A stretch of DNA of 64,000 nucleotides from NCBI GenBank assembly GCA_019326865.1, contig GCA_019326865.1_4101.1; one strand, given 5' to 3'. Positions 1-64,000 of the stretch are shown here, one piece after another. Both the position numbers and the translations under genes were made by a program. Position 1 is the first letter of the stretch. Every line of letters begins with the position of its first letter. Below the pieces are notes generated by a model. That model was not told where the DNA came from and did not search any database. It worked only from the letters and a program-made list of their open reading frames with translations. The DNA is from a phage.

Positions 1-1
1 A

Positions 2-388
2 ATTGAAGAGGCTCGTTGTGAAGTAAAGAAGATTGGCATCATTGAAAAAATTGCTCAAGAGATTCCTGGCTGGCATGAGACGCGTCTAAGCCAGCTCCAA
101 GAACTTGAAGCAGTATTGGAAATGTTAGAAATTGAAATGCGTCAGATACAAGCCGAGAAGTTCAAATACTTTCTCGAAGGATACCGACGTGCACTATCTT
201 CATCTGACTGTAAAAAGTATGTTGAAGGTGATAAAGATGTTTGTGAGTTAGCAGAACTTATAAACGAGGTATCTTATATAAGAAATACATATTCTAGTAT
301 TGTTAAATCTTTAGAAATGAAAGCATTTCAATTGAATAACATTGTAAGGCTACGTGCTTCTGGTATAGAGGACGCACGTTTGGAATAA
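2..388 (+). CDS. hypothetical protein, 5' end outside window
   Basis: Frame of ORF 116..388 stays open back to position 2; terminator follows. Confidence 0.5.
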   Translation: MEEARCEVKKIGIIEKIAQEIPGWHETRLSQLQELEAVLEMLEIEMRQIQAEKFKYFLEGYRRALSSSDCKKYVEGDKDVCELAELINEVSYIRNTYSSIVKSLEMKAFQLNNIVRLRASGIEDARLE

Positions 389-396
389 TTATCATT

Positions 397-421
397 AAGG
401 ACGCATCCCGCGTCCTTTTTC
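397..421 (+). terminator. rho-independent terminator
   Basis: Hairpin ggacgc-atccc-gcgtcc followed by TTTTT. Confidence 0.7.
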
Positions 422-438
422 TATGTGAGATTAAACAA

Positions 439-1257
439 ATGACAAAATTAAATGAATTCTTATCAAATGTAGCAGTTCTTGATACTGAAACCACTGGTGT
501 TGAAAGTGATGATGATATTATTGAATTTAGTATCTCATATCCATATACTTCACATGAAAACATTGATACTATTGATAACTATACATTGCGATATAAACCA
601 CTGAAAGATATTCCACCAGAAGCATCGGCTGTTCACTTTATCAGTACTGAGGATGTAGCTAATTGTGTTGGGTATAAAGATGATTTAGATAACATAGATG
701 CACTTATGGGATGCCGTAAGTATTTTGTTGGTCATAATGTACAATTTGACCGTAGAATGATGGTAGATAATGAATATAAATATCGTAACTCAGTTTCACA
801 GTACTTACTCGATGAAGATAAATGGATTTGTACTCTTCGTTTGGCTAAGAAAATGTTTGCAGAAGATACCGAATATAAAAACTTAACTCTAAGTTATTTG
901 TGGTATAAGTTTGGATGCCATCGAGATGTTCACAGACCTATTAATGCTCACGCGGCAAAAGATGATGTATTCATGTGTTATCAGGTTCTAATCAAATTGG
1001 TTGAAATTGCCATCGAACGTGGTCATATTGATTCCAATGGGGATATTGGTGAACAAATAGTAGCTTTTTGTAACACCCCAATGCGTTATCAATTCATGCC
1101 ATTTGGTAAACATAAAGGTGAGCCAATGAATACAGTACCATTGAATTACATTGAATGGATGATCACTAATAGTGACATTTTAGATGCAAGTAACCCTAAC
1201 TGTGATAAAGATTTAGTATATACATTTGAGTACGAATATAATACTCGAACTAATTAA
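439..1257 (+). CDS. DEDD-family 3'-5' exonuclease (DnaQ-like)
   Basis: N-terminal VLDTETTG Exo I motif, later H-x4-D region; 272 aa. Confidence 0.65.
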   Translation: MTKLNEFLSNVAVLDTETTGVESDDDIIEFSISYPYTSHENIDTIDNYTLRYKPLKDIPPEASAVHFISTEDVANCVGYKDDLDNIDALMGCRKYFVGHNVQFDRRMMVDNEYKYRNSVSQYLLDEDKWICTLRLAKKMFAEDTEYKNLTLSYLWYKFGCHRDVHRPINAHAAKDDVFMCYQVLIKLVEIAIERGHIDSNGDIGEQIVAFCNTPMRYQFMPFGKHKGEPMNTVPLNYIEWMITNSDILDASNPNCDKDLVYTFEYEYNTRTN

Positions 1258-1272
1258 TAAAGGTAATCATGG

Positions 1273-2757
1273 ATGAAAACTTGTAAGTTAACCTTATTGG
1301 ATGAGGTGAATTGTAAATTTGAGGGACTTGATCCCTCAATTAGACAAAAGATGATTCGTGCAACTGAATATGTGTTACCATATGCAAAGTTCACACCAGC
1401 AGGACGTATTGGACGTTGGGATGGTAAAGTTCAGTTTATGAATTTAGGTGGAACAACTTATTATCATATGTTAGATAAGTTATTGCCTATTCTTGATGAA
1501 GCTAAGATTGACATTGAATTGGTAGATCATAGGGTAGATTATGGATTTAAATTTGACCCTATTGATGAAGATATTTTTAGTGATGTTGTATTCGGTGCAG
1601 GACACCACATGGAAGGTAAATCCATAAAACTACGTGAACATCAAGTTAATGCGGTTAATGCATGTTTGGCTAATCCACACGGATTACTATTGGCAGCTAC
1701 TGGTGCAGGTAAAACACTCATTACTGCTGCATTGTCAAAGAAAGTGCAAGAGTATGGACGTTCTGTTATAATAGTACCAAGTACTGACTTAGTACAACAA
1801 ACATATGATGACTATATTATGTGTGGGTTGGATACTGGTATGTTCTATGGTTCACAAAAAGATTTTGGTCACCAACATACTATTACAACGTGGCAATCAT
1901 TTAACTCTCTATGGAAGAAAACCAAGAAAGGTGAAATTGAATTAACTGAACAAGATGTTAATGATTTTATCGATGGAGTAGTTTGTGTTATCGTTGATGA
2001 GTGTCAAGGTGCAGGTGGTGACGCATTAGTTCAAGTACTATCTAAAGTTATGAACAACGTACCATTACGTTGGGGTCTTACTGGTACAATTCCGAAAGAT
2101 CCGGTTGTCGCCGCAAAAATCAAATGTAATGTTGGTGATGTTATATTTAAAATAACTGCAAAGGAATTACAAGATAAACAGATACTAAGTACATGTAATG
2201 TAAATTGCATAAAACTAAAAAGTAGTATGAAGTTTGCATCATATGCTGAAGAGTTGAAATACTTAGTAACTGACAGAGATAGAATGGCATATATAGCATC
2301 ATTGATATCTGCGTTATCTGAATCAGGAAACACTTTAGTTTTAGTAGATAGGCTTGAAGCGGGTGAGTTGTTATGTGAATTTTTAGGTATTCCCAAATCA
2401 GAATTTGTTCGTGGAGAAACTAAAAAGAAAGATCGAGAATCATCATATGGTGAAATTCGTTGGGCTGATAATAAAATACTTATTGCGACATACGGTGTTG
2501 CCAGTACTGGTATCAGTATTTCAAGGTTATACAATGTAGTATTGATTGAGCCAGGAAAAAGTTTTGTAAGAACTATACAATCAATCGGACGTGGATTACG
2601 CCGAGCAGAAGATAAAGACCATGTGGAAATATATGATATTAGTGGTTCTAATAAGTATAGTGCAAAACATTTACGTGAACGTTTAGCATATTATAAGGAA
2701 GCACAATATCCGCATAGTATAATAGATGTTAAAGATTGGGAAAACACAGCGGGATAA
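1273..2757 (+). CDS. SF2 helicase (UvsW-like)
   Basis: Walker A LLAATGAGKT, DExx box VIVDECQ, C-terminal helicase motifs; 494 aa. Confidence 0.65.
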   Translation: MKTCKLTLLDEVNCKFEGLDPSIRQKMIRATEYVLPYAKFTPAGRIGRWDGKVQFMNLGGTTYYHMLDKLLPILDEAKIDIELVDHRVDYGFKFDPIDEDIFSDVVFGAGHHMEGKSIKLREHQVNAVNACLANPHGLLLAATGAGKTLITAALSKKVQEYGRSVIIVPSTDLVQQTYDDYIMCGLDTGMFYGSQKDFGHQHTITTWQSFNSLWKKTKKGEIELTEQDVNDFIDGVVCVIVDECQGAGGDALVQVLSKVMNNVPLRWGLTGTIPKDPVVAAKIKCNVGDVIFKITAKELQDKQILSTCNVNCIKLKSSMKFASYAEELKYLVTDRDRMAYIASLISALSESGNTLVLVDRLEAGELLCEFLGIPKSEFVRGETKKKDRESSYGEIRWADNKILIATYGVASTGISISRLYNVVLIEPGKSFVRTIQSIGRGLRRAEDKDHVEIYDISGSNKYSAKHLRERLAYYKEAQYPHSIIDVKDWENTAG

Positions 2758-2768
2758 ACCCGCTGTTT
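2746..2768 (+). terminator. possible terminator hairpin over helicase stop codon
   Basis: cagcggg-ataaa-cccgctg stem-loop, weak T-tract. Confidence 0.4.
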
Positions 2769-2777
2769 GTGATATAA
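2769..2777 (+). promoter_or_regulatory. extended -10 promoter element (TGaTATAAT)
   Basis: TGnTATAAT about 25 nt upstream of next start; same motif recurs at 39580. Confidence 0.4.
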
Positions 2778-2800
2778 TGTGTCATATGTAAACAACAAGG

Positions 2801-3241
2801 ATGTGGAATAAAATGGAATTGAGATCTAGTATTGCTTTTGTCTGTGACCAAGAAACGTTAGAGGTTATGGATGTATTGTTGAATGATGATGGTATTATGG
2901 ATGACATGGTGTCTTCTCTTGACTATATTCCTGAACTAGAAACGGATGATACTAACGTATGGAGATGTAACATTGATGGCGATTCGTGGATTAATATCTA
3001 TGAATTACAAACACGAATTGATTCTAAGGTTGAATCATTGAAATATGATATCATCTATGCAAGTACTGATACAAAAACTTTTATTGATGTAGTAAGTCTA
3101 AGTGGTAATTTTGATTCATATCTTGATACTGATGTGGATAAAATTCAAGAGATGTGTGATACATACGGACTTGAATTTTATGGTGCAGAAGATTTGGATG
3201 ACGAAGACTATTACGATGATGAAGAAGAATCACAGTACTAA
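2801..3241 (+). CDS. hypothetical acidic protein
   Basis: 146-aa ORF, strongly acidic C-terminus (DDEDYYDDEEE). Confidence 0.55.
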   Translation: MWNKMELRSSIAFVCDQETLEVMDVLLNDDGIMDDMVSSLDYIPELETDDTNVWRCNIDGDSWINIYELQTRIDSKVESLKYDIIYASTDTKTFIDVVSLSGNFDSYLDTDVDKIQEMCDTYGLEFYGAEDLDDEDYYDDEEESQY

Positions 3242-3250
3242 GGAGACGAT

Positions 3251-3748
3251 ATGAACGTATTAACACCAGAAAATACATCTTTTGATATGGATTTAGTAAC
3301 AGAACATATCCCTGAAGAAATGTATTGTGTTTTGGATTTAAGTCCAAATGGTGAATCTGATTTTTATTTTAGACATATTCTAAACACCGTATCATTTAAT
3401 AGTATTAGTGCTGATCTTCAAATTGGTGAAAAGATTATTCAAGTGCCTTTAGGATGGCAAATTATGTTAGGGGATGAAGAAACTGGTATGGTTGAGATGT
3501 GCACAATTGAAAACATTCTCAACATGAAAGAACCAAAAGCTTTTGTTTATAATCCTATCCGTTCGATGTATCCTAAGTTTGAGCCAGTAAAAGTACTACG
3601 TGTATTTGCTTTAACAACTAAGTGGCAAATTCCAATGCTACCGAAAAAGAATTTACTCTGTGTGCCGTTACATAGTGGTGAAAATCCACCATGTGTGTAC
3701 TTTGCAGATGAAAATGAAAAAATTCAAGATTTGTATCTAGGAGTATAA
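3251..3748 (+). CDS. hypothetical protein
   Basis: 165-aa ORF tightly packed in + strand operon. Confidence 0.55.
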   Translation: MNVLTPENTSFDMDLVTEHIPEEMYCVLDLSPNGESDFYFRHILNTVSFNSISADLQIGEKIIQVPLGWQIMLGDEETGMVEMCTIENILNMKEPKAFVYNPIRSMYPKFEPVKVLRVFALTTKWQIPMLPKKNLLCVPLHSGENPPCVYFADENEKIQDLYLGV

Positions 3749-3752
3749 AATA

Positions 3753-4595
3753 GTGTTTGATTTCAGTGATATTAAAAATAAGTCAGTCGATGATGATAAA
3801 CCAACACAGCAGTCTTTTTCTATTGCTGAATTTCTAAAACATATTGACCGTGCTGATTATAAGTTCTATAATGACATGACAGAAAAAGAACGAAAAGAGT
3901 TTACACCTTATACTGTTTTGCGATGGGTAAGCTCTTTGGATGATTCTCTTCAAGTTACATATCCAAGTAGTAAAGTTGAAAAAGTATTTGGTAAATGGAA
4001 AGCTGGTGGTAAGGAAACATTAACTGAACTAGTAACTGAATTGAAGTCTTCTGGGACTAATGTTTCATCAGTAACCAAGTACTGTCACGGTGACTATGAT
4101 TGGCGTATTAAATTTGCGGTTCAATCTAAAGATGCTGCACAAAAATTAATATCATCAATGACAGAATTTGGTGTAACTGGTTCTGAAATTGTGTCATTAG
4201 TAGATACTGAAGTTGTAAAATATCAACTTATTATGCTGAATGACATGGTTAATGATGGTTTTTGGGATATGAAAGAACATCCAGAATTAGTATATCAACT
4301 TATGTGCTCAGTGCATGATATGATTGGTGGACAAGAAATGCCCCGTAATTGGTTGAATTTTTCTAAAAATTTCAAAAAAGCAAACAATGAACTATTTGAA
4401 TTAATTAAAAGTTCACAACCTGATACTATTTCTACTCAAATGAATGAAGATGAATATAAAATTGTTTTATTACAGTATGATAAAAAATCATTTGAAACAT
4501 TTCTTGACAATAATGGTTTACAAGATAATGAAAAGAAATCTATGATGAAATTGTTTAAAGATGAATGTAAAAAATATGGAAAAGAAATCAAGTAA
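3753..4595 (+). CDS. hypothetical protein
   Basis: 280-aa ORF, apparent GTG start. Confidence 0.5.
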   Translation: MFDFSDIKNKSVDDDKPTQQSFSIAEFLKHIDRADYKFYNDMTEKERKEFTPYTVLRWVSSLDDSLQVTYPSSKVEKVFGKWKAGGKETLTELVTELKSSGTNVSSVTKYCHGDYDWRIKFAVQSKDAAQKLISSMTEFGVTGSEIVSLVDTEVVKYQLIMLNDMVNDGFWDMKEHPELVYQLMCSVHDMIGGQEMPRNWLNFSKNFKKANNELFELIKSSQPDTISTQMNEDEYKIVLLQYDKKSFETFLDNNGLQDNEKKSMMKLFKDECKKYGKEIK

Positions 4596-5286
4596 TAAAG
4601 TATACACCTGTAAATTTTGTGACCGTGAATTTAAACGAGAAGAAACTGTCAGCACACATAAATGTATAAAACGTGACCGATACGAAGACCGCCAAAGCCG
4701 CCAGATGATGGAGGCTTTTCGTATATATATGCAATTTATGGAATTGAATAAGTTCCCATTTAAAAAAGGCGTGGAGCCTTTTATTGCTTTTATAAAATCG
4801 AAGTACTTTAATGATTTTTATAGTTTCGCAGAATACTATTTGAATAATAGAGATATTATAAATGTGGACGAGTTTGTAAAGAACTTGATTATCACTAACA
4901 GACCAATTACTGAATGGAGTACGTATAAAGCAAAAGATGAATGGATATTAAAAACTATTCGTGCAGAACATCCAAAAGAAGCTATTGCACGAAGTGTAAT
5001 ATCATTGGTTGAATGGGCTGAAAAGTTGAATGTACAATGGAACACCTTCTTTGAAAATGTAAGTTCTGCTCGTGCAATTGCATGGATAGAGAGTGGTAAA
5101 ATTTCACCGTGGATTATATGGCTTGCTCCTAAAAAAAGTACTAATAAGTTTTTTAAAAAACTATCAAACTCAGAAATTGAATATATACTTAAATACATCG
5201 ATCCAAGTTATTTTGAAATAAAAACTATAAAATACAAAAAGGATTGTGATGAAATTAAGATTATGCTATGTGAGGCAGGATTATGA
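4561..5286 (+). CDS. hypothetical protein with C2HC zinc-finger-like motif
   Basis: CKFCDREFKREETVSTHKC near N-terminus; 241 aa. Confidence 0.5.
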   Translation: MNVKNMEKKSSNKVYTCKFCDREFKREETVSTHKCIKRDRYEDRQSRQMMEAFRIYMQFMELNKFPFKKGVEPFIAFIKSKYFNDFYSFAEYYLNNRDIINVDEFVKNLIITNRPITEWSTYKAKDEWILKTIRAEHPKEAIARSVISLVEWAEKLNVQWNTFFENVSSARAIAWIESGKISPWIIWLAPKKSTNKFFKKLSNSEIEYILKYIDPSYFEIKTIKYKKDCDEIKIMLCEAGL

Positions 5287-5612
5287 ATGGAAAAAGTATA
5301 TATAACAAAATACCAGAAGGGTATGTACCTGTACCTAAAGAACAAAAATCAAAACAAATATCTCTACTTCGACAAGGATCTATTACTGAAATAACACTAG
5401 ATGGCAAAACATTTCAAGTTCACGATCCGGCTCGTGTTGAAAAAATAATTTCTTTAGTTGAAAGACATGAAGAGCGATTTTTTAGTTTGAGTCAGGAGTT
5501 AGCAAAGACAAAACAAAATTGTAAAATATTAGAGAAACAAATATCAACGTTAGTTAATACAGTTAAACAGTTACAGGAGCAAATAAAAAATGCAGGATTT
5601 GACCGATTCTAA
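5283..5612 (+). CDS. hypothetical protein
   Basis: 109-aa ORF, coiled-coil-like C-terminus; start overlaps previous stop. Confidence 0.5.
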   Translation: MNGKSIYNKIPEGYVPVPKEQKSKQISLLRQGSITEITLDGKTFQVHDPARVEKIISLVERHEERFFSLSQELAKTKQNCKILEKQISTLVNTVKQLQEQIKNAGFDRF

Positions 5613-6228
5613 ACATTATAGAAAGGCCCGAACTGATATTGACATTGACTTCAAGGATAGTAAAAGTGTAATTGCAAAACTTCCTTGTGTACGAAGTACT
5701 GAAAAAATTACGGAGGATGGTTTAATCCCCCATAATAGTGGTGTTCATTTTGACAATATACCAACTGATCCAATTACTGGTTTGGCTAGTATACAATATA
5801 AAGAAGCTGAAAGGTTAGGATATCAAAAAGTTGATATTCTTTCACAGTCAGCTTACATGTATGTTCGTGATAGAGAACATTTAAAAGAACTAATGAATCA
5901 GGAACCAAATTGGGATTTATTGTTAGAACCCGAAATAGTAGAGCATCTCTCGCAAATTAAAAAACATGTAACATTGTTAAATGTATGGAAGCCTAAATCA
6001 ATAGACGAACTGGCAATGTTTATTGCCATGATTCGCCCAGGAAAAAGGCAGTGCCAAAGTATGAACACATGGGACGAGGTAAAAGCCACCATATGGGACT
6101 ACAGTACTATTGGCACGGACCAAGCAGGAAATAAATTACGATATTTCAAAAAGCCACATGCTTATGCATATAGCTTAATGATTGTTGTACAACTAAATGC
6201 TTTAGTTGAACATCTTACTTCTTCTTAA
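5590..6228 (+). CDS. DnaE (Pol III alpha)-like palm/fingers fragment
   Basis: By-eye motifs matching DnaE in order: DIDIDF (cf PDFDVDF), HNSGV (cf HAGGV), YQKVDIL (cf KFDFLGL), AMIRPG (cf LFRPGP), KKPHAYAYSL (cf NKSHSAAYAL); only 212 aa. Confidence 0.45.
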   Translation: MQDLTDSKHYRKARTDIDIDFKDSKSVIAKLPCVRSTEKITEDGLIPHNSGVHFDNIPTDPITGLASIQYKEAERLGYQKVDILSQSAYMYVRDREHLKELMNQEPNWDLLLEPEIVEHLSQIKKHVTLLNVWKPKSIDELAMFIAMIRPGKRQCQSMNTWDEVKATIWDYSTIGTDQAGNKLRYFKKPHAYAYSLMIVVQLNALVEHLTSS

Positions 6229-6568
6229 GTGCCACATTACGACGTTTGATGCGTTTCTGTGGCAAATTGCTTAAAGAAACTACTGGACCACATACGAAAT
6301 TCACCGATTGTGTATCGAATCTCTGTGTGTACGGTTCAAATTTCTCCATCTCTTCTTGAAAGAATAGACAAACTGGAATGGTTCTATTACTTTGCCACCA
6401 CCAATCATGTGCTATACTTAACAATTCGTCTTGCATTGATTCATTCATATCATCGAAACAATAAAGAGTTGTATACTGTTTGCTTTTGATTTTGATGATA
6501 CCAATAAACGTTTTACCATCATACTGGATTACAGTAATGAATGGTGGGATAGTGTTATATTGATTCAT
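6215..6568 (-). CDS. hypothetical protein (minus strand)
   Basis: 117-aa ORF filling the gap between + genes; basic C-terminus; 3' end overlaps convergent + gene by 14 nt. Confidence 0.4.
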   Translation of the reverse strand: MNQYNTIPPFITVIQYDGKTFIGIIKIKSKQYTTLYCFDDMNESMQDELLSIAHDWWWQSNRTIPVCLFFQEEMEKFEPYTQRFDTQSVNFVCGPVVSLSNLPQKRIKRRNVALKKK

Positions 6569-6625
6569 ATTAGTTCCATAAATATTAGTATAAATTTATA
6601 CCTATTATTTATGGAAGGAAAAACT

Positions 6626-7603
6626 ATGGCTCATCACGGCGTGTTTATGTACCCTTATAACCAGGAAGTATCATTGGGCAATTTTAATATGCCATTTAGT
6701 AATGAAAAACTAACTATCTATCGAGGGGCAAATAATAATTTATCTTTTACTGTTCACAACGCTGATGGAAAATATACTTTATTGAAAGATAATGAATATC
6801 TTACATTTATGATTTTTGATGCACGAAATAATACTAAACTATTTGATGTTGTATTGGAAAAGCAAGAACCAAGTTGGTTATCAGAAAGTGGTCAAGCTCG
6901 TCAAACATTGGGAAATAAAAAGAAAGTATACTATGGATGTATTGTTCCAGCAGGAGTTATTCAAGATACCAGTCCTGGTTCCAAATATAGATGGAGCATT
7001 ACTAAAGTAACTATGGATGGTTCACTTATAGAACCAACACAATATCTATACACTGGAATGAACTTTGAGGCATCAGCGGAGCTAATAATTTCAGACCAAG
7101 CAGCCCCAGTATTTGTTCCTAGTACTGAAATATCTACAGACAAAAATCCAGCCTGGACATCAATAAAGCGTTTATATAATGAACCAATTGGTAATGGTAT
7201 GATAGGTGAGTATGATATACTAGCATCAACTCCACTTCCAGCACAAATGCAGTATGGGTTGGTTGATGGGCTAAGTAGCATTGCAATCTATTTTGATAAA
7301 TTCATTGGAAGAATACAGTTACAAGGATGTTTGTGTAATAATGTACCTAATGATAATGAAAATTATAAATGGTTTATAATCAAATTAGATGGAAAGGATT
7401 ATATTGAAAATGGGATTGATATTGATGGATTTCCAAAAGAGCTTGATGGTATTCAAGCATTTAATTTCAAAGGAAATTATATGTGGTTGCGAATCGTAGT
7501 AGCAATTCATCCTAAAAATGTTCCAGTACCATACGACTATGCTGCTGTGCGAAAAGTGTATAATCCTTTATTAACTGTACCTAAAATTTTGATTCGCAGG
7601 TGA
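6626..7603 (+). CDS. hypothetical protein
   Basis: Start moved to ATG at 6626 after GGAAGGA RBS; about 325 aa. Confidence 0.55.
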   Translation: MAHHGVFMYPYNQEVSLGNFNMPFSNEKLTIYRGANNNLSFTVHNADGKYTLLKDNEYLTFMIFDARNNTKLFDVVLEKQEPSWLSESGQARQTLGNKKKVYYGCIVPAGVIQDTSPGSKYRWSITKVTMDGSLIEPTQYLYTGMNFEASAELIISDQAAPVFVPSTEISTDKNPAWTSIKRLYNEPIGNGMIGEYDILASTPLPAQMQYGLVDGLSSIAIYFDKFIGRIQLQGCLCNNVPNDNENYKWFIIKLDGKDYIENGIDIDGFPKELDGIQAFNFKGNYMWLRIVVAIHPKNVPVPYDYAAVRKVYNPLLTVPKILIRR

Positions 7604-7621
7604 GACAAAATTAGAAGGTGT

Positions 7622-7630
7622 GCTATAATC
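7622..7630 (+). promoter_or_regulatory. extended -10 promoter element (TGcTATAAT)
   Basis: TGcTATAAT about 28 nt upstream of primase start. Confidence 0.4.
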
Positions 7631-7658
7631 ATTTGTAAGAAAAGACAAGGATTAACTT

Positions 7659-8714
7659 ATGAACGCTGTACAAAACATAATGGCACAAATAATGAATGAT
7701 CCAGTACCTTCAATTGGTACATGGTCACATCACAATTGTCCAGCTTGCGTGTTCAGAGGACATTCAAGGCCGGATACAAAGCACCGTGGTAATCATATGT
7801 TCAATGCAGATGGTTCCGTATCATATAACTGCTTTAACTGTAGTTTAAAAACGGGTTGGCAGCCTGGAAAATATATGAGCAAAGATATGGAGTCTTTGCT
7901 CATTTCTTTTGGTGCACAAGATAAAGAAATAGAATTAGTTAAGTTTTATATTAAAGAAATGGTTGATAGTGGAGATTACGCTACACAAGAAACGGTTGTA
8001 TCAAAATTATATGATAGAATAACTGTGCGTGATTTACCATCAAATGCTAAAACATTTTGGGAATGGGCTTCTTTACCAGAAGACAAAATTCCCCGAGAAT
8101 TTTTGAGTGTTTTGCATAACGTCAATGAACGAAATCCATACTTGTTAGATTTAGAATTATATTGGTCACCCAATAAAGAACATAAAATGTATGACAGGTT
8201 TATTATTCCTTATTTCATGAATGGAAAAATCATTGGATACACAGCAAGACACAAATTAAAAGATCCTGGAAGTACATACAGGTTTATAAATCAAGTAAGT
8301 ACTAATATACTATACAATTATGATTTATTAAAAGATGATAGAATAAAAACAATTTTAGTATGTGAGGGACCATTGGATGCTGCATTGATGGGTGGGGTAT
8401 CTGCAAATAACTTTAAACTATCAAATGTACAAATTGATGTATTAAAAGATGCACAACAAAAAGGTAAAAAAATAGTTATTGTTCCAGACCGAGACAAAGA
8501 TGGATTAATAACAATAGAACAAGCACTTGAAAATGGATTCAGTGTGTCGTTCCCAGACTTTGGTGCAGTAAGAGAAGGGAGCACTATACGTCACGTCAAA
8601 GATTTTGAAGAAGCTTGTTCACGATTTGGAAGATTGTTTTGCTTACAATTAATACACGATAGTATAGTAGATGAGCCATTTTATATCAAAGCTCAAACAG
8701 AAAAATGGATGTAA
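7659..8714 (+). CDS. DNA primase (zinc ribbon + TOPRIM)
   Basis: CPAC...CFNC zinc ribbon; TOPRIM motifs LVCEGPLDA and IVPDRDKDG; 351 aa, directly upstream of helicase. Confidence 0.75.
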   Translation: MNAVQNIMAQIMNDPVPSIGTWSHHNCPACVFRGHSRPDTKHRGNHMFNADGSVSYNCFNCSLKTGWQPGKYMSKDMESLLISFGAQDKEIELVKFYIKEMVDSGDYATQETVVSKLYDRITVRDLPSNAKTFWEWASLPEDKIPREFLSVLHNVNERNPYLLDLELYWSPNKEHKMYDRFIIPYFMNGKIIGYTARHKLKDPGSTYRFINQVSTNILYNYDLLKDDRIKTILVCEGPLDAALMGGVSANNFKLSNVQIDVLKDAQQKGKKIVIVPDRDKDGLITIEQALENGFSVSFPDFGAVREGSTIRHVKDFEEACSRFGRLFCLQLIHDSIVDEPFYIKAQTEKWM

Positions 8715-8736
8715 TACATATAATGAGGGAACATAG

Positions 8737-10257
8737 ATGATTCAAAGCACAATGGATGTGAAACAATATGGGATTAATGCACAACAATACTTATTATCTC
8801 AGATTTTCAGTAATCCTGATTTATATGTACGTTGTAAAAATATCCTTAAACCTGAATATTTTGATAAAACATTTCATGAAAGTATTAAGTACGTTCATGA
8901 TTATGCTGCAAAATATAGTTCATCACCGACTTTAAAAGATATTGAAGTTAAAGGTGGTTATCAATACGATCAATATGAAGTTCAAGAATTACATAAACAA
9001 TCAGTACTGGATACATGTGGTGAATTTTGTCGACACAAAGCATTAGCATTAGCTGTGGAAAAGGGAATGGAACTTGTCCATCAGAAAAAATATGGTGGGA
9101 TAGAAGAACTAATTCGTGAAGCAATGCTGGTAACTGTACAGAATGAGTTGGGCTTGGACATTTTTGAAAATCCAGAAGATACTATTCGTTCACTAAGTTC
9201 AATGCAAGGGTCATTTAAGAGTGGATGGGAAACACTTGATTACAAACTTTTCGGTGGTTTTGGGCGTAGAGAGTTAGAGATTTTCGCGGCTGCATCAGGT
9301 GGTGGTAAATCAGTAGTGCTGCAAAATTTAGCAGTTAACTTTGCTAAAGCTGGAATGAATGGTGCATATATCTCACTAGAACTAGCTGAAGAGTTGGTTG
9401 CGGTTCGTATCTATGGTATGATGACTGAATCGAAACTCAGTAACGTAAAAAATGAAGCTGAAAAGATTGGGTTTGCTGTTAAAGTTGAAGGTAAAAACAG
9501 TGGTATGTTGCGTATTAAACGCTTACCTGAATCTGTGACAACAACTGACGATATCGAAAGTTATCTACGTGAATTACAAATTAAGATGGAAATCAAACTT
9601 GATTATGTATGTGTGGACTATTTGGACCTATTAACTTCTAATCGTCTTGGTCCAAATGATAAATCCAATACATTTACTAAAGATAAATTTGTATCAGAAG
9701 AATTACGTGCTCTTGCATCCAAAATGGATTTGACTGTATTCACTGCATCTCAGTTTAACCGTAGTGGTATGGATGAAGATAAGAAAAGTCAAAGTCAGAT
9801 TGCTGGTGGTATTTCAAAAATTTATACTGCGGATAACGTAATTTATATTGAAGCAAAAAAAGAAACTGGGGAATTATGGTTTGATTTTCAAAAAACACGT
9901 AACAGTAGTGCAGTAGGTTCTCGCTTACGTATGTCATATGATATTGACTCATTGCGAGTTCTTGATCACGCAACTACAGTACAACAAATGGAAACAGAAG
10001 GCAACGGGTTCCGTCACAGTGGTGTTTCTAAGATTGGTGGAGGAAATATGGCATTACCACCTAGTACAATGCAAACATTGCGTCATACGCTTTCTGGTGC
10101 ATCAAATCCATTATCTACACAACCAAACAAACAAGTATTACTAAATACTGAGAGTGCTCCTAACACCACAACACAAAATGAATTACAGCCCCCGCAGCCA
10201 CATGCAGGTTCTGAACGTGCTCACGCAATGAAGCAATGGTTAAATCAAAGGAAATAA
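8737..10257 (+). CDS. DnaB-family replicative DNA helicase
   Basis: Walker A AAASGGGKS, Walker B VCVDYLDLL, TASQFNRS motif; 506 aa. Confidence 0.75.
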   Translation: MIQSTMDVKQYGINAQQYLLSQIFSNPDLYVRCKNILKPEYFDKTFHESIKYVHDYAAKYSSSPTLKDIEVKGGYQYDQYEVQELHKQSVLDTCGEFCRHKALALAVEKGMELVHQKKYGGIEELIREAMLVTVQNELGLDIFENPEDTIRSLSSMQGSFKSGWETLDYKLFGGFGRRELEIFAAASGGGKSVVLQNLAVNFAKAGMNGAYISLELAEELVAVRIYGMMTESKLSNVKNEAEKIGFAVKVEGKNSGMLRIKRLPESVTTTDDIESYLRELQIKMEIKLDYVCVDYLDLLTSNRLGPNDKSNTFTKDKFVSEELRALASKMDLTVFTASQFNRSGMDEDKKSQSQIAGGISKIYTADNVIYIEAKKETGELWFDFQKTRNSSAVGSRLRMSYDIDSLRVLDHATTVQQMETEGNGFRHSGVSKIGGGNMALPPSTMQTLRHTLSGASNPLSTQPNKQVLLNTESAPNTTTQNELQPPQPHAGSERAHAMKQWLNQRK

Positions 10258-10260
10258 TAA

Positions 10261-10533
10261 ATGTCTAGTAAATCCAATAAAAAGAATCTACTTGATAGTA
10301 TAGTTGACTATACCCCAGAGAAAGATACGTTACAGAGTTTTAGTAATCGTGCAGATCATGCAATAAACTCTGTGATACATTTATTGGAGAGCATTGAAGA
10401 TGAATTTAACCAAACTGATGCTGAAGATTTGAAAAAGCGTTTATTTCTAAGTATAAAAAACCGAGATTATAAAAAGTTTCAAAAAGGGTTAGAGAACATA
10501 GCACTTGATGAAAAACGTAATAAGGGTAATTAA
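10261..10533 (+). CDS. hypothetical protein
   Basis: 90-aa ORF immediately after helicase stop. Confidence 0.45.
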   Translation: MSSKSNKKNLLDSIVDYTPEKDTLQSFSNRADHAINSVIHLLESIEDEFNQTDAEDLKKRLFLSIKNRDYKKFQKGLENIALDEKRNKGN

Positions 10534-10534
10534 T

Positions 10535-10699
10535 ATGAAGAAAAAGAATATTAAAGAGAATGCATCCACAGCATCTACTTCGGCAGGTGCAATTGCATCT
10601 GTCAGTACTGGTTTACATTATCCATTACATCGTAGATTGCCTCCAACTAACTTCTTTGGGTATAAAATAGTAGATATAAAAGATAAGGATAAAGAATGA
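10535..10699 (+). CDS. hypothetical small protein
   Basis: Short ORF; ATG at 10535 chosen over overlapping 10505. Confidence 0.3.
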   Translation: MKKKNIKENASTASTSAGAIASVSTGLHYPLHRRLPPTNFFGYKIVDIKDKDKE

Positions 10700-11088
10700 A
10701 ACCATATACTTTCTACACGATACATACTGTAGTAGATATTGGTGACGGTAAAACTCCAACAATCATAGATTCAAAATTCACTGGTGCTATGAACTTGTCT
10801 AGGTTGTTGGAAGCAATTATGGTATATGATTATCCTATGATGGTAAGTGTTGTTAAAAATGAAGTTGATTTATATAAAGATAATAATTCATCTTTTTATA
10901 ATATACCAATTTCATGGGGTAAATGTACAATAAGCACATTTAAATTCGCTATACCAATGGACGTCGAACTTCGATTACATGGTATTCCATTAGTTCTACC
11001 AACTGAACTAAATGGGAAACGAATAACTAAATTTATTACATCTGGTGATGATATCAACATTAGCATCAGTAAACAGACCTTTTCTTAA
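10696..11088 (+). CDS. hypothetical protein
   Basis: 130-aa ORF, start overlaps upstream stop. Confidence 0.5.
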   Translation: MKPYTFYTIHTVVDIGDGKTPTIIDSKFTGAMNLSRLLEAIMVYDYPMMVSVVKNEVDLYKDNNSSFYNIPISWGKCTISTFKFAIPMDVELRLHGIPLVLPTELNGKRITKFITSGDDINISISKQTFS

Positions 11089-11144
11089 TTGTGATAAATA
11101 TCATAAAGCAAGACAGAGGTCTTTTTTTATTTTATGGAGAAAAT

Positions 11145-12089
11145 ATGGATATAAATCAAACAGCAACCGAACTTCAAAAGTTCGCAGACGCACATAATTT
11201 GAATGTTGATGTTTCTGTCATTCTTGATAATATGGATGCAGGTGATTTCATTACTTTAAATTCTGCGATTGATAATTCTGATAATCGTGAAATATTTCAA
11301 ATTTTGCAAAAATATAAAGCACAGATGAGTGAGTGTTATGAATATTTCAGTTCTAATAATTTAAATAAACATATCAATGAAAGTACTGAGCTACATAGCA
11401 TTGTTGATGCAATGACTCTAACACAACTGGAAGAGACATACACTAAAAAATATACTTATTCTGAAACATCAAAGCTAACGACCCAAGAATTAAAAGCGAT
11501 TGTATTTGAAGATTTTCAAAATCAAGCAACCCAAATGCAATCTAAACAAATTGCTAAAATGAATGTTTCCCAAGGTCAACAACAAGTTAATCCACAAACT
11601 CAAGCTAAAATGAAACAGGCTGAGTTACAAAGGAACGCTAATAATATGAAAGTTAGTGTTCCTGGAACACAAAGCGGTACGGATTCAGTAGAGCCTGTTG
11701 TTGGTGTAGATCCAGGTCAAACACCTGAGCAAACATTGGTAATTACTAAAAGCGGTACTAAACCAAATGAGTTAAATGTTTTCCCATTGAATGATGTGAA
11801 TCCAATCGATAGCCAAAATAATCCAATACGCGAGGAAAAATCTCCACAGGAAATTAACAGTGAATTAATGGGAGATGCAAGTTTAGAGCCTGATAGTAAT
11901 CCTGATTCACCATCACCATTATCACATCATGCACCAGGTATGGGTGAAATGATTCATGCTATTTCTGATATTGAAAAGGAAGATGATATTTACGGTGACG
12001 AAAGTGTAATGGCAAATCAGTCTCAATCGGATAATGATGATATGGTAGATCAAATTATTGATTATTGTCATCGTATGCGAGGTCGTTAA
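11145..12089 (+). CDS. hypothetical acidic Q-rich protein
   Basis: Start at 11145 after GGAGA RBS; Q/N-rich, acidic C-terminus. Confidence 0.5.
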   Translation: MDINQTATELQKFADAHNLNVDVSVILDNMDAGDFITLNSAIDNSDNREIFQILQKYKAQMSECYEYFSSNNLNKHINESTELHSIVDAMTLTQLEETYTKKYTYSETSKLTTQELKAIVFEDFQNQATQMQSKQIAKMNVSQGQQQVNPQTQAKMKQAELQRNANNMKVSVPGTQSGTDSVEPVVGVDPGQTPEQTLVITKSGTKPNELNVFPLNDVNPIDSQNNPIREEKSPQEINSELMGDASLEPDSNPDSPSPLSHHAPGMGEMIHAISDIEKEDDIYGDESVMANQSQSDNDDMVDQIIDYCHRMRGR

Positions 12090-12307
12090 TGAGAACAGTA
12101 ATGAATGTGTATGGTCACAATACGATGGTTTCTAATGAAGAATACAAACTATTACAAAAGATAAAAGCACGTGGAACTGTTCCAGTTGAAAAGGTTAATG
12201 AATATTATCAAGAACTTGCTGATAAAATGGTATCACGTGGTGTTCTAAATAAAATAGAAAATGTTGACGGTACTGAATCATATCAAACAGTTAGGAGTAG
12301 TAAATGA
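12089..12307 (+). CDS. hypothetical protein
   Basis: ATG overlaps upstream stop (TAATG), GAGGT RBS. Confidence 0.5.
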   Translation: MRTVMNVYGHNTMVSNEEYKLLQKIKARGTVPVEKVNEYYQELADKMVSRGVLNKIENVDGTESYQTVRSSK

Positions 12308-12981
12308 ATTACGAATATGATCAACAATCAGTCAATCAGATGGCTGATTTGTTAAGTGGTCTTAATGATATTGAAGCTGGTGAGACACATGATGCGGCTG
12401 GTGTACCATATAAAGCTAGTGGTGATATTGGTGCAATGACTGCTATTTTAACTTCATTAAATGAAGCGGGTATGGATTATGGTATTGAACCTGAACAGAC
12501 ACATCCGAAGGTTGTGTCATATAACGCACCATTTAACGAACACATGAATGGACAACAACATGTTCAGCCTGTGATGCAACGTTCACCTTCTAAACCGAAA
12601 ACCAATTGGAGTTTAGTAGAAGAAAAGGTACAAGGCACGAAATCTACTAAAGTTTATAGTATTAAGTGTAACCATAGTTCACAAATTATCATGAATAATA
12701 TTATGATGTATGAAGCAGCACTTACTTTAGTTAACCTTCTTAACGAAGGGCGAATGTTGACAGATGCTAAAGTTCTTGGTATAATTAGTTCGGGTTTGCA
12801 ATACACAAATGTAATAAGCGAAGCATTAAAAGCAGCCCATAAACGCCAACGTGTACTTAATGAATCAAAGTATGATGAAGCAAAAGATTTAGATATAATC
12901 ATTGCAGAAAAGAAAGCAGAAGCGTATAAATTAAAAGAGCGTGTATTAAACTTTCTTAAAAATGAAGGGTACATCACTTGA
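12304..12981 (+). CDS. hypothetical protein
   Basis: 225-aa ORF. Confidence 0.5.
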   Translation: MNYEYDQQSVNQMADLLSGLNDIEAGETHDAAGVPYKASGDIGAMTAILTSLNEAGMDYGIEPEQTHPKVVSYNAPFNEHMNGQQHVQPVMQRSPSKPKTNWSLVEEKVQGTKSTKVYSIKCNHSSQIIMNNIMMYEAALTLVNLLNEGRMLTDAKVLGIISSGLQYTNVISEALKAAHKRQRVLNESKYDEAKDLDIIIAEKKAEAYKLKERVLNFLKNEGYIT

Positions 12982-14729
12982 TTATAGATGAATTGAAGAA
13001 ATTCTTAAAAAGCAAAAACAAAAAAACATGGGTTAAGTTGGTAAGCAATAATGAAGTGTATTTTAAATATGTTCGTGAATTATTCCCAACTAAACCCATG
13101 AATGAAGCATTGTATCTTATAATGAACGATATGGTATGTGCACCATCTGCCCCATGTGGCTCTGAATGTAAATTTATTAATGGTTCATATGATAAGTATT
13201 GTTCTAAGCCAACAAAACCAAACAAAAATCGTGATAATGGTTTTTGTGTAGTATGCAATGAGCATTGGAAGAACGCCAAACTCAAAAATACTAAACAAAA
13301 ATGCCTTGATGCTTATGGAGTCGAATATCATTGGCAAAGAAATGATGTGAAGGACAAAATAAAAAGTACTAATATGAAACGATATGGCGTTGAGCACAAT
13401 TCGCATATCGAACATGTTCTTGAAAAAAGAAAGGAAACCTTCATTAAAAGATATGGTGTTGAATCACCTTTAGCATCTGTTGAAATTCGTGATAAGATAA
13501 AAGCAACAAACATTGAAAAATATGGTGTTGAAAATTATGGAAGTACTGATGAATGTATAGAAAAACGAAATAAAACAATGATGGATTTATATGGTGTTAA
13601 TAATGCACAACATGTAACGAAATTTTTAAATGAATCAAAGGTTACGAAAGCTAAAATTAGGTATGATAAAATTTTATCTATTATTAACCCTTCATATAAA
13701 GAACTTTTTGAATATGATGACTTGATAGATTCAACTAATGAAAGTAAACTTCCGTATTATTGTGAAATACACAAAGGGCTGTTTTATAGTAATTATAAAT
13801 ATGGTATAGTTTGTAGTGTTTGTAATCCACCCGTGTATAGTTCCATACAAAATGAAATAAAGAATTTTGTATCAACATTGACTGAATGTGACATTATTAT
13901 GAATGATCGAAGTAATGGGTATGAATATGATATATACATCCCTGAACTCCAGATAGCAATAGAAGTTAATGGAATGTATTGGCACAAAAGTGATATGGTT
14001 GATAAGTATTATCATAGGACAAAAACAATAAATTCGATTGAACGTGGAATTAGATTGATACATATATTTGAAGATGAATGGTACAGTAAACAGGAAATTA
14101 TTAAAAATAGATTAATGAACGTTTTTCAATGTTCTAGTAAGATTTATGCCAGAAAATGTATTGTTAAAAAAATTAACACAAATATTTGTTATGATTTCTT
14201 GAACACTAATCACATACAAGGATATACTAAAACTGGAATAAACTATGGTTTGTTTTATAAACAAGAACTGATTGCAGTAATGACGTTCAGTAAAAGTCGA
14301 TATGATAAAAAATTTGAATATGAGCTAATACGATATTGCTCACGTGGAACGGTTGTTGGTGGGGCTGGTAAATTATTGTCTGCATTTGAGCGTGATTACA
14401 AACCATTGTCGTTGATGAGCTACGCAGACTTGAATTGGGGTTCTGGGCAGTTATACATATCTCTTAATTTTGAAAATTTGGGATATACCGAACCCAAATA
14501 TTTTTATTATGATCCAAAAACAAAACAGCGTTTTTCTAGACAAAAATTTAGAAAACATAAATTGATTGAAATGGGCCACGACTCATCTAAAACTGAAGAA
14601 GAGATATGCTTAGGTGAAATTGGATTGTATAAAATATACGATTCTGGCAATTGCAAATTTGCTAAATATTATTACAACATAAACATTACAGGAGATATTG
14701 AAAAATGTCCAAATCGTACAAAAAACTAA
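12978..14729 (+). CDS. putative homing-endonuclease-like protein (tandem repeats + nuclease motif)
   Basis: Cys-rich N-terminus; five ~22-aa repeats with [KR]YGVE core; later DIYIPELQIAIEVNGMYWH resembling Vsr/DUF559-type endonuclease motif; 583 aa. Confidence 0.45.
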   Translation: MIIDELKKFLKSKNKKTWVKLVSNNEVYFKYVRELFPTKPMNEALYLIMNDMVCAPSAPCGSECKFINGSYDKYCSKPTKPNKNRDNGFCVVCNEHWKNAKLKNTKQKCLDAYGVEYHWQRNDVKDKIKSTNMKRYGVEHNSHIEHVLEKRKETFIKRYGVESPLASVEIRDKIKATNIEKYGVENYGSTDECIEKRNKTMMDLYGVNNAQHVTKFLNESKVTKAKIRYDKILSIINPSYKELFEYDDLIDSTNESKLPYYCEIHKGLFYSNYKYGIVCSVCNPPVYSSIQNEIKNFVSTLTECDIIMNDRSNGYEYDIYIPELQIAIEVNGMYWHKSDMVDKYYHRTKTINSIERGIRLIHIFEDEWYSKQEIIKNRLMNVFQCSSKIYARKCIVKKINTNICYDFLNTNHIQGYTKTGINYGLFYKQELIAVMTFSKSRYDKKFEYELIRYCSRGTVVGGAGKLLSAFERDYKPLSLMSYADLNWGSGQLYISLNFENLGYTEPKYFYYDPKTKQRFSRQKFRKHKLIEMGHDSSKTEEEICLGEIGLYKIYDSGNCKFAKYYYNINITGDIEKCPNRTKN

Positions 14730-15340
14730 TGGAAACTGCTTCTCGTGCTGAAGCAATGAAATTCATTAAATTGAATGAATCTAACATTGAAAAGGCGGAA
14801 ATCGTCCTTTCAGTTAAAGGTGAAATTGTTGATAAATTACAACGTCAATCAGAGGTTATTAATAACATGGGTGTTGACGTATTAGGCCCACTACTAGATC
14901 GTATTAAAGCAGAACAAGGTCTAGATGCTGCTCAGAATTTTAGTGATAATGTTCGTCATCTACTACAACATGCGGTAGCCACATTGATGGATGTAAAAGA
15001 TAAAATCAGTACAGAAACACTCAAATTGACTGGTGATATTACCGATGGTCCTGATGTTTCTGATATTGGCAGTGAAGACGTTGATATTGATATTGCAGCC
15101 GATACACCAACTTTTGATATGGATGCTGATGCAGATTTTGAAGATGATATTATTTCTGAACCAGTTCCAACCGAGCGTGAAATGAAGGAATCGGTAAAAC
15201 CACGTAAAGTTGGAGTAAAAATGGAAAGTATTCGTGGTACTGTAGGTACTAAATACTTTAGTTCAAAAGATGAAATGAAAACCTGGCTCTCAGAGAATGA
15301 AAAGAAAGTCAAGCGTGTTCTAGGATATGTTAAAAAATAA
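14705..15340 (+). CDS. hypothetical acidic protein
   Basis: 211-aa ORF, D/E-rich central region. Confidence 0.5.
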   Translation: MSKSYKKLMETASRAEAMKFIKLNESNIEKAEIVLSVKGEIVDKLQRQSEVINNMGVDVLGPLLDRIKAEQGLDAAQNFSDNVRHLLQHAVATLMDVKDKISTETLKLTGDITDGPDVSDIGSEDVDIDIAADTPTFDMDADADFEDDIISEPVPTEREMKESVKPRKVGVKMESIRGTVGTKYFSSKDEMKTWLSENEKKVKRVLGYVKK

Positions 15341-15356
15341 TTAAGGATAAATCTAC

Positions 15357-15692
15357 ATGAGATTTAGTGATCTTACTGAAGAGGCTCCTGGTAAGGATAT
15401 ACGCAATATGATTACTACTATTGCGTTGTCTTTAATGTCAACGGGCCGAGAAGATGTAAATGTTCAATCTTTGATTTCAGAAATCAAAAAGAGAACTAAT
15501 ATTGATGTTCCATACAATGTAATGATGGATATTTTGAATTCCCTTCCTTTTGTACAGGATGCCAATTCCGATGTTGTAACTTTTGTTGGAAATTCAGAAG
15601 AAGGTTCAGGTGAATTAGAACAAGATTCTGAAGATCAAGTTGAAGATTGGGCAACAAAAGCTGCGGTGTCAGCAAATAAACAAAAAAACTGA
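15357..15692 (+). CDS. hypothetical protein
   Basis: 111-aa ORF, acidic. Confidence 0.5.
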   Translation: MRFSDLTEEAPGKDIRNMITTIALSLMSTGREDVNVQSLISEIKKRTNIDVPYNVMMDILNSLPFVQDANSDVVTFVGNSEEGSGELEQDSEDQVEDWATKAAVSANKQKN

Positions 15693-15708
15693 GACAAATA
15701 AAAATATA

Positions 15709-15717
15709 ATGCTATAA
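15709..15717 (+). promoter_or_regulatory. extended -10 promoter element (TGcTATAAT)
   Basis: TGcTATAAT just upstream of RBS and start at 15732. Confidence 0.4.
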
Positions 15718-15731
15718 TTAGGAGTACACGG

Positions 15732-16451
15732 ATGTACACACCACCAATTGTTAGCAGATATACATATGTTGGTTATAATAGAATTGAAGGCGGCCCCGAA
15801 GGTCGCCTTTATTCAACTCCAACGGGTAATCTGCCGTCAGTAACAACAATTCTAAGTGCGACCTCAAATGATGAGGGATTAAAGAAGTGGAGAGAATTTG
15901 TTGGTGAAGAAAAGGCTAATGAAATTACATTAGAAGCATGTACTGTTGGTACTTTTATGCATGAGAACTTAGAATTTAGATTAGAAGGTAAACCAGATCA
16001 TGAAGGTGGGATGCCAATCCGAGTTCTTGCACGTAGAATGGCTGATAAGATTCAGCAAGAGGCATGGCCTAGAATTAATGAAGTGTGGGGACAGGAAGTT
16101 CCATTATACTATGAAGGGTTATGGGCTGGAACTACAGACCTAGTGGGTGTTCATGATGGAATTCCCACCATTATGGATTATAAAAATTCTCGCAAGGTTA
16201 AGAATTGGGCACAAATTGAAAATTATCGTATGCAGATTGCAGCGTATGCATTAGCACATAATCAAATGTTTGGGACGAATATTGAACGTGGTGTGATTTT
16301 CATCTGTGTAAGAAAAGATCCTAATAATCTACAATATCAAGAGTTTGTTATTGAAGGACAAGACTTCAAGGATGCTGTTAATATGTGGATTGAGCGTGTT
16401 GAGCAATACTATATTTTGCGTGGAGAAATTGAATCAAATGGAGCAGCATAA
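15732..16451 (+). CDS. PD-(D/E)XK family nuclease (RecB/Cas4-like)
   Basis: Motifs GTTDLVGV and IMDYKNSRK fit D...D/E-x-K; 239 aa. Confidence 0.55.
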   Translation: MYTPPIVSRYTYVGYNRIEGGPEGRLYSTPTGNLPSVTTILSATSNDEGLKKWREFVGEEKANEITLEACTVGTFMHENLEFRLEGKPDHEGGMPIRVLARRMADKIQQEAWPRINEVWGQEVPLYYEGLWAGTTDLVGVHDGIPTIMDYKNSRKVKNWAQIENYRMQIAAYALAHNQMFGTNIERGVIFICVRKDPNNLQYQEFVIEGQDFKDAVNMWIERVEQYYILRGEIESNGAA

Positions 16452-16455
16452 AAAA

Positions 16456-16992
16456 ATGAAACAAGACCTATATACAATTCGTGCATTGGAAAGTAAAGGG
16501 TATAATTTGGAAGAAATCATTAAACTGAGTGAACAAGAAATTGATAATCTTGATTTATCACATAAACTGATTCTAAATATCAAAGATTATAAACAGCGTG
16601 GTGCAAAACCAGTAGAAGAAATTAAAGAACAAATTGCACAAGATATTAGTATCGATGAGGTATCACGCAATGTCCCGCCAGAAGTAATTCAAGAGTATGC
16701 TGTTAATAGTGATGAGCAATTGAAAGTTTCTGAAGAAGTTGAAACTATTACAGAAGAACTTACCCCTGAAGTAGAAGAAGATGAAATTGTTATTGAGCGT
16801 GTAGTTTCTTCTAAAGAAGATTTGGATATTATCAAAGAAGCACTACAAACAAAAGAACTTAAAAGTGTATCCAGTTATGTAAAACATCTAAAATCTCTAG
16901 TTCCAGAACAAATTCTCTCTTCTGTAGATAGCTCAGTTGTATCACAACTAATCAATGAGCGTATTACTGAAGTTAAAGAAAAAGCTAAATAA
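16456..16992 (+). CDS. hypothetical acidic protein
   Basis: Start at 16456 after GGAG RBS; E-rich. Confidence 0.5.
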   Translation: MKQDLYTIRALESKGYNLEEIIKLSEQEIDNLDLSHKLILNIKDYKQRGAKPVEEIKEQIAQDISIDEVSRNVPPEVIQEYAVNSDEQLKVSEEVETITEELTPEVEEDEIVIERVVSSKEDLDIIKEALQTKELKSVSSYVKHLKSLVPEQILSSVDSSVVSQLINERITEVKEKAK

Positions 16993-17020
16993 TCCTATAA
17001 TACTATAGGAGATGGTTTTT

Positions 17021-17602
17021 ATGGCACAACAACAAATTGCGTTACAACAAGTAAGAACTGGTAAACAGCGAGATTTACCAGATGCATTAGAAAAAGGTCA
17101 GATTGGATTCAGTACTGATGTGGGTCGTGTTTTCATCGGTCTTCCATCATCATCTGACCCTGCCAGTTTAGTTGCTGGTAGAACGTGGACAACTGACCCT
17201 AATTCGGGTAAAGAAAACGTTGAAATAATTACAGAATTTTCGCCGTGGCGAACGGTTTCTAAAATAATCAACAGACCGTTTAAAGTTGACCTTCCACTAA
17301 ATCAAGAAAAAATTGAAGTTATTCTTGAAAGTGATAGTCGAGTGTTTATTGATTATATTGCATATGATGATTCTGAAGAAGTATTGGAATCTGGAACCGT
17401 GCAAATTGTAACTATTGGAAACAAATCAATGTTTGCACAGTCTAATAATACAAATCGAAATGATGCAATTATCTCGATTTCATTTGAAGATCCTGCATAT
17501 GATTCCACAACTGGAAATATGCAATTTAACATAGTAAATTCGGATTATTTAAATTCAGGATATCATATAGAATTTGTATATCGTGGGTGGGACAAACCTT
17601 AA
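17021..17602 (+). CDS. hypothetical protein
   Basis: Start at 17021 after GGAGA RBS; terminator follows. Confidence 0.55.
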   Translation: MAQQQIALQQVRTGKQRDLPDALEKGQIGFSTDVGRVFIGLPSSSDPASLVAGRTWTTDPNSGKENVEIITEFSPWRTVSKIINRPFKVDLPLNQEKIEVILESDSRVFIDYIAYDDSEEVLESGTVQIVTIGNKSMFAQSNNTNRNDAIISISFEDPAYDSTTGNMQFNIVNSDYLNSGYHIEFVYRGWDKP

Positions 17603-17622
17603 AAGGCGGTCCCGCCTTTTTC
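17601..17622 (+). terminator. rho-independent terminator
   Basis: aggcg-gtcc-cgcct hairpin then TTTTT. Confidence 0.7.
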
Positions 17623-17668
17623 TTCCACTAAAAAAAGAAATTTACATCAAAAAAAACAAGGATGACAC

Positions 17669-19987
17669 ATGATTAACGTAACCAAGCGTAATGGAATGAA
17701 AGAACCGTTATCATTGGATAAGATCCATCAGATTTTATTTTTCGCTGCTGAAGGTCTAAGTGGTATTTCAGTTTCTGAAATTGAAATTCGTGCACAACTT
17801 CAGTTTTATGAAGGTATTGAAACTAGTACTATTCATGATATTCTGATTAAAGCAGCCGCAGAACTTATTTCAGAAGATACACCAAATTACCAATATGTTG
17901 CTGGTAGATTATTAAACTATAGTATTCGTAAGCAAGTATATGGGCAGTATGACCCGATTAAATATGCTGCTCATCTTCAAGAAATGGTTGATATCAAAAT
18001 ATATGATCCTGAAATTCTTGAAAAATATACTCTTCAAGAAATAGAAGAGCTTGGGCGTTATATCAAACATAAACGTGACGATAAATTTACTTATGTTGCA
18101 ATGCGACAATGGGAAGGAAAATACCTTTACAAAAACCGCGTTACTAAGAAAATTTATGAAACTCCACAAATGGCATATATGACTATTGCCGCAATCATTT
18201 TTATGGAGTATGATCGTTCCGTTCGTATGTCATATGTTAAAAAGTTTTATGATGCAGTAAGTAACTTTGACATTAGTCTTCCTACACCTATTATGGCTGG
18301 TCTACGTACAAACACACGTCAGTTTAGCTCTTGTGTAGTTCTAAATGTTGGTGACAGCTTGGATAGTATTGGTTCATCTAACCACGCCATTCTACGTTAT
18401 ATTTCACGTAAAGCTGGTCTTGGTATTAATATGGGCCGCATTCGTGCCTTGGATTCCGAGATTCGTTCAGGTGATGCAGTACATACTGGATTGATTCCGT
18501 TCATTGCAGCTACTGCTAAAACTGTTAAAAGCTGTTCACAAGGTGGTGTTCGTGGTGGAGCAGCAACTGTTCACTTCCCATTGTGGCATTTGGAATTTGA
18601 TAACTTGGTAGTTCTTAAAAACAACAAAGGAACTGAGTTTAACCGTGTACGTCAACTGGACTATTGTTTCCAAGTAAACAAAACTTTGTATCAACGTTTG
18701 GTTGATGGAAAGAATATCACGTTCTTTAGTCCTAATGAAGTTCCTGGGTTATATGATGCATTCTGCTCTGATCAAAAAGAATTTGAAAAGCTATATAAAA
18801 AATACGAATCTGACCAAAGCATCCGTAAAAAATCCGTACCTGCTGTTGAAGTATTCAGTACTTTAATGACGGAACGTGCAGAAACTGGTCGTATCTATAT
18901 TCAAAATATTGACCATACAAACACACACTCAACATTTATTGAATCAAATGCTCCTATCGAGCAATCCAACTTGTGTCAGGAAATCGCACTACCATCTGTG
19001 CCATTTGATGATATTAATACTGGTAAAGGTTTGATTAGTTTATGTACCTTGAGTGCAATCAACTGGGGTAACTTTGACCGTCCAGAAGAGATGGAAACTG
19101 CATGTGATCTTTCTGTTCGTGCTCTTGACTCACTTTTAGACTATCAAGACTATCCAGTAGTTCATGCGGATCGAGCAACAAAAATGTATCGTCCACTAGG
19201 TGTTGGTATTATTAACTTTGCCTATTTCCTTGCTAAACGTGGTTTACGTTATAATGAAGCTGCACTGGAAACAGTTAACGAATGGGCTGAAGCATGGTCT
19301 TACTATCTAATTAAATCGTCTGTACAGCTTGCTAAAGAGAAAGGTAAATGTGAAGGATTTGATAATCTAAAATATGCCAAAGGTATCCTTCCAATTGATA
19401 CTTATAAATCTGATATTGATGAATTAGTAACTAAAGAACTAAAACAAGATTGGGAATCTTTGCGTGAAGATATCAAAGAATATGGCATTCGTAACGCAAC
19501 AACCATGGCATTAATGCCAGCAGAAACAAGTGCACAAATCAGTAACAGTACTAACGGTATTGAAAAACCACGTTCTCTCGTAACTAAGAAACTATCTAAG
19601 GATGGTATTCTTAAACAAGTAGTTCCTGAAATTAATAAATTAAAAAACAAATATGATTTATTATGGGAACAAAAAGATAACATTGGTTATCTACAAATTT
19701 GTGGTGTTCTACAAAAATACATTGACCAAAGCATCAGTGTTAATACCAGTTATAACCCAGCACACTTCCCTGATGGGAAGTTGCCAATGTCGACTCTCCT
19801 AACTGAGCTTATGTATGCATATAAGGTTGGTTTGAAAAATCTTTATTATCATAATACAAATGATGGTTCAGATGAAGTAGACGTTGAAAAAGTACTGAAA
19901 GAAGCTGCAAAACCAGAATCAGGGCAGTTCGTGTTACCTACACTATCGGACTTAGATGAAGGTGATTGTGATAGTTGTAAAATCTAA
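17669..19987 (+). CDS. nrdA: ribonucleoside-diphosphate reductase alpha subunit (class Ia)
   Basis: N-terminal ATP-cone (VTKRNG...), 772 aa, C-terminal Cys pair (CDSC); followed by nrdB. Confidence 0.85.
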   Translation: MINVTKRNGMKEPLSLDKIHQILFFAAEGLSGISVSEIEIRAQLQFYEGIETSTIHDILIKAAAELISEDTPNYQYVAGRLLNYSIRKQVYGQYDPIKYAAHLQEMVDIKIYDPEILEKYTLQEIEELGRYIKHKRDDKFTYVAMRQWEGKYLYKNRVTKKIYETPQMAYMTIAAIIFMEYDRSVRMSYVKKFYDAVSNFDISLPTPIMAGLRTNTRQFSSCVVLNVGDSLDSIGSSNHAILRYISRKAGLGINMGRIRALDSEIRSGDAVHTGLIPFIAATAKTVKSCSQGGVRGGAATVHFPLWHLEFDNLVVLKNNKGTEFNRVRQLDYCFQVNKTLYQRLVDGKNITFFSPNEVPGLYDAFCSDQKEFEKLYKKYESDQSIRKKSVPAVEVFSTLMTERAETGRIYIQNIDHTNTHSTFIESNAPIEQSNLCQEIALPSVPFDDINTGKGLISLCTLSAINWGNFDRPEEMETACDLSVRALDSLLDYQDYPVVHADRATKMYRPLGVGIINFAYFLAKRGLRYNEAALETVNEWAEAWSYYLIKSSVQLAKEKGKCEGFDNLKYAKGILPIDTYKSDIDELVTKELKQDWESLREDIKEYGIRNATTMALMPAETSAQISNSTNGIEKPRSLVTKKLSKDGILKQVVPEINKLKNKYDLLWEQKDNIGYLQICGVLQKYIDQSISVNTSYNPAHFPDGKLPMSTLLTELMYAYKVGLKNLYYHNTNDGSDEVDVEKVLKEAAKPESGQFVLPTLSDLDEGDCDSCKI

Positions 19988-19995
19988 ATAAAAAA

Positions 19996-20020
19996 ATCCC
20001 GCTTCGGCGGGATTATTTTT
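19996..20020 (+). terminator. rho-independent terminator
   Basis: atcccgc-ttcg-gcgggat hairpin plus T-tract. Confidence 0.75.
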
Positions 20021-20034
20021 AACGGAGTGATATA

Positions 20035-20808
20035 ATGAAAGTTGATTATTTTAAACCAATTAATATTGGTTTCATTGAGGAATTTTGGGATGATTTGGAC
20101 ATGGATATGATTGTTCGCCATCAAAAGCTTCCAGACGATTTCATTAAGAAGCATTTTGATAAAATGAACCCTAACATGTTGGCTCGTTATCAAACTATGT
20201 CAATTGATTTCTTAAAAGAAAAGTGGGAATGGTTCGATAAGAACGTTCTGGCAACATATGTTGTCATGCCACTGGAACTCATTAAAGAAAAGTGGGATGA
20301 TTTTAAAGATAACTGTCTTGGAACAGTTGCAAAATACCAAAAAATGTCATTGGATTTTATACAAGAAAAATGGGATGACTTTGTAGAGTTTAAAGATGGT
20401 GTAATGTCAGAAATCTCTCGTTACCAAAAATTAACTCTGGATTTCATTCAAGATAAGTGGGAATATATAGATAAGAATTATATTTCTTATTATCAAACTT
20501 TAACTGTTGATTTCATCAAAGATAACTTAACAGAACTGAACATTGCTGCGGTATCTGCATTCCAAATTATTTCTGATGATGTTCGAAATCTTATGGGATT
20601 GGCTGCACCAGCAGCAACCATTACCGGAAACCAAATATTATCTCTAGACCCATGTGTGGATGGTATGGCACGATATAACGCCCATACTCCTGATAACACA
20701 ACAGTACTGACATGGAATGAATTATTACAAAAACACTTGGGTACACAGGACGGAATTCGTGATATCCATTGGTTGTCTTATAAACTAGGACATAACATCA
20801 ATACATAA
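20035..20808 (+). CDS. tandem-repeat protein
   Basis: Five to six ~27-aa repeats with core YQ-x-[ML]-[ST]-[IL]-DF-[IL]-x-[ED]-KW-[DE]; 257 aa. Confidence 0.55.
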   Translation: MKVDYFKPINIGFIEEFWDDLDMDMIVRHQKLPDDFIKKHFDKMNPNMLARYQTMSIDFLKEKWEWFDKNVLATYVVMPLELIKEKWDDFKDNCLGTVAKYQKMSLDFIQEKWDDFVEFKDGVMSEISRYQKLTLDFIQDKWEYIDKNYISYYQTLTVDFIKDNLTELNIAAVSAFQIISDDVRNLMGLAAPAATITGNQILSLDPCVDGMARYNAHTPDNTTVLTWNELLQKHLGTQDGIRDIHWLSYKLGHNINT

Positions 20809-20827
20809 TATATAAGGAAATATATAA

Positions 20828-21952
20828 ATGTCCGTTTTTAAAATTAACGAAAAATCACACTTAGAAAAAAATATGTTTTTTGATGAAAGTGTTGACATTC
20901 AACGATTTGAAAGTGTAAAATATTCAGCACTAGAGAAACTAACTGAACAACAAAAAAGTTTCTTCTGGACCCCAGGAGAAGTTGATGTATCTAAAGATAA
21001 AATTGATTTTGCCAACCTTAATGATTCAGAGAAGCACATTTTTACCTCTAACTTGAAACGTCAAATTCTTCTTGATTCTGTACAAGGTCGTGGTCCAAAC
21101 CTAATGCTACTACCATATGCATCACTACCTGAATTAGAGAACTTTATTGAGACATGGGCATTCTTTGAAGGTGCGATTCATAGTAAATCATATACTCATA
21201 TTATTCGTAACATTTACCCTAATCCATCTGAAGTGTTTGATACTATGTTGGACATTCCAGAAATCACAGATTGTGCGGCTGATGTGTCTAAGTATTATGA
21301 TGAACTGGATGAGCTAGGTACATGGTATAAAGTACTGGGTGAAGGAACTCACAATGTCAATGGTAAAACTATTGTTGTTGATATGTACGAACTTAAAAAG
21401 AAAATGTGGTTGTGTCTGAATAGTATTAACATCCTTGAGGGTGTGCGTTTTTACGCTAGTTTTGCCTGTTCGTGGGCCTACGCCGAAAACAAGCTTATGG
21501 AAGGTAATGCCAAAATTATTCGTCTAATTTGTCGTGATGAAAATTTACACTTAGCGGCAACACAAATGATTCTTCGCCTACTTAAGAAAGAAGATCTAGA
21601 CTTTGCAAAAATTGCAGAAGAGTGTTATGATGAAGTACTGGAAATGTTCATGTCTGCAATCCGTCAAGAAGAAGCTTGGGCAGATTTCCTCTTTAAAGAT
21701 GGTTCAATCATTGGACTAAATGCAGAAATCCTAAAACAATATGTTCGCTGGATTGGTTCTAAGCGTATGTCAGCACTAGGAATTAAATGTCCATATACTG
21801 TATCTAAGAGTAACCCACTACCTTGGACTGAGCATTGGGTTAGTGGTGGTTCAGTACAAGTTGCACCGCAAGAAACTGAAATAAGTTCTTACATCATTGG
21901 TGGTATTGTTAATGATATCCAAGGAGATACATTCACGCCATTCAAACTATAA
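20828..21952 (+). CDS. nrdB: ribonucleoside-diphosphate reductase beta subunit
   Basis: 374 aa, ferritin-like helices, directly downstream of nrdA; uninterrupted. Confidence 0.8.
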   Translation: MSVFKINEKSHLEKNMFFDESVDIQRFESVKYSALEKLTEQQKSFFWTPGEVDVSKDKIDFANLNDSEKHIFTSNLKRQILLDSVQGRGPNLMLLPYASLPELENFIETWAFFEGAIHSKSYTHIIRNIYPNPSEVFDTMLDIPEITDCAADVSKYYDELDELGTWYKVLGEGTHNVNGKTIVVDMYELKKKMWLCLNSINILEGVRFYASFACSWAYAENKLMEGNAKIIRLICRDENLHLAATQMILRLLKKEDLDFAKIAEECYDEVLEMFMSAIRQEEAWADFLFKDGSIIGLNAEILKQYVRWIGSKRMSALGIKCPYTVSKSNPLPWTEHWVSGGSVQVAPQETEISSYIIGGIVNDIQGDTFTPFKL

Positions 21953-21962
21953 ATTAAAACTA

Positions 21963-21990
21963 AAAAGGGATTCATAGAATCCCTTTTCTT
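21963..21990 (+). terminator. rho-independent terminator
   Basis: aaagggattc-ata-gaatcccttt hairpin plus T-tract. Confidence 0.7.
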
Positions 21991-22002
21991 ATGGGTATTA
22001 TA

Positions 22003-22170
22003 TATGAAAGATATTTTTACAATAGATGCAAACGTTATATATGATTTTTATCTTACTGGTGGTGTGAAGGTAACGGGTACAGTGATTGATGTTTGTGATA
22101 ATGGTATAATCTTAAGTGATGGAACTAGAGTTGTCCAAACACACATCATTATGTTTGTTCCACATGTATG
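22003..22170 (+). CDS. small Sm/Hfq-like protein (55 aa)
   Basis: Not in ORF track (<60 aa). Sm1-like YDFYLTGGVKVTG and Sm2-like VQTHIIMFVP, Hfq-like spacing. No clear RBS. Confidence 0.35.
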
Positions 22171-22198
22171 ATTTTTTTGGAACAAAACAGAATAAATG

Positions 22199-22207
22199 TG
22201 CTATAAT
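22199..22207 (+). promoter_or_regulatory. extended -10 promoter element (TGcTATAAT)
   Basis: About 28 nt upstream of start at 22236. Confidence 0.4.
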
Positions 22208-22223
22208 GAATTTTGTAAAATAA

Positions 22224-23606
<1,383 letters not shown>

Positions 23607-23607
23607 T

Positions 23608-23638
<31 letters not shown>

Positions 23639-23641
23639 AGC

Positions 23642-25044
<1,403 letters not shown>

Positions 25045-25129
25045 TGTTAATCTCCAATCTTATTGTTATTTTTATAAAGTATTTACCCATTTTTATGTTT
25101 TATATAGTTTATATGGAGAAGGAAGTAAT

Positions 25130-26432
<1,303 letters not shown>

Positions 26433-26459
26433 CTTGAAATGTAGAAATCAGTCGAGGGA

Positions 26460-27803
26460 ATGATGAGTAAAATTAAGCTTACGGATAAGCAACAAGAAAT
26501 CTTTGATGATTTTATAGATCGTGTTTACAACTATGCAGGTAAGACAATTTCAGTTTTATCTGCACCAGCAGGAACTGGAAAAACATTCACTACCGCTGAG
26601 ATTGTAAAAGCATTATGTAAAAACTATAATATTGCAGTAACTTCACCTACACATAAAGCCAATGCGGTTATTCGCAATATGCTAATTAACAATGCTGGTC
26701 TTACTAAGGAAGACGCACAAGTTAGTACTATACATTCTTTTTTAGGATTGAAATTAGTATATGAAAAGAATCGTCAAGTACTAAAACATGACCCACAGAG
26801 TAAAGTCAGCAACACGAACGTTGATATTCTTATTGTTGATGAGTGTAGTATGATTTCAGATGAACTATTTCAGCATATACAGGACCAATTGTGGCGTGTC
26901 CGTCGAGCAGTTTTATTCATTGGTGATCGTTGTCAGTTACCACCAGTTGAGTCGGAAGGTACGATGGGGGAGACTAAATTGTCCCCTACATTTGATGTGC
27001 CTGTTCAGTATGAATTAACTGAGGTTTTACGCCAAGCATTGGATAATCCTATTCTGGCAATTGCAACTGCAATTCGTGAGTGTATTGGGACTAGTAAAAA
27101 TCCATTTGATATTATGCACCAAACCCATGGGTTGAGCACTATTACACCTATAGATGATGAAGATTTATTTCTAAATGTTTATCGTGAATTTATAATGGAA
27201 AATAAGGGGTCATCTAAAAAAATATTTGATTTTGTAAATGAAAATAAAATTCTAGCATACACAAATTATAGAGTTAATTTGGCTAATATTTACATTAGAA
27301 GTCAATTATTTGAAGTTCCAGATGAATTTACTAAAGGTGAACCAATTGTTTTTGAAAGTATAACTGAGAATAGCCCTTATGTAGTACAACAAATAATTCA
27401 ATGTCCTGAAGTAAAACGTGAAAGTTTTATGGGTATTGATTGTTGGCAATTCCGTTTACCAAATGGTAGTTATATTTTGGGTGTAGGACCAGAGACAAGA
27501 ATTGCGATGGACGAAAAACTTGATAAACTTGTTAAGGATATTGAGAAAAAAGAAATAAACCCATTGACAAAGAAACCATATATGTGGCAGGATTATTATG
27601 TTATAAAGAATAAATTACATATCATTAATTATCCGTATGCAACAACTGTTCATAAATCGCAAGGAAGTACTTTTGACAACATTTGGTTTGACACTGATTT
27701 TATTGAACGCATAGGAACTAATGATACGAAGTGTAGAATTTTATACACAGCAATGACCCGTCCTAGATATAGTGTTATTCTGAGACAGAACGCCCGATTC
27801 TAA
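26460..27803 (+). CDS. SF1 helicase (Dda/RecD-like)
   Basis: Walker A APAGTGKT, Walker B LIVDECSM, C-terminal VHKSQGSTF; 447 aa. Confidence 0.75.
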   Translation: MMSKIKLTDKQQEIFDDFIDRVYNYAGKTISVLSAPAGTGKTFTTAEIVKALCKNYNIAVTSPTHKANAVIRNMLINNAGLTKEDAQVSTIHSFLGLKLVYEKNRQVLKHDPQSKVSNTNVDILIVDECSMISDELFQHIQDQLWRVRRAVLFIGDRCQLPPVESEGTMGETKLSPTFDVPVQYELTEVLRQALDNPILAIATAIRECIGTSKNPFDIMHQTHGLSTITPIDDEDLFLNVYREFIMENKGSSKKIFDFVNENKILAYTNYRVNLANIYIRSQLFEVPDEFTKGEPIVFESITENSPYVVQQIIQCPEVKRESFMGIDCWQFRLPNGSYILGVGPETRIAMDEKLDKLVKDIEKKEINPLTKKPYMWQDYYVIKNKLHIINYPYATTVHKSQGSTFDNIWFDTDFIERIGTNDTKCRILYTAMTRPRYSVILRQNARF

Positions 27804-27886
27804 CATACTAAATAATATACTTAAATATTTTTGATTTTTAATCATAAATAATCAAAAGTGTTTTGTATTATGGAGAAGAATATACA

Positions 27887-28453
27887 ATGAACAATTTACT
27901 ACATGTATTTAAAATTGAAGTTGCAGGAACGAATCTAGATAATATCCCATATTATATGTATGGTGATTATGATTCATCTTCTACAACTACTGCCCCAACC
28001 GATAAGCAAACTACTGATAAATCAGTTGCACTTTTGCGTTATCTACAACTTTCACGTTTGTTATCAACATATTCAGTACCAGTTTATAGTAATGTTGAGT
28101 TTTCTACACCAGGAACTGCCAAAACTATCCCATCTGGTGCAACTATTACCGTTGGGTATATTAGTTATCAGCCGTTTCTAAGTACTTTGAGTGATGTAGA
28201 ACTAGCTAAATTAACAACTGAAGATATGAAAACCGCGAAAGCTGCTGAAATTATTCAAAATCTAATTAATGATTCATTGAAAGGTAACGGAACTACAGCT
28301 ATTGTTAATGAAGAAGTCACTGTACAGAAAACCATCAAACGAAACAAAAATGCACTAAGTACGGATGAAGTTGCATTCATTGAATATGAGAATGTGTTCC
28401 TTGATGTCCCCTCAGTTGAGGATGCATCCGTAGTATCTTACGTTAAATTATAA
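27887..28453 (+). CDS. hypothetical protein
   Basis: Start at 27887 after GGAGAAG RBS. Confidence 0.5.
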   Translation: MNNLLHVFKIEVAGTNLDNIPYYMYGDYDSSSTTTAPTDKQTTDKSVALLRYLQLSRLLSTYSVPVYSNVEFSTPGTAKTIPSGATITVGYISYQPFLSTLSDVELAKLTTEDMKTAKAAEIIQNLINDSLKGNGTTAIVNEEVTVQKTIKRNKNALSTDEVAFIEYENVFLDVPSVEDASVVSYVKL

Positions 28454-28476
28454 TTTTATAATATGGAGTTCTTGAC

Positions 28477-28671
28477 ATGGCAGACAAAACATTTTATGAT
28501 CGTATTATTGAAGACAAGGGAGTTTTTGATAAGGTGGTTTATGACTTAGAACTTATGATCAAAGACGCACCAAATCCACGAGTACGAACACAAGCAGAAT
28601 TTGCAAAAACTTATCTTGTTCAAGTTCAAGCAATCTGTGAAGCAATTAAAAAACACAATGATAGAACTTGA
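28477..28671 (+). CDS. hypothetical small protein
   Basis: 64-aa ORF; its 3' end overlaps a consensus promoter. Confidence 0.45.
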   Translation: MADKTFYDRIIEDKGVFDKVVYDLELMIKDAPNPRVRTQAEFAKTYLVQVQAICEAIKKHNDRT

Positions 28672-28696
28672 CAGAACCAACGTTCTATCCTATAAT
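28668..28696 (+). promoter_or_regulatory. sigma70-type promoter (TTGACA-17-TATAAT)
   Basis: Perfect -35 and -10 hexamers with 17-nt spacer, 45 nt upstream of IF3-like start. Confidence 0.65.
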
Positions 28697-28740
28697 TACT
28701 ATTGAACAAAACATTAAAATCATATTGGAGCTTTTATTAC

Positions 28741-29803
<1,063 letters not shown>

Positions 29804-29814
29804 AATATAGATTA

Positions 29815-32772
<2,958 letters not shown>

Positions 32773-32777
32773 TAAAA

Positions 32778-32809
32778 ATATCGGGACATCTGGTCCCGAT
32801 ATTTTTTTT
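32778..32809 (+). terminator. rho-independent terminator
   Basis: atatcgggac-atctg-gtcccgatat hairpin plus T8. Confidence 0.8.
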
Positions 32810-32871
32810 GAGACAGAAATAACATTGGTGATACAATGTTTTATGACAAAGAGACATGATAAGGAATTCAA

Positions 32872-34836
32872 ATGGCTAAGAAAGAAAGTGCTGTTCTACA
32901 GGAACATGATGTTCAACGACTCAACGATTATCAACATGCTCGTTTGCGTACAGAGATGTACCTTGGCTCACGTTCTGTGCATGAAAGTCAAGTATTGATT
33001 TTTGGTGAATCTGGATATGAGGTCAAGAACGTAGAATGGGTTCCTGCAATTCTTACTGCTACACGTGAAATTATTGATAACAGCTTAGATGAATTTAAAA
33101 AAGCTGGAACTAAAGAACCCGTTTTGAAAGTTGATTTCAATGAAGAAGAACTATCATTTGAAATTAGTGATAATGGTCGTGGTATCCCAATCGATTACGT
33201 TCCAGAATATCAAAAAAACTTATGTACTATGGTAATGACCGAAACTAAAACTGGTCGTAACTTTGATGATTCAAAACGTGATGAAACTATTGGTCAGAAT
33301 GGTTTGGGTGGTTCTGTTGCGATGATTGTAAGTTCTAAGGCAGAATTGGAAATTCATCGTCAAGGTCGTCCATATAAAACACAAAGTAGCAATGATGGTT
33401 ATGACGGCTTTTATAAGTTCAATCAGAAGTTTGAGGAAGGGACCATCATGTTCCCTGAACTTTATGTACATGAACCTACTATTAGAAAGGTACAAACAGA
33501 TAAAACTGGAACAACAATTCGTTTCACATTGAGTAAAGAAGTTTTTCCAAATAGAAAACTGCCTACTGAATTACTTTATAGTATTCTTAAAGAAATGGCT
33601 GCCGCTAACCCAACTTATAAAATATTTTTAAATGGTAAACGTATTTCTATTAAAGGAAACACTGAAAAAGCATTATTCAACTCACCTAAATTGATGCAGT
33701 TAAATGTTAAAGATGAATCTTTCAATTTTAACAGTACTTTTTATATTGTTCCTAATGCTGTATCTGGTATGAACACTAACTTTCATATGCATGGATTAGT
33801 TAACAATGCACCTGCTTTTGATGGTGGTACACATCTTGACACATTTAAAAAATTCTTTTCTTTAGGTGTTGGAGCAGCACTAGAGAAAGAATCCAAGAAA
33901 CGTAGAATGAAACCAAACCGTTCTGACATTGAAGAAGGATTGTTGATTTATAACGTCACGACGATGAAAGCACCTTCGTTCAATTCACAGATTAAATCTA
34001 AACTAACAAATGAAAATGTAATTCGTCCTATTCAACAAGCAATGAGTTCTGAGTGGTTTGATGAATTGGTTAAGAAGAATAAAGAGTGGGTTGATGAAAT
34101 TTTTGAACGCTGTGCGGCCCGTACTAATAAGAAAGATGCTGAAGAAGATCGCCGTTTGGCTAAAAAGCTTCTAAAAGGTAAGGTTGCAAAATTACTTGAT
34201 AGTACTGGTACTGATAGATCACAGTGTATTTTGTTGATTGCAGAAGGTGACTCAGCAATTTCTAACATGGCAAGTGCTCGTATACCAAGTATTCATGGGA
34301 TTCTACCATTGCGTGGTAAGATTATGAACGTCAGTGGTTCTGAAAAGACCAAAGAATTAATGGATTCGATGGCATTGCATGACATAATGGCTAGTATCAA
34401 TTTAGTGCCAGGGGTCAAAGCTGACCGAGCAGACCTGAACTATGGTAAACTTTATATTTGTGCAGATGAAGATGAAGACGGTAAAAATATCGGAGCATTA
34501 GTATGTAACTTCCTGTTCAAATTCTGGCCTGAGTTGTTCCAAGATCCAGAAAATCCATTTGTGTACATATTCAAAACTCCATTTATCATTCTAGAGAAAG
34601 GTAAGGAAACAAAATACTACTATGGTCATGATGTACATGAATACAATCCTGACGATTGGAAAGGTTGGAAAGCAACTCGTGCAAAAGGGCTTGGTACGTT
34701 AGAAAAATCAAATTTCCGCGACGCATTCACACATAGTGTTGCAGTAGCAATCACAGATGATGGACGTCTTGGTGAAACTCTTGATTTGATTTTCAACAAG
34801 AAACGTGCAGATGATCGTAAGAACTGGATGGAATAA
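32872..34836 (+). CDS. type II DNA topoisomerase large subunit (GyrB/ParE-like ATPase + TOPRIM)
   Basis: GHKL ATPase region, TOPRIM LLIAEGDSA and DEDEDG; 654 aa, consistent with fused T4 gp39+gp60-type subunit. Confidence 0.8.
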   Translation: MAKKESAVLQEHDVQRLNDYQHARLRTEMYLGSRSVHESQVLIFGESGYEVKNVEWVPAILTATREIIDNSLDEFKKAGTKEPVLKVDFNEEELSFEISDNGRGIPIDYVPEYQKNLCTMVMTETKTGRNFDDSKRDETIGQNGLGGSVAMIVSSKAELEIHRQGRPYKTQSSNDGYDGFYKFNQKFEEGTIMFPELYVHEPTIRKVQTDKTGTTIRFTLSKEVFPNRKLPTELLYSILKEMAAANPTYKIFLNGKRISIKGNTEKALFNSPKLMQLNVKDESFNFNSTFYIVPNAVSGMNTNFHMHGLVNNAPAFDGGTHLDTFKKFFSLGVGAALEKESKKRRMKPNRSDIEEGLLIYNVTTMKAPSFNSQIKSKLTNENVIRPIQQAMSSEWFDELVKKNKEWVDEIFERCAARTNKKDAEEDRRLAKKLLKGKVAKLLDSTGTDRSQCILLIAEGDSAISNMASARIPSIHGILPLRGKIMNVSGSEKTKELMDSMALHDIMASINLVPGVKADRADLNYGKLYICADEDEDGKNIGALVCNFLFKFWPELFQDPENPFVYIFKTPFIILEKGKETKYYYGHDVHEYNPDDWKGWKATRAKGLGTLEKSNFRDAFTHSVAVAITDDGRLGETLDLIFNKKRADDRKNWME

Positions 34837-34846
34837 TATAGGCTAA

Positions 34847-34870
34847 TGGGGGACATAGTGTTCCCCTTTT
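34847..34870 (+). terminator. possible terminator
   Basis: gggga...tcccc hairpin then TTTT. Confidence 0.4.
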
Positions 34871-34886
34871 ATAAAGAGACAATGGA

Positions 34887-36299
34887 ATGGCTAAAAGTAA
34901 AAAAACAGAAAATCATAACATCGATAACCAAACGCTAACTCTACTAGATTATAACAGTTCTGATTATGTGAATACCACATCATTAGAGTATTCAATGTAC
35001 ACACTAGACCGTGCAATTCCTGGTATTGATGGTCTAAAGAGTTCACAACGAAAAGCAATTTTCACATTATCTAAAATCAGTGGCGAAATTAAAACAGTAT
35101 CATGTGCTGGTAAAATGATCAGTGATGGTATCTATCTTCATGGGGATACATCTGCATCAGGAACACTTCAGAACTTAGCATCACCAGTAGCCAATAATTA
35201 TCCACTAATAGGTAAACGTGGTGGATTTGGTACACAAGTAAATAGCACACCAGCTTCTGCTCGTTATACGTATGTAAAGAAGAATAAAAGTACTGAAATG
35301 CTCGTGTTACGTGATGCTGATATTATTCCAATGAAAGAGAACTATGATGGGACAACATACGAGCCTGTTCACTTCTTGCCTATTATTCCATTATCATTAT
35401 TTGGTAATGATAGTATGTCAGTTGGGTATAAAAGTACAATCCTACCACATAAAATTGAAGATATTATTGACAATTGTATTCGTGCTATTGATAAAAAACC
35501 ACTAAAAGAAATGACACCATACTATGTGTCATGTGGTGCAAGTGATGTAGTAACAAAGCTTGATGAAAATAAGTACGAGTTTTATGGTAAAGCACAAGTT
35601 ATTGATGCCAGCACTGTTAAAGTGACAGGCTTACCACCAAATTATAGTATTGAGAAGTTCATTGAGAAGCTCATTAAAATGTGCGATGATGGAGAGATAC
35701 GTGACTATGATAATAACAGTACTGATGTAATTGATATTACCATTAAACTACCACGTGGAACATCAGCTAAATGGACAGAGAAAGATGTTATTGATTATTT
35801 TGGAATTAACAAAAAGATCACACAACATTTAACTGTCTTAGGTGAAAATGGTAAAGTGAAAGTTTACGATACAACAATGGATTTGATTAAAGACTTCGTG
35901 AATTTCCGTTTCAAATATTACATCAAGCGTTATGAAAAGAAACTTGATGATTGTGCTGCTGAAGTTCGTTATAAAGTTCTAATTAAAGAATGTTTCGATA
36001 ATGATATGATTGCTAAGGTAAAAGGATTTGCCAACCGTGCGGAGATGGTTGAATTCGTTAAATCATTAAATGTCGAAATTCAAGCAACTGAAGATAATAT
36101 TCAAAGTATTGTAAACTTCCCTTCATATCGCTGGACACAAGATAATTATCAATCAGTTCTACAAGATATCCAGGACAATCTTGATTTGATGGATAAGTAC
36201 AATGAACTACTATCTAATCATGACTTAATTTGGGATATCTACAAATCTGAACTCAAAGAACTAAAAAAAACTGACTTTACTCCTAAATCAGACAATTGA
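34887..36299 (+). CDS. type II DNA topoisomerase subunit (GyrA-like, T4 gp52-type)
   Basis: Breakage-reunion motifs LDRAIPGIDGLKSSQRK and active-site region SARYTYV; 470 aa. Confidence 0.75.
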   Translation: MAKSKKTENHNIDNQTLTLLDYNSSDYVNTTSLEYSMYTLDRAIPGIDGLKSSQRKAIFTLSKISGEIKTVSCAGKMISDGIYLHGDTSASGTLQNLASPVANNYPLIGKRGGFGTQVNSTPASARYTYVKKNKSTEMLVLRDADIIPMKENYDGTTYEPVHFLPIIPLSLFGNDSMSVGYKSTILPHKIEDIIDNCIRAIDKKPLKEMTPYYVSCGASDVVTKLDENKYEFYGKAQVIDASTVKVTGLPPNYSIEKFIEKLIKMCDDGEIRDYDNNSTDVIDITIKLPRGTSAKWTEKDVIDYFGINKKITQHLTVLGENGKVKVYDTTMDLIKDFVNFRFKYYIKRYEKKLDDCAAEVRYKVLIKECFDNDMIAKVKGFANRAEMVEFVKSLNVEIQATEDNIQSIVNFPSYRWTQDNYQSVLQDIQDNLDLMDKYNELLSNHDLIWDIYKSELKELKKTDFTPKSDN

Positions 36300-36308
36300 T
36301 ATATTAAT

Positions 36309-36335
36309 GGAAGACCTTACTGGTCTTCCTTGTCC
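36309..36335 (+). terminator. rho-independent terminator
   Basis: ggaagacc-ttac-tggtcttcc hairpin then T-rich run. Confidence 0.6.
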
Positions 36336-36385
36336 TTTATATAAATAATCTATAGATAATGGTAGCTTGGCTATGGAGAATTACA

Positions 36386-38779
36386 ATGACAACTTTTACC
36401 CCACGCTGGGACATAAAAGCCGATGCTCGATATATACAAGAAGGACAAGACATTCTTGTGCGTTTGAGTATCAATAAAAAAAGCACAACGGATGATAGAT
36501 ATGTATTAAATGAAGAAGAATACTTAGAGATGATTCTTAATATACAATGCTTGGATAGTTCAGGTGCTGTATTTGATCCAGAACCACATTATACTTTTTA
36601 TGTTGGTAATGATGAAAATAGTTTTGTTCCGATTTCTGATGGAACTACTGGTAATAAATTGGTAAATGGTAAGCATAAATGTAAAATTAGCAAAAAAGAA
36701 TTTAACTTATCAGCAAACACTAATAGTGAAGATGTATATTTTATAAAAATCCACTGCAAAAATGATGGAACCTATAACAATACAGAAGTTATTAATTTTT
36801 ATTTGCAAGCAGTAAATGTTATGTATTATGGTAATATCTCACCAAGTGGTGTATTAGGTTCAACCGATGTTACATTAACATATGATAGTCAGGAAGTTTG
36901 GGTTACGCCTGGAGTTGAAATTGGTGATGATAATAAGCTTTATTGTATTGGTGATGTTGAATACGGTTCAAACAGCACACTATTTGTACAAGGATTTGGT
37001 AGAAGACGACCTTTTATATTAGGTACTGACATTACGGATGATATTACACCCCGCGTATTTTTCCCAGCTTATAGATTGCTTGATATGGATATATCAGAAG
37101 TCCCCCAGAAGCATATAACAAAGAATTATGCTGTATTCAAACCAGCACATTCAACATGGCCGATTTCTGGTATAAACAAAGAAGTAAAAGTTAACATTCA
37201 AAATAAGAATGGAAGTCTTATTGATACAGGTATGATTTTTAACCCCAATGGACAATTACTTCAATCATTTTTGTATGACTCTGATGCATGTGATGCATAT
37301 TTTAAAGTTGAGATCGTTGATATATTAAGCACATATTTAGAGGAAAGTGAAAGGTTTGCAATCAATCAACGATATAAAGCATATCAAATGTGGGTATGTC
37401 CTGAAGATATAGATACTATCTATTCTGTTTCAGACAAGCCATTACCCAATCATTTATATCAATTAAAAGATAATGTTGTGTATCCATATGTAATTAGTGG
37501 TGAATATGACAACGGATCACTTAAACCTGTATATGATAGTAGTGATTGGATCGATTTGGGATATTATGACCCTTCTCTTGGTGAGAATATTATTGGTATG
37601 CAAAAAATATTCAGAGTATTGGTTAACGCCGAAGAAGGAAATAATATAAACTTCATCACTGATAGTGACTTAGGGATTATTCATGTCGGTGAATATTTTG
37701 GTAATAGTACTTATCCTAAACTAGAAACTGATAGTACAAGTCAGGTTTCTTATATGTTAGATGGTGGTGATGATATCAGAAAATATGGAATTGACTTGAC
37801 ACCGGATGGGTATCTTATTGGAACAGCATATGCCAAAAGTATTGATTTTAGTCAAAATGATGATATTAAATTATCATTTTATGTTAAAGTATTCAGTACT
37901 GAAGGTGGTGAAGCAAGGAAATTATTCAACCTTAAAATTGTGAGAGGATTTGGACAGAATTATTTGAGTGCACATGTATTACCTTCTGTTGCATTTGAGA
38001 GAGAGTGGTTTAAATGTATTAGTACTTCATCATTCACAAACCAACTTTTTTTCCGTCAATCTGACAACAGATATGGACTTCAAAAAGTACCGAAGATGTT
38101 ATTAAAAGAAAACTTCCTAAGTCAAAATTATCCATATACAAATATTACTGATATTAAAAAAGTATTACGAAAGATTATAGTTAATCCAAATGGAACTACG
38201 ATTCCTAATGGAAAATTTAAAATGGTTATAGGTAATTATAAATTATTATCAGTACTTGACAATCAAGGCAATTTGCAATATGATTTATTATATAGAGAAG
38301 TTTTGCCCGAAGGTTCACTGGTATCAGTATCAAAAAATCCTCGTCAGTATACACAAATAGACAACGGACAACTTGGTGAATTGTTTGGCCTCCGACAAAA
38401 CATATTTCAAGTTATTGGCGAAGATACAACGAACTTGGTCAAAGATCCAACCGATTTACAAAACCGTGGTTTATATGTTGATGCAATACCAAGTGTAAGT
38501 GAAGAAATGCTCGATACTGTTCCTAGGTTCATGAATCATCCATATATTGAAAATGGATTACAGAAAAAATTCATGCCTATAATTCCAGTTGCTTTTTGTC
38601 AACCAGGAAAAGGTGAAGCGTTTTTCAACACTTTACTCCAGAATAATGAACATGGTACAATGGTAGGTCTAGAATTTGAAATCACATCTGTTGAATTCGG
38701 ATACTTTTCACATGAATCAGTTAATTATGTGCCTGATACATTTGTGATTACACTACCAAATAATAACATAGGAGGTTGA
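36386..38779 (+). CDS. large hypothetical protein
   Basis: About 798 aa; start at 36386 after GGAGA RBS (36359 possible); no recognisable motifs. Confidence 0.55.
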   Translation: MTTFTPRWDIKADARYIQEGQDILVRLSINKKSTTDDRYVLNEEEYLEMILNIQCLDSSGAVFDPEPHYTFYVGNDENSFVPISDGTTGNKLVNGKHKCKISKKEFNLSANTNSEDVYFIKIHCKNDGTYNNTEVINFYLQAVNVMYYGNISPSGVLGSTDVTLTYDSQEVWVTPGVEIGDDNKLYCIGDVEYGSNSTLFVQGFGRRRPFILGTDITDDITPRVFFPAYRLLDMDISEVPQKHITKNYAVFKPAHSTWPISGINKEVKVNIQNKNGSLIDTGMIFNPNGQLLQSFLYDSDACDAYFKVEIVDILSTYLEESERFAINQRYKAYQMWVCPEDIDTIYSVSDKPLPNHLYQLKDNVVYPYVISGEYDNGSLKPVYDSSDWIDLGYYDPSLGENIIGMQKIFRVLVNAEEGNNINFITDSDLGIIHVGEYFGNSTYPKLETDSTSQVSYMLDGGDDIRKYGIDLTPDGYLIGTAYAKSIDFSQNDDIKLSFYVKVFSTEGGEARKLFNLKIVRGFGQNYLSAHVLPSVAFEREWFKCISTSSFTNQLFFRQSDNRYGLQKVPKMLLKENFLSQNYPYTNITDIKKVLRKIIVNPNGTTIPNGKFKMVIGNYKLLSVLDNQGNLQYDLLYREVLPEGSLVSVSKNPRQYTQIDNGQLGELFGLRQNIFQVIGEDTTNLVKDPTDLQNRGLYVDAIPSVSEEMLDTVPRFMNHPYIENGLQKKFMPIIPVAFCQPGKGEAFFNTLLQNNEHGTMVGLEFEITSVEFGYFSHESVNYVPDTFVITLPNNNIGG

Positions 38780-38780
38780 C

Positions 38781-39092
38781 ATGTTTAATCCTTTCTTTGA
38801 CCCGTCAGGGATGACCGAAAAGGAACTACAGTTGAAAATTAATGAACAATCAATGCGTTTAACAGCAGCACGTGCTGCTGGGATGAGCAATATGATTATT
38901 GGTAATATGCAAACTGTGTTAAATCAATGTTATGCTGAACTAGAACTTCGTCAAGGACAAAAAGAGAAAAATGTTTATGATGATGAAGGTCCATGTATAT
39001 TTGACATGGATTCCTATCTAACAGATAATGAAGAGGCCCAAAAGAAGAAAAATGAAAGTACAAGGAAACAGATTTATAAGTCCCAATGGTGA
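38781..39092 (+). CDS. hypothetical protein
   Basis: 103-aa ORF; 3' end overlaps next ORF by 65 nt in another frame. Confidence 0.45.
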   Translation: MFNPFFDPSGMTEKELQLKINEQSMRLTAARAAGMSNMIIGNMQTVLNQCYAELELRQGQKEKNVYDDEGPCIFDMDSYLTDNEEAQKKKNESTRKQIYKSQW

Positions 39093-39570
39093 TGTGAAAT
39101 GTAATCTTAATGCAGTTGTTTATGCAATCAACTGTGGTGTAGATATCCAGTACTTGCAATTACAGGAAATTGATGAACCTGAAAGGTTAAAATTCAATGA
39201 TAACTGTAAAAAATTTGGCTTAGAACAACGTATGCTAGATTATACAATAGAACATGATAAAAATCATGAACTTTGGCGTTATGATCCTGTATACGATAAT
39301 ATAAATCTTCGTGATTATTTTTTAGAAAAGTGTACGTCAGATGAAGCACGAAAACGTGTTGAGTATGAACTTGATTTATATGAATATTATAATATGACTA
39401 AGCTATTGAGATGTATGATATGGCTAGTCGATTATATGGAAGAAAATAAGATCTTTTGGGGTCTTGGGCGTGGAAGCTCTGTTGCATCGTATTGTCTGTT
39501 TTTGATTGGTCTACATATGGTAGATTCATTGAAATATGATCTTGATGTTAATGAATTTTTGAAATGGTAG
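39028..39570 (+). CDS. DnaE (Pol III alpha)-like fragment carrying the GRGS motif
   Basis: C-terminal GLGRGSSVASYCLFLIGLHMVDSLKYDLDVNEFL parallels DnaE [34 protein letters not shown]; preceding YELDLYEYYNM resembles DnaE. Start uncertain. Confidence 0.45.
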   Translation: MKRPKRRKMKVQGNRFISPNGDVKCNLNAVVYAINCGVDIQYLQLQEIDEPERLKFNDNCKKFGLEQRMLDYTIEHDKNHELWRYDPVYDNINLRDYFLEKCTSDEARKRVEYELDLYEYYNMTKLLRCMIWLVDYMEENKIFWGLGRGSSVASYCLFLIGLHMVDSLKYDLDVNEFLKW

Positions 39571-39579
39571 AAAAACATG

Positions 39580-39588
39580 TGATATAAT
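39580..39588 (+). promoter_or_regulatory. extended -10 promoter element (TGaTATAAT)
   Basis: tgtgatataatgt, same 13-mer as at 2767. Confidence 0.4.
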
Positions 39589-39636
39589 GTTTGTTACAGA
39601 AGCATTATATCACACATACAATAAAAGGATTTTTAT

Positions 39637-39981
39637 ATGTCTAAACACACAACTTATCGTGGTACAACTATTGATATGGATATGCTCAAGTACCAAAACC
39701 AATACCAAGTTGCATTAGGTAATGCAAACCTAAATGCTCGCGGTGATAAAATTGGTTCCGGTGGTACAATTGTTAAAACTCGTGAAGAGTTACTTCAAGA
39801 AAAAGAACGAGAAATGCAAATTCCTGATTATATTCCTGAGCATCAACTTCATAGCACTGAGCATAGTACTGACGATGTATGGGACGATGAAAGTTTTGAG
39901 GTTAAGCCCGAAGAACAAGAAGTTAAAGTTTCTGAAGAAAAGAAAGCACCACGCCGAGCTAGAATCAAAGATCAGGAGTAA
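39637..39981 (+). CDS. hypothetical protein
   Basis: 114 aa, charged C-terminus; good RBS. Confidence 0.5.
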   Translation: MSKHTTYRGTTIDMDMLKYQNQYQVALGNANLNARGDKIGSGGTIVKTREELLQEKEREMQIPDYIPEHQLHSTEHSTDDVWDDESFEVKPEEQEVKVSEEKKAPRRARIKDQE

Positions 39982-39989
39982 TATATTAA

Positions 39990-40316
39990 ATGACTAAAAA
40001 AGTAATGACAGCATGTAAAGGTAAAGTTTTAGTAACTGAACTTGAACATGGTGAACGTAAAACAGCAGGTGGTATTGTTTTAACAAACGATGATGGTAAA
40101 ATTCGAGGTATTCGCTCCCGCTGGGCTAGAGTTTATTCTGTCGGTGAGGACATTACCGATATCAAAGAAGGACAATGGATTTTAATCGATCATGGACGAT
40201 GGTCCAGAACGATTGAAGTTGATGGTATCGAATTGAACTTAGTTGATTACCCTGCTGCTGTTAGTTTGGTGTCAGATGAAGACCCCCGAACTAAAATGCT
40301 GACATTTGGACGTTAA
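39990..40316 (+). CDS. groES: GroES-like co-chaperonin (T4 gp31-type)
   Basis: KTAGGIVL, GIRSRWARVYSVGED and WILIDHGRWS fit GroES pattern; 108 aa. Confidence 0.6.
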   Translation: MTKKVMTACKGKVLVTELEHGERKTAGGIVLTNDDGKIRGIRSRWARVYSVGEDITDIKEGQWILIDHGRWSRTIEVDGIELNLVDYPAAVSLVSDEDPRTKMLTFGR

Positions 40317-40359
40317 TATAATATAATTAAAGCTCGGAATAATTTCTGGGCTTTTTATT

Positions 40360-40641
40360 TTGGACACTTTTATGATAACGGATGATGGAAAATTTAGTTT
40401 TAAAGATGTAACATTGATATCAAAAAACGGAAGATTCATGTTTGAAGATAGAAAAAATACCAAATATGTGTATGAAGTTTCCCATGATATGTTTAAAGTT
40501 TTATTAGTTGCTGCTGCCCAAGCTGAAAGTTCTGGGATTAAAAATAAAGCAAACTCTTTTAATTTTTTATTTAATCAACTAGAAATGACAGAAGAACTTT
40601 TTACGGCTTTATTGTATAATTCAGCCGATTGGATTCTATAA
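40360..40641 (+). CDS. hypothetical protein
   Basis: 93-aa ORF. Confidence 0.45.
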   Translation: MDTFMITDDGKFSFKDVTLISKNGRFMFEDRKNTKYVYEVSHDMFKVLLVAAAQAESSGIKNKANSFNFLFNQLEMTEELFTALLYNSADWIL

Positions 40642-40665
40642 CACGTACACAGAAGGAAATATAAA

Positions 40666-41619
40666 ATGACCACACTTTGGACTGAAAAATATCGCCCACA
40701 ATCAATGGAAGATTATGTATCAAAAAATGATGCCCTACGCCAGAAAATGGAAGAATGGATTAAAACTGGTGATATTCCACATATTGGTTTTTTTGGCCCA
40801 GCCGGAACTGGTAAAACATCTGCAATTAAAGTTCTTATTAATGGGTTAGTTCAAAATGGACACTTAGACCCAAGTGATGTAACAACACTTAATATGTCAG
40901 ATGAAGGTATTGATGCTGTACGTGATAAAATCGATGCAGCAGCTAAACTATCATGTTTTGGTAGATATCGTATTTTTGTTCTTGAAGAAATGGAGCAGAT
41001 GAATCATAAAGCACAAGGTAGCTTGAAACGTGTAATGGAGGATTATCATGAAAATGCTCGCTTTATTTTAACAAGTAATGAACCACATAAAATTCAAAAG
41101 CCTATCATTTCCCGTGTTCAAGTCATCACTATTGAAAAGCATGACATGGAACAGTTCATGACTAGAATTTACAATATCCTTCTCGCCGAAGGTGTTGACC
41201 TGAGTAGTGATGATAGTGTTGAACAAGTTCAAAAGTACATTAATGCTTCTTATCCTGATTTTCGTAAAACGTTAAACGTATTGCAAAGCTCTGTAGTTGA
41301 TGGTAAACTAGTAAAACTAGAAGATAGTATTGAAAATTCAGCGGGATACCGCACTGCAATCATTGATGCATTGAAGGCGGGAAATATTCGTCAAATGCGA
41401 GAACAGATTGTTCAATCTATTCCTGATGATGAAATGGATGCATTTTTCTCTTACTTATACAGAAATGCTGAAATGTTCAGTACTGATGAAATTACTCTTA
41501 TGAAAATCAAGGTTAAGATTCGTGATGCTGTTGTAAAACAAGCAACTGTATCTGACCGTGAAATGAATCTCAGTGCATTACTGTGTGAAATTGACCTAAT
41601 TTGTTCGGGGAACATGTAA
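40666..41619 (+). CDS. clamp loader ATPase (RFC/gp44-like)
   Basis: Walker A FFGPAGTGKTS, Walker B-like FVLEEMEQM, SRVQ sensor motif; 317 aa. Confidence 0.75.
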   Translation: MTTLWTEKYRPQSMEDYVSKNDALRQKMEEWIKTGDIPHIGFFGPAGTGKTSAIKVLINGLVQNGHLDPSDVTTLNMSDEGIDAVRDKIDAAAKLSCFGRYRIFVLEEMEQMNHKAQGSLKRVMEDYHENARFILTSNEPHKIQKPIISRVQVITIEKHDMEQFMTRIYNILLAEGVDLSSDDSVEQVQKYINASYPDFRKTLNVLQSSVVDGKLVKLEDSIENSAGYRTAIIDALKAGNIRQMREQIVQSIPDDEMDAFFSYLYRNAEMFSTDEITLMKIKVKIRDAVVKQATVSDREMNLSALLCEIDLICSGNM

Positions 41620-42245
41620 TGAAAGACCGTTGTATTGTATTCGACTGCGACGAAGTACTGCTAGATCACATTGGCTCATTGGAAGAATATGCAAAACTTC
41701 AGTATGATATCAACCCAACAACACCATACCCACTTGCCTATGATTTATCAGAATGGTTTGGTGTTTCAAAAGAGAAAGTGCAAGAGATCATAACCGAATT
41801 CAATCAACGCTCGTATATGTTTGGTTTACTAAAACCATTGGAACCAAACACTGTAAGTATTATGCATGAAATTCGTGATCGCTTTTACAAGGAAAAATTC
41901 ATCGTACTTACCAAGTGTGGCAAGAAAGGCTATAGTGAAGTTCTTCGCAATACCAATCTTATGCACGTGTTCGGTGAATCATGTTTTGATGAAATCATCA
42001 TTATTGAAATGAATGAATCTAAACGCAAAGCACTAGAAGAATTAAAAGAACGTTATGACGTAAAACTTATGATTGATGATTATATCAATAATATTGAAAC
42101 ATCAATGGAATTGGGTATTCCATCAGTTATGATGCGTGCTTCCCATAATCACATGTATAAGAACGGTTCTGGATATGACTATGTGAATAACTGGGATGAG
42201 CTACGTTTGAAAATCTACTCAGTACTATCAAAATACTACCAATAA
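41619..42245 (+). CDS. HAD-superfamily 5'(3')-deoxyribonucleotidase-like protein
   Basis: N-terminal FDCDEVLLD (DxDxV motif I), later LMIDDY; ATG overlaps upstream stop. Confidence 0.5.
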   Translation: MKDRCIVFDCDEVLLDHIGSLEEYAKLQYDINPTTPYPLAYDLSEWFGVSKEKVQEIITEFNQRSYMFGLLKPLEPNTVSIMHEIRDRFYKEKFIVLTKCGKKGYSEVLRNTNLMHVFGESCFDEIIIIEMNESKRKALEELKERYDVKLMIDDYINNIETSMELGIPSVMMRASHNHMYKNGSGYDYVNNWDELRLKIYSVLSKYYQ

Positions 42246-42259
42246 TAAAGTAAAATATA

Positions 42260-42285
42260 GGGGATTATTTAATCCCCTTTTGATG
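42260..42285 (+). terminator. rho-independent terminator
   Basis: ggggatt-attt-aatcccc hairpin plus TTTT. Confidence 0.7.
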
Positions 42286-42342
42286 TTTTTTAAAAGTAGT
42301 AAATAGTATTATATGTGCTAGTTTTTAAGGATAATATAAAAT

Positions 42343-42906
42343 ATGGACGATTTAGATTATACAGATAATGCTATTCAGCAATTGTATGATAACAGTGGTA
42401 TGTTAGATATACTTCTTGCTGTAGAGAAATATTTCGATGATAATGATTTATATGCGTATAAAGGAATTATTGAGGGTGAGTTGGTAGAGGGACCAATCGT
42501 AAGTAAGTATTGGTGTACTGTAACATTTAAATACTATCGTGAAAATTTCCCCGATCCTACAGCATTCTCCATTTTGGAGAAACATGGCACGAAAGTATAT
42601 GTCAAAGCTGATTATGAAATAACACCAATCCAAGAACCAAATCGCCAAGCTGATATGAAAAGCATTGCGACACAATCTGGTTCTGTGCGTATTCCAAAAA
42701 ATGAAAGAATTCCAGTTCTGTTGGTTAGAGTTCAAATTCCAAGAAACTTAATTAATCCAGAAAGTTTTGATGAATATAAACTTATGGCATCTGAATTTAA
42801 TAGTAATCCTATGAATTCTCCCGAAAATACAGAGGAACCAGTTACAGGTGGTGATGTTGATTTGGACGTCGATGTAAATGATGATATGCAAGAAGGTGGA
42901 ATGTAA
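42343..42906 (+). CDS. hypothetical protein
   Basis: 187 aa, acidic C-terminus. Confidence 0.5.
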   Translation: MDDLDYTDNAIQQLYDNSGMLDILLAVEKYFDDNDLYAYKGIIEGELVEGPIVSKYWCTVTFKYYRENFPDPTAFSILEKHGTKVYVKADYEITPIQEPNRQADMKSIATQSGSVRIPKNERIPVLLVRVQIPRNLINPESFDEYKLMASEFNSNPMNSPENTEEPVTGGDVDLDVDVNDDMQEGGM

Positions 42907-43586
42907 TGAAAAAGAAATTAAATGAACAGGGATTACGCCCACAGGTTCTTAAAGATTTGATTCATCCTATTATTAGTGTTGACGAATATACTCCTAAAAT
43001 TGAAGATAGTAATATCGTTATTATGTTCCAGGTTCTAAATAATTTTGATGCCGCATATGATTTATCTTCTTTTATTGAAAAATCACCAATTGATGCAATC
43101 GACACAGAGGCAGCAGAAACCCCTAATTTGGATGGTCGATATCAAGTTTATGTTGAAATGGAACGCAATGCGGAGTTCCCTGAAAAACTATTACGTTTAA
43201 TCAAAACAATTGAAAACATTTGCCCAGATCCCGGCTGGAAAATTCAACTATATGGTGTTAATGATCCTATTGATGTTGATTTTGAAGAAATACAGCAGAG
43301 AATTGATTTAGGTATTCCAAGTTCAATTAGTGAGTTTCTTGACTATGCAGGTGTTTCTGCAATTAAAGAAGGTAATATGTTGACACTAAAAACTGCATAT
43401 GGTAAATTACATTATAGCACTGGAAGCGGTTTTGTTTCAGAAACATATGTGAAAAAGTTATTAAAGAATGATACACAATTAGACACTTCGCGTCTTAGTT
43501 CCATACTAGGGGAAAGCTATACAGTACTACGAAGTGGTGATCAATATGTAATTGGAAGGAATGGGAAATATTTGGTGTTGCGATGA
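42906..43586 (+). CDS. hypothetical protein
   Basis: 226-aa ORF, start overlaps upstream stop. Confidence 0.5.
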   Translation: MKKKLNEQGLRPQVLKDLIHPIISVDEYTPKIEDSNIVIMFQVLNNFDAAYDLSSFIEKSPIDAIDTEAAETPNLDGRYQVYVEMERNAEFPEKLLRLIKTIENICPDPGWKIQLYGVNDPIDVDFEEIQQRIDLGIPSSISEFLDYAGVSAIKEGNMLTLKTAYGKLHYSTGSGFVSETYVKKLLKNDTQLDTSRLSSILGESYTVLRSGDQYVIGRNGKYLVLR

Positions 43587-44401
43587 GAATTTTAAATATG
43601 CTTAAATCTCTTCACGAAACAACCAAATTACATCAGGATGAAAAGTATCGTCGCAGTCTTACTAAAGATTTAGCATGTCGTATGTATATGCGTAGATTTG
43701 AAATTTCAAGAATTGGTAAAGGATGGGACGATGTAAATCGCGAAGACATTGATCCAGATGCAATTTTTAAAGCATACATGGCTAGAAAAGTTTTCATAAA
43801 TGAAAAAACTTTTTATATTGATAGTGATAGAGAATTAGAAAATAAATTTACAAAAGGTTTATGGAAGATATGGTGTGTTGAAGTATTCGGTGAAGTATTA
43901 CCTGAGCCACCTGTCCCAGAAACTTATAAAGACTTAAAAAGTATTTTTGATAATGAACATATACATTCAAATTTCTCGTTATATGATACTGTGTCAGAAG
44001 CTGTATTTTATGGTGAGTTACATGGTCATAACAAATACTTTGATAGTATGGTTAGTTTTGATTTGTTTTGTCACTTGCCTGGTGTATCAAGTTGGACATG
44101 TGACCAACACAGAGCAAGTAAGATTGATAAGCGAAAATTCTCGGCCCAAAGATTTATGCAAGTTGCTATGAGTATGTATAAACTTGATTATCTTGGTTGT
44201 CCAGAACCATATAAACATTTTTGGAAAGAAAGAGCACAAAAATGTTTAAACTATTGTATAATCCGTTTAATGAACACATACATTCTTAAGTTTAGAAATG
44301 CAACTGTATACGACATGCCTGAACCACCAAAGAATGAAAAATATCCACCTGTCAAGACATTTGTATGGTACAAGGATAAAAGTAACAAAAGGATGCACTA
44401 A
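43583..44401 (+). CDS. hypothetical protein
   Basis: 272-aa ORF. Confidence 0.5.
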   Translation: MRILNMLKSLHETTKLHQDEKYRRSLTKDLACRMYMRRFEISRIGKGWDDVNREDIDPDAIFKAYMARKVFINEKTFYIDSDRELENKFTKGLWKIWCVEVFGEVLPEPPVPETYKDLKSIFDNEHIHSNFSLYDTVSEAVFYGELHGHNKYFDSMVSFDLFCHLPGVSSWTCDQHRASKIDKRKFSAQRFMQVAMSMYKLDYLGCPEPYKHFWKERAQKCLNYCIIRLMNTYILKFRNATVYDMPEPPKNEKYPPVKTFVWYKDKSNKRMH

Positions 44402-44427
44402 GGTGTGTCCTTTTTTCTTTTCAGGTG

Positions 44428-44456
44428 TTGACATGCATAGACGAAGTCTGTACAAT
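44428..44456 (+). promoter_or_regulatory. sigma70-type promoter (TTGACA-17-TACAAT)
   Basis: Consensus -35, 17-nt spacer, near-consensus -10; 40 nt upstream of start at 44498. Confidence 0.6.
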
Positions 44457-44497
44457 AACTACATCGCGTGAATTTTAATTGATTATGAGGTTTTATA

Positions 44498-45625
44498 ATG
44501 AAAGGTAAATATTTTTTCATTGAAAATGGGAAAGAAGTTGAGATTCAAGAATTTAACTATAATTATGTACTGAATTCTTTATTGAAACAATATGACCGTT
44601 CATCAAACAAAAAATACATTTACAATGTGATAGTACGTCGTACATATGATTCATTGGGTAATCCGATATTTGATGTAAAAACATTGGCATTAGATGAAAT
44701 CTATTTTGATAATAAACGATTGAAAGTTCTTGATTTAATGAAGGATAAAATTCATTTTAGTAATGTTAAAATTGATCCGAACATGCCAGTTCCACCACTA
44801 GAGCGTGAATATCGTGAATGGAAAGAAGGTCGTTCTAAACCACGTTTAGATATGGTACAAACATCACCAAATGTACCTGCACCTATTGTTCTGAAGAAAA
44901 AATCAATTGACCCAGATGACAACAGAATTGCTGATATTGAACGTTGGGTTGAATTCCCTAGTACTATTGAAAAGAATTCAGTAAAAGTTCTAGACTGGTT
45001 TGTAAACTTACCTGTTTGTGCACAAGAAATTGGAACTAAGATTCAACAAATTTCAGAACGTCAATTGGATCTTAATTCAGCATTACAACAGCATAGTGAT
45101 TATATTAGAATGCTTATGAATAACCTTACTGTTGCGTTGGAAACGTTGTTCCCATTGAAGCCGACCTTTACGCAGAAATTATTTGGTAAAACTGATATAA
45201 AAGTGCAACCATCAGATTTGCCAAAAGTGATGAAAGCACTAAATGAAGCAGTTAAGTATGACACCAATAAGTTTAGTGGTCTTAGTACTATGTTTTCAGA
45301 ACTCCGAAAGGAAGTTCATGAAATCAAAAATGAACTTGAATATGGAAAGTTGGGATGTGAATACGCACTACGTTGTGTGGATGATGCGTTTGAATATGAA
45401 TTAACATTAGAACGTATTATGAAAATGGGAATTACAACATCCATGACTGAAACGAGCATTATTGCAACAAGTAAGCAATATCAAGTTGATATGAATCGTA
45501 TGGTAGATATTCAAACTATTACTATCCCTTTGATTATCAATCGTTTACAATCACAGACAGGTAAAGCTGTAGATGAGGATACAGTAAAAATTATTCGTAA
45601 TCTGGCATATGGTAACAAAGAGTAA
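44498..45625 (+). CDS. hypothetical protein
   Basis: 375-aa ORF with good RBS. Confidence 0.5.
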   Translation: MKGKYFFIENGKEVEIQEFNYNYVLNSLLKQYDRSSNKKYIYNVIVRRTYDSLGNPIFDVKTLALDEIYFDNKRLKVLDLMKDKIHFSNVKIDPNMPVPPLEREYREWKEGRSKPRLDMVQTSPNVPAPIVLKKKSIDPDDNRIADIERWVEFPSTIEKNSVKVLDWFVNLPVCAQEIGTKIQQISERQLDLNSALQQHSDYIRMLMNNLTVALETLFPLKPTFTQKLFGKTDIKVQPSDLPKVMKALNEAVKYDTNKFSGLSTMFSELRKEVHEIKNELEYGKLGCEYALRCVDDAFEYELTLERIMKMGITTSMTETSIIATSKQYQVDMNRMVDIQTITIPLIINRLQSQTGKAVDEDTVKIIRNLAYGNKE

Positions 45626-45632
45626 AAAATAC

Positions 45633-45661
45633 TTGACTAGCATCTGTGTTGCACGTATAAT
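45633..45661 (+). promoter_or_regulatory. sigma70-type promoter (TTGACT-17-TATAAT)
   Basis: Near-consensus -35, 17-nt spacer, consensus -10. Confidence 0.6.
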
Positions 45662-45709
45662 GTTTATCACAAAGCAGCACATCATATTAAATTAAACGAG
45701 GAATACTAA

Positions 45710-46858
45710 ATGTCCGAGAAAGAAATCAATCCTAAAAAAACAACTACCGCAGCTAAAACTACAAAACGTTCTACAAAACGTTCTACCAAAACCGCATCCA
45801 AAGGTCATACCATTGATGCAAGTGATATTTTTAACCAAACTACAAAATCACTCCCCGTACTGAAAGATGTTAAGGGAAATACTATGTCTCTAACAGTTCA
45901 AAACATCAACACTGTTGGTACAACTGCTGGTGCTGCTGTTGGGCGATTAGCTGATGAAATCATGTCTAAAGTTAATGTAACTGATGACAATACAGAGTTT
46001 GGAAAATCAATCACCACAATTCTCACATTGACTCGTGCAGTTGATATTGACAGTCTTCAAGAAGATAAATCAATTGTGGGGCGTATTAAGAAATTTTTTG
46101 TTAATGCTCAACAAAAAGTTGGTGATCAGTACAAAAATAGCAAAGAGCAAATTGACGAAATCATGAAAACTCTTCAAACTGGTATTAATCGCCAGCACGG
46201 AGAATGTGAATGGCTTGATAAAGCATATAATGAAAACAAAGAATATTTGTTTGAATTACGTGATACATTAGTTGGTTTGGAAGAAGTAACTAAATCACAA
46301 GATGCATTGTTAGAAGAAATGCAAAAAGACAAAAATGTAGACTCTTTTGCTATTCAAGAGCAGAAGATGATTTGTGAAGCACTTTCTAAACAGGAAGATA
46401 AGATTCGTCGTCTTATTATGATGTGCGAACTAAGTGGTCCACGTCTGATGAGTATGAAAAAAGTAAACTTGAACACTGTTTCTAAGTTTGAAGATTTAAA
46501 ATCTGTTGTTATTCCAGCATGGAAGTCTCAATTGGCTGAACAATTAATTTCCGAGCGTCAACGTAAGGATAATGAACTAGGCAATCTAATTGATAATGAG
46601 ACAAACCGTCTTTTGGAAACTAACTCTAAGATGGTTGCAGCAAATATGTTGGACGCAGCAAAGGCAAACAACCGTGGTATTGTGGATATTAAAACCTTGC
46701 GTAATGTACATAAAACGATGATTGACAGTATTGAAGCAGTTATTGAAGAAGAGAAAAAAGGCAAATTGGAACGTGAACGTGCTAAACAGGAAATTGCACA
46801 ACTTTCCTATGAACTGGAAGACACTCTTCGTGAAATTGCCGAAAAAGCTAACAAGTAA
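45710..46858 (+). CDS. hypothetical coiled-coil protein (possibly TelA/KlaA-like)
   Basis: 382 aa, basic low-complexity N-terminus then long predicted helices; TelA resemblance is size/composition only. Confidence 0.4.
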   Translation: MSEKEINPKKTTTAAKTTKRSTKRSTKTASKGHTIDASDIFNQTTKSLPVLKDVKGNTMSLTVQNINTVGTTAGAAVGRLADEIMSKVNVTDDNTEFGKSITTILTLTRAVDIDSLQEDKSIVGRIKKFFVNAQQKVGDQYKNSKEQIDEIMKTLQTGINRQHGECEWLDKAYNENKEYLFELRDTLVGLEEVTKSQDALLEEMQKDKNVDSFAIQEQKMICEALSKQEDKIRRLIMMCELSGPRLMSMKKVNLNTVSKFEDLKSVVIPAWKSQLAEQLISERQRKDNELGNLIDNETNRLLETNSKMVAANMLDAAKANNRGIVDIKTLRNVHKTMIDSIEAVIEEEKKGKLERERAKQEIAQLSYELEDTLREIAEKANK

Positions 46859-46861
46859 TAG

Positions 46862-46890
46862 TTGACATATGAGTGCGTTTTTAATATAAT
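46862..46890 (+). promoter_or_regulatory. sigma70-type promoter (TTGACA-17-TATAAT) inside terminator hairpin
   Basis: -35 at 46862-46867 and -10 at 46885-46890, lying within the stem-loop at 46871-46913. Confidence 0.55.
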
Positions 46891-46913
46891 CTTATTGAAA
46901 ACGCACTCTTTTT
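46871..46913 (+). terminator. rho-independent terminator
   Basis: gagtgcgtttt ... aaaacgcactc stem then TTTTT. Confidence 0.65.
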
Positions 46914-46937
46914 AATGTACAGATAAGGAACTAATTT

Positions 46938-47627
46938 ATGAAACGTCGTCATATTAGTGTTGATATTGAAACTCTTGGAACACCTGAACTTTCCGGTTAT
47001 GATATTATTATCCCAAATTATGCAGCAGTTGTAGTTCCAAGTAAACCTGAAAATGACATTCATCAGTTCTTATATGTTAAATTACCATACCAAGATCAAG
47101 TTGCTGCTGGATTAAAATCAGACGCAGGTGCAATGGATTTTTGGATGAATACATGCCAGAAAGAATATCCAAATGCATATACTGAAGTTGCTAGTACTAT
47201 GAAAATCAAAGCACCTGAATTATATGGACCTAATGAACAATCACGACGTTTTTTTGCATACAGTAGTATTGTTGATTTTTGGAAAGAATTACGTTACAAT
47301 GAACATGGCGAAGAAGTTCCTCATTCTGTATGGGGTAATGGATGCAACTTCGATTGTAGTATTTTACAAGCAAACCATTTAAAATTAATGAACGCGGGTG
47401 AATTGTGGAAGTATGATGCACCTGAAAATGCACGCACATTGAAACGTTTATTGAATGAAGAAGCTCGTATTGAAATGGATGAAATCGTCTCGGTACAATT
47501 GGCTAAATTTGTTACATATGCAAACAAGTGTGGGATCAATGGGTTGGAGTTGCACCACCCACTGTTTGATGCGGCACGTGAAGCAATCCAGATTTCATTT
47601 TGTCTAAACAAGCTTAAAATGGATTAA
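46938..47627 (+). CDS. DEDD 3'-5' exonuclease (DexA-like)
   Basis: N-terminal ISVDIETLG Exo I motif; 229 aa. Confidence 0.55.
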   Translation: MKRRHISVDIETLGTPELSGYDIIIPNYAAVVVPSKPENDIHQFLYVKLPYQDQVAAGLKSDAGAMDFWMNTCQKEYPNAYTEVASTMKIKAPELYGPNEQSRRFFAYSSIVDFWKELRYNEHGEEVPHSVWGNGCNFDCSILQANHLKLMNAGELWKYDAPENARTLKRLLNEEARIEMDEIVSVQLAKFVTYANKCGINGLELHHPLFDAAREAIQISFCLNKLKMD

Positions 47628-47630
47628 TAC

Positions 47631-48725
47631 ATGAATTTTATTATTCTGTTAATACCTTCTCTAATTGTAGTATTCGTTATGAAATACATGTACGATAAGC
47701 ACATCAGTACTAAAGAATTGATGATTCATATTGGTTGTTGTGTATTAGGTGCTGCTCTTGTACTTGGGATTTCATATGCAATTAATTACAGCCAACTATA
47801 TGATGTAGAGATTTTAAATGGACAAGTAACATCAAAATACAATCATAAAGAAATTTGTACACAATCAAGTTCATGTAAGCACTATACATGGCATGAGAAG
47901 TGTCACACACGATATGATAGCAAAGGTAAATCACATCGTGAGTGTGAATCATATAAAGTATTTGATTACTCATATGAAGTTGATTGGTATGTGAAAAGTA
48001 CAGTAGGTGTGTTTGTGATTGAACGTGTAAACCGTCAAGGCACAATGACACCACCACGTTGGCAACAAGTTATGATTGGTGACTATGCAGCAGCAGAAAG
48101 TTCATATATCAACTATCTATTTGCTGATAAGAACTCATTGTTTAGTCCAGCAGAAATACACAACATGTATGATGAAAAGTATCTTAGTACTATTCCAGAA
48201 TACCCAAGTGTAGTTGATTATTATAAAACCCATCATGTAATTAACACTACAAATTACAACGTTGATGGTTACGATGAATACCTTCGTAATGAGCTAAAAA
48301 CTATGGGTACACGTAAGCAGGTAAACATCCAAGTTCTGGTGTATAATTACAAAGATAGTGATTTTGTTGCTGCAACTCTTGCAAAGTGGCGTGGTGGTAA
48401 GAAGAATGATGTTATTATGTTCTTTGGTATTGATAATGATGGTAATGTTGTTAAATTCAACAGTACCTCATTTGCACAAGGTATGAAGAATGAAGAGTTA
48501 CATGCAAAGATGCGTATTGATGCATTAAATGAAAAATTAACTCTTGACTTACTATCCAAAGAAGTGCATAATATTGATACACAGTTCGAGAGACTCTCTA
48601 ATAAAGAGTTTGAGTACCTATCAGTAAAAATGGAACCTAGAAAAGATGTTCTTATTGGTGCTTCCATTGTATTGTTGATTCTGTCTATTTTCATTGGCCT
48701 TTATATGAGGGATAACAAATTATGA
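47631..48725 (+). CDS. membrane protein (N- and C-terminal TM segments)
   Basis: 364 aa; hydrophobic N-terminus and C-terminus, Cys-rich middle. Confidence 0.55.
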   Translation: MNFIILLIPSLIVVFVMKYMYDKHISTKELMIHIGCCVLGAALVLGISYAINYSQLYDVEILNGQVTSKYNHKEICTQSSSCKHYTWHEKCHTRYDSKGKSHRECESYKVFDYSYEVDWYVKSTVGVFVIERVNRQGTMTPPRWQQVMIGDYAAAESSYINYLFADKNSLFSPAEIHNMYDEKYLSTIPEYPSVVDYYKTHHVINTTNYNVDGYDEYLRNELKTMGTRKQVNIQVLVYNYKDSDFVAATLAKWRGGKKNDVIMFFGIDNDGNVVKFNSTSFAQGMKNEELHAKMRIDALNEKLTLDLLSKEVHNIDTQFERLSNKEFEYLSVKMEPRKDVLIGASIVLLILSIFIGLYMRDNKL

Positions 48726-49276
48726 ATGGTAAAATTTTTGCGTTGATTGGTATTGTAGTTGTTGTAGGTCTGATGATGATTGGTGCTGTCAGTATGTATG
48801 TTGATACACATGACCGTGCAGTTGAATTCGAAGGTAACATTAAAAAGTACAATGACGCGTCCGAAAGCCAACTGAGTACCTACACTCTTACAATTCAAGA
48901 AAAGGTACAAGTTTCTGATAAGTACAAAGATGCATTGAAAGAAACAATTGAATCATACTTTAAAGGACGTGAAGGTGTTGACCAAAAATTCGTAATGTCA
49001 CAAATCCAACAACAGGTTCCAAATCTCGATCCTAAGATTTATCAGGAACTAATGGCTACAATTGAATCAGGACGTAATAAGTTCAACAATCTTCAGAAAA
49101 TGAAAATTGATCAGTGTACTGATTATGCAAAGTTCCGTAAAGGTTTTTGGAATTCCAGAGTTCTTGATAAAGATATTTTCCCAGGTAAAGAAATTGAACA
49201 TCTATGTACTGTAGTTTCTGATATACGTACTAAGAAAGCAATGGATACTGGTATTCAAGAAGTAATTAAACTATAA
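48722..49276 (+). CDS. membrane-anchored protein
   Basis: 184 aa, N-terminal TM helix, start overlaps upstream stop. Confidence 0.5.
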   Translation: MNGKIFALIGIVVVVGLMMIGAVSMYVDTHDRAVEFEGNIKKYNDASESQLSTYTLTIQEKVQVSDKYKDALKETIESYFKGREGVDQKFVMSQIQQQVPNLDPKIYQELMATIESGRNKFNNLQKMKIDQCTDYAKFRKGFWNSRVLDKDIFPGKEIEHLCTVVSDIRTKKAMDTGIQEVIKL

Positions 49277-49285
49277 TTAAATGTT

Positions 49286-49308
49286 GGGGGTACTTTGTAC
49301 CCCCTTTT
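49286..49308 (+). terminator. rho-independent terminator
   Basis: gggggtac-ttt-gtaccccc hairpin then TTTT. Confidence 0.75.
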
Positions 49309-49310
49309 CT

Positions 49311-49910
49311 ATGGGATGTACTATGTTTTTAAAAAATACTTATGAATTGATTAAAATGCTTCATCAAATGAAGAAAGGTAGTTTATTTCCCTATTACTCT
49401 GAGGATGAAACACATCGTTTAGTCCTTAAATTGGATGAAACTGGACGTATTATATCATTAAGAACACCAGTTCCGAGTGTGGAAACAGTAATTACACAAT
49501 CAACTCAAAATTCAGGAACTGCTATTAAAACGCCACAAGCATACAACTCTAATTACCAACAACCACAAATGTACACGATTAGCACTCCACCTATTAGACG
49601 AGTTGCTTGTATTGTGAATATAAAAGTATCTAAGGACTTTGATGATTTAATATCAGTTGAATGGTCAGAACTAACATCATCATTAACAAACAACGGGCTT
49701 GTAGTGACAAATGCAGGTATAATGCACAACAACAAAGAAGGACAGCAGATAATGAGTGCGTTATATCTTAGTAATGGTTATGTTATCATCAACGGTAAGT
49801 TGTATAGCGATACTGATCCTATTGCATTCACTGAAGATTTGGTTGGTGACAAAGAATACAGCATTCTTGAAATTATGAATTTAAAAAAGGTGTATGAAAA
49901 CCGTGATTAG
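49311..49910 (+). CDS. hypothetical protein
   Basis: Track start 49281 lies inside the terminator; first downstream ATGs are 49311 and 49323. Confidence 0.45.
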   Translation: MGCTMFLKNTYELIKMLHQMKKGSLFPYYSEDETHRLVLKLDETGRIISLRTPVPSVETVITQSTQNSGTAIKTPQAYNSNYQQPQMYTISTPPIRRVACIVNIKVSKDFDDLISVEWSELTSSLTNNGLVVTNAGIMHNNKEGQQIMSALYLSNGYVIINGKLYSDTDPIAFTEDLVGDKEYSILEIMNLKKVYENRD

Positions 49911-50475
49911 ATTTCAACAAGATGATTTGCCATTTATTCAAGAACTAGAAGAACAGGTAATAAGTATTATGGATGAAATTAGTACTTGGGATATAACAGT
50001 GTTTCGAAATGTATATGATAATGTGGTAAATTTTAAAAATGTTAATATTGAAGTAAAACATAATAATTTTTACTTAACAAAACGATTCATTTTGACTCGT
50101 CCTGGTACAAAGCCAGAGAAACGTAATTTGTCATTTGGACGCCTAGTTGGTACAGAACAGGTACATGAAGACTGGATTGACTCCATCTATTCGTATACAA
50201 AAGAGCTTATTCCTGATATTGAGAAAAGATATTATCTTAGTATCACATTAGATGAAAACGGAAATCTTAATGCGTATTCGATAAATTCTTCTTCAAATGT
50301 TCCATTACATTCAATGACGATTGGTGACAAAAAATTACTAATAAATTCTGAAACATGGTACAATAGAGAAAATTTCGCAGCAGAATCATTTCAGTACTCT
50401 GTATCTGAACCTAAGTCACCTTTTGATATAGTGTTTGTAAGTAATATTCTTTTACGTTTTGGTGTAGGAGTGTAA
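49894..50475 (+). CDS. hypothetical protein
   Basis: 193-aa ORF, start overlaps upstream gene. Confidence 0.5.
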   Translation: MKTVIRFQQDDLPFIQELEEQVISIMDEISTWDITVFRNVYDNVVNFKNVNIEVKHNNFYLTKRFILTRPGTKPEKRNLSFGRLVGTEQVHEDWIDSIYSYTKELIPDIEKRYYLSITLDENGNLNAYSINSSSNVPLHSMTIGDKKLLINSETWYNRENFAAESFQYSVSEPKSPFDIVFVSNILLRFGVGV

Positions 50476-50478
50476 TTT

Positions 50479-50832
50479 ATGCTAATTTATTTAAGTGTTA
50501 TTGTGATTTCATTACTGGTATCATTCGCTGTTCTTAAAATTGTTGCTATTTGTAGAAGTAAGATTGATAGTTTTGAAACTAGATCAGTACTTGACTTGAT
50601 TATGGACCATCCTAAAATCTGTGGTATTATTGTATTATTCGTTGTACTGATTAATACATATATTGTCAGGGAACATTTATATAATATGTATGATTGTAGT
50701 GTGCGTTCTATTTCACAAGGTGTTGAAACAGACTATAGTTGGTACTATGAGAAATGTCGATTTAAAAACCAGCATGGTATTTGGGTTGATTTTGATAAAC
50801 TACGTGGAACACCTTCAGGAGAAGAAGAATAA
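50479..50832 (+). CDS. membrane protein
   Basis: 117 aa with two hydrophobic segments. Confidence 0.5.
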   Translation: MLIYLSVIVISLLVSFAVLKIVAICRSKIDSFETRSVLDLIMDHPKICGIIVLFVVLINTYIVREHLYNMYDCSVRSISQGVETDYSWYYEKCRFKNQHGIWVDFDKLRGTPSGEEE

Positions 50833-50834
50833 TT

Positions 50835-51326
50835 ATGTTTGAATTCCCAGAAGAGTCATTTAACTTCATTGACCCTACTGATGATGGATACCGACATATT
50901 AACATTTATAGTAAAGCCAGAACGAAGTTGGGTAGAGATCTATCTAACTTTTCTTCGCATAGCTTCACACTTGAACCATATGGTTGGTTCCCTTCAGTTG
51001 AAACATTTTACTTTTGGTTTTTAACTGGGCAAAAACATGATGACCTTAGAAAAGTATCTGGTGCAGCAGCAAAAGCAGCCGCTAACAAATATATGCATGA
51101 TCGAATTGAAATGACGGATGATTGTATTTCTATTATTCAAGATGCTATTTGTGCTAAGATAATTCAAAATCCAGAGTTAGCCGAAAGATTAAGAAAAAGC
51201 AAGTTGCCTTTTTACCATTACTATGTATATGGTGGTAAAGTTGTAGATGTATCCAACGAACATGATTGGTTTGTTAAAACATTCGAATATATAAGAACTG
51301 TGTTAAAGGAAAACTATGATGGGTAA
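50835..51326 (+). CDS. NADAR/YbiA-like (DUF1768) protein
   Basis: HINIYSKARTKLGRDLSNFSS...FPSVETFY parallels YbiA INFYS...GDFSNFA...WPTSEHYFQ; RKVSGAAAKAAANK parallels RRVSSPMVAARMGR. Confidence 0.45.
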   Translation: MFEFPEESFNFIDPTDDGYRHINIYSKARTKLGRDLSNFSSHSFTLEPYGWFPSVETFYFWFLTGQKHDDLRKVSGAAAKAAANKYMHDRIEMTDDCISIIQDAICAKIIQNPELAERLRKSKLPFYHYYVYGGKVVDVSNEHDWFVKTFEYIRTVLKENYDG

Positions 51327-51597
51327 ATGTTGGGTATGCTTCAAGGTGTTTGATGAAGAATATGAAATAATATTAGATGTATTGCCACAGCAGTACATGG
51401 TATGTAATGAAAAATACAAATTGGACACCTACCCGACCCCCAAGTACATGGGAATATGTCCTTTGTGTGATGCAAATGGCGTGTCCAATAGTGAGATTTC
51501 ATTCACTAACCAAGCCACAACTAACTGTGTATCTGGGTATATAAGAGAGAATCGAGAATATTTTATTAGGAGATTATATGAACGACAAAATCTTTGA
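51316..51597 (+). CDS. hypothetical zinc-ribbon protein
   Basis: CWVC ... CPLC cysteine pairs; 93 aa. Confidence 0.45.
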   Translation: MMGKCWVCFKVFDEEYEIILDVLPQQYMVCNEKYKLDTYPTPKYMGICPLCDANGVSNSEISFTNQATTNCVSGYIRENREYFIRRLYERQNL

Positions 51598-51808
51598 TAC
51601 ATATAACATCGATACTTTACTAACACCATCTGATAACAGTACTGTTAAAATGGACATGTACTGGATTGTCGTTGATAAAAAAGTATTTAGACATAAAATT
51701 ACTAAAGTTTGGCAATGTAATAAAAACAAATCTATTGTTGAAGGATTGGCACAATGCATTCCTAATGCAGAGGTTTTATTTTTACCATATGCATATACAA
51801 AGGAATAA
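51578..51808 (+). CDS. hypothetical protein
   Basis: 76-aa ORF. Confidence 0.4.
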   Translation: MNDKIFDTYNIDTLLTPSDNSTVKMDMYWIVVDKKVFRHKITKVWQCNKNKSIVEGLAQCIPNAEVLFLPYAYTKE

Positions 51809-51809
51809 A

Positions 51810-51971
51810 ATGAAAAAAACTTGGAAAATATTCACAATACCTGCTATAATGTTGTTATTGACACTTTTCACACCACAGAGTCATGTATTATCTCTTAATA
51901 TTGTGGAAATAATTCTTCTTGTAATTCACTGTGTCGTGTGTTATAATTATGTAAAAGGTGATAAAGAATGA
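51810..51971 (+). CDS. small membrane protein
   Basis: AAGGA RBS then ATG at 51810; hydrophobic 53-aa product. Confidence 0.4.
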   Translation: MKKTWKIFTIPAIMLLLTLFTPQSHVLSLNIVEIILLVIHCVVCYNYVKGDKE

Positions 51972-52390
51972 AGTTCTTTAAAATTCGAATTGGTGTAAGT
52001 TCTGGTTTATCTCATTGGGTATTTTATGATTTACCTGATAGTTATACTATTGATGATGTAATTGATTTATATACCGAAGATCAACAATGGGTGTTAGATA
52101 CCGAAACATATAGAATTGATTGTCAAGAGATTAGTGAAGAAGATTACAAGCACGGAAAGCAAGCCATGAAGTATTTTGAAACAAATATCAAAATGCTGTC
52201 TGAAAACGTATTTCCGGTAAAAGAATGGGCAATTTTACTTGCTAATCCTAAAAAACCTGTTAGAATTGGTTATCCAAATTTTCATATGGTATATCGAATG
52301 AATGATAAACGAGAGCTTAATTATCAATACGATTATGACTCATCTAAGTTTGGGGTTCTTAAACAATTTTTGAAGGCTTATCCAGTATGA
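51968..52390 (+). CDS. hypothetical protein
   Basis: 140-aa ORF. Confidence 0.5.
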   Translation: MKFFKIRIGVSSGLSHWVFYDLPDSYTIDDVIDLYTEDQQWVLDTETYRIDCQEISEEDYKHGKQAMKYFETNIKMLSENVFPVKEWAILLANPKKPVRIGYPNFHMVYRMNDKRELNYQYDYDSSKFGVLKQFLKAYPV

Positions 52391-52722
52391 GTGAAGATAG
52401 TAAAGAGTATATTTTACGTTGTTCTTGTGGCGATAAAATGGAGCATTGTGTTCACATTGCACAATTTGACTTGACAGAAGAATATGGAGATGGTAAACTT
52501 GGTCAATGTCTTATTAGTATGCGTTTAAATCCTTTTTTAAAATGGTATAAACGCGTATGGGTGGCAGTAAAGTACATTTTTGGCGTAAACGACTATCAAT
52601 ATGTAGAAGCAACAATTGATGTTGACATTCTAAAAGATGTTGTTTTACAATTAGAAGATACTCGTTCAGATGAGGTTAAGAATGAAGAAAGAAAAAAACG
52701 TACTGATGTGAAGGTTTTATGA
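52387..52722 (+). CDS. hypothetical protein
   Basis: 111 aa, Cys/His cluster near N-terminus. Confidence 0.45.
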   Translation: MSEDSKEYILRCSCGDKMEHCVHIAQFDLTEEYGDGKLGQCLISMRLNPFLKWYKRVWVAVKYIFGVNDYQYVEATIDVDILKDVVLQLEDTRSDEVKNEERKKRTDVKVL

Positions 52723-52913
52723 ATACTGAACTTTATGAAAAAAAGTACTGTACAAATTGTTCAACTGAGTATACAATACAAGGTATGTTAATTTGTACAA
52801 TATGTCAGTCAAAGAAATCAGCCACGTTTATCGTTGATGATAGATTTGGTGACTTAAAACAGTTTAAAGCAAACCGCAATCTTCGTATTTTTAGCAATCT
52901 AAATAAGGAATAA
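52719..52913 (+). CDS. hypothetical zinc-ribbon protein
   Basis: CTNC ... CTIC cysteine pairs; 64 aa. Confidence 0.4.
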   Translation: MNTELYEKKYCTNCSTEYTIQGMLICTICQSKKSATFIVDDRFGDLKQFKANRNLRIFSNLNKE

Positions 52914-52916
52914 TAT

Positions 52917-53345
52917 ATGAATATCGAACAAACTATCCGTAATCATTCTTTCTTCGCACCAGAAACTGGACGTGTTATCGAGAATATCAAAATCGAAGAA
53001 CTCATGATTAATGTTAAATACAAAGAACTAAATGATGAGATTAGCAGCACCATTTGTGCTTTACGTGCACCATTTCGTGACGAAAAAGCCAAAAAACCAG
53101 CATATGTTCTTGCAATTGCACTAGGGTGTGTCGTTAAACTGGCAGTTGATGAAAATATTATCAACATCAAAGTCGCCCCATCTAATGACGAAGAGAACAT
53201 TGATTTGAACTTCGATGGTAATCTTGATGAAGATGTATTTTTCCAACAATCACTTGTTTATGATTTCCGCACAGTTACACATTCTCATATCAACTTCGTC
53301 AATGAAATGGTTGATATTGTAGCAAAATATGAAGAATCACTATAA
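52917..53345 (+). CDS. FQxS-motif paralog family member
   Basis: C-terminal DEDVFFQQSLVYDF shared with nine other ORFs. Confidence 0.55.
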   Translation: MNIEQTIRNHSFFAPETGRVIENIKIEELMINVKYKELNDEISSTICALRAPFRDEKAKKPAYVLAIALGCVVKLAVDENIINIKVAPSNDEENIDLNFDGNLDEDVFFQQSLVYDFRTVTHSHINFVNEMVDIVAKYEESL

Positions 53346-53354
53346 GTAAATACA

Positions 53355-53380
53355 AAAGCCTCCACTATGGGGGCTTTTCT
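53355..53380 (+). terminator. rho-independent terminator
   Basis: agcctcc...gggggct hairpin then TTTT. Confidence 0.6.
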
Positions 53381-53399
53381 CACATAAGGTAATGAAGAC

Positions 53400-53951
53400 A
53401 TGATTGAACAAATTAAAATTCTCACAAAGCAAATTACCGATTTTCTTTCAGATAAAGATGGTTTTAAAACAGAAGTAAAAATGCACGGTGTTAGTCTTGA
53501 TGTTATTTCTCCTGATTCTAATGTGACAAATTATGATATGTATGAATTATTCCTTTACACGTTAGCAGTACGTAAGTTAGGAAGTGATATTGAACTTAAT
53601 ATTAATACTAATAGCGAAGGAAATAAAATTTTTGCAATCAACACGAGTGCCAAATTTGATATTAATGCAGAAATTAAAAAAATCAATGAAAGTTTTGTTG
53701 GCTTTAAACATAATTCTATTCAAGGTGTTTTTGTAGGAAAACAAACTTCCTCAAGTCAATACCCATACTGCATTATGACTTTATACAAAAATGGCGATTG
53801 GATGCGACAAGATTTAGTTTATGCTGAATTGTTGTATGCGTTTACACATGATCTTGTAATTGAATTGGACGACAGTGCTTTTTGCTTTAAGAAAATCAAA
53901 AAATTAACCAATGACATTCAAACACAACTTAAAGATTTAAATGATAAATAA
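53400..53951 (+). CDS. hypothetical protein
   Basis: 183-aa ORF. Confidence 0.5.
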   Translation: MIEQIKILTKQITDFLSDKDGFKTEVKMHGVSLDVISPDSNVTNYDMYELFLYTLAVRKLGSDIELNINTNSEGNKIFAINTSAKFDINAEIKKINESFVGFKHNSIQGVFVGKQTSSSQYPYCIMTLYKNGDWMRQDLVYAELLYAFTHDLVIELDDSAFCFKKIKKLTNDIQTQLKDLNDK

Positions 53952-54010
53952 ATATACCAGAAATGGTTAACATATCATGTTACTTTCATCCCTTACATAA
54001 TAATTATGCG

Positions 54011-54056
54011 TTATTATATTTTTCATTATTATATTTTTCATTATATTATTATTTTC
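54011..54056 (+). repeat. 15-nt tandem direct repeat in intergenic region
   Basis: ttattatatttttca twice in tandem (54011-54040) plus a partial third copy. Confidence 0.6.
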
Positions 54057-54085
54057 TTTTTATTGTACATAATCATATTAGTACT

Positions 54086-54107
54086 GCCCCGTTTTTCGGG
54101 GCATTTT
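54086..54107 (+). terminator. rho-independent terminator
   Basis: ccccg-ttttt-cgggg hairpin then TTTTT. Confidence 0.65.
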
Positions 54108-54129
54108 TATTATCTAAAATTGAGGATAT

Positions 54130-54525
54130 ATGAATAATAACATTGGAACTTCAATAATTAACCCACTTTCTTATTACCTTGAGAAATTTAGAAGTACAAA
54201 TGGTAAGAAATTTAATAATATATTTCAGTTTTCTCATAAAGAATATATTACTATTGATCATTTTTCAAAGAAACTAATGTATGTAAATGATAATAATCAT
54301 ATTATTAAATTATCATTTGATATTGAATTAGATAAATTGACATTTACTGAATATATTAATAATAAAACTTCGTTTTTAAGCACATACAATAGAAAAGTAT
54401 ATAGGAACATTTCAATGTACCTAAATGACGAATATTACTTTCAACAATCTACCATAGAAGATGTATTATTCAGTACAGAAGAATTAAAAGAATTATATTA
54501 TTGGTATGAGCAATTTATCTATTGA
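54130..54525 (+). CDS. FQxS-motif paralog family member
   Basis: C-terminal DEYYFQQSTIEDV. Confidence 0.55.
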   Translation: MNNNIGTSIINPLSYYLEKFRSTNGKKFNNIFQFSHKEYITIDHFSKKLMYVNDNNHIIKLSFDIELDKLTFTEYINNKTSFLSTYNRKVYRNISMYLNDEYYFQQSTIEDVLFSTEELKELYYWYEQFIY

Positions 54526-54577
54526 CATTGTGGTTCGATTCTTCTACAATACAAGATAATACGTTGAGGAAAAATGA

Positions 54578-54988
54578 ATGAGTTTAGATTTACACAATGA
54601 ACTAAAATATTTTTTAGATTTGGATATATCCAATTTGAGCCAACACGTCAATTATATAACTAGTACTGTGTGGTGGTCTAATGAACAAGATGACCCAATT
54701 ATACAACTAAGTGATAATTCATCAGTTATGCGATTTTATAAGATTAATTATAAAAATAACATCAAGATCACATATATACCATACAAAAACATACTAATAG
54801 CCGAAACACTTAATCCAAGCTCTTTATTAAAAATCACCGATATAGATACATTACAAACAAATGAATCATTATTTCAACGTTCATTGGTTGATGATCTTGG
54901 TGGTATTACTTTTGAAGATATATTACAATTGAAGAATATGTATAGCGAATTGTTAGAGATTAAAAACACTTTAGTAATGGGGGATTGA
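54578..54988 (+). CDS. FQxS-motif paralog family member
   Basis: C-terminal NESLFQRSLVDDLG. Confidence 0.55.
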   Translation: MSLDLHNELKYFLDLDISNLSQHVNYITSTVWWSNEQDDPIIQLSDNSSVMRFYKINYKNNIKITYIPYKNILIAETLNPSSLLKITDIDTLQTNESLFQRSLVDDLGGITFEDILQLKNMYSELLEIKNTLVMGD

Positions 54989-54989
54989 T

Positions 54990-55388
54990 ATGGTAAGTTT
55001 ACTAGATATTGATAATACCAGTTTAGTGTTGGTGAAAAAAGGTTTAATCCCCAATTCTACAAAAATTGATTATGCTGTTATTGAAACAAATATGGGAAAT
55101 ATTTGGTATGATTCCGAAAGGGATATTGTGATTAGCTGCGTAGACAGTGACCGTGCTGAGTGTTGTAGAGTCGGTCATGACGGACAATTTGTTTTTGAAT
55201 TTCGTTATTGGAAGGACGCAAAATTTCACCAAGAACTTGTTGCTTTGTCAAATGAACTATATACAGAAGAAACTTTCTTTATGGAAAGTACTATTAATGA
55301 TCTTGGTTCAGTAACGTATGAGCACTATAAAAAAGTATACACACTATCCAGAGAAGTTATGAAAATTATCAGAACTGCTGAAAGTTGA
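54990..55388 (+). CDS. FQxS-motif paralog family member
   Basis: C-terminal EETFFMESTINDLG. Confidence 0.55.
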   Translation: MVSLLDIDNTSLVLVKKGLIPNSTKIDYAVIETNMGNIWYDSERDIVISCVDSDRAECCRVGHDGQFVFEFRYWKDAKFHQELVALSNELYTEETFFMESTINDLGSVTYEHYKKVYTLSREVMKIIRTAES

Positions 55389-55395
55389 GAATAAC

Positions 55396-55785
55396 ATGAC
55401 TACTATATATGATATTTTAGATAACTTGAATAAAAATATTGATAAAAATTTAGTTATCGTCGCTAATACTAGATGTATAATTCATCTTCCAGATATAAAT
55501 TATATTCCAACGGATACAACTGATAGATTAATTATTAATACATATTTACAATCATTAACATATCTCTATAATGGGATGGTGATATGGGTTTTTGATATAA
55601 AAGAAAATACAATACGATATGTATATGACTTTAACGATTATTGGTCAAGAACCCATAACATTGATATTGAGGAAGATGAACTGTTTCAATTGTCGTTAAT
55701 CGAGAAAAATGTAATAGGAGTTACCGAAATTGGCATTGTTAAAAAAGCATTGGAATATGCAAATAGTAAATTAAATGGTGAATAA
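55396..55785 (+). CDS. FQxS-motif paralog family member
   Basis: C-terminal EDELFQLSLIEKNV. Confidence 0.55.
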   Translation: MTTIYDILDNLNKNIDKNLVIVANTRCIIHLPDINYIPTDTTDRLIINTYLQSLTYLYNGMVIWVFDIKENTIRYVYDFNDYWSRTHNIDIEEDELFQLSLIEKNVIGVTEIGIVKKALEYANSKLNGE

Positions 55786-55787
55786 AC

Positions 55788-56234
55788 ATGGATGTTGATA
55801 AAATAGCAAATCATTTTGAAATTGCATTATCTTGTAATTTTGATACCAAAAGCGTAGAATCACCTAAAGAGTATATACATATTAGCTGTTCTTATTCACA
55901 TTCATGTATAGTCCATATTGAAAAGACCTATGACCGTACTGAGTTATCGTTTTACAACCCACTCATCAGAACAACATCAGTTATGTTAATATATAATACA
56001 ATATCTGACATTATTGAAATTATTTCAAATTATACTGATGTAACTTGTACAACTATATATAATGCAAGTACATGCATAACAGAAGAAGGATATTTCCAGG
56101 AGTCACTTATTCAAAATTTTAATTATGATTATAAAGATTTATGTTATATAGTCTTAAGTTTTGAAAAAATAAACGAAATGGTTTTGTCATTATTTGACAT
56201 AATCGAACAAAATCCAAAGGTAATCAAATGCTAA
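55788..56234 (+). CDS. FQxS-motif paralog family member
   Basis: C-terminal EEGYFQESLIQNF. Confidence 0.55.
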   Translation: MDVDKIANHFEIALSCNFDTKSVESPKEYIHISCSYSHSCIVHIEKTYDRTELSFYNPLIRTTSVMLIYNTISDIIEIISNYTDVTCTTIYNASTCITEEGYFQESLIQNFNYDYKDLCYIVLSFEKINEMVLSLFDIIEQNPKVIKC

Positions 56235-56668
56235 ATCCAATAAAGTTTTTTAATTTATTAGGTATTACATCTATACCGGATTTAACAAGTGAAACAAACG
56301 TATATCGTGATGTTGGAAATGTATCATTGGAATATGATACATTTGACTTTAAATGTTACATAACATATAACATTGAATCCTATACTAAAAAATCATCATA
56401 CATTTTTGTGTTCATATATAATGATTATAGTGGTAATACACTGAATGATGTTCATATTGACACATTTGAAATATGTGGTAATATTATATCAGATGAATCA
56501 TCATCTACATTTGATTTGGAATTAAACAGTACTGAAGAGTCACTTTTTCAGTTGAGTACTATAAGTGACACTATATTAACACCAGATGACATTGAGAAAT
56601 TTAAAGAACATCTTGACGCAGTTCGTGAGATGTTCTATAATCATTATCCAGAAGTGGAGTTCAAATAA
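56228..56668 (+). CDS. FQxS-motif paralog family member
   Basis: C-terminal EESLFQLSTISDT. Confidence 0.55.
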   Translation: MLNPIKFFNLLGITSIPDLTSETNVYRDVGNVSLEYDTFDFKCYITYNIESYTKKSSYIFVFIYNDYSGNTLNDVHIDTFEICGNIISDESSSTFDLELNSTEESLFQLSTISDTILTPDDIEKFKEHLDAVREMFYNHYPEVEFK

Positions 56669-56682
56669 CTAAAGGTAATAAG

Positions 56683-56943
56683 ATGACTAAAGTAGTTCGT
56701 AGACGCCATATGATGAACATGGATGAATTTCGCACATTTGACAAATATCGTACTATGTTTCGTATGCTTTCACAGGGCCGCCCAATTGTCATTGTAACAG
56801 AGAATTACATGTCACCTGAGATTATGTTTGGTAATTATGAAAAGGTCTTCATGCTGTACGTGAAGCGTGGATTACTTACAATCAAGACATTAGCTGAAGC
56901 AACTGATGAAGATATGGATGGTGATAATACCTTTACCATGTGA
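56683..56943 (+). CDS. hypothetical protein
   Basis: 86-aa ORF. Confidence 0.45.
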   Translation: MTKVVRRRHMMNMDEFRTFDKYRTMFRMLSQGRPIVIVTENYMSPEIMFGNYEKVFMLYVKRGLLTIKTLAEATDEDMDGDNTFTM

Positions 56944-57021
56944 GGAAATATATGTCTGAAAAACCAAAAGAACCTTTAGATCGTGATGATGATTTTTATG
57001 ACGAACGATATGGAGATGATA

Positions 57022-57273
57022 ATGAGTGAACATAGTGCGGTGCTTAAAAAGATTTTAAAGGAAATTGATGGTGAGTTTAATGTCACAGAAGAAGAATATC
57101 AGCATTGGAAGAAAGATTTCGAACAACTAACCGAGTATGATAAAGTGTTCAATATGATTGGTGTAATTAGCCAGTACTTACTTGGTGGAGGACGTGCAAG
57201 TGCTTCAATTCTGGCATCTGCAATCATCTGCACATCACGATGGTGTGATGAAAAAAGTTTGGAAGATTTCTAA
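57022..57273 (+). CDS. hypothetical protein
   Basis: Start at 57022 after GGAGA RBS; a 25-aa upstream ORF (56952..57029) with its own RBS overlaps by ATGAGTGA. Confidence 0.45.
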   Translation: MSEHSAVLKKILKEIDGEFNVTEEEYQHWKKDFEQLTEYDKVFNMIGVISQYLLGGGRASASILASAIICTSRWCDEKSLEDF

Positions 57274-57289
57274 ATAAGATGCTATAATA

Positions 57290-57298
57290 TATTATAGT
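57290..57298 (+). promoter_or_regulatory. extended -10 promoter element (TGcTATAAT)
   Basis: About 28 nt upstream of methyltransferase start. Confidence 0.4.
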
Positions 57299-57325
57299 AC
57301 CTTAACAATATAAAAAGGATTTTAT

Positions 57326-59221
57326 ATGAAACCTATCCGAGTACTATCTCTTTTTAATGGGATGAGTGTAGGATACATGGCATTAAAAGATGCTGGTATC
57401 CCTGTTGAAAAATATTATTCATCCGAAATTGACAAATTTGCTATAGCTGAATCCCAAGCTAACTTCCCCGATATCATCCAATTGGGTGATGTAACTAGAT
57501 GGAAAGAATGGGATATCGAATGGGACAAGATAGATCTACTGATGGGTGGTTTTCCATGCTTCCCAGCAGGAACTATGATAATGACAAATAAAGGTCATAA
57601 AGATATAAAAGATATAAAAATTGGTGATATGGTTCTTACACACACTGGACAGTACCAAAAAGTATTGAGTACTTGTGTAAAACAAGCACCAACTAGAATT
57701 ATATCAGGTCAGGGCCATTTACCTATTGAATGTACCGATAATCACCCATTTTATTCGAGAGTTTTGGGTAAAAAATGGAATAATGCCAAACGTCAATATG
57801 ATAGAATAGCAAGCGATGCAGAATGGGTATATGCATCAGAATTAACACCAAATCATTTACTATGTAATGTAAAATCATCGTATGTTCGTGAATCATCATT
57901 GAGAGATGAAAAATTTTGGTATTTTATGGGTAGATTTGCAGGAGATGGGTGGGTATCAAAAGTTAAACGTCAAAAAAGAAAAAATAGTTATGTATATAAA
58001 GTGTTAATGTGTTGTGCACATGATGAATTTGATGAATTGGTTGAATGTTTTGATGGTTTAAAAATGAATTATAATTATACCAAAGAACGCACTTCATATA
58101 AATTTTATATTACATCAAAAACTTTACTTGAATTCTGTGAAAAGATGGGGAAAGGTGCTTCTAATAAAATTGTTCATCCTGAATTATGGTCCGAATGTGT
58201 AGAAAATAAAAAAGCTTTTCTTGAAGGGTACATATCGGCTGACGGTCATTACTATGATGGTAAATGGCACATTACATCAACATCATCAAACATGATATTG
58301 GGTATACAGCAATTAGTCATGGACATTTATGGAAGGCATGTGAATATACATAAAGTCACACCGTCACCCACTAAGATTATTGAGGGACGTATAGTAAATC
58401 AAAAACCGTGGTACAGAATAGAATTCACTGAAAATCCACTAAAACATGAAAATGCTTTTTATGATGATGATACGTATGCTTGGGTAAACGGTGTCAAAAA
58501 AAGTATACCTACAAATGAAATAAAAGACGTATATTCATTTGAAGTTGCAGTAGATAACACATATACGGCGAACAATATTGTAGTTCATAACTGTCAAGCG
58601 TGGTCAGTTGCTGGGAAACAAGGCGGTGTGAATGACCCTCGTGGTATGTTATTCCATACAATGGTTGATATTTACCAGCACATAAAAAGTCTCAATCCAG
58701 ACTTGAAAGTACTGTTCGAGAATGTTAAAATGAAAGAAGATTTCAAGCAATACATTAATAGTGTTCTTGAGATGACACCAGTACTGATAAATTCCCAGCA
58801 TTATACGCCTCACTTCAGGCAGAGATATTACTGGTACAGTACTGATAAACTTTTTATACCACCTGCATTATCCAATGCACCTAAACTTCAAGATATTATT
58901 GAAGATGGTTGGTACACTGACAGAACCGCTTCGTACTGTATAGATGCTAACTATTTTAAGGGTGGTGATTGTAACCAGTACTTTAATAAATCAAGAAGAC
59001 AAATTGTTTTCAAAGAACCTGATATCGATAGGGATTTCCTTCTTGAACATGGTAAGCGAAATGTGGACTATCGTCATTTAACAGTACAAGAGTGTTGCAT
59101 GTTGCAAGGAATTGATGTAAACTACTTCAAAGTTAGTAGTTCAACACAAGCATACAAAATGCTTGGGAATGGATGGACTATGCCAGTTATATCACACTTA
59201 CTACGAGATATATTCTTTTGA
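57326..59221 (+). CDS. DNA (cytosine-5)-methyltransferase interrupted by an in-frame intein
   Basis: N-extein: motif I LFNGMSVG, E-x-D, GGFP; C-extein: CQAWSVAGK (completes motif IV), ENV, QRYYW, MLGNGWTMPVISHL. Exteins total about 286 aa. Confidence 0.75.
   Translation: MKPIRVLSLFNGMSVGYMALKDAGIPVEKYYSSEIDKFAIAESQANFPDIIQLGDVTRWKEWDIEWDKIDLLMGGFPCFPAGTMIMTNKGHKDIKDIKIGDMVLTHTGQYQKVLSTCVKQAPTRIISGQGHLPIECTDNHPFYSRVLGKKWNNAKRQYDRIASDAEWVYASELTPNHLLCNVKSSYVRESSLRDEKFWYFMGRFAGDGWVSKVKRQKRKNSYVYKVLMCCAHDEFDELVECFDGLKMNYNYTKERTSYKFYITSKTLLEFCEKMGKGASNKIVHPELWSECVENKKAFLEGYISADGHYYDGKWHITSTSSNMILGIQQLVMDIYGRHVNIHKVTPSPTKIIEGRIVNQKPWYRIEFTENPLKHENAFYDDDTYAWVNGVKKSIPTNEIKDVYSFEVAVDNTYTANNIVVHNCQAWSVAGKQGGVNDPRGMLFHTMVDIYQHIKSLNPDLKVLFENVKMKEDFKQYINSVLEMTPVLINSQHYTPHFRQRYYWYSTDKLFIPPALSNAPKLQDIIEDGWYTDRTASYCIDANYFKGGDCNQYFNKSRRQIVFKEPDIDRDFLLEHGKRNVDYRHLTVQECCMLQGIDVNYFKVSSSTQAYKMLGNGWTMPVISHLLRDIFF
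57557..58591 (+). mobile_element. intein with LAGLIDADG homing-endonuclease domain (345 aa)
   Basis: Starts CFPAGTMIM, block B TDNHPF, two LAGLIDADG-like motifs (FMGRFAGDGWV, FLEGYISADGHY), ends NNIVVHN before +1 Cys. Confidence 0.7.
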
Positions 59222-59703
59222 ACATAAACAAACACCAAACTTATATAAAACGTGCAGAAAGTTTCAAACGGCTGGCTGTAAAATCTGAATTAGAATTTAA
59301 TTTGTATTATCCTAATATTGGTGATGAGGTATTTTATTGCTCTCATTCAAAGAATGGAACTTTACTTAAATCGGGTAAAGGAACTATTGTTGATATGACC
59401 GCAAATTTCAGAGGTAAACTTAATGTAATGTACAAAGTACAAGATTCAAGAACTGAGTGTATTCATGAAGTGATGCATAACATACCTGCATATCCAAAAG
59501 ATTTTGTTCAGCTAATATCTCGAAGGGAGAAACCTATGTTCTATTGTGGTTACGACAAATTAACCAAACAAATTATTCCTAATACTATGGGAAAATTTAA
59601 AAGTGATGTAAAATCTGAACTAGAAAAGAAATTTGGTACATCATGGGAAACTGAAAACGAGTTTATCGAAATTCGTTTAATTGAAGTTACTATTCTTGAT
59701 TAA
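59173..59703 (+). CDS. hypothetical protein
   Basis: 176-aa ORF overlapping methyltransferase 3' end; start uncertain. Confidence 0.4.
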   Translation: MDYASYITLTTRYILLNINKHQTYIKRAESFKRLAVKSELEFNLYYPNIGDEVFYCSHSKNGTLLKSGKGTIVDMTANFRGKLNVMYKVQDSRTECIHEVMHNIPAYPKDFVQLISRREKPMFYCGYDKLTKQIIPNTMGKFKSDVKSELEKKFGTSWETENEFIEIRLIEVTILD

Positions 59704-59708
59704 TTATA

Positions 59709-59731
59709 AATCCACGCAATGCGTGGATTTT
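59709..59731 (+). terminator. rho-independent terminator
   Basis: atccacgc-aat-gcgtggat hairpin then TTTTT. Confidence 0.75.
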
Positions 59732-59745
59732 TCATAGGTGTATAT

Positions 59746-60261
59746 ATGTCAATTCCTTATGTTAAAATTATTAACAATATTCTTGATTCTTGGGAAGATG
59801 TCATTATTGGCAAAAAGAAACCTTTTCCTGTTCATGCACTAACTGGAAGACTACAATTCAGAATGTCAAACAAAACTGAAACGTTTAATAATCATGATAT
59901 TTGTATTACATTAAAAACACCTGTTAGTATTGTAATTAAAAAAAATAAAGATGATGAATTGTCATTATCTATTGGTCGTGATAAAATCATTTTAAGTAAT
60001 TTGTCTGAAGAAGAATTCTTTCAAAGAAGTACTATCATCGACATGAAAGATTTCACATATGAATCATTAGTAGAACTCAATACACGTTTTGATGATATTC
60101 AGGAACGATTGCGACCAATCCTCCGTAGAGAAGAAGAAGCCTGGATTGAAAGTATGAAGAAGATGCAAGAAATGTTAAAAGAAACTATTAACAATATGGG
60201 TCAATCTATTTTGGACATTGGTAAAACTTTTAAACTCAACTTTTCAAAGGAACGTAAATGA
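59746..60261 (+). CDS. FQxS-motif paralog family member
   Basis: Start at 59746 after AGGTG RBS; motif EEEFFQRSTIIDM. Confidence 0.55.
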   Translation: MSIPYVKIINNILDSWEDVIIGKKKPFPVHALTGRLQFRMSNKTETFNNHDICITLKTPVSIVIKKNKDDELSLSIGRDKIILSNLSEEEFFQRSTIIDMKDFTYESLVELNTRFDDIQERLRPILRREEEAWIESMKKMQEMLKETINNMGQSILDIGKTFKLNFSKERK

Positions 60262-60710
60262 AAATCGATGAACTGATTTATATTTTAGGTAACTTGCATA
60301 AAATATTGTTACATCTCCAAGAGATAAAGAACCTTGGGTATAGCATGTCCAATACTAATAAAACCGCATTTGAATACAACCCAACCACGGGTGGAAATTA
60401 TAATATTGTGTATTGTTATGAAACTGACCCAGACTGCTATCAACTTACGTTATACTTTTATCCAACAAACCCTACCATTGTTCAAGACATATCATCAATA
60501 TCACTTGACCCAGATGGTGAAATGAGTATAGAATATAGCTATGATTCTAAAAAAGAATGTTACGTTGAAGATATGAAAAATATGTTTAACGACGAATATG
60601 TGTTCCAGCTAAGTACTGTACATGATGTTGGAAGTACTAATGGACAATTTTGGAATACATGTTATTATCATATGATTGAAATTTGTAAATTACTAAAAGG
60701 CGATGATTAA
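60258..60710 (+). CDS. FQxS-motif paralog family member
   Basis: C-terminal DEYVFQLSTVHDVG. Confidence 0.55.
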   Translation: MKIDELIYILGNLHKILLHLQEIKNLGYSMSNTNKTAFEYNPTTGGNYNIVYCYETDPDCYQLTLYFYPTNPTIVQDISSISLDPDGEMSIEYSYDSKKECYVEDMKNMFNDEYVFQLSTVHDVGSTNGQFWNTCYYHMIEICKLLKGDD

Positions 60711-61093
60711 TGAAATACAGCATTGAAGTACATTACACTACTGGTGATACTGAAAATCAATATAACATAGTTAAGACCATTGATGTTCAATGGGATACTA
60801 AAGAGGAAGCAGTTGCTGCTTTACAGTGCCTAAAAGAGCATTGGGTGTTTTATATGAAGCAAGATAATTGCTATACAAAAGAACACGAAACTATCGTTAA
60901 AAATGCTAAACAAAAAGAGTGGTTTGACCCAATTTCACCAGAATATTCATTTTTGGTTAAAGTTGGCGGTGTGACAGTTCCCTTACGTACACCGTGGAAC
61001 GGCTACTTTGAAACTCTTCATAATGCACGAGTTGTCGCTGTTGATAATCCTGAACAAATCGATTTCGATTCATTGGACTGGAAAAAACTATGA
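60710..61093 (+). CDS. hypothetical protein
   Basis: 127-aa ORF between family members. Confidence 0.5.
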   Translation: MKYSIEVHYTTGDTENQYNIVKTIDVQWDTKEEAVAALQCLKEHWVFYMKQDNCYTKEHETIVKNAKQKEWFDPISPEYSFLVKVGGVTVPLRTPWNGYFETLHNARVVAVDNPEQIDFDSLDWKKL

Positions 61094-61533
61094 CAGTACT
61101 GCACCAATTGAAGAAGGTTAAGCATCCAGTTGTATATGAGGACTGGAAACGTCAGAAGCTGATGGGTGACTTTTATTACCCAAAATCTAAAGTTCTGGCA
61201 ACGTCAAAAGCTATATACTTGAAATATAAGGATGAAGATTGTTTGTGTATTCAAATGGGATTCCATCCTAAAGTTGGTTTGTTTAAATCAAATCAAACAT
61301 TTTATAAATTTAGAATTCAAAAAGATACATTTAGTATTCATATCGAAAAGCCTGATGTACAAGATACAATTTATCGTGTGGAAAGTCAGCCTTTGAATCT
61401 TGTTGAGATTCCGTACAATAATTTAGAAGAAATGTACTTTCAGCAGTTGACAATACAAGAAGACTTTGGTATGATAGGACTTCAAGAGTTAGAGATGATT
61501 AAACAAATTCGTGATATCTACTTTAAGGAGTAA
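61090..61533 (+). CDS. FQxS-motif paralog family member (divergent)
   Basis: C-terminal EEMYFQQLTIQEDFG. Confidence 0.5.
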   Translation: MTVLHQLKKVKHPVVYEDWKRQKLMGDFYYPKSKVLATSKAIYLKYKDEDCLCIQMGFHPKVGLFKSNQTFYKFRIQKDTFSIHIEKPDVQDTIYRVESQPLNLVEIPYNNLEEMYFQQLTIQEDFGMIGLQELEMIKQIRDIYFKE

Positions 61534-61535
61534 CT

Positions 61536-61679
61536 ATGCCAGTACGTAACAGTACTTCACGCTTTACGCTTCAACAGAAAGCAGATCTTTTGAATATGGC
61601 AAACAAAGATTCTAATTTTCACTATCTAGTGCTCGGTGGGTCAGTAGAAAAGATTGACCTACGTGAGTGTATGAAATAA
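61536..61679 (+). CDS. small hypothetical protein (47 aa)
   Basis: Not in ORF track; AAGGAG RBS 5 nt upstream of ATG. Confidence 0.4.
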   Translation: MPVRNSTSRFTLQQKADLLNMANKDSNFHYLVLGGSVEKIDLRECMK

Positions 61680-61693
61680 CAAAAGGGGCTAAA

Positions 61694-61864
61694 ATGAGTC
61701 TACGTGAATCATGGGAACAATTTAAAGAAGAGATTGGTTATCGTGGTGTTAAGATTGAAAAAATCAATCGTTCTGAAAGCATCAAAGCCAGTTCTAATGG
61801 CACTACTTATGATCGTTATGATGAAAAGTATGGTTTGCATTCTAACCCGAAGGATAGTGAATAA
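61694..61864 (+). CDS. small hypothetical protein
   Basis: Start at 61694 after AAGGGG RBS. Confidence 0.4.
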   Translation: MSLRESWEQFKEEIGYRGVKIEKINRSESIKASSNGTTYDRYDEKYGLHSNPKDSE

Positions 61865-62003
61865 TGGTATACACTAACATTTTTACTGGTATTATGCGTA
61901 AATTTATTAATGGTACTGGATACGTATCCAATGACAACGGTAGTACATGGGTAAAAAATAATACATCTGAATCTTTAGTAAAAAGTCTTCCGTATTATAA
62001 AGC

Positions 62004-62032
62004 TTGACACATGAAAATGGAGTATGTATAAT
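62004..62032 (+). promoter_or_regulatory. sigma70-type promoter (TTGACA-17-TATAAT)
   Basis: Consensus hexamers, 17-nt spacer, about 30 nt upstream of start at 62065. Confidence 0.6.
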
Positions 62033-62064
62033 ACTCCTATATTAATTAAACGAGGATATACGAA

Positions 62065-62637
62065 ATGGCGGGTGTTGATAAAATTTGTGAATTCAGTTCA
62101 GATTATGAAGGGTACGAAATGTATAAGTCCAAGCGTAATCACATTCAAGTACTGTCAAAATACCGAAAACATTTTAGAGGGCACAAAGCAACCCTGTATA
62201 TTTTTGAAAACGGATTGAAAGAGGTATGGAAGTCGGGTGCGTTATCTGATGCAACGATGGAATGTGTAAATCCAAACCCAACTGAAGAGAACTGGAATAA
62301 CCACGAATATTTCCGTGTTGCCACACGTACACCTTGGGGTAAAAAGGAATGCTTTGGTGTATTCTTTGATAACATTAATGAATACAAAGCTGCATTAAAA
62401 CAATATCACCAGCGTTTACTAATGAATTATGATTACATTCTTCATGTACCAACTGTTCCAGGACAGGTTAATGGTATCTATACGAACAGTACGCATGATT
62501 TAACTGCGGTGAAACGTCGCCTCAAACGTATGTTGGGTAGTGGTAATTTAACAATCAAGGTTATGCGTAATGAATCAATGTATAACTTTTTAAATATCCT
62601 ACACTACACATTAAAGGATAATAATGGAAACGATTAA
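62065..62637 (+). CDS. hypothetical protein
   Basis: 190 aa, GAGGA RBS. Confidence 0.5.
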   Translation: MAGVDKICEFSSDYEGYEMYKSKRNHIQVLSKYRKHFRGHKATLYIFENGLKEVWKSGALSDATMECVNPNPTEENWNNHEYFRVATRTPWGKKECFGVFFDNINEYKAALKQYHQRLLMNYDYILHVPTVPGQVNGIYTNSTHDLTAVKRRLKRMLGSGNLTIKVMRNESMYNFLNILHYTLKDNNGND

Positions 62638-62821
62638 GTTTATTTTTGAGGTGTTTGTTGCATTCATCTTATGTATTGTATCTATTACTATTTCTTTAAT
62701 CCCAGTCATCGTGTACCAAATTAATGGCGGCACTGATCCAACAGTTGATATGTTTCTTCGTTGCTTTGGATTTTGTATATGGTTAGCGATGTTTATGTTC
62801 TATATGCATCGTGAGGAATAA
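62624..62821 (+). CDS. small membrane protein
   Basis: 65 aa with two hydrophobic helices. Confidence 0.45.
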   Translation: METIKFIFEVFVAFILCIVSITISLIPVIVYQINGGTDPTVDMFLRCFGFCIWLAMFMFYMHREE

Positions 62822-62823
62822 TT

Positions 62824-63654
62824 ATGTCATTGGAAAAAGTAATCATTTCTGAATTCCGAAAGTATATCATGGATTGTGATAGAGATGTGCAACGTAAATT
62901 CAATGAGTATCTTGACAAATATCCGTATTTGATGTTTAATCCGTTTGAAGTTGATAATGATTTATATCTTGGATTTTACATAGGATTTACTTACCGAATT
63001 CTACATAAAGATGAGATGAAACAATCTGAGATTTGGGTAGAAACTGACTCAGCCGAGTCTAATGTTTTTTATCTTTATACATATTATGCCGAAATTGTTA
63101 GAGATATGACACCTGACGGTTGTCTATTTGTACAGTCGTCTGATATTGAAAGAATATATGTAGAACCTGTATCTTTGGACATGGTTGCACAACTTCCAAC
63201 TATCCAACAGTTAGGTGCGGAAGAATTAACTTATTCTGTATTTGAATATTTAAATAGAGATGATTTGACTCAAGAAATTGATAAAATGGTTTCTAAATAT
63301 ACTTCATCCCTTATTTCGGATGGTAAACTCAGATTGGAATTAATTTTTGAAGATACGAGTATTAATCCAGTAAGAGGGGTTACAATTGGAAACGTTACCA
63401 TACGTGTTGTTTACGATAATGAAGTTCTAGGATATATCTCAAAACGTGGTCATGATTTATGTATAATTAGTACATTCGTTATTTCTCGTAAAAAATGGAA
63501 TGATTTAATGCAGAAAATTGTTGACGGTAGTAAAATTCGTGATATAATATGTAATGATATGGTAATAATGAATCCCGATATTGACTGTGATGTATATTTT
63601 CCAGTTCCTGGGTTTACACGAGAAAACTTTAGTAAATTGAAGGATACGAAATGA
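62824..63654 (+). CDS. hypothetical protein
   Basis: 276-aa ORF. Confidence 0.5.
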   Translation: MSLEKVIISEFRKYIMDCDRDVQRKFNEYLDKYPYLMFNPFEVDNDLYLGFYIGFTYRILHKDEMKQSEIWVETDSAESNVFYLYTYYAEIVRDMTPDGCLFVQSSDIERIYVEPVSLDMVAQLPTIQQLGAEELTYSVFEYLNRDDLTQEIDKMVSKYTSSLISDGKLRLELIFEDTSINPVRGVTIGNVTIRVVYDNEVLGYISKRGHDLCIISTFVISRKKWNDLMQKIVDGSKIRDIICNDMVIMNPDIDCDVYFPVPGFTRENFSKLKDTK

Positions 63655-63941
63655 AAATTTTAGAAGTCTTGCTAGAAAAAGATGCATCTGGCACACTTTA
63701 TGTTGGTAATGAGTTCAGTCCAGATCCAATTGATATGTTACAGAGAATCCAAATACTGACACAAAACATCTCGGTTAAAAAACCGTTTCAGAAAGAATTG
63801 GAAATCTTTTGCAATAAAGATATTGAACAGCATGATAATGTGATTGCTGATATTAAAAGTCTATTGACAAAAAATGGTTATGTAGAGTATAATCCTCCTA
63901 TTGTAATCGTTATTCCAGACTTCATGAAAGGAACAATCTAA
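63651..63941 (+). CDS. hypothetical protein
   Basis: 96-aa ORF, start overlaps upstream stop. Confidence 0.45.
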   Translation: MKILEVLLEKDASGTLYVGNEFSPDPIDMLQRIQILTQNISVKKPFQKELEIFCNKDIEQHDNVIADIKSLLTKNGYVEYNPPIVIVIPDFMKGTI

Positions 63942-64000
63942 TGACTAAAGACGAAATGAAATCTCGCTTAAGAAAACTGAAGAACGAACGTAAACTAGTA
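63941..64000 (+). CDS. hypothetical protein, 3' end outside window
   Basis: ATG overlapping upstream stop (TAATG); frame open to window end. Confidence 0.35.
   Translation, partial: MTKDEMKSRLRKLKNERKLV

Follow-up and report, generated by a model that had tools for sequence, protein, structure and literature searches.

An array of small paralogous genes with a common C-proximal motif in an Asteriusvirus jumbo coliphage points to a protein superfamily of Rak2-like phages

Introduction

The T4-type IP locus is a hyperplastic locus of small accessory genes, in which a short capsid-targeting sequence is all that the members have in common. In a comparable way, the SPO1 host-takeover module and the anti-CRISPR or anti-defence clusters encode small early proteins that act in host takeover or against host defences. 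Within the clade studied here, families of paralogues have been described for the jumbo phages RaK2 (PMC3622015) and CBB (PMC5259590), and these represent the same general phenomenon as the genes treated below. For CBB, 22 ORFs with paralogues detectable by BLASTP were reported (CBB_47-50, 147-149, 160-161, 438-439, 480-482, 536-543, 549-553 and 356/10; PMC5259590). Rak2-like jumbo phages (121Q, PBECO4, phAPEC6, RaK2, GAP32, CBB) are studied as therapeutic or model phages, and more than 80% of their genes are without an assigned function.

Here, we describe a family of small genes in a 64,000-nucleotide stretch of DNA (contig GCA_019326865.1_4101.1, hereafter the window) that derives from an Asteriusvirus jumbo coliphage with a genome of ~350 kb, whose nearest relative is UE-S1 (94% identity). 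Like the T4-type IP locus, the family consists of small divergent genes in tandem with one short conserved block, and the two have in common a variable gene content, allele exchange and a presumed role against host defences. The block of the T4 IPs, however, is a cleaved N-terminal leader, whereas that of the present family lies close to the C-terminus and is predicted to be helical and part of the fold. The T4 IPs also have no sequence relationship to the family, whose products were undetected in phAPEC6 virions. With the SPO1 module and the anti-defence clusters the family shares tight, apparently early operons for small non-structural proteins, many of them acidic, as well as fast turnover and a mosaic distribution. 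Clusters of the SPO1 type usually hold unrelated proteins, whereas here 10-17 proteins per genome derive from one scaffold and orthologues are retained across genera.

Results

The gene array and its motif

Six consecutive plus-strand ORFs of 131, 136, 132, 129, 148 and 146 aa occupy positions 54130-56668, exactly where a first, sequence-only reading of this DNA had placed an array of paralogues. The four further copies that it listed (52917-53345, 59746-60261, 60258-60710 and 61090-61533) were found as well, so that exactly ten plus-strand ORFs in the window bear the motif. The first of these (52917..53345, 142 aa) carries it as DEDVFFQQSLVYD at residues 105-117, belongs to orthogroup 3 and has an orthologue in RaK2. 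The six-gene run begins with 54130..54525 (131 aa, NDEYYFQQSTIED), which has the lowest GC content of the family (21.5%) and belongs to orthogroup 9, missing in RaK2 and Turkey5. It continues with 54578..54988 (136 aa, TNESLFQRSLVDD, orthogroup 1), the most central family member, whose product was chosen for the AlphaFold model, 54990..55388 (132 aa, TEETFFMESTIND), 55396..55785 (129 aa, EEDELFQLSLIEK), a cassette-like allele, 55788..56234 (148 aa, TEEGYFQESLIQN) and 56228..56668 (146 aa, TEESLFQLSTISD), the start of which overlaps the previous gene by 7 nt and the product of which is the most acidic member (pI 4.19, net charge -17). Farther downstream, the protein encoded at 59746..60261 (171 aa, SEEEFFQRSTIID) is extended at its C-terminus by about 45 aa rich in K and E. 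An AGGTG ribosome binding site supports the start at 59746, and none is present at the mechanical ORF start at 59719. The gene at 60258..60710 (150 aa, NDEYVFQLSTVHD) overlaps the preceding stop codon in an ATGA, and the last one, 61090..61533 (147 aa, LEEMYFQQLTIQED), is the most divergent. All these genes lie on the plus strand.

With about 115-175 aa, the family proteins are small; most are acidic, and signal peptides and membrane segments are absent. Their genes have a GC content of 29.1% vs 33.1% for the window and are packed tightly, often with overlapping stop and start codons. They form the distal end of a replication and nucleotide-metabolism block, with genes for RNR, a helicase, topoisomerase II, a clamp loader (40666-41619) and TelA upstream and a C5 DNA methyltransferase gene adjoining. 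Pth2, tRNA genes and a DNA methylase are interspersed within the array of relatives. An origin from an E. coli chromosome or prophage was rejected, with zero megablast matches among 5,426 complete E. coli genomes.

In all ten ORFs, an acidic pair precedes [FYLVM]-F-[QM]-x-[SL]-[TL]-[IV]; this motif starts 29-47 residues from the C-terminus, or 81 in the 59746 protein with its C-terminal extension. The acidic run and F-Q-x-S-type block reported at first sight are thus present in every copy, but several positions are looser than described: F is preceded by F, Y, L or V in the window copies, M stands for Q in 54990 and L for S in 61090, and two copies have N or K where D had been given as the trailing residue. 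For the whole family the block reads [ST]-E-E-x-[FYL]-F-[QM]-x-S-[LT]-[IVL]-x-[DN]-[FL]-G. The motif together with its acidic prefix occurs in 10 of the 346 ORFs of at least 40 aa on both strands, compared with a mean of 0.034 and a maximum of 1 in 2000 composition-preserving shuffles. Conservation, calculated over about 97 effective sequences, is 100% for F, 94% for S, 88% and 82% for the two E and 87% for Q, with phenylalanine as the sole invariant residue of the block. The N-termini are not conserved, and outside the 15-residue block the proteins average 13-16% identity and are free to diverge. Q is replaced by M throughout the orthogroup of 54990..55388 and S by L in another whole orthogroup, and such polar-to-hydrophobic exchanges fit burial of these positions but not catalysis. 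As E-E, Q and S are conserved beyond the usual need for helix capping, they may form a shared binding site.

Evidence for paralogy

Pairwise phmmer comparisons among the ten proteins were weak (best E 8e-5) and insufficient by themselves to prove paralogy, which made profile methods necessary. An iterative HMM built locally over the window and seven related loci converged on 78 ORFs, to which the window contributed exactly the ten motif ORFs, with E-values of 9e-10 to 7.5e-29. Profiles of different orthogroups matched each other with hhalign probabilities of up to 97%, and some pairs aligned over 94-123 columns, i.e. over the whole protein. When each orthogroup was compared with a profile from which it had itself been excluded, nine window groups scored 95.2-97.3% (52917, 97.0%; 54130, 95.6%; 54578, 97.3% over 119 columns; 54990, 97.3%; 55396, 95.2%; 55788, 96.4%; 56228, 97.1%; 59746, 95.6%; 60258, 95.5% over 113 columns) and the 61090 group 77.7%. 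Eleven neighbouring non-family gene groups did not exceed 1.2% in the same test. The motif-less neighbours among them, including 53400-53951, 56683-56943, 56983-57273, 59173-59703, 60710-61093 and 62065-62637, were on this basis rejected as degenerate members. The HMM, the profile-profile comparisons and the predicted fold agree that the ten ORFs are true paralogues with a common domain, as first proposed, and not a low-complexity coincidence.

Searches of annotated collections returned little. Pfam gave nothing better than E 0.006, its weak matches each concerning one member and different families; the only NCBIfam match, that of one member to RimP (E 0.014), was attributed to multiple testing and dismissed. 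PADLOC-DB profiles did not match, and the best E-value of a profile search against PDB sequences was 0.53. Every window member has a full-length match to one PHROG at E-values between 1e-38 and 1e-106 (33313, 24941, 24510, 36084, 30841, 30548, 23322, 38573, 21500 and 23719, all 'unknown function'). These PHROGs represent the same proteins from related Rak2-like phages. They are kept as ten or more separate families with weak cross-matches (E 1e-3 to 5e-6) in the motif region only, and the entries record no superfamily link, common fold, motif or function. No paper naming the motif, fold or function of the family was found in the literature. Judged by gene numbering, the BLASTP-based list for CBB appears to omit the family, which would be expected there just after CBB_370 (= RaK2 ORF182).

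Predicted fold

Structure prediction shows a common fold for the modelled members, with one or two N-terminal helices, an antiparallel beta-meander of about seven strands and a C-terminal helix-turn-helix as cover, in which the conserved block is predicted to form the first helix and the turn. The AF2 model of the protein encoded at 54578-54988 reached a pLDDT of 86.3 and a pTM of 0.81, from a run on a shallow alignment of 38 sequences whose five models ranged from pLDDT 63.8 to 86.3. Its elements are helices at residues 5-13 and 17-23, seven strands within 24-86, the motif helix at 95-102 and a last helix at 112-134, with pLDDT 91-93 in the motif region. BFVD models of paralogues from RaK2 and GAP32, which come from independent predictions, superpose on it with TM scores of 0.63-0.86. 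A second model, that of 61090-61533, has the identical order of elements at low confidence (pLDDT 69.9), and its BFVD matches overlap those of the first. The p32/gC1qBP/MAM33 fold (PDB 7te3_A) was compared by the succession of a helix, seven antiparallel strands and C-terminal helices; its proteins form a doughnut-shaped homotrimer. The present family was modelled as a monomer.

Distribution, selection and allele exchange

Exhaustive hmmsearch across all proteins found family members in 78 clusters at 50% identity, and all traceable members are from Rak2-like phages of Enterobacterales. Protein searches with family alignments had yielded 21-33 close relatives for three or four orthogroups; they missed the orthologues of Klebsiella phages, which were recovered by tblastn and exhaustive hmmsearch. 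Across Asteriusvirus, every paralogue is represented by a syntenic orthologue of its own, and for several there is one in Klebsiella phage RaK2 as well. The expansion suggested by the sequence-only reading is accordingly not a recent one: the paralogues have been kept as separate syntenic orthologues and the array is ancient. The window has 10 copies, a metagenomic relative has 14 in a stretch of 12 kb, and 121Q has 17, with seven further ORFs detected by the family HMM just past the position matching the window end. The family is larger than it had first seemed from the sequence. Orthogroups have been gained and lost between phages, and orthogroups 9 and 10 are absent from several. On sequence comparison, we conclude that the genes encode members of a single, ancient superfamily that is confined to Rak2-like jumbo phages of Enterobacterales.

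The diversifying selection initially suspected has to be qualified. A signal of diversification exists at the population level, but gene-wide dN/dS values of 0.09-0.44 indicate purifying selection. Single family genes differ by 35-52% at the protein level between phages with flanking genes that are 90-99% identical, dS leaps to 0.6-1.6 in swapped genes, and the rank order and classes of alleles are incongruent between adjacent family genes. The nucleotide identity of 55396..55785 to UE-S1 is 69-78% with flanks at 92-100%, the drop being restricted to 55360-55760, while 121Q is about 95% identical except across 55360-56560, where the value drops to 56-69%. Deep allele classes within the genus, with amino acid identities of 94.6%, about 59% and 48%, exist for 55788..56234. 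Single genes are thus swapped as divergent cassettes between close relatives.

Intergenic elements and expression

The six-gene run is preceded on the plus strand by a spacer of 23% GC (53952..54129) that contains a conserved 5' segment, a tandem repeat, a terminator hairpin and the ribosome binding site GAGGA. The 15-nt repeat TTATTATATTTTTCA was found by TRF at 54011..54044 with 2.3 exact copies and can be extended to 54055 at 90%. While the AT-rich spacer and its repeat, both pointed out before, are real, the repeat is an isolate-specific duplication and no feature of the system: the unit is single-copy in UE-S1, 121Q, phAPEC6, A4 and Turkey5, and the extra copy occurs only in the window isolate. 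As the duplication is missing in five of five relatives compared, it was rejected as a regulatory element.

Promoters and terminators were called as consensus matches. An intrinsic-terminator-like hairpin, TGCCCCG-TTTTT-CGGGGCA followed by a T-run, lies at 54085..54113 on the plus strand; it coincides with a terminator annotation in UE-S1, and its stem is kept in all relatives compared. Just upstream of 54578, a sigma-70-type promoter-like site (TTGACA-17-TACAAT, 11/12; 54522..54550, plus strand) is kept in UE-S1 and 121Q, and TTGACA..TATAAT precedes the orthologue of the 54578 gene in Turkey5. Near-consensus sigma-70 sites (at least 11/12) number 22 on the coding strand and 1 on the other strand, with 2.5 expected. 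The middle promoter of CBB and GAP32 (TGAAACG...TATA) had no match within the window, and a transcriptome of any Rak2-like phage was not found in the literature. The orthologues of the family in phAPEC6 are gp134c, gp132c-127c, gp121c and gp120c, none of which is among the 62 virion proteins identified by mass spectrometry (PMC7247149, Table 1), although low-copy packaging may be compatible with absence from one virion proteome.

Discussion

We tentatively favour, at slightly less than even confidence, the view that the family comprises early cytoplasmic binder or inhibitor proteins that share one scaffold, in which the motif is the folding core, and are exchanged as cassettes. Following the model, the T of the motif would cap the N-terminus of a helix, the aromatics would be buried, D-x-G would supply the C-cap and turn, and the last helix would likewise be N-capped by the motif. 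Host RNA polymerase would transcribe the genes early, and their products would act in the cytoplasm and not in the virion. The variable sheet and loops of each paralogue would bind, and probably inhibit or redirect, a distinct host or competitor protein, so that the paralogues jointly may serve as an accessory arsenal in taking over the host or countering its defences, from which related phages would trade single genes as allelic cassettes under host-driven diversifying pressure. We infer the role in host takeover or anti-defence from context, namely the sigma-70-type promoters, the non-virion status and the small size and acidity of the proteins. Conserved phage-intrinsic roles fit dN/dS values below 1 and synteny from Escherichia phages to RaK2 equally well.

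It is also conceivable, albeit rather unlikely in our judgement, that the proteins are adaptors in which the helix-turn-helix is an exposed dock for one common partner and the variable sheet picks cargos or targets. The common partner could be, for example, RNA polymerase, the sliding clamp, a protease or chaperone of the host, or a conserved protein of the phage. The extreme conservation of the 15-residue block including its polar positions (E, E, Q, S and D), against 13-16% identity in the remainder, would be expected of such a dock. We presume a resemblance of Q-x-S-[LT]-[IV] to clamp-binding pentapeptides of the QL[SD]LF type, and a clamp-loader gene lies upstream. Sliding-clamp binders, however, carry their motif in a flexible, usually terminal peptide, whereas the motif of the family is predicted as a helix within a folded domain. 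Moreover, half of the members have T at a position where clamp motifs need L, the sole invariant residue is phenylalanine, and Q and S are exchanged for M and L in whole orthogroups. A combinatorial version, in which the TEE-x-FFQ-x-S handle docks all paralogues on one hub and the hypervariable sheet selects the targets, is doubtful. If it were true, 10-17 interchangeable receptors would retarget one machine, in analogy to F-box or SOCS-box proteins and with cassette swaps.

We regard it as unlikely that the paralogues are subunits of a phage hetero-oligomer, or a housekeeping set for replication or translation, with the block as inter-subunit interface and stoichiometric co-production from translationally coupled genes. 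Retention of syntenic orthologues throughout the clade under purifying selection, overlapping or abutting stop and start codons and the interspersed Pth2, tRNA and DNA methylase genes of relatives are in line with it. The 10-17 copies per phage, the absence of orthogroups 9 and 10 from several phages and the spread of net charge from -17 to +2 are not. Furthermore, alleles of 48-65% identity replace single genes whose neighbours are about 90% or more identical, which is hard to reconcile with co-evolving subunits.

Quite improbable, in our view, are acidic DNA-mimic decoys similar to Ocr, ArdA or Arn, which would titrate nucleases of the host or its DNA-binding defence proteins. Such a function would suit the pI of 4.2-4.8 and net charge of -8 to -17 of eight of the ten window members, a promoter context that suggests early expression and the adjoining C5 DNA methyltransferase, another anti-restriction device. 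The other two members are neutral or basic, though, with pI 7.7 and, for the 59746 protein, pI 8.6 (a value for the longer ORF starting at 59719), and the median pI of window ORFs of at least 90 aa is already 5.4.

Packaged internal or inner-body proteins with a common targeting or protease-processing signal, like the T4 internal proteins, would show the same pattern of divergent paralogues with one short conserved block. The block is, we assume, superficially similar to E-x-x-Y-x-Q/S protease sites, and phAPEC6 capsids do have an inner body (PMC7247149). This explanation is nevertheless very improbable and largely refuted: gp120c-134c are missing among the virion proteins of phAPEC6, the block is internal, C-proximal and predicted to be helical instead of an N-terminal leader, and the genes reside in the early/replication block with sigma-70-type promoters, far from structural genes. 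Finally, a chance or low-complexity resemblance among unrelated ORFs, which would account for the weak pairwise phmmer scores, is refuted by ten motif copies vs 0.034 expected, an HMM limited to motif ORFs, leave-one-out probabilities of 95-97% vs at most 1.2% for neighbours and the common predicted fold, and has next to no probability left.

Our results merge ten or more PHROGs of unknown function into one superfamily with a defined, predicted fold and a diagnostic motif that comprises 10-17 genes in each genome, or roughly 3% of all genes. Likely early expression, non-virion status and cassette-like allele exchange make its members a priority for host-takeover or counter-defence screens, and a natural series of many surfaces on one scaffold is of structural interest. 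Should the motif be the folding core only, the gain in annotation would be useful yet ordinary; should it be a shared docking handle, phages would have a new principle for diversifying their targets.

Definition of the family and paralogy of its members

The ten small plus-strand ORFs sharing the TEE-x-FFQ-x-S motif, six in a consecutive run (54130-56668) and four outlying copies starting at 52917, 59746, 60258 and 61090, have the positions and lengths given in the sequence-only reading. The motif itself is present as well, and only its wording had been slightly too strict, because the F is preceded by F, Y, L or V, the Q is replaced by M in 54990 and the S by L in 61090. Among 346 ORFs on both strands, the motif regular expression retrieved the ten family ORFs and one minus-strand ORF of 40 aa without the acidic prefix. 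The chance expectation for the acidic-prefixed motif was 0.034 ORFs with a maximum of 1 (2000 composition-preserving shuffles). The family genes are close-packed, with overlapping stop and start codons in several cases. A purine-rich ribosome-binding site precedes nine of the ten, while 61090 is without a clear one; for the eighth copy, a Shine-Dalgarno sequence is found only at the 59746 start.

Pairwise similarity among the members is marginal (best E 8e-5) and syntenic loci were therefore gathered from the relatives UE-S1, 121Q, phAPEC6, A4, Turkey5, JNE01 and Klebsiella phage RaK2. Escherichia phage CMSTMSU (MH494197.1, an 'UNVERIFIED_ORG' record) was excluded from the alignments. Its syntenic region is broken into many short ORFs with split or truncated family members, and this fragmentation points to sequencing frameshifts. 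An iterative HMM run over the plus-strand ORFs of the window and the syntenic loci reached convergence in three rounds with 78 ORFs, and the window ORFs in this set were exactly the ten motif ORFs. The 78 ORFs form 11 multi-member syntenic orthogroups together with some small groups and singletons; a RaK2 orthologue, at 20-30% identity, is part of several orthogroups. Profile-profile comparison of orthogroups with each other reached up to 97% probability, and in some pairs the alignments spanned 94-123 columns, i.e. the whole protein and not the motif alone. When each orthogroup was left out in turn and compared with a profile built from all other family members, the groups of the window members scored 95.2-97.3% (77.7% for the 61090 group) and eleven neighbouring non-family orthogroups, serving as controls, at most 1.2%. 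The HMM and leave-one-out profiles speak against a low-complexity coincidence with no consistent domain. Paralogy with a shared domain is firmly established and extends beyond the set of ORFs originally noticed.

Predicted fold

An AlphaFold2 model of 54578-54988, based on 38 aligned sequences, had a pLDDT of 86.3 and a pTM of 0.81. Two N-terminal helices are predicted to be followed by seven successive beta-strands (residues 24-86), a short helix (95-102), a turn and a long helix (112-134). The short helix is the motif, N-E-S-L-F-Q-R-S, and the motif region is the best-predicted part of the model (pLDDT 91-93). A Foldseek search against BFVD returned only uncharacterised Rak2-like phage proteins (from RaK2, GAP32, CBB and Yersinia phages fHe-Yen9-03/04). 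The RaK2 orthologue matched with a TM-score of 0.86 and paralogues with 0.63-0.67; the matched models were predicted independently and have the same fold. The model of 61090-61533, the most divergent member, was of lower confidence (pLDDT 69.9), had the same order of elements and gave BFVD matches overlapping those of the first model.

Distribution and genomic setting

In an exhaustive hmmsearch, only 78 of 1.84 billion cluster representatives, all proteins of 62-176 aa, scored at E <=1e-3, nearly all with the block [ST]EEx[FY]FQxS[TL][IV]xD[FL]Gx[IV]x[FY]E[DH]. Every traceable member originates from a ~350 kb jumbo phage of Enterobacterales or a ~350-kb contig, the named hosts being Escherichia, Salmonella, Klebsiella, Cronobacter, Pectobacterium, Yersinia and Erwinia. 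These results show one superfamily, with one fold and one C-proximal conserved block, that is confined to a single phage clade. No relative was found in Pfam, NCBIfam, PADLOC or PDB sequences, and in PHROGs v4 the family is scattered over at least ten groups of unknown function. A description of the family was not found in the literature, where genome papers mention abundant paralogues in general terms only. The finding is a solid one, a family not recorded before but of a familiar kind, that of accessory gene arrays that large phages carry in a lineage-specific manner.

In megablast, 37 phage records matched 52900-61600, all from members of Asteriusvirus, ~350 kb jumbo myoviruses of Escherichia or Salmonella. 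UE-S1 was closest with 94% identity; PBECO4, 121Q and phAPEC6 came next at ~87%. All genes of the region are annotated as 'hypothetical protein' with the sole exception of a C5 DNA methyltransferase. Ribonucleotide reductase, a Dda/PIF1-type helicase, both topoisomerase II subunits, clamp loader, TelA and an exonuclease are encoded upstream on the same strand, which places the array at the distal end of a replication and nucleotide-metabolism block. The C5 cytosine methyltransferase gene (57326-59221, 631 aa) is split by an intein that carries Hint and LAGLIDADG homing-endonuclease domains. The gene is ~1.9 kb long in UE-S1, A4 and JNE01 and 861 bp, without intein, in 121Q, phAPEC6 and Turkey5, so that the intein is polymorphic within Asteriusvirus. 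A gene for a Pth2-type peptidyl-tRNA hydrolase lies inside the family array of RaK2 (ORF188, locus 15401-15814), A4 (A4_114, locus 15413-15823) and a metagenomic relative (locus 10410-10829); the window, UE-S1 and 121Q lack it at the equivalent site (between 55388 and 55396).

The metagenomic relative carries 14 members in 12 kb with the synteny of the window, interleaved with Pth2 and a DNA methylase. Just beyond the equivalent of the window's end, seven additional 121Q ORFs (112, 128, 141, 142, 146, 147 and 148) match the family HMM, at 2038-2541, 5247-5600, 8987-9430, 9423-9788, 10498-10926, 10916-11344 and 11292-11747 within 121Q 69000-84000, bringing this phage to 17 members over ~22 kb. 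Hence, the family locus comprises ~22 kb and is cut by the window. Eight tRNA genes are interspersed with the extra 121Q ORFs; no tRNA gene was found in the 64-kb window.

Spacer and expression context

The 15-nt tandem repeat reported for the AT-rich spacer (53952-54129) exists, with an extra copy unique to this isolate. Two parts of the spacer are conserved, ~55 nt following the stop codon of the preceding gene and, at 54085-54113, a hairpin rich in GC with a T-run, which is also annotated as terminator in UE-S1. The ~55-nt segment past the stop of 53400-53951 (53945-54000) is nearly invariant across six phages and holds the inverted repeat TAACAT-ATC-ATGTTA (53968-53982) and the sequence CCTCCCTTACATAATAAT. 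Lying ahead of the terminator, it might serve as a promoter specific to the phage or as a site of RNA processing. A 56-aa ORF (53963-54133) covering repeat and hairpin has a low-complexity translation (LLYFSLLYFSLYYYFLFIV...). The 121Q annotation lists its counterpart as gene 82, those of UE-S1 and phAPEC6 do not, and the ORF is unlikely to be a real gene. Within the window, GC content is lowest in the six-gene run (21.5-33% per gene; 27.1% in the 2-kb bin 54001-56000 versus a window mean of 33.1%), and the family genes as a whole are richer in AT than the window (29.1% versus 33.1% GC).

Across the whole window, sigma-70 promoter-like sites with at least 11/12 consensus positions number 22 on the coding strand and 1 on the opposite strand, with 2.5 expected from local shuffles. 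Five of the 22 are perfect TTGACA-N17/18-TATAAT; examples of plus-strand consensus matches are 12757-12785, 28668-28696, 46862-46890, 62004-62032 and 63864-63893. This suggests that the whole block is densely transcribed by host RNA polymerase. Directly ahead of the second gene of the run, TTGACA-17-TACAAT (54522-54550) is kept in UE-S1 and 121Q; the Turkey5 orthologue is preceded by a perfect TTGACA...TATAAT. The 'middle' promoter motif of CBB/GAP32 was not found in the window.

Evolution of the array

Comparison of the window with 121Q gave dN/dS values of 0.09-0.44 (mean 0.24) for family genes and 0.02-0.31 (mean 0.15) for neighbours, which indicates that the family is under somewhat relaxed purifying selection. 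Nucleotide identity to 121Q falls from ~95% to 56-69% over 55360-56560, a stretch of three adjacent family genes, and is back at 96-98% immediately after; with UE-S1, a dip to 69-78% is limited to 55360-55760. Since dS is 0.6-1.6 in the divergent genes, the differences represent imported divergent alleles and not local bursts of amino acid changes. Allele classes of neighbouring family genes are phylogenetically incongruent: 54990-55388 is nearer the 121Q class (91%) than the TH47 class (82-83%), whereas 55788-56234 shows the opposite order (59% to the TH47 class, 48% to the 121Q class). This shows a mosaic, cassette-like allele exchange, one gene at a time. The earlier proposal of an expansion under diversifying selection, read as a recent one, is only partly right: divergent alleles are swapped like cassettes, but gene-wide dN/dS is purifying, and the array is old because its paralogues were already distinct when Asteriusvirus and Alcyoneusvirus diverged.

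Discussion

The family genes would be transcribed early by host RNA polymerase. The motif would form the folding core, because the N-terminus of a helix is occupied by the T and acidic pair, D-x-G lies at a turn and a second T/S-x-x-E box opens the last helix, and because F alone is invariant and M and L replace Q and S in whole orthogroups. The main rival, that the conserved block is a shared docking handle, draws on the strong conservation of its polar residues and is less likely given that the motif is helical and placed with high confidence. A role as virion proteins is effectively excluded, as the phAPEC6 orthologues (gp134c, gp132c-127c, gp121c and gp120c) are missing from the 62 proteins that mass spectrometry detected in virions (PMC7247149). 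Chance is effectively excluded by the motif count relative to shuffles, HMM convergence and the leave-one-out profiles.

Individual members may each bind or inhibit a different protein of the host or of a competitor. Because copy number varies and alleles of single genes are replaced, they would be independently acting modules and not parts of an obligate complex. The finding is of moderate interest, and the family is a good target for counter-defence screens.

Follow-up and report, generated by a model that had tools for sequence, protein, structure and literature searches.

A predicted class-1 LAGLIDADG intein between a proline and the catalytic cysteine of a phage C5-cytosine DNA methyltransferase

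What is the 345-residue insert that cuts the catalytic motif of a phage DNA methyltransferase in two, and can the enzyme be restored by its removal? The gene in question lies in a stretch of 64,000 nt (the window) from an Asteriusvirus, a 121Q/PBECO4-like E. coli jumbo phage. Its ORF starts with ATG and encodes a C5-cytosine DNA methyltransferase of 631 aa. The original prediction had placed C5-MTase motifs at both ends of this ORF, and indeed the whole ORF matches Pfam DNA_methylase with an E value of 1.3e-28 and holds motifs I to X, distributed as follows:

57259..57288, + strand: promoter-like TTGGAA-18-TATAAT with TG, ahead of the gene (consensus scan; weak, such sites being no commoner than in shuffled sequence)
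57316..57319, + strand: Shine-Dalgarno-like AGGA, 6 nt ahead of the ATG (read from the sequence)
57326..59221, + strand: the 631-aa ORF
57326..57556, + strand: N-extein, aa 1-77 (Pfam DNA_methylase stretch 4-79; DNMT3A alignment from residue 5 onward)
57344-57373, + strand: methyltransferase motif I, LSLFNGMSVG, in the N-extein (read from the sequence)
57545-57556, + strand: first half of motif IV, GGFP, aa 74-77, in the N-extein; Pro77 is the -1 residue
58592..59221, + strand: C-extein, aa 423-631 plus stop (Pfam, TIGR00675, DNMT3A alignment)
58592-58594, + strand: codon of Cys423, which is the motif IV catalytic Cys and would also act as the +1 nucleophile in splicing
58712-58732, + strand: motif VI, ENV, in the C-extein (read from the sequence)
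58814-58834, + strand: motif VIII, RQRYYW, in the C-extein (read from the sequence)
59153-59188, + strand: motif X, GNGW, in the C-extein (read from the sequence)

The promoter and terminator scan around the gene was uninformative.

Spliced in silico, the two ends form a complete C5-MTase of 286 aa, which passes the TIGR00675 (dcm) profile with 114.4 bits (cut-off 100.65 bits), whereas the unspliced ORF fails with 94.3. Motifs I, IV (Pro-Cys), VI (ENV), VIII (RxR) and X (GN) all follow in order in the joined exteins. The restored GGFPCQAWS aligns with GGSPCNDLS of DNMT3A (E 4e-24), PC being the catalytic motif of DNMT3A/3B, so that the insert falls just before the catalytic cysteine, as had been predicted. 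The joined exteins also match M.HaeIII and M.HhaI, the latter at 7e-17. By sequence, the host protein is an orphan, compact (DNMT3-like) C5-cytosine DNA methyltransferase. Some database records label the gene 'haeIIIM', and give no support for the label.

The insert covers aa 78-422 (nt 57557-58591) and splits the Pro-Cys of motif IV. It starts with CFPAGTMIMT and ends with NNIVVHN, directly followed by CQAWSVAGK. All the motifs that the original prediction had named in it (the CFPAGTMIM start, TDNHPF, two LAGLIDADG-like motifs and the VVHN end) are present, and residue conservation was read from an alignment of 32 sequences of the intein family:

57557..58591, + strand: intein, 345 aa, 40.0 kDa, a Hint splicing domain with an inserted LAGLIDADG homing-endonuclease domain (Pfam, 121Q gp91 gap, AF2 model, Foldseek)
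57557..57586, + strand: block A; Cys1 (codon 57557-57559, Cys78 of the ORF), the predicted N-terminal splicing nucleophile, is nearly invariant
57728..57751, + strand: block B, ECTDNHPF, with Thr60-x-x-His63 in intein numbering (TDNHPF is residues 60-65); H63 is nearly invariant (at least 90%)
57914..57952, + strand: LAGLIDADG motif 1, FWYFMGRFAGDGW; Asp130 is the predicted catalytic acid; G125 invariant, R126, D130 and G131 at least 90% conserved; helix 118-130 in the model
58211..58249, + strand: LAGLIDADG motif 2, KAFLEGYISADGH; Asp229 is the predicted catalytic acid; G224 invariant, D229 and G230 at least 90% conserved; helix 215-229 in the model
58529..58591, + strand: blocks F and G, VYSFEVAVDNTYTA and NNIVVHN, with penultimate His344 and terminal Asn345; N345 and V330 invariant, H344, D333 and Y336 at least 90% conserved

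The +1 cysteine is nearly invariant across the family as well. When the excised 345 aa were searched against Pfam, both Hint_2 (31.8 bits, cut-off 28.4) and LAGLIDADG_3 (28-31 bits, cut-off 22.5) exceeded their cut-offs. The sequence therefore has every mark of a class-1 intein: C1, TxxH in block B, His-Asn then Cys+1, and a predicted Hint fold, in an in-frame insertion whose exact removal restores a conserved protein with intein-free homologues. It also has those of a monomeric LAGLIDADG enzyme with two motifs, namely two helices closed by acidic residues (GRFAGD130G and GYISAD229G) and a predicted pseudo-dimeric alpha-beta-beta-alpha-beta-beta-alpha fold. The agreement of motifs, profiles and orthologue gap is far beyond what chance could explain. 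The GC content is 32.3% in the intein, 37.2% in the exteins and 33.1% in the window; the gap between intein and exteins is too small to make a case for a recent foreign origin.

An AF2 model of the intein was obtained with pLDDT 95 and pTM 0.91. Its best Foldseek match in the PDB was the TliVMA intein 7qsu (E 3.4e-18, TM 0.72), followed by PI-SceI, PI-PfuI and PI-TkoII, and the endonuclease core matched I-DmoI (E ~1e-7, TM(target) 0.6-0.65). Searched by sequence against the PDB, the intein returned marginal matches only (E ~1e-3), meaning that the assignment as an intein rests on profiles, motifs and predicted fold. The model of the precursor had a pTM of 0.57, with pLDDT below 50 at both junctions (residues 75-81 and 424-439), and is silent on active-site geometry and precursor activity.

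Could the insert be something other than a splicing element, either a Hint-plus-nuclease fusion retained in the protein or an intron-like insertion removed at the RNA level? Fusions of phage methylases with endonuclease domains that show no intein features are on record, namely a second LAGLIDADG domain and the ShiLan/HNH insert (PMC9957025, PMC11855218). Here, however, the insert ends exactly at Cys1 and at His-Asn/Cys+1 (a slash marks an insertion or splice point), its removal leaves a scarless orthologue sequence, the predicted Hint fold is complete, and the insert is in frame and devoid of stop codons. An Rfam scan of nt 57000-59500 at E<=1 gave no match to an intron family. Such a non-splicing insert is disfavoured, and we regard it as very improbable.

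Orthologues in other Asteriusvirus phages provide the empty site. The gap in the alignment with 121Q gp91 is exactly aa 78-422, so the boundaries first proposed from the letters were correct to the base. Phages 121Q, G17, PBECO4 and Ecwhy_1 have 861-bp genes (286 aa) in which GGTTTCCCA and TGCCAAGCC are contiguous, and the intein-free orthologues read an unbroken GGFPCQAWSVAGK (GGFPCQAWS). Of 37 matching phage records, 5 have an intein insert at the motif IV site, and at least 20 among those listed align solely with the uninterrupted 861-bp span. The 121Q gp91 and PBECO4 DNA methyltransferase genes occupy the same genomic position with the same neighbours, and their exteins are 84% identical to ours in nucleotides and 87% in amino acids; they differ in having no intein and in carrying another haplotype in the ~180 nt past the insertion point.

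We consider it very probable that the gene encodes a 73-kDa precursor, in which a canonical class-1 LAGLIDADG intein, placed between Pro77 and the motif IV catalytic Cys of an orphan C5-MTase, both splices and homes. Cys78 (Cys1 of the intein) would attack the carbonyl of Pro77 in an N-S acyl shift, the N-extein would pass to Cys423 (+1) through trans-thioesterification, and cyclisation of Asn422 would free the 40-kDa intein. A final S-N shift would yield the 33-kDa enzyme with its ...GGFPCQAWSVAGK... motif intact, the ligated junction peptide being IDLLMGGFPCQAWSVAGK. With 345 residues between the catalytic Cys and the remainder of motif IV, the precursor is expected to lack activity, which by this inference from the sequence would make methylation depend on splicing. 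Once excised, the intein would act as a site-specific endonuclease during co-infection with related phages, cutting intein-free alleles (e.g. 121Q gp91) at the GGFP/CQAW coding site. Repair would then transfer the intein and, with it, about 180 nt of the adjacent C-extein, as population patterns suggest.

Efficient splicing cannot be assumed in this scheme, because the -1 residue is a proline, which is reported to prevent splicing or greatly weaken it in the inteins tested (PMC6486613). A native Pro at this position is unusual, a point that the original prediction had passed over. A real intein that splices poorly or not at all, for instance due to this proline, would inactivate a dispensable methyltransferase and be spread by its homing endonuclease. 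Pro at -1 stops most of the inteins tested (PMC6486613), orphan phage methylases are frequently dispensable and patchy in distribution (PMC9957025), and there are broken relatives, as in Mannheimia phage 587AP2, where the frame ends 20 codons past the intein. On the other side, the exteins of intein-bearing alleles are under strong purifying selection (dN/dS 0.04-0.11), the splicing residues are all intact here and family-wide, and Pro at -1 is standard in the lineage. We therefore hold poor splicing to be unlikely.

This last point comes from inteins at the same site in other phages. Querying IMG/VR with the single intein protein gave no relative, but an alignment-based query did find relatives. 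Inteins have the same insertion site in 76 of the best 80 IMG/VR loci and in 127 of the best 146 new representatives of clusters at 50% identity. Junctions of the viral loci were obtained by tblastn-anchored extraction: HN/C is found in 80/80 of these best IMG/VR loci, and Pro at -1 in 66/80 of them and in 122/146 of the best cluster representatives listed. Pro at -1 is thus the rule in the lineage, which argues for adaptation to proline rather than accident. By sequence, related inteins at the P/C (or D/C) of C5-MTase motif IV are not unique to our phage, and occupy at least 125 protein clusters and hundreds of viral contigs, some P1-like phages included. Every equivalent insert found in homologous methyltransferases was itself an intein, running from C1 to HN/C+1.

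Traces of homing were looked at in the Asteriusvirus alleles. The intein has a dN/dS of 0.08-0.29, endonuclease domain included (TH47 vs JNE01, 0.08; A4 vs TH47, 0.10), and the exteins have 0.04-0.13 overall; between our phage and UE-S1, 11/861 extein nt differ, with one amino-acid change. Over the first ~180 nt of the C-extein, six intein-bearing alleles are 80-100% identical to one another and 76-80% to intein-free alleles, while in extein nt 412-660 the source phage is 93-94% like 121Q. At 17 sites, no nucleotide is common to the 6 alleles with the intein and the 4 without it: 16 of these sites fall between +37 and +183 nt past the intein, one at -20, and none in the other ~650 nt of extein. 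A crude estimate of the chance of such clustering is (204/861)^17, about 2e-11. The 16 downstream differences delimit one more feature:

58628..58774, + strand: extein haplotype block tied to intein presence, probable co-conversion tract

Judged from these alleles, the block is a probable co-conversion tract left by homing. The linked haplotype could also have arisen by common descent of the alleles that bear the intein, or because extein residues have co-adapted to it, rather than by co-conversion. Taken together, the low dN/dS and the flanking fixed differences count as sequence evidence for an active, homing element.

If the intein splices and homes, might it also serve the phage? It could be a conditional switch that times phage DNA methylation in infection, responding to redox state (e.g. 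by a Cys1-Cys+1 disulfide), temperature or DNA binding. Disulfide traps are a known form of conditional intein splicing. In favour of a switch, the junction is bracketed by Cys1 and Cys+1, and the position of the intein at the catalytic residue should leave the precursor without activity until it splices. Conditional splicing has been documented in other inteins, as have Zn effects (PMC8616854). Yet the sequence demands no such role, most close relatives do without the intein, and the sporadic distribution, with decayed-endonuclease and mini-intein forms among the relatives, better fits the life cycle of a selfish element. We find a switch quite unlikely. A broader proposal would make the element a member of a large undescribed lineage that is specialised for the C5-MTase Pro/Cys, splices efficiently with Pro at -1 and renders methylation conditional via the enzyme's own catalytic thiol, possibly as a timing or redox switch; this too seems improbable to us. 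The preferred reading remains a conventional class-1 intein that splices and homes.

As that mechanism is conventional, the value of the finding lies in its usefulness and not in surprise. The catalytic Pro-Cys of C5-cytosine methyltransferases joins the host sites of inteins, and it is occupied in no fewer than 125 protein clusters as well as in well-known P1-like phages, where the genes are annotated simply as methylases. The intein also causes annotation errors: copies of the methylase in RefSeq bear the label 'anaerobic ribonucleoside reductase' or 'helicase', and genes are annotated as two separate CDSs. Provided that splicing is good, the lineage could supply protein engineering with natural Pro-tolerant inteins. 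Finally, E. coli Asteriusvirus phages hold intein-bearing, intein-free and endonuclease-swapped alleles in near-identical backgrounds, a tractable system for homing and co-conversion in a jumbo phage.

How does this locus compare with known systems? Related inteins, 24-31% identical to ours, occupy the same motif IV point, Pro/Cys or Asp/Cys, in the Dmt of P1 isolate OP279344, RCS47 and Ro157c2YLVW (P1-like) and in the C5-MTases of phages Lana, Nyseid, B22, pEa_SNUABM_5 and Mannheimia 587AP2. These hosts belong to other methyltransferase subfamilies and other phage groups. The Dmt of OP279344 reads VLVGGTP/CFTAGH...AVVHN/CQAFSIAG across its junctions, and reference P1 and P7 are without the intein. 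None of the GenBank annotations of these intein-bearing genes names an intein. More broadly, we found in the open-access literature and GenBank annotations only N4/N6 methylase inteins, and no description of a C5-MTase one. Elsewhere in that literature, intein and methyltransferase were mentioned together only in work on other subjects, in reference lists or through the use of affinity tags. The element is thus of a textbook type, in a host gene and at a site for which we could not find an open-access description.

Among solved structures, TliVMA (7qsu/7qss), PI-SceI (1vde, 1lws) and PI-PfuI (1dq3) share the Hint plus two-motif LAGLIDADG fold predicted here (E 3e-18 to 1e-12, TM up to 0.72) and the class-1 residues C1, TxxH, HN and C+1. 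They are just 10-20% identical to our intein, their hosts are V-ATPase, RNR and polymerases, and PI-SceI is larger than the 345 aa found here. For the host enzyme, the alignment with the solved C5-MTases (M.HhaI, M.HaeIII, DNMT3A/B) spans motifs I-X and puts the PC dipeptide on the catalytic Cys; unlike the phage gene, none of them is interrupted. The spliced phage enzyme is short (286 aa), and DNMT3A/B score better with it (E 4e-24) than M.HhaI does (7e-17).

The nearest described cases are the DNA methylases DNMT-1 and DNMT-2 of mycobacteriophages and actinophages, which carry inteins (Kelley et al. 2016, PMC5050341; Gosselin et al. 2023, PMC9957025). These likewise bear LAGLIDADG motifs, sit in an orphan phage methyltransferase and are sporadic, with signs of transfer and recombination, and the intein of Pacc40 gp60 is homologous to ours (27% identical, E 2e-23). 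Identity with the DNMT-1/2 intein allele of Kelley 2016 was considered and rejected, the present host being PF00145 and the junction different; the inteins are merely related. DNMT-1 and DNMT-2 are N4/N6 enzymes (N6_N4_Mtase), whereas the host here is a C5-MTase (PF00145), and the Pacc40 junction, ...QMHV/C...VVKN/CPLQFD, lies in another motif of another enzyme class. A motif IV Pro/Cys site in which the +1 residue is the catalytic nucleophile is a feature of the phage C5-MTase, and not of DNMT-1/2.

The original prediction of a C5-cytosine methyltransferase split at its GGFP motif by a 345-residue insert proved to be exact, in the ORF coordinates as well as in the Pfam matches at both ends and in the middle. 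The gene is organised as follows.

Layout of the interrupted methyltransferase gene
5′ of the ATG: TATAAT-like box and AGGA ribosome-binding site
57326..59221, + strand: methyltransferase ORF, 631 aa
aa 74-77: GGFP, directly N-terminal of the insert
aa 78-422, nt 57557-58591: insert, 345 aa, first residues CFPAGTMIMT, last residues NNIVVHN
directly C-terminal of the insert: CQAWSVAGK

DNA_methylase was matched by three stretches at the two ends of the ORF (E 1.3e-28), and the middle matched Hint_2 (31.8 bits, cut-off 28.4) and LAGLIDADG_3 (28-31 bits, cut-off 22.5), with weaker matches to Intein_splicing, Hom_end_hint, Hint and Hom_end. Once spliced in silico, the 286-aa product scored 114.4 bits against TIGR00675 'dcm', above the curated cut-off of 100.65, whereas the interrupted ORF stayed below it (94.3).

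The window comes from an Asteriusvirus, one of the E. coli jumbo phages of ∼350 kb that make up the 121Q/PBECO4 group; the closest record is UE-S1 (93.9% identity over 24 kb). The gene was matched by 37 phage records (megablast). In at least 20 of the 30 listed ones, 121Q gp91, PBECO4, G17, phAPEC6 and slurp01 included, the match is only 861 bp, the length of the joined exteins, and five records (TH47, JNE01, A4, UE-S1 and ph0011) carry an insert of ∼1.0 kb. Intein-free homologues, against which the prediction was to be checked, are therefore present: aligned as a protein with the ORF, 121Q gp91 lacks exactly aa 78-422 and reads an uninterrupted GGFP-CQAWSVAGK, and the DNA junctions of ten alleles confirmed these boundaries. 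The window is otherwise collinear with 121Q at 88-92% identity, and the intein is one of just three large insertions. The two others are listed here with their ORFs.

Other large insertions relative to 121Q
12975-14702: insertion of 1,728 bp between the gp26 and gp27 homologues
12978..14729, + strand: 583-aa ORF, matching PHROG 3339 'homing endonuclease' (E 4e-134), PHROG 559 (HNH) and Pfam DUF7487
20021-20803: insertion of 783 bp exactly between the nrdA (17669..19987) and nrdB (20828..21952) homologues
20035..20808, + strand: 257-aa ORF, matching PHROGs of unknown function only (phrog_3532), with no match in Pfam

Judging from its matches, the 583-aa ORF probably encodes a free-standing homing endonuclease. 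The position of the 257-aa ORF recalls that of mobE, which lies between nrdA and nrdB in T4, and this ORF may by analogy be an unrecognised mobile endonuclease.

The insert has all hallmarks of a class-1 intein: Cys1, block B with T60-x-x-H63, blocks F and G ending in H344-N345, and a Cys at +1, with two LAGLIDADG motifs (GRFAGD130G and GYISAD229G) between the Hint halves. When 31 relatives from metagenomes were aligned with the insert, G125, K204, G224, V330 and N345 were invariant, and C1, H63, R126, D130, G131, D229, G230, D333, H344 and the +1 Cys were conserved at 90% or more. Compared by sequence alone to solved inteins, the similarity is weak (E ∼1e-3). The AlphaFold2 model of the 345 residues (mean pLDDT 95, pTM 0.91) had TliVMA as its top PDB match in Foldseek (7qsu, E 3.4e-18, TM 0.72); PI-SceI, PI-PfuI and PI-TkoII were also among the best matches, all of them endonuclease-containing inteins, and the core of the model matched I-DmoI. 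The region matched no Rfam family, and with that no model of a group I or group II intron. Profiles, hallmark residues, intein-free homologues and predicted fold thus all support the interpretation of the insert as an intein. The element is a canonical LAGLIDADG intein, and very probably an active one, lodged at the catalytic Pro/Cys of a jumbo-phage C5-methyltransferase.

The joined exteins (57326-57556 and 58592-59218) aligned with C5-methyltransferases over motifs I to X. Among solved structures, the catalytic domains of DNMT3A/3B come closest (E ∼4e-24), ahead of M.HhaI (7e-17) and M.HaeIII (7.5e-16). In the DNMT3A/3B alignment GGFPCQAWS falls on GGSPCNDLS, which makes Cys423 the catalytic nucleophile of motif IV; it doubles as the +1 residue required for trans-thioesterification. 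From the established chemistry of C5-methyltransferases it follows that the 73.3-kDa precursor is predicted to be inactive, and methylation to depend on splicing. The predicted structure of the precursor has low confidence at both junctions and does not bear on these predictions. The N-terminal KPIRVLSLF(N/D)G is nearly identical in the phage enzyme and in mammalian DNMT3A/3B.

Pairwise dN/dS ranged from 0.04 to 0.13 for the exteins, and from 0.08 to 0.29 for the intein, endonuclease domain included (0.08 for TH47 and JNE01, 0.10 for A4 and TH47, 0.25-0.29 for the window against A4, TH47 and JNE01). Between the window and UE-S1, 11 of 861 extein nucleotides differ, for a single amino-acid change. 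Extein differences being few and nearly all silent, and dN/dS low, selection continues to act on the methyltransferase of genomes with the intein, and this gives indirect support to productive splicing.

The extein DNA is a mosaic. Over ∼180 nt 3′ of the insertion point the alleles with the intein, six in number, form one group (80-100% mutual identity), and share 76-80% identity with the four alleles that lack it; over extein nt 412-660, further downstream, identity between window and 121Q is 93-94%. At 17 positions no nucleotide is common to the two allele classes. One is on the N side and 16 are on the C side, in a span that runs from −20 to +183 nt relative to the insertion point; the remaining ∼650 nt of extein have no such position. 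By a crude estimate, the chance of such clustering is ∼2e-11. This flanking haplotype is what co-conversion during endonuclease-driven homing would be expected to leave, but shared ancestry of the intein-bearing alleles, or co-adaptation of extein and intein, would be alternative sources of it.

Besides this putative trace of homing, the intein itself seems to have recombined. The window exteins are 98-99% identical to those of UE-S1 and ph0011 (98.7% at the nucleotide level for UE-S1), yet the inteins (57557-58591 in the window, 1732-2751 of the UE-S1 locus) are near-identical only over ∼60 residues at the start and ∼25 at the end. Their core, LAGLIDADG domain included, is 36% identical, with dS above 1, and the LAGLIDADG motifs are intact in both versions. 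Since exteins and intein ends are shared and the core is not, the core looks as if it had been replaced by recombination inside the Hint domain.

Relatives of the intein are widespread. A search with the intein as query yielded 47 metagenomic proteins, many with PF00145 and intein domains, and most junctions read were of the form ...SP↓CF(P/V)AGT...VVHN↓C(Q/T)xxS (arrows, junctions). More than 338 stretches of IMG/VR viral contigs encode relatives; all of the best 80 loci have C1 and HN↓C+1, the −1 residue being Pro in 66 and Asp in 10 (SPD↓C-type enzymes), and ENV lies at most 110 aa downstream in 70, with three clear exceptions in other host proteins. Among 1.84 billion cluster representatives, a profile search gave 7,555 matches at E<=1e-30, and the best 146 new representatives included 122 with P↓C...HN↓C and 5 with D↓C...HN↓C. 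Among cultured phages, a related intein occupies the C5-methyltransferase site in Mannheimia 587AP2, Propionibacterium B22, Lactobacillus Nyseid, Pseudomonas Lana, Erwinia pEa_SNUABM_5 and EBPR siphovirus 2. The bifunctional Dmt of some P1-like phages (P1 isolate OP279344, RCS47, Ro157c2YLVW) also has a related intein at this motif IV site (VLVGGTP↓CFTAGH...AVVHN↓CQAFSIAG), absent from reference P1 (AF234172/NC_005856) and P7.

Loci in P1 and in a Logan contig
2501-3523 of the P1 OP279344 locus: Dmt intein, 341 aa, LAGLIDADG; the record says Dmt only
4053-5708 of a Logan SRR22973663 contig: decay-stage locus

P0004, a metagenomic orthologue with exteins 66% identical to those of the window, has at the same site a 264-aa intein in which neither LAGLIDADG motif was found, and three other methyltransferases (P0042, P0043, P0046) contain mini-inteins of ∼140 aa without endonuclease domain. 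These represent decay, or life-cycle, stages of the same insertion-site intein. In 587AP2 (locus positions 1264-3100) the intein-bearing enzyme (GGTP↓C...AVVHN↓CQS) loses its frame to a stop 20 codons past the intein, and the record has two overlapping CDSs, 'hypothetical protein' and 'cytosine-specific DNA methyltransferase', then an HNH homing endonuclease gene; this copy may be frameshifted, decaying, or a sequencing error. A minority of close relatives (loci L023, L026 and L056; P0033 among them) have other junction contexts: ENV↓CGA(F/L)S in three cluster representatives, and ...C(S/A)W↓C... after a CxxC-rich segment (ECFYCPIA.GC.WC) in several. Other hosts are NrdD in Lactococcus phages and thymidylate synthase in Aeromonas phages PS1/PS2. 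The distribution suggests movement of the lineage among genes that have a Cys available at +1.

No inspected GenBank annotation of the intein-bearing genes mentions an intein. Some records label the gene 'haeIIIM', without supporting evidence. An intein-bearing DNA methylase of mycobacteriophages is an 'anaerobic ribonucleoside reductase large subunit' in RefSeq copies, and a 'DNA helicase' in some GenBank records (compare, for example, NC_031262 with KU865302 for Brocalys gp61, and NC_011287 with FJ174692 for Pacc40 gp60). Because the window intein itself matches phrog_26446, of the same reductase name (E 4e-35), this name was probably passed on through the shared intein, as an intein-driven annotation error.

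The open-access literature, to which the search was confined, gave no description of an intein in a C5-methyltransferase. The element is common in databases and conventional in its mechanism, but its host site apparently has no earlier description. In tested inteins, Pro at −1 reportedly blocks or cripples splicing, an engineered Ssp DnaX being the exception (PMC6486613), whereas in this lineage most members have it natively, an unusual and noteworthy context. Published phage DNA methylase inteins reside in N4/N6 enzymes, namely DNMT-1 and DNMT-2 of mycobacteriophages (PMC5050341) and an actinophage methylase family (PMC9957025; PMC11855218). That of Pacc40 gp60 is homologous to the window intein (27% identity), but sits at a different site, ...QMHV↓C...VVKN↓CPLQFD, of an N4/N6 enzyme. 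The window intein would work like the N4/N6 methylase inteins and those of PI-SceI type, and differs from them in its insertion-site allele and in the class of enzyme that it interrupts.
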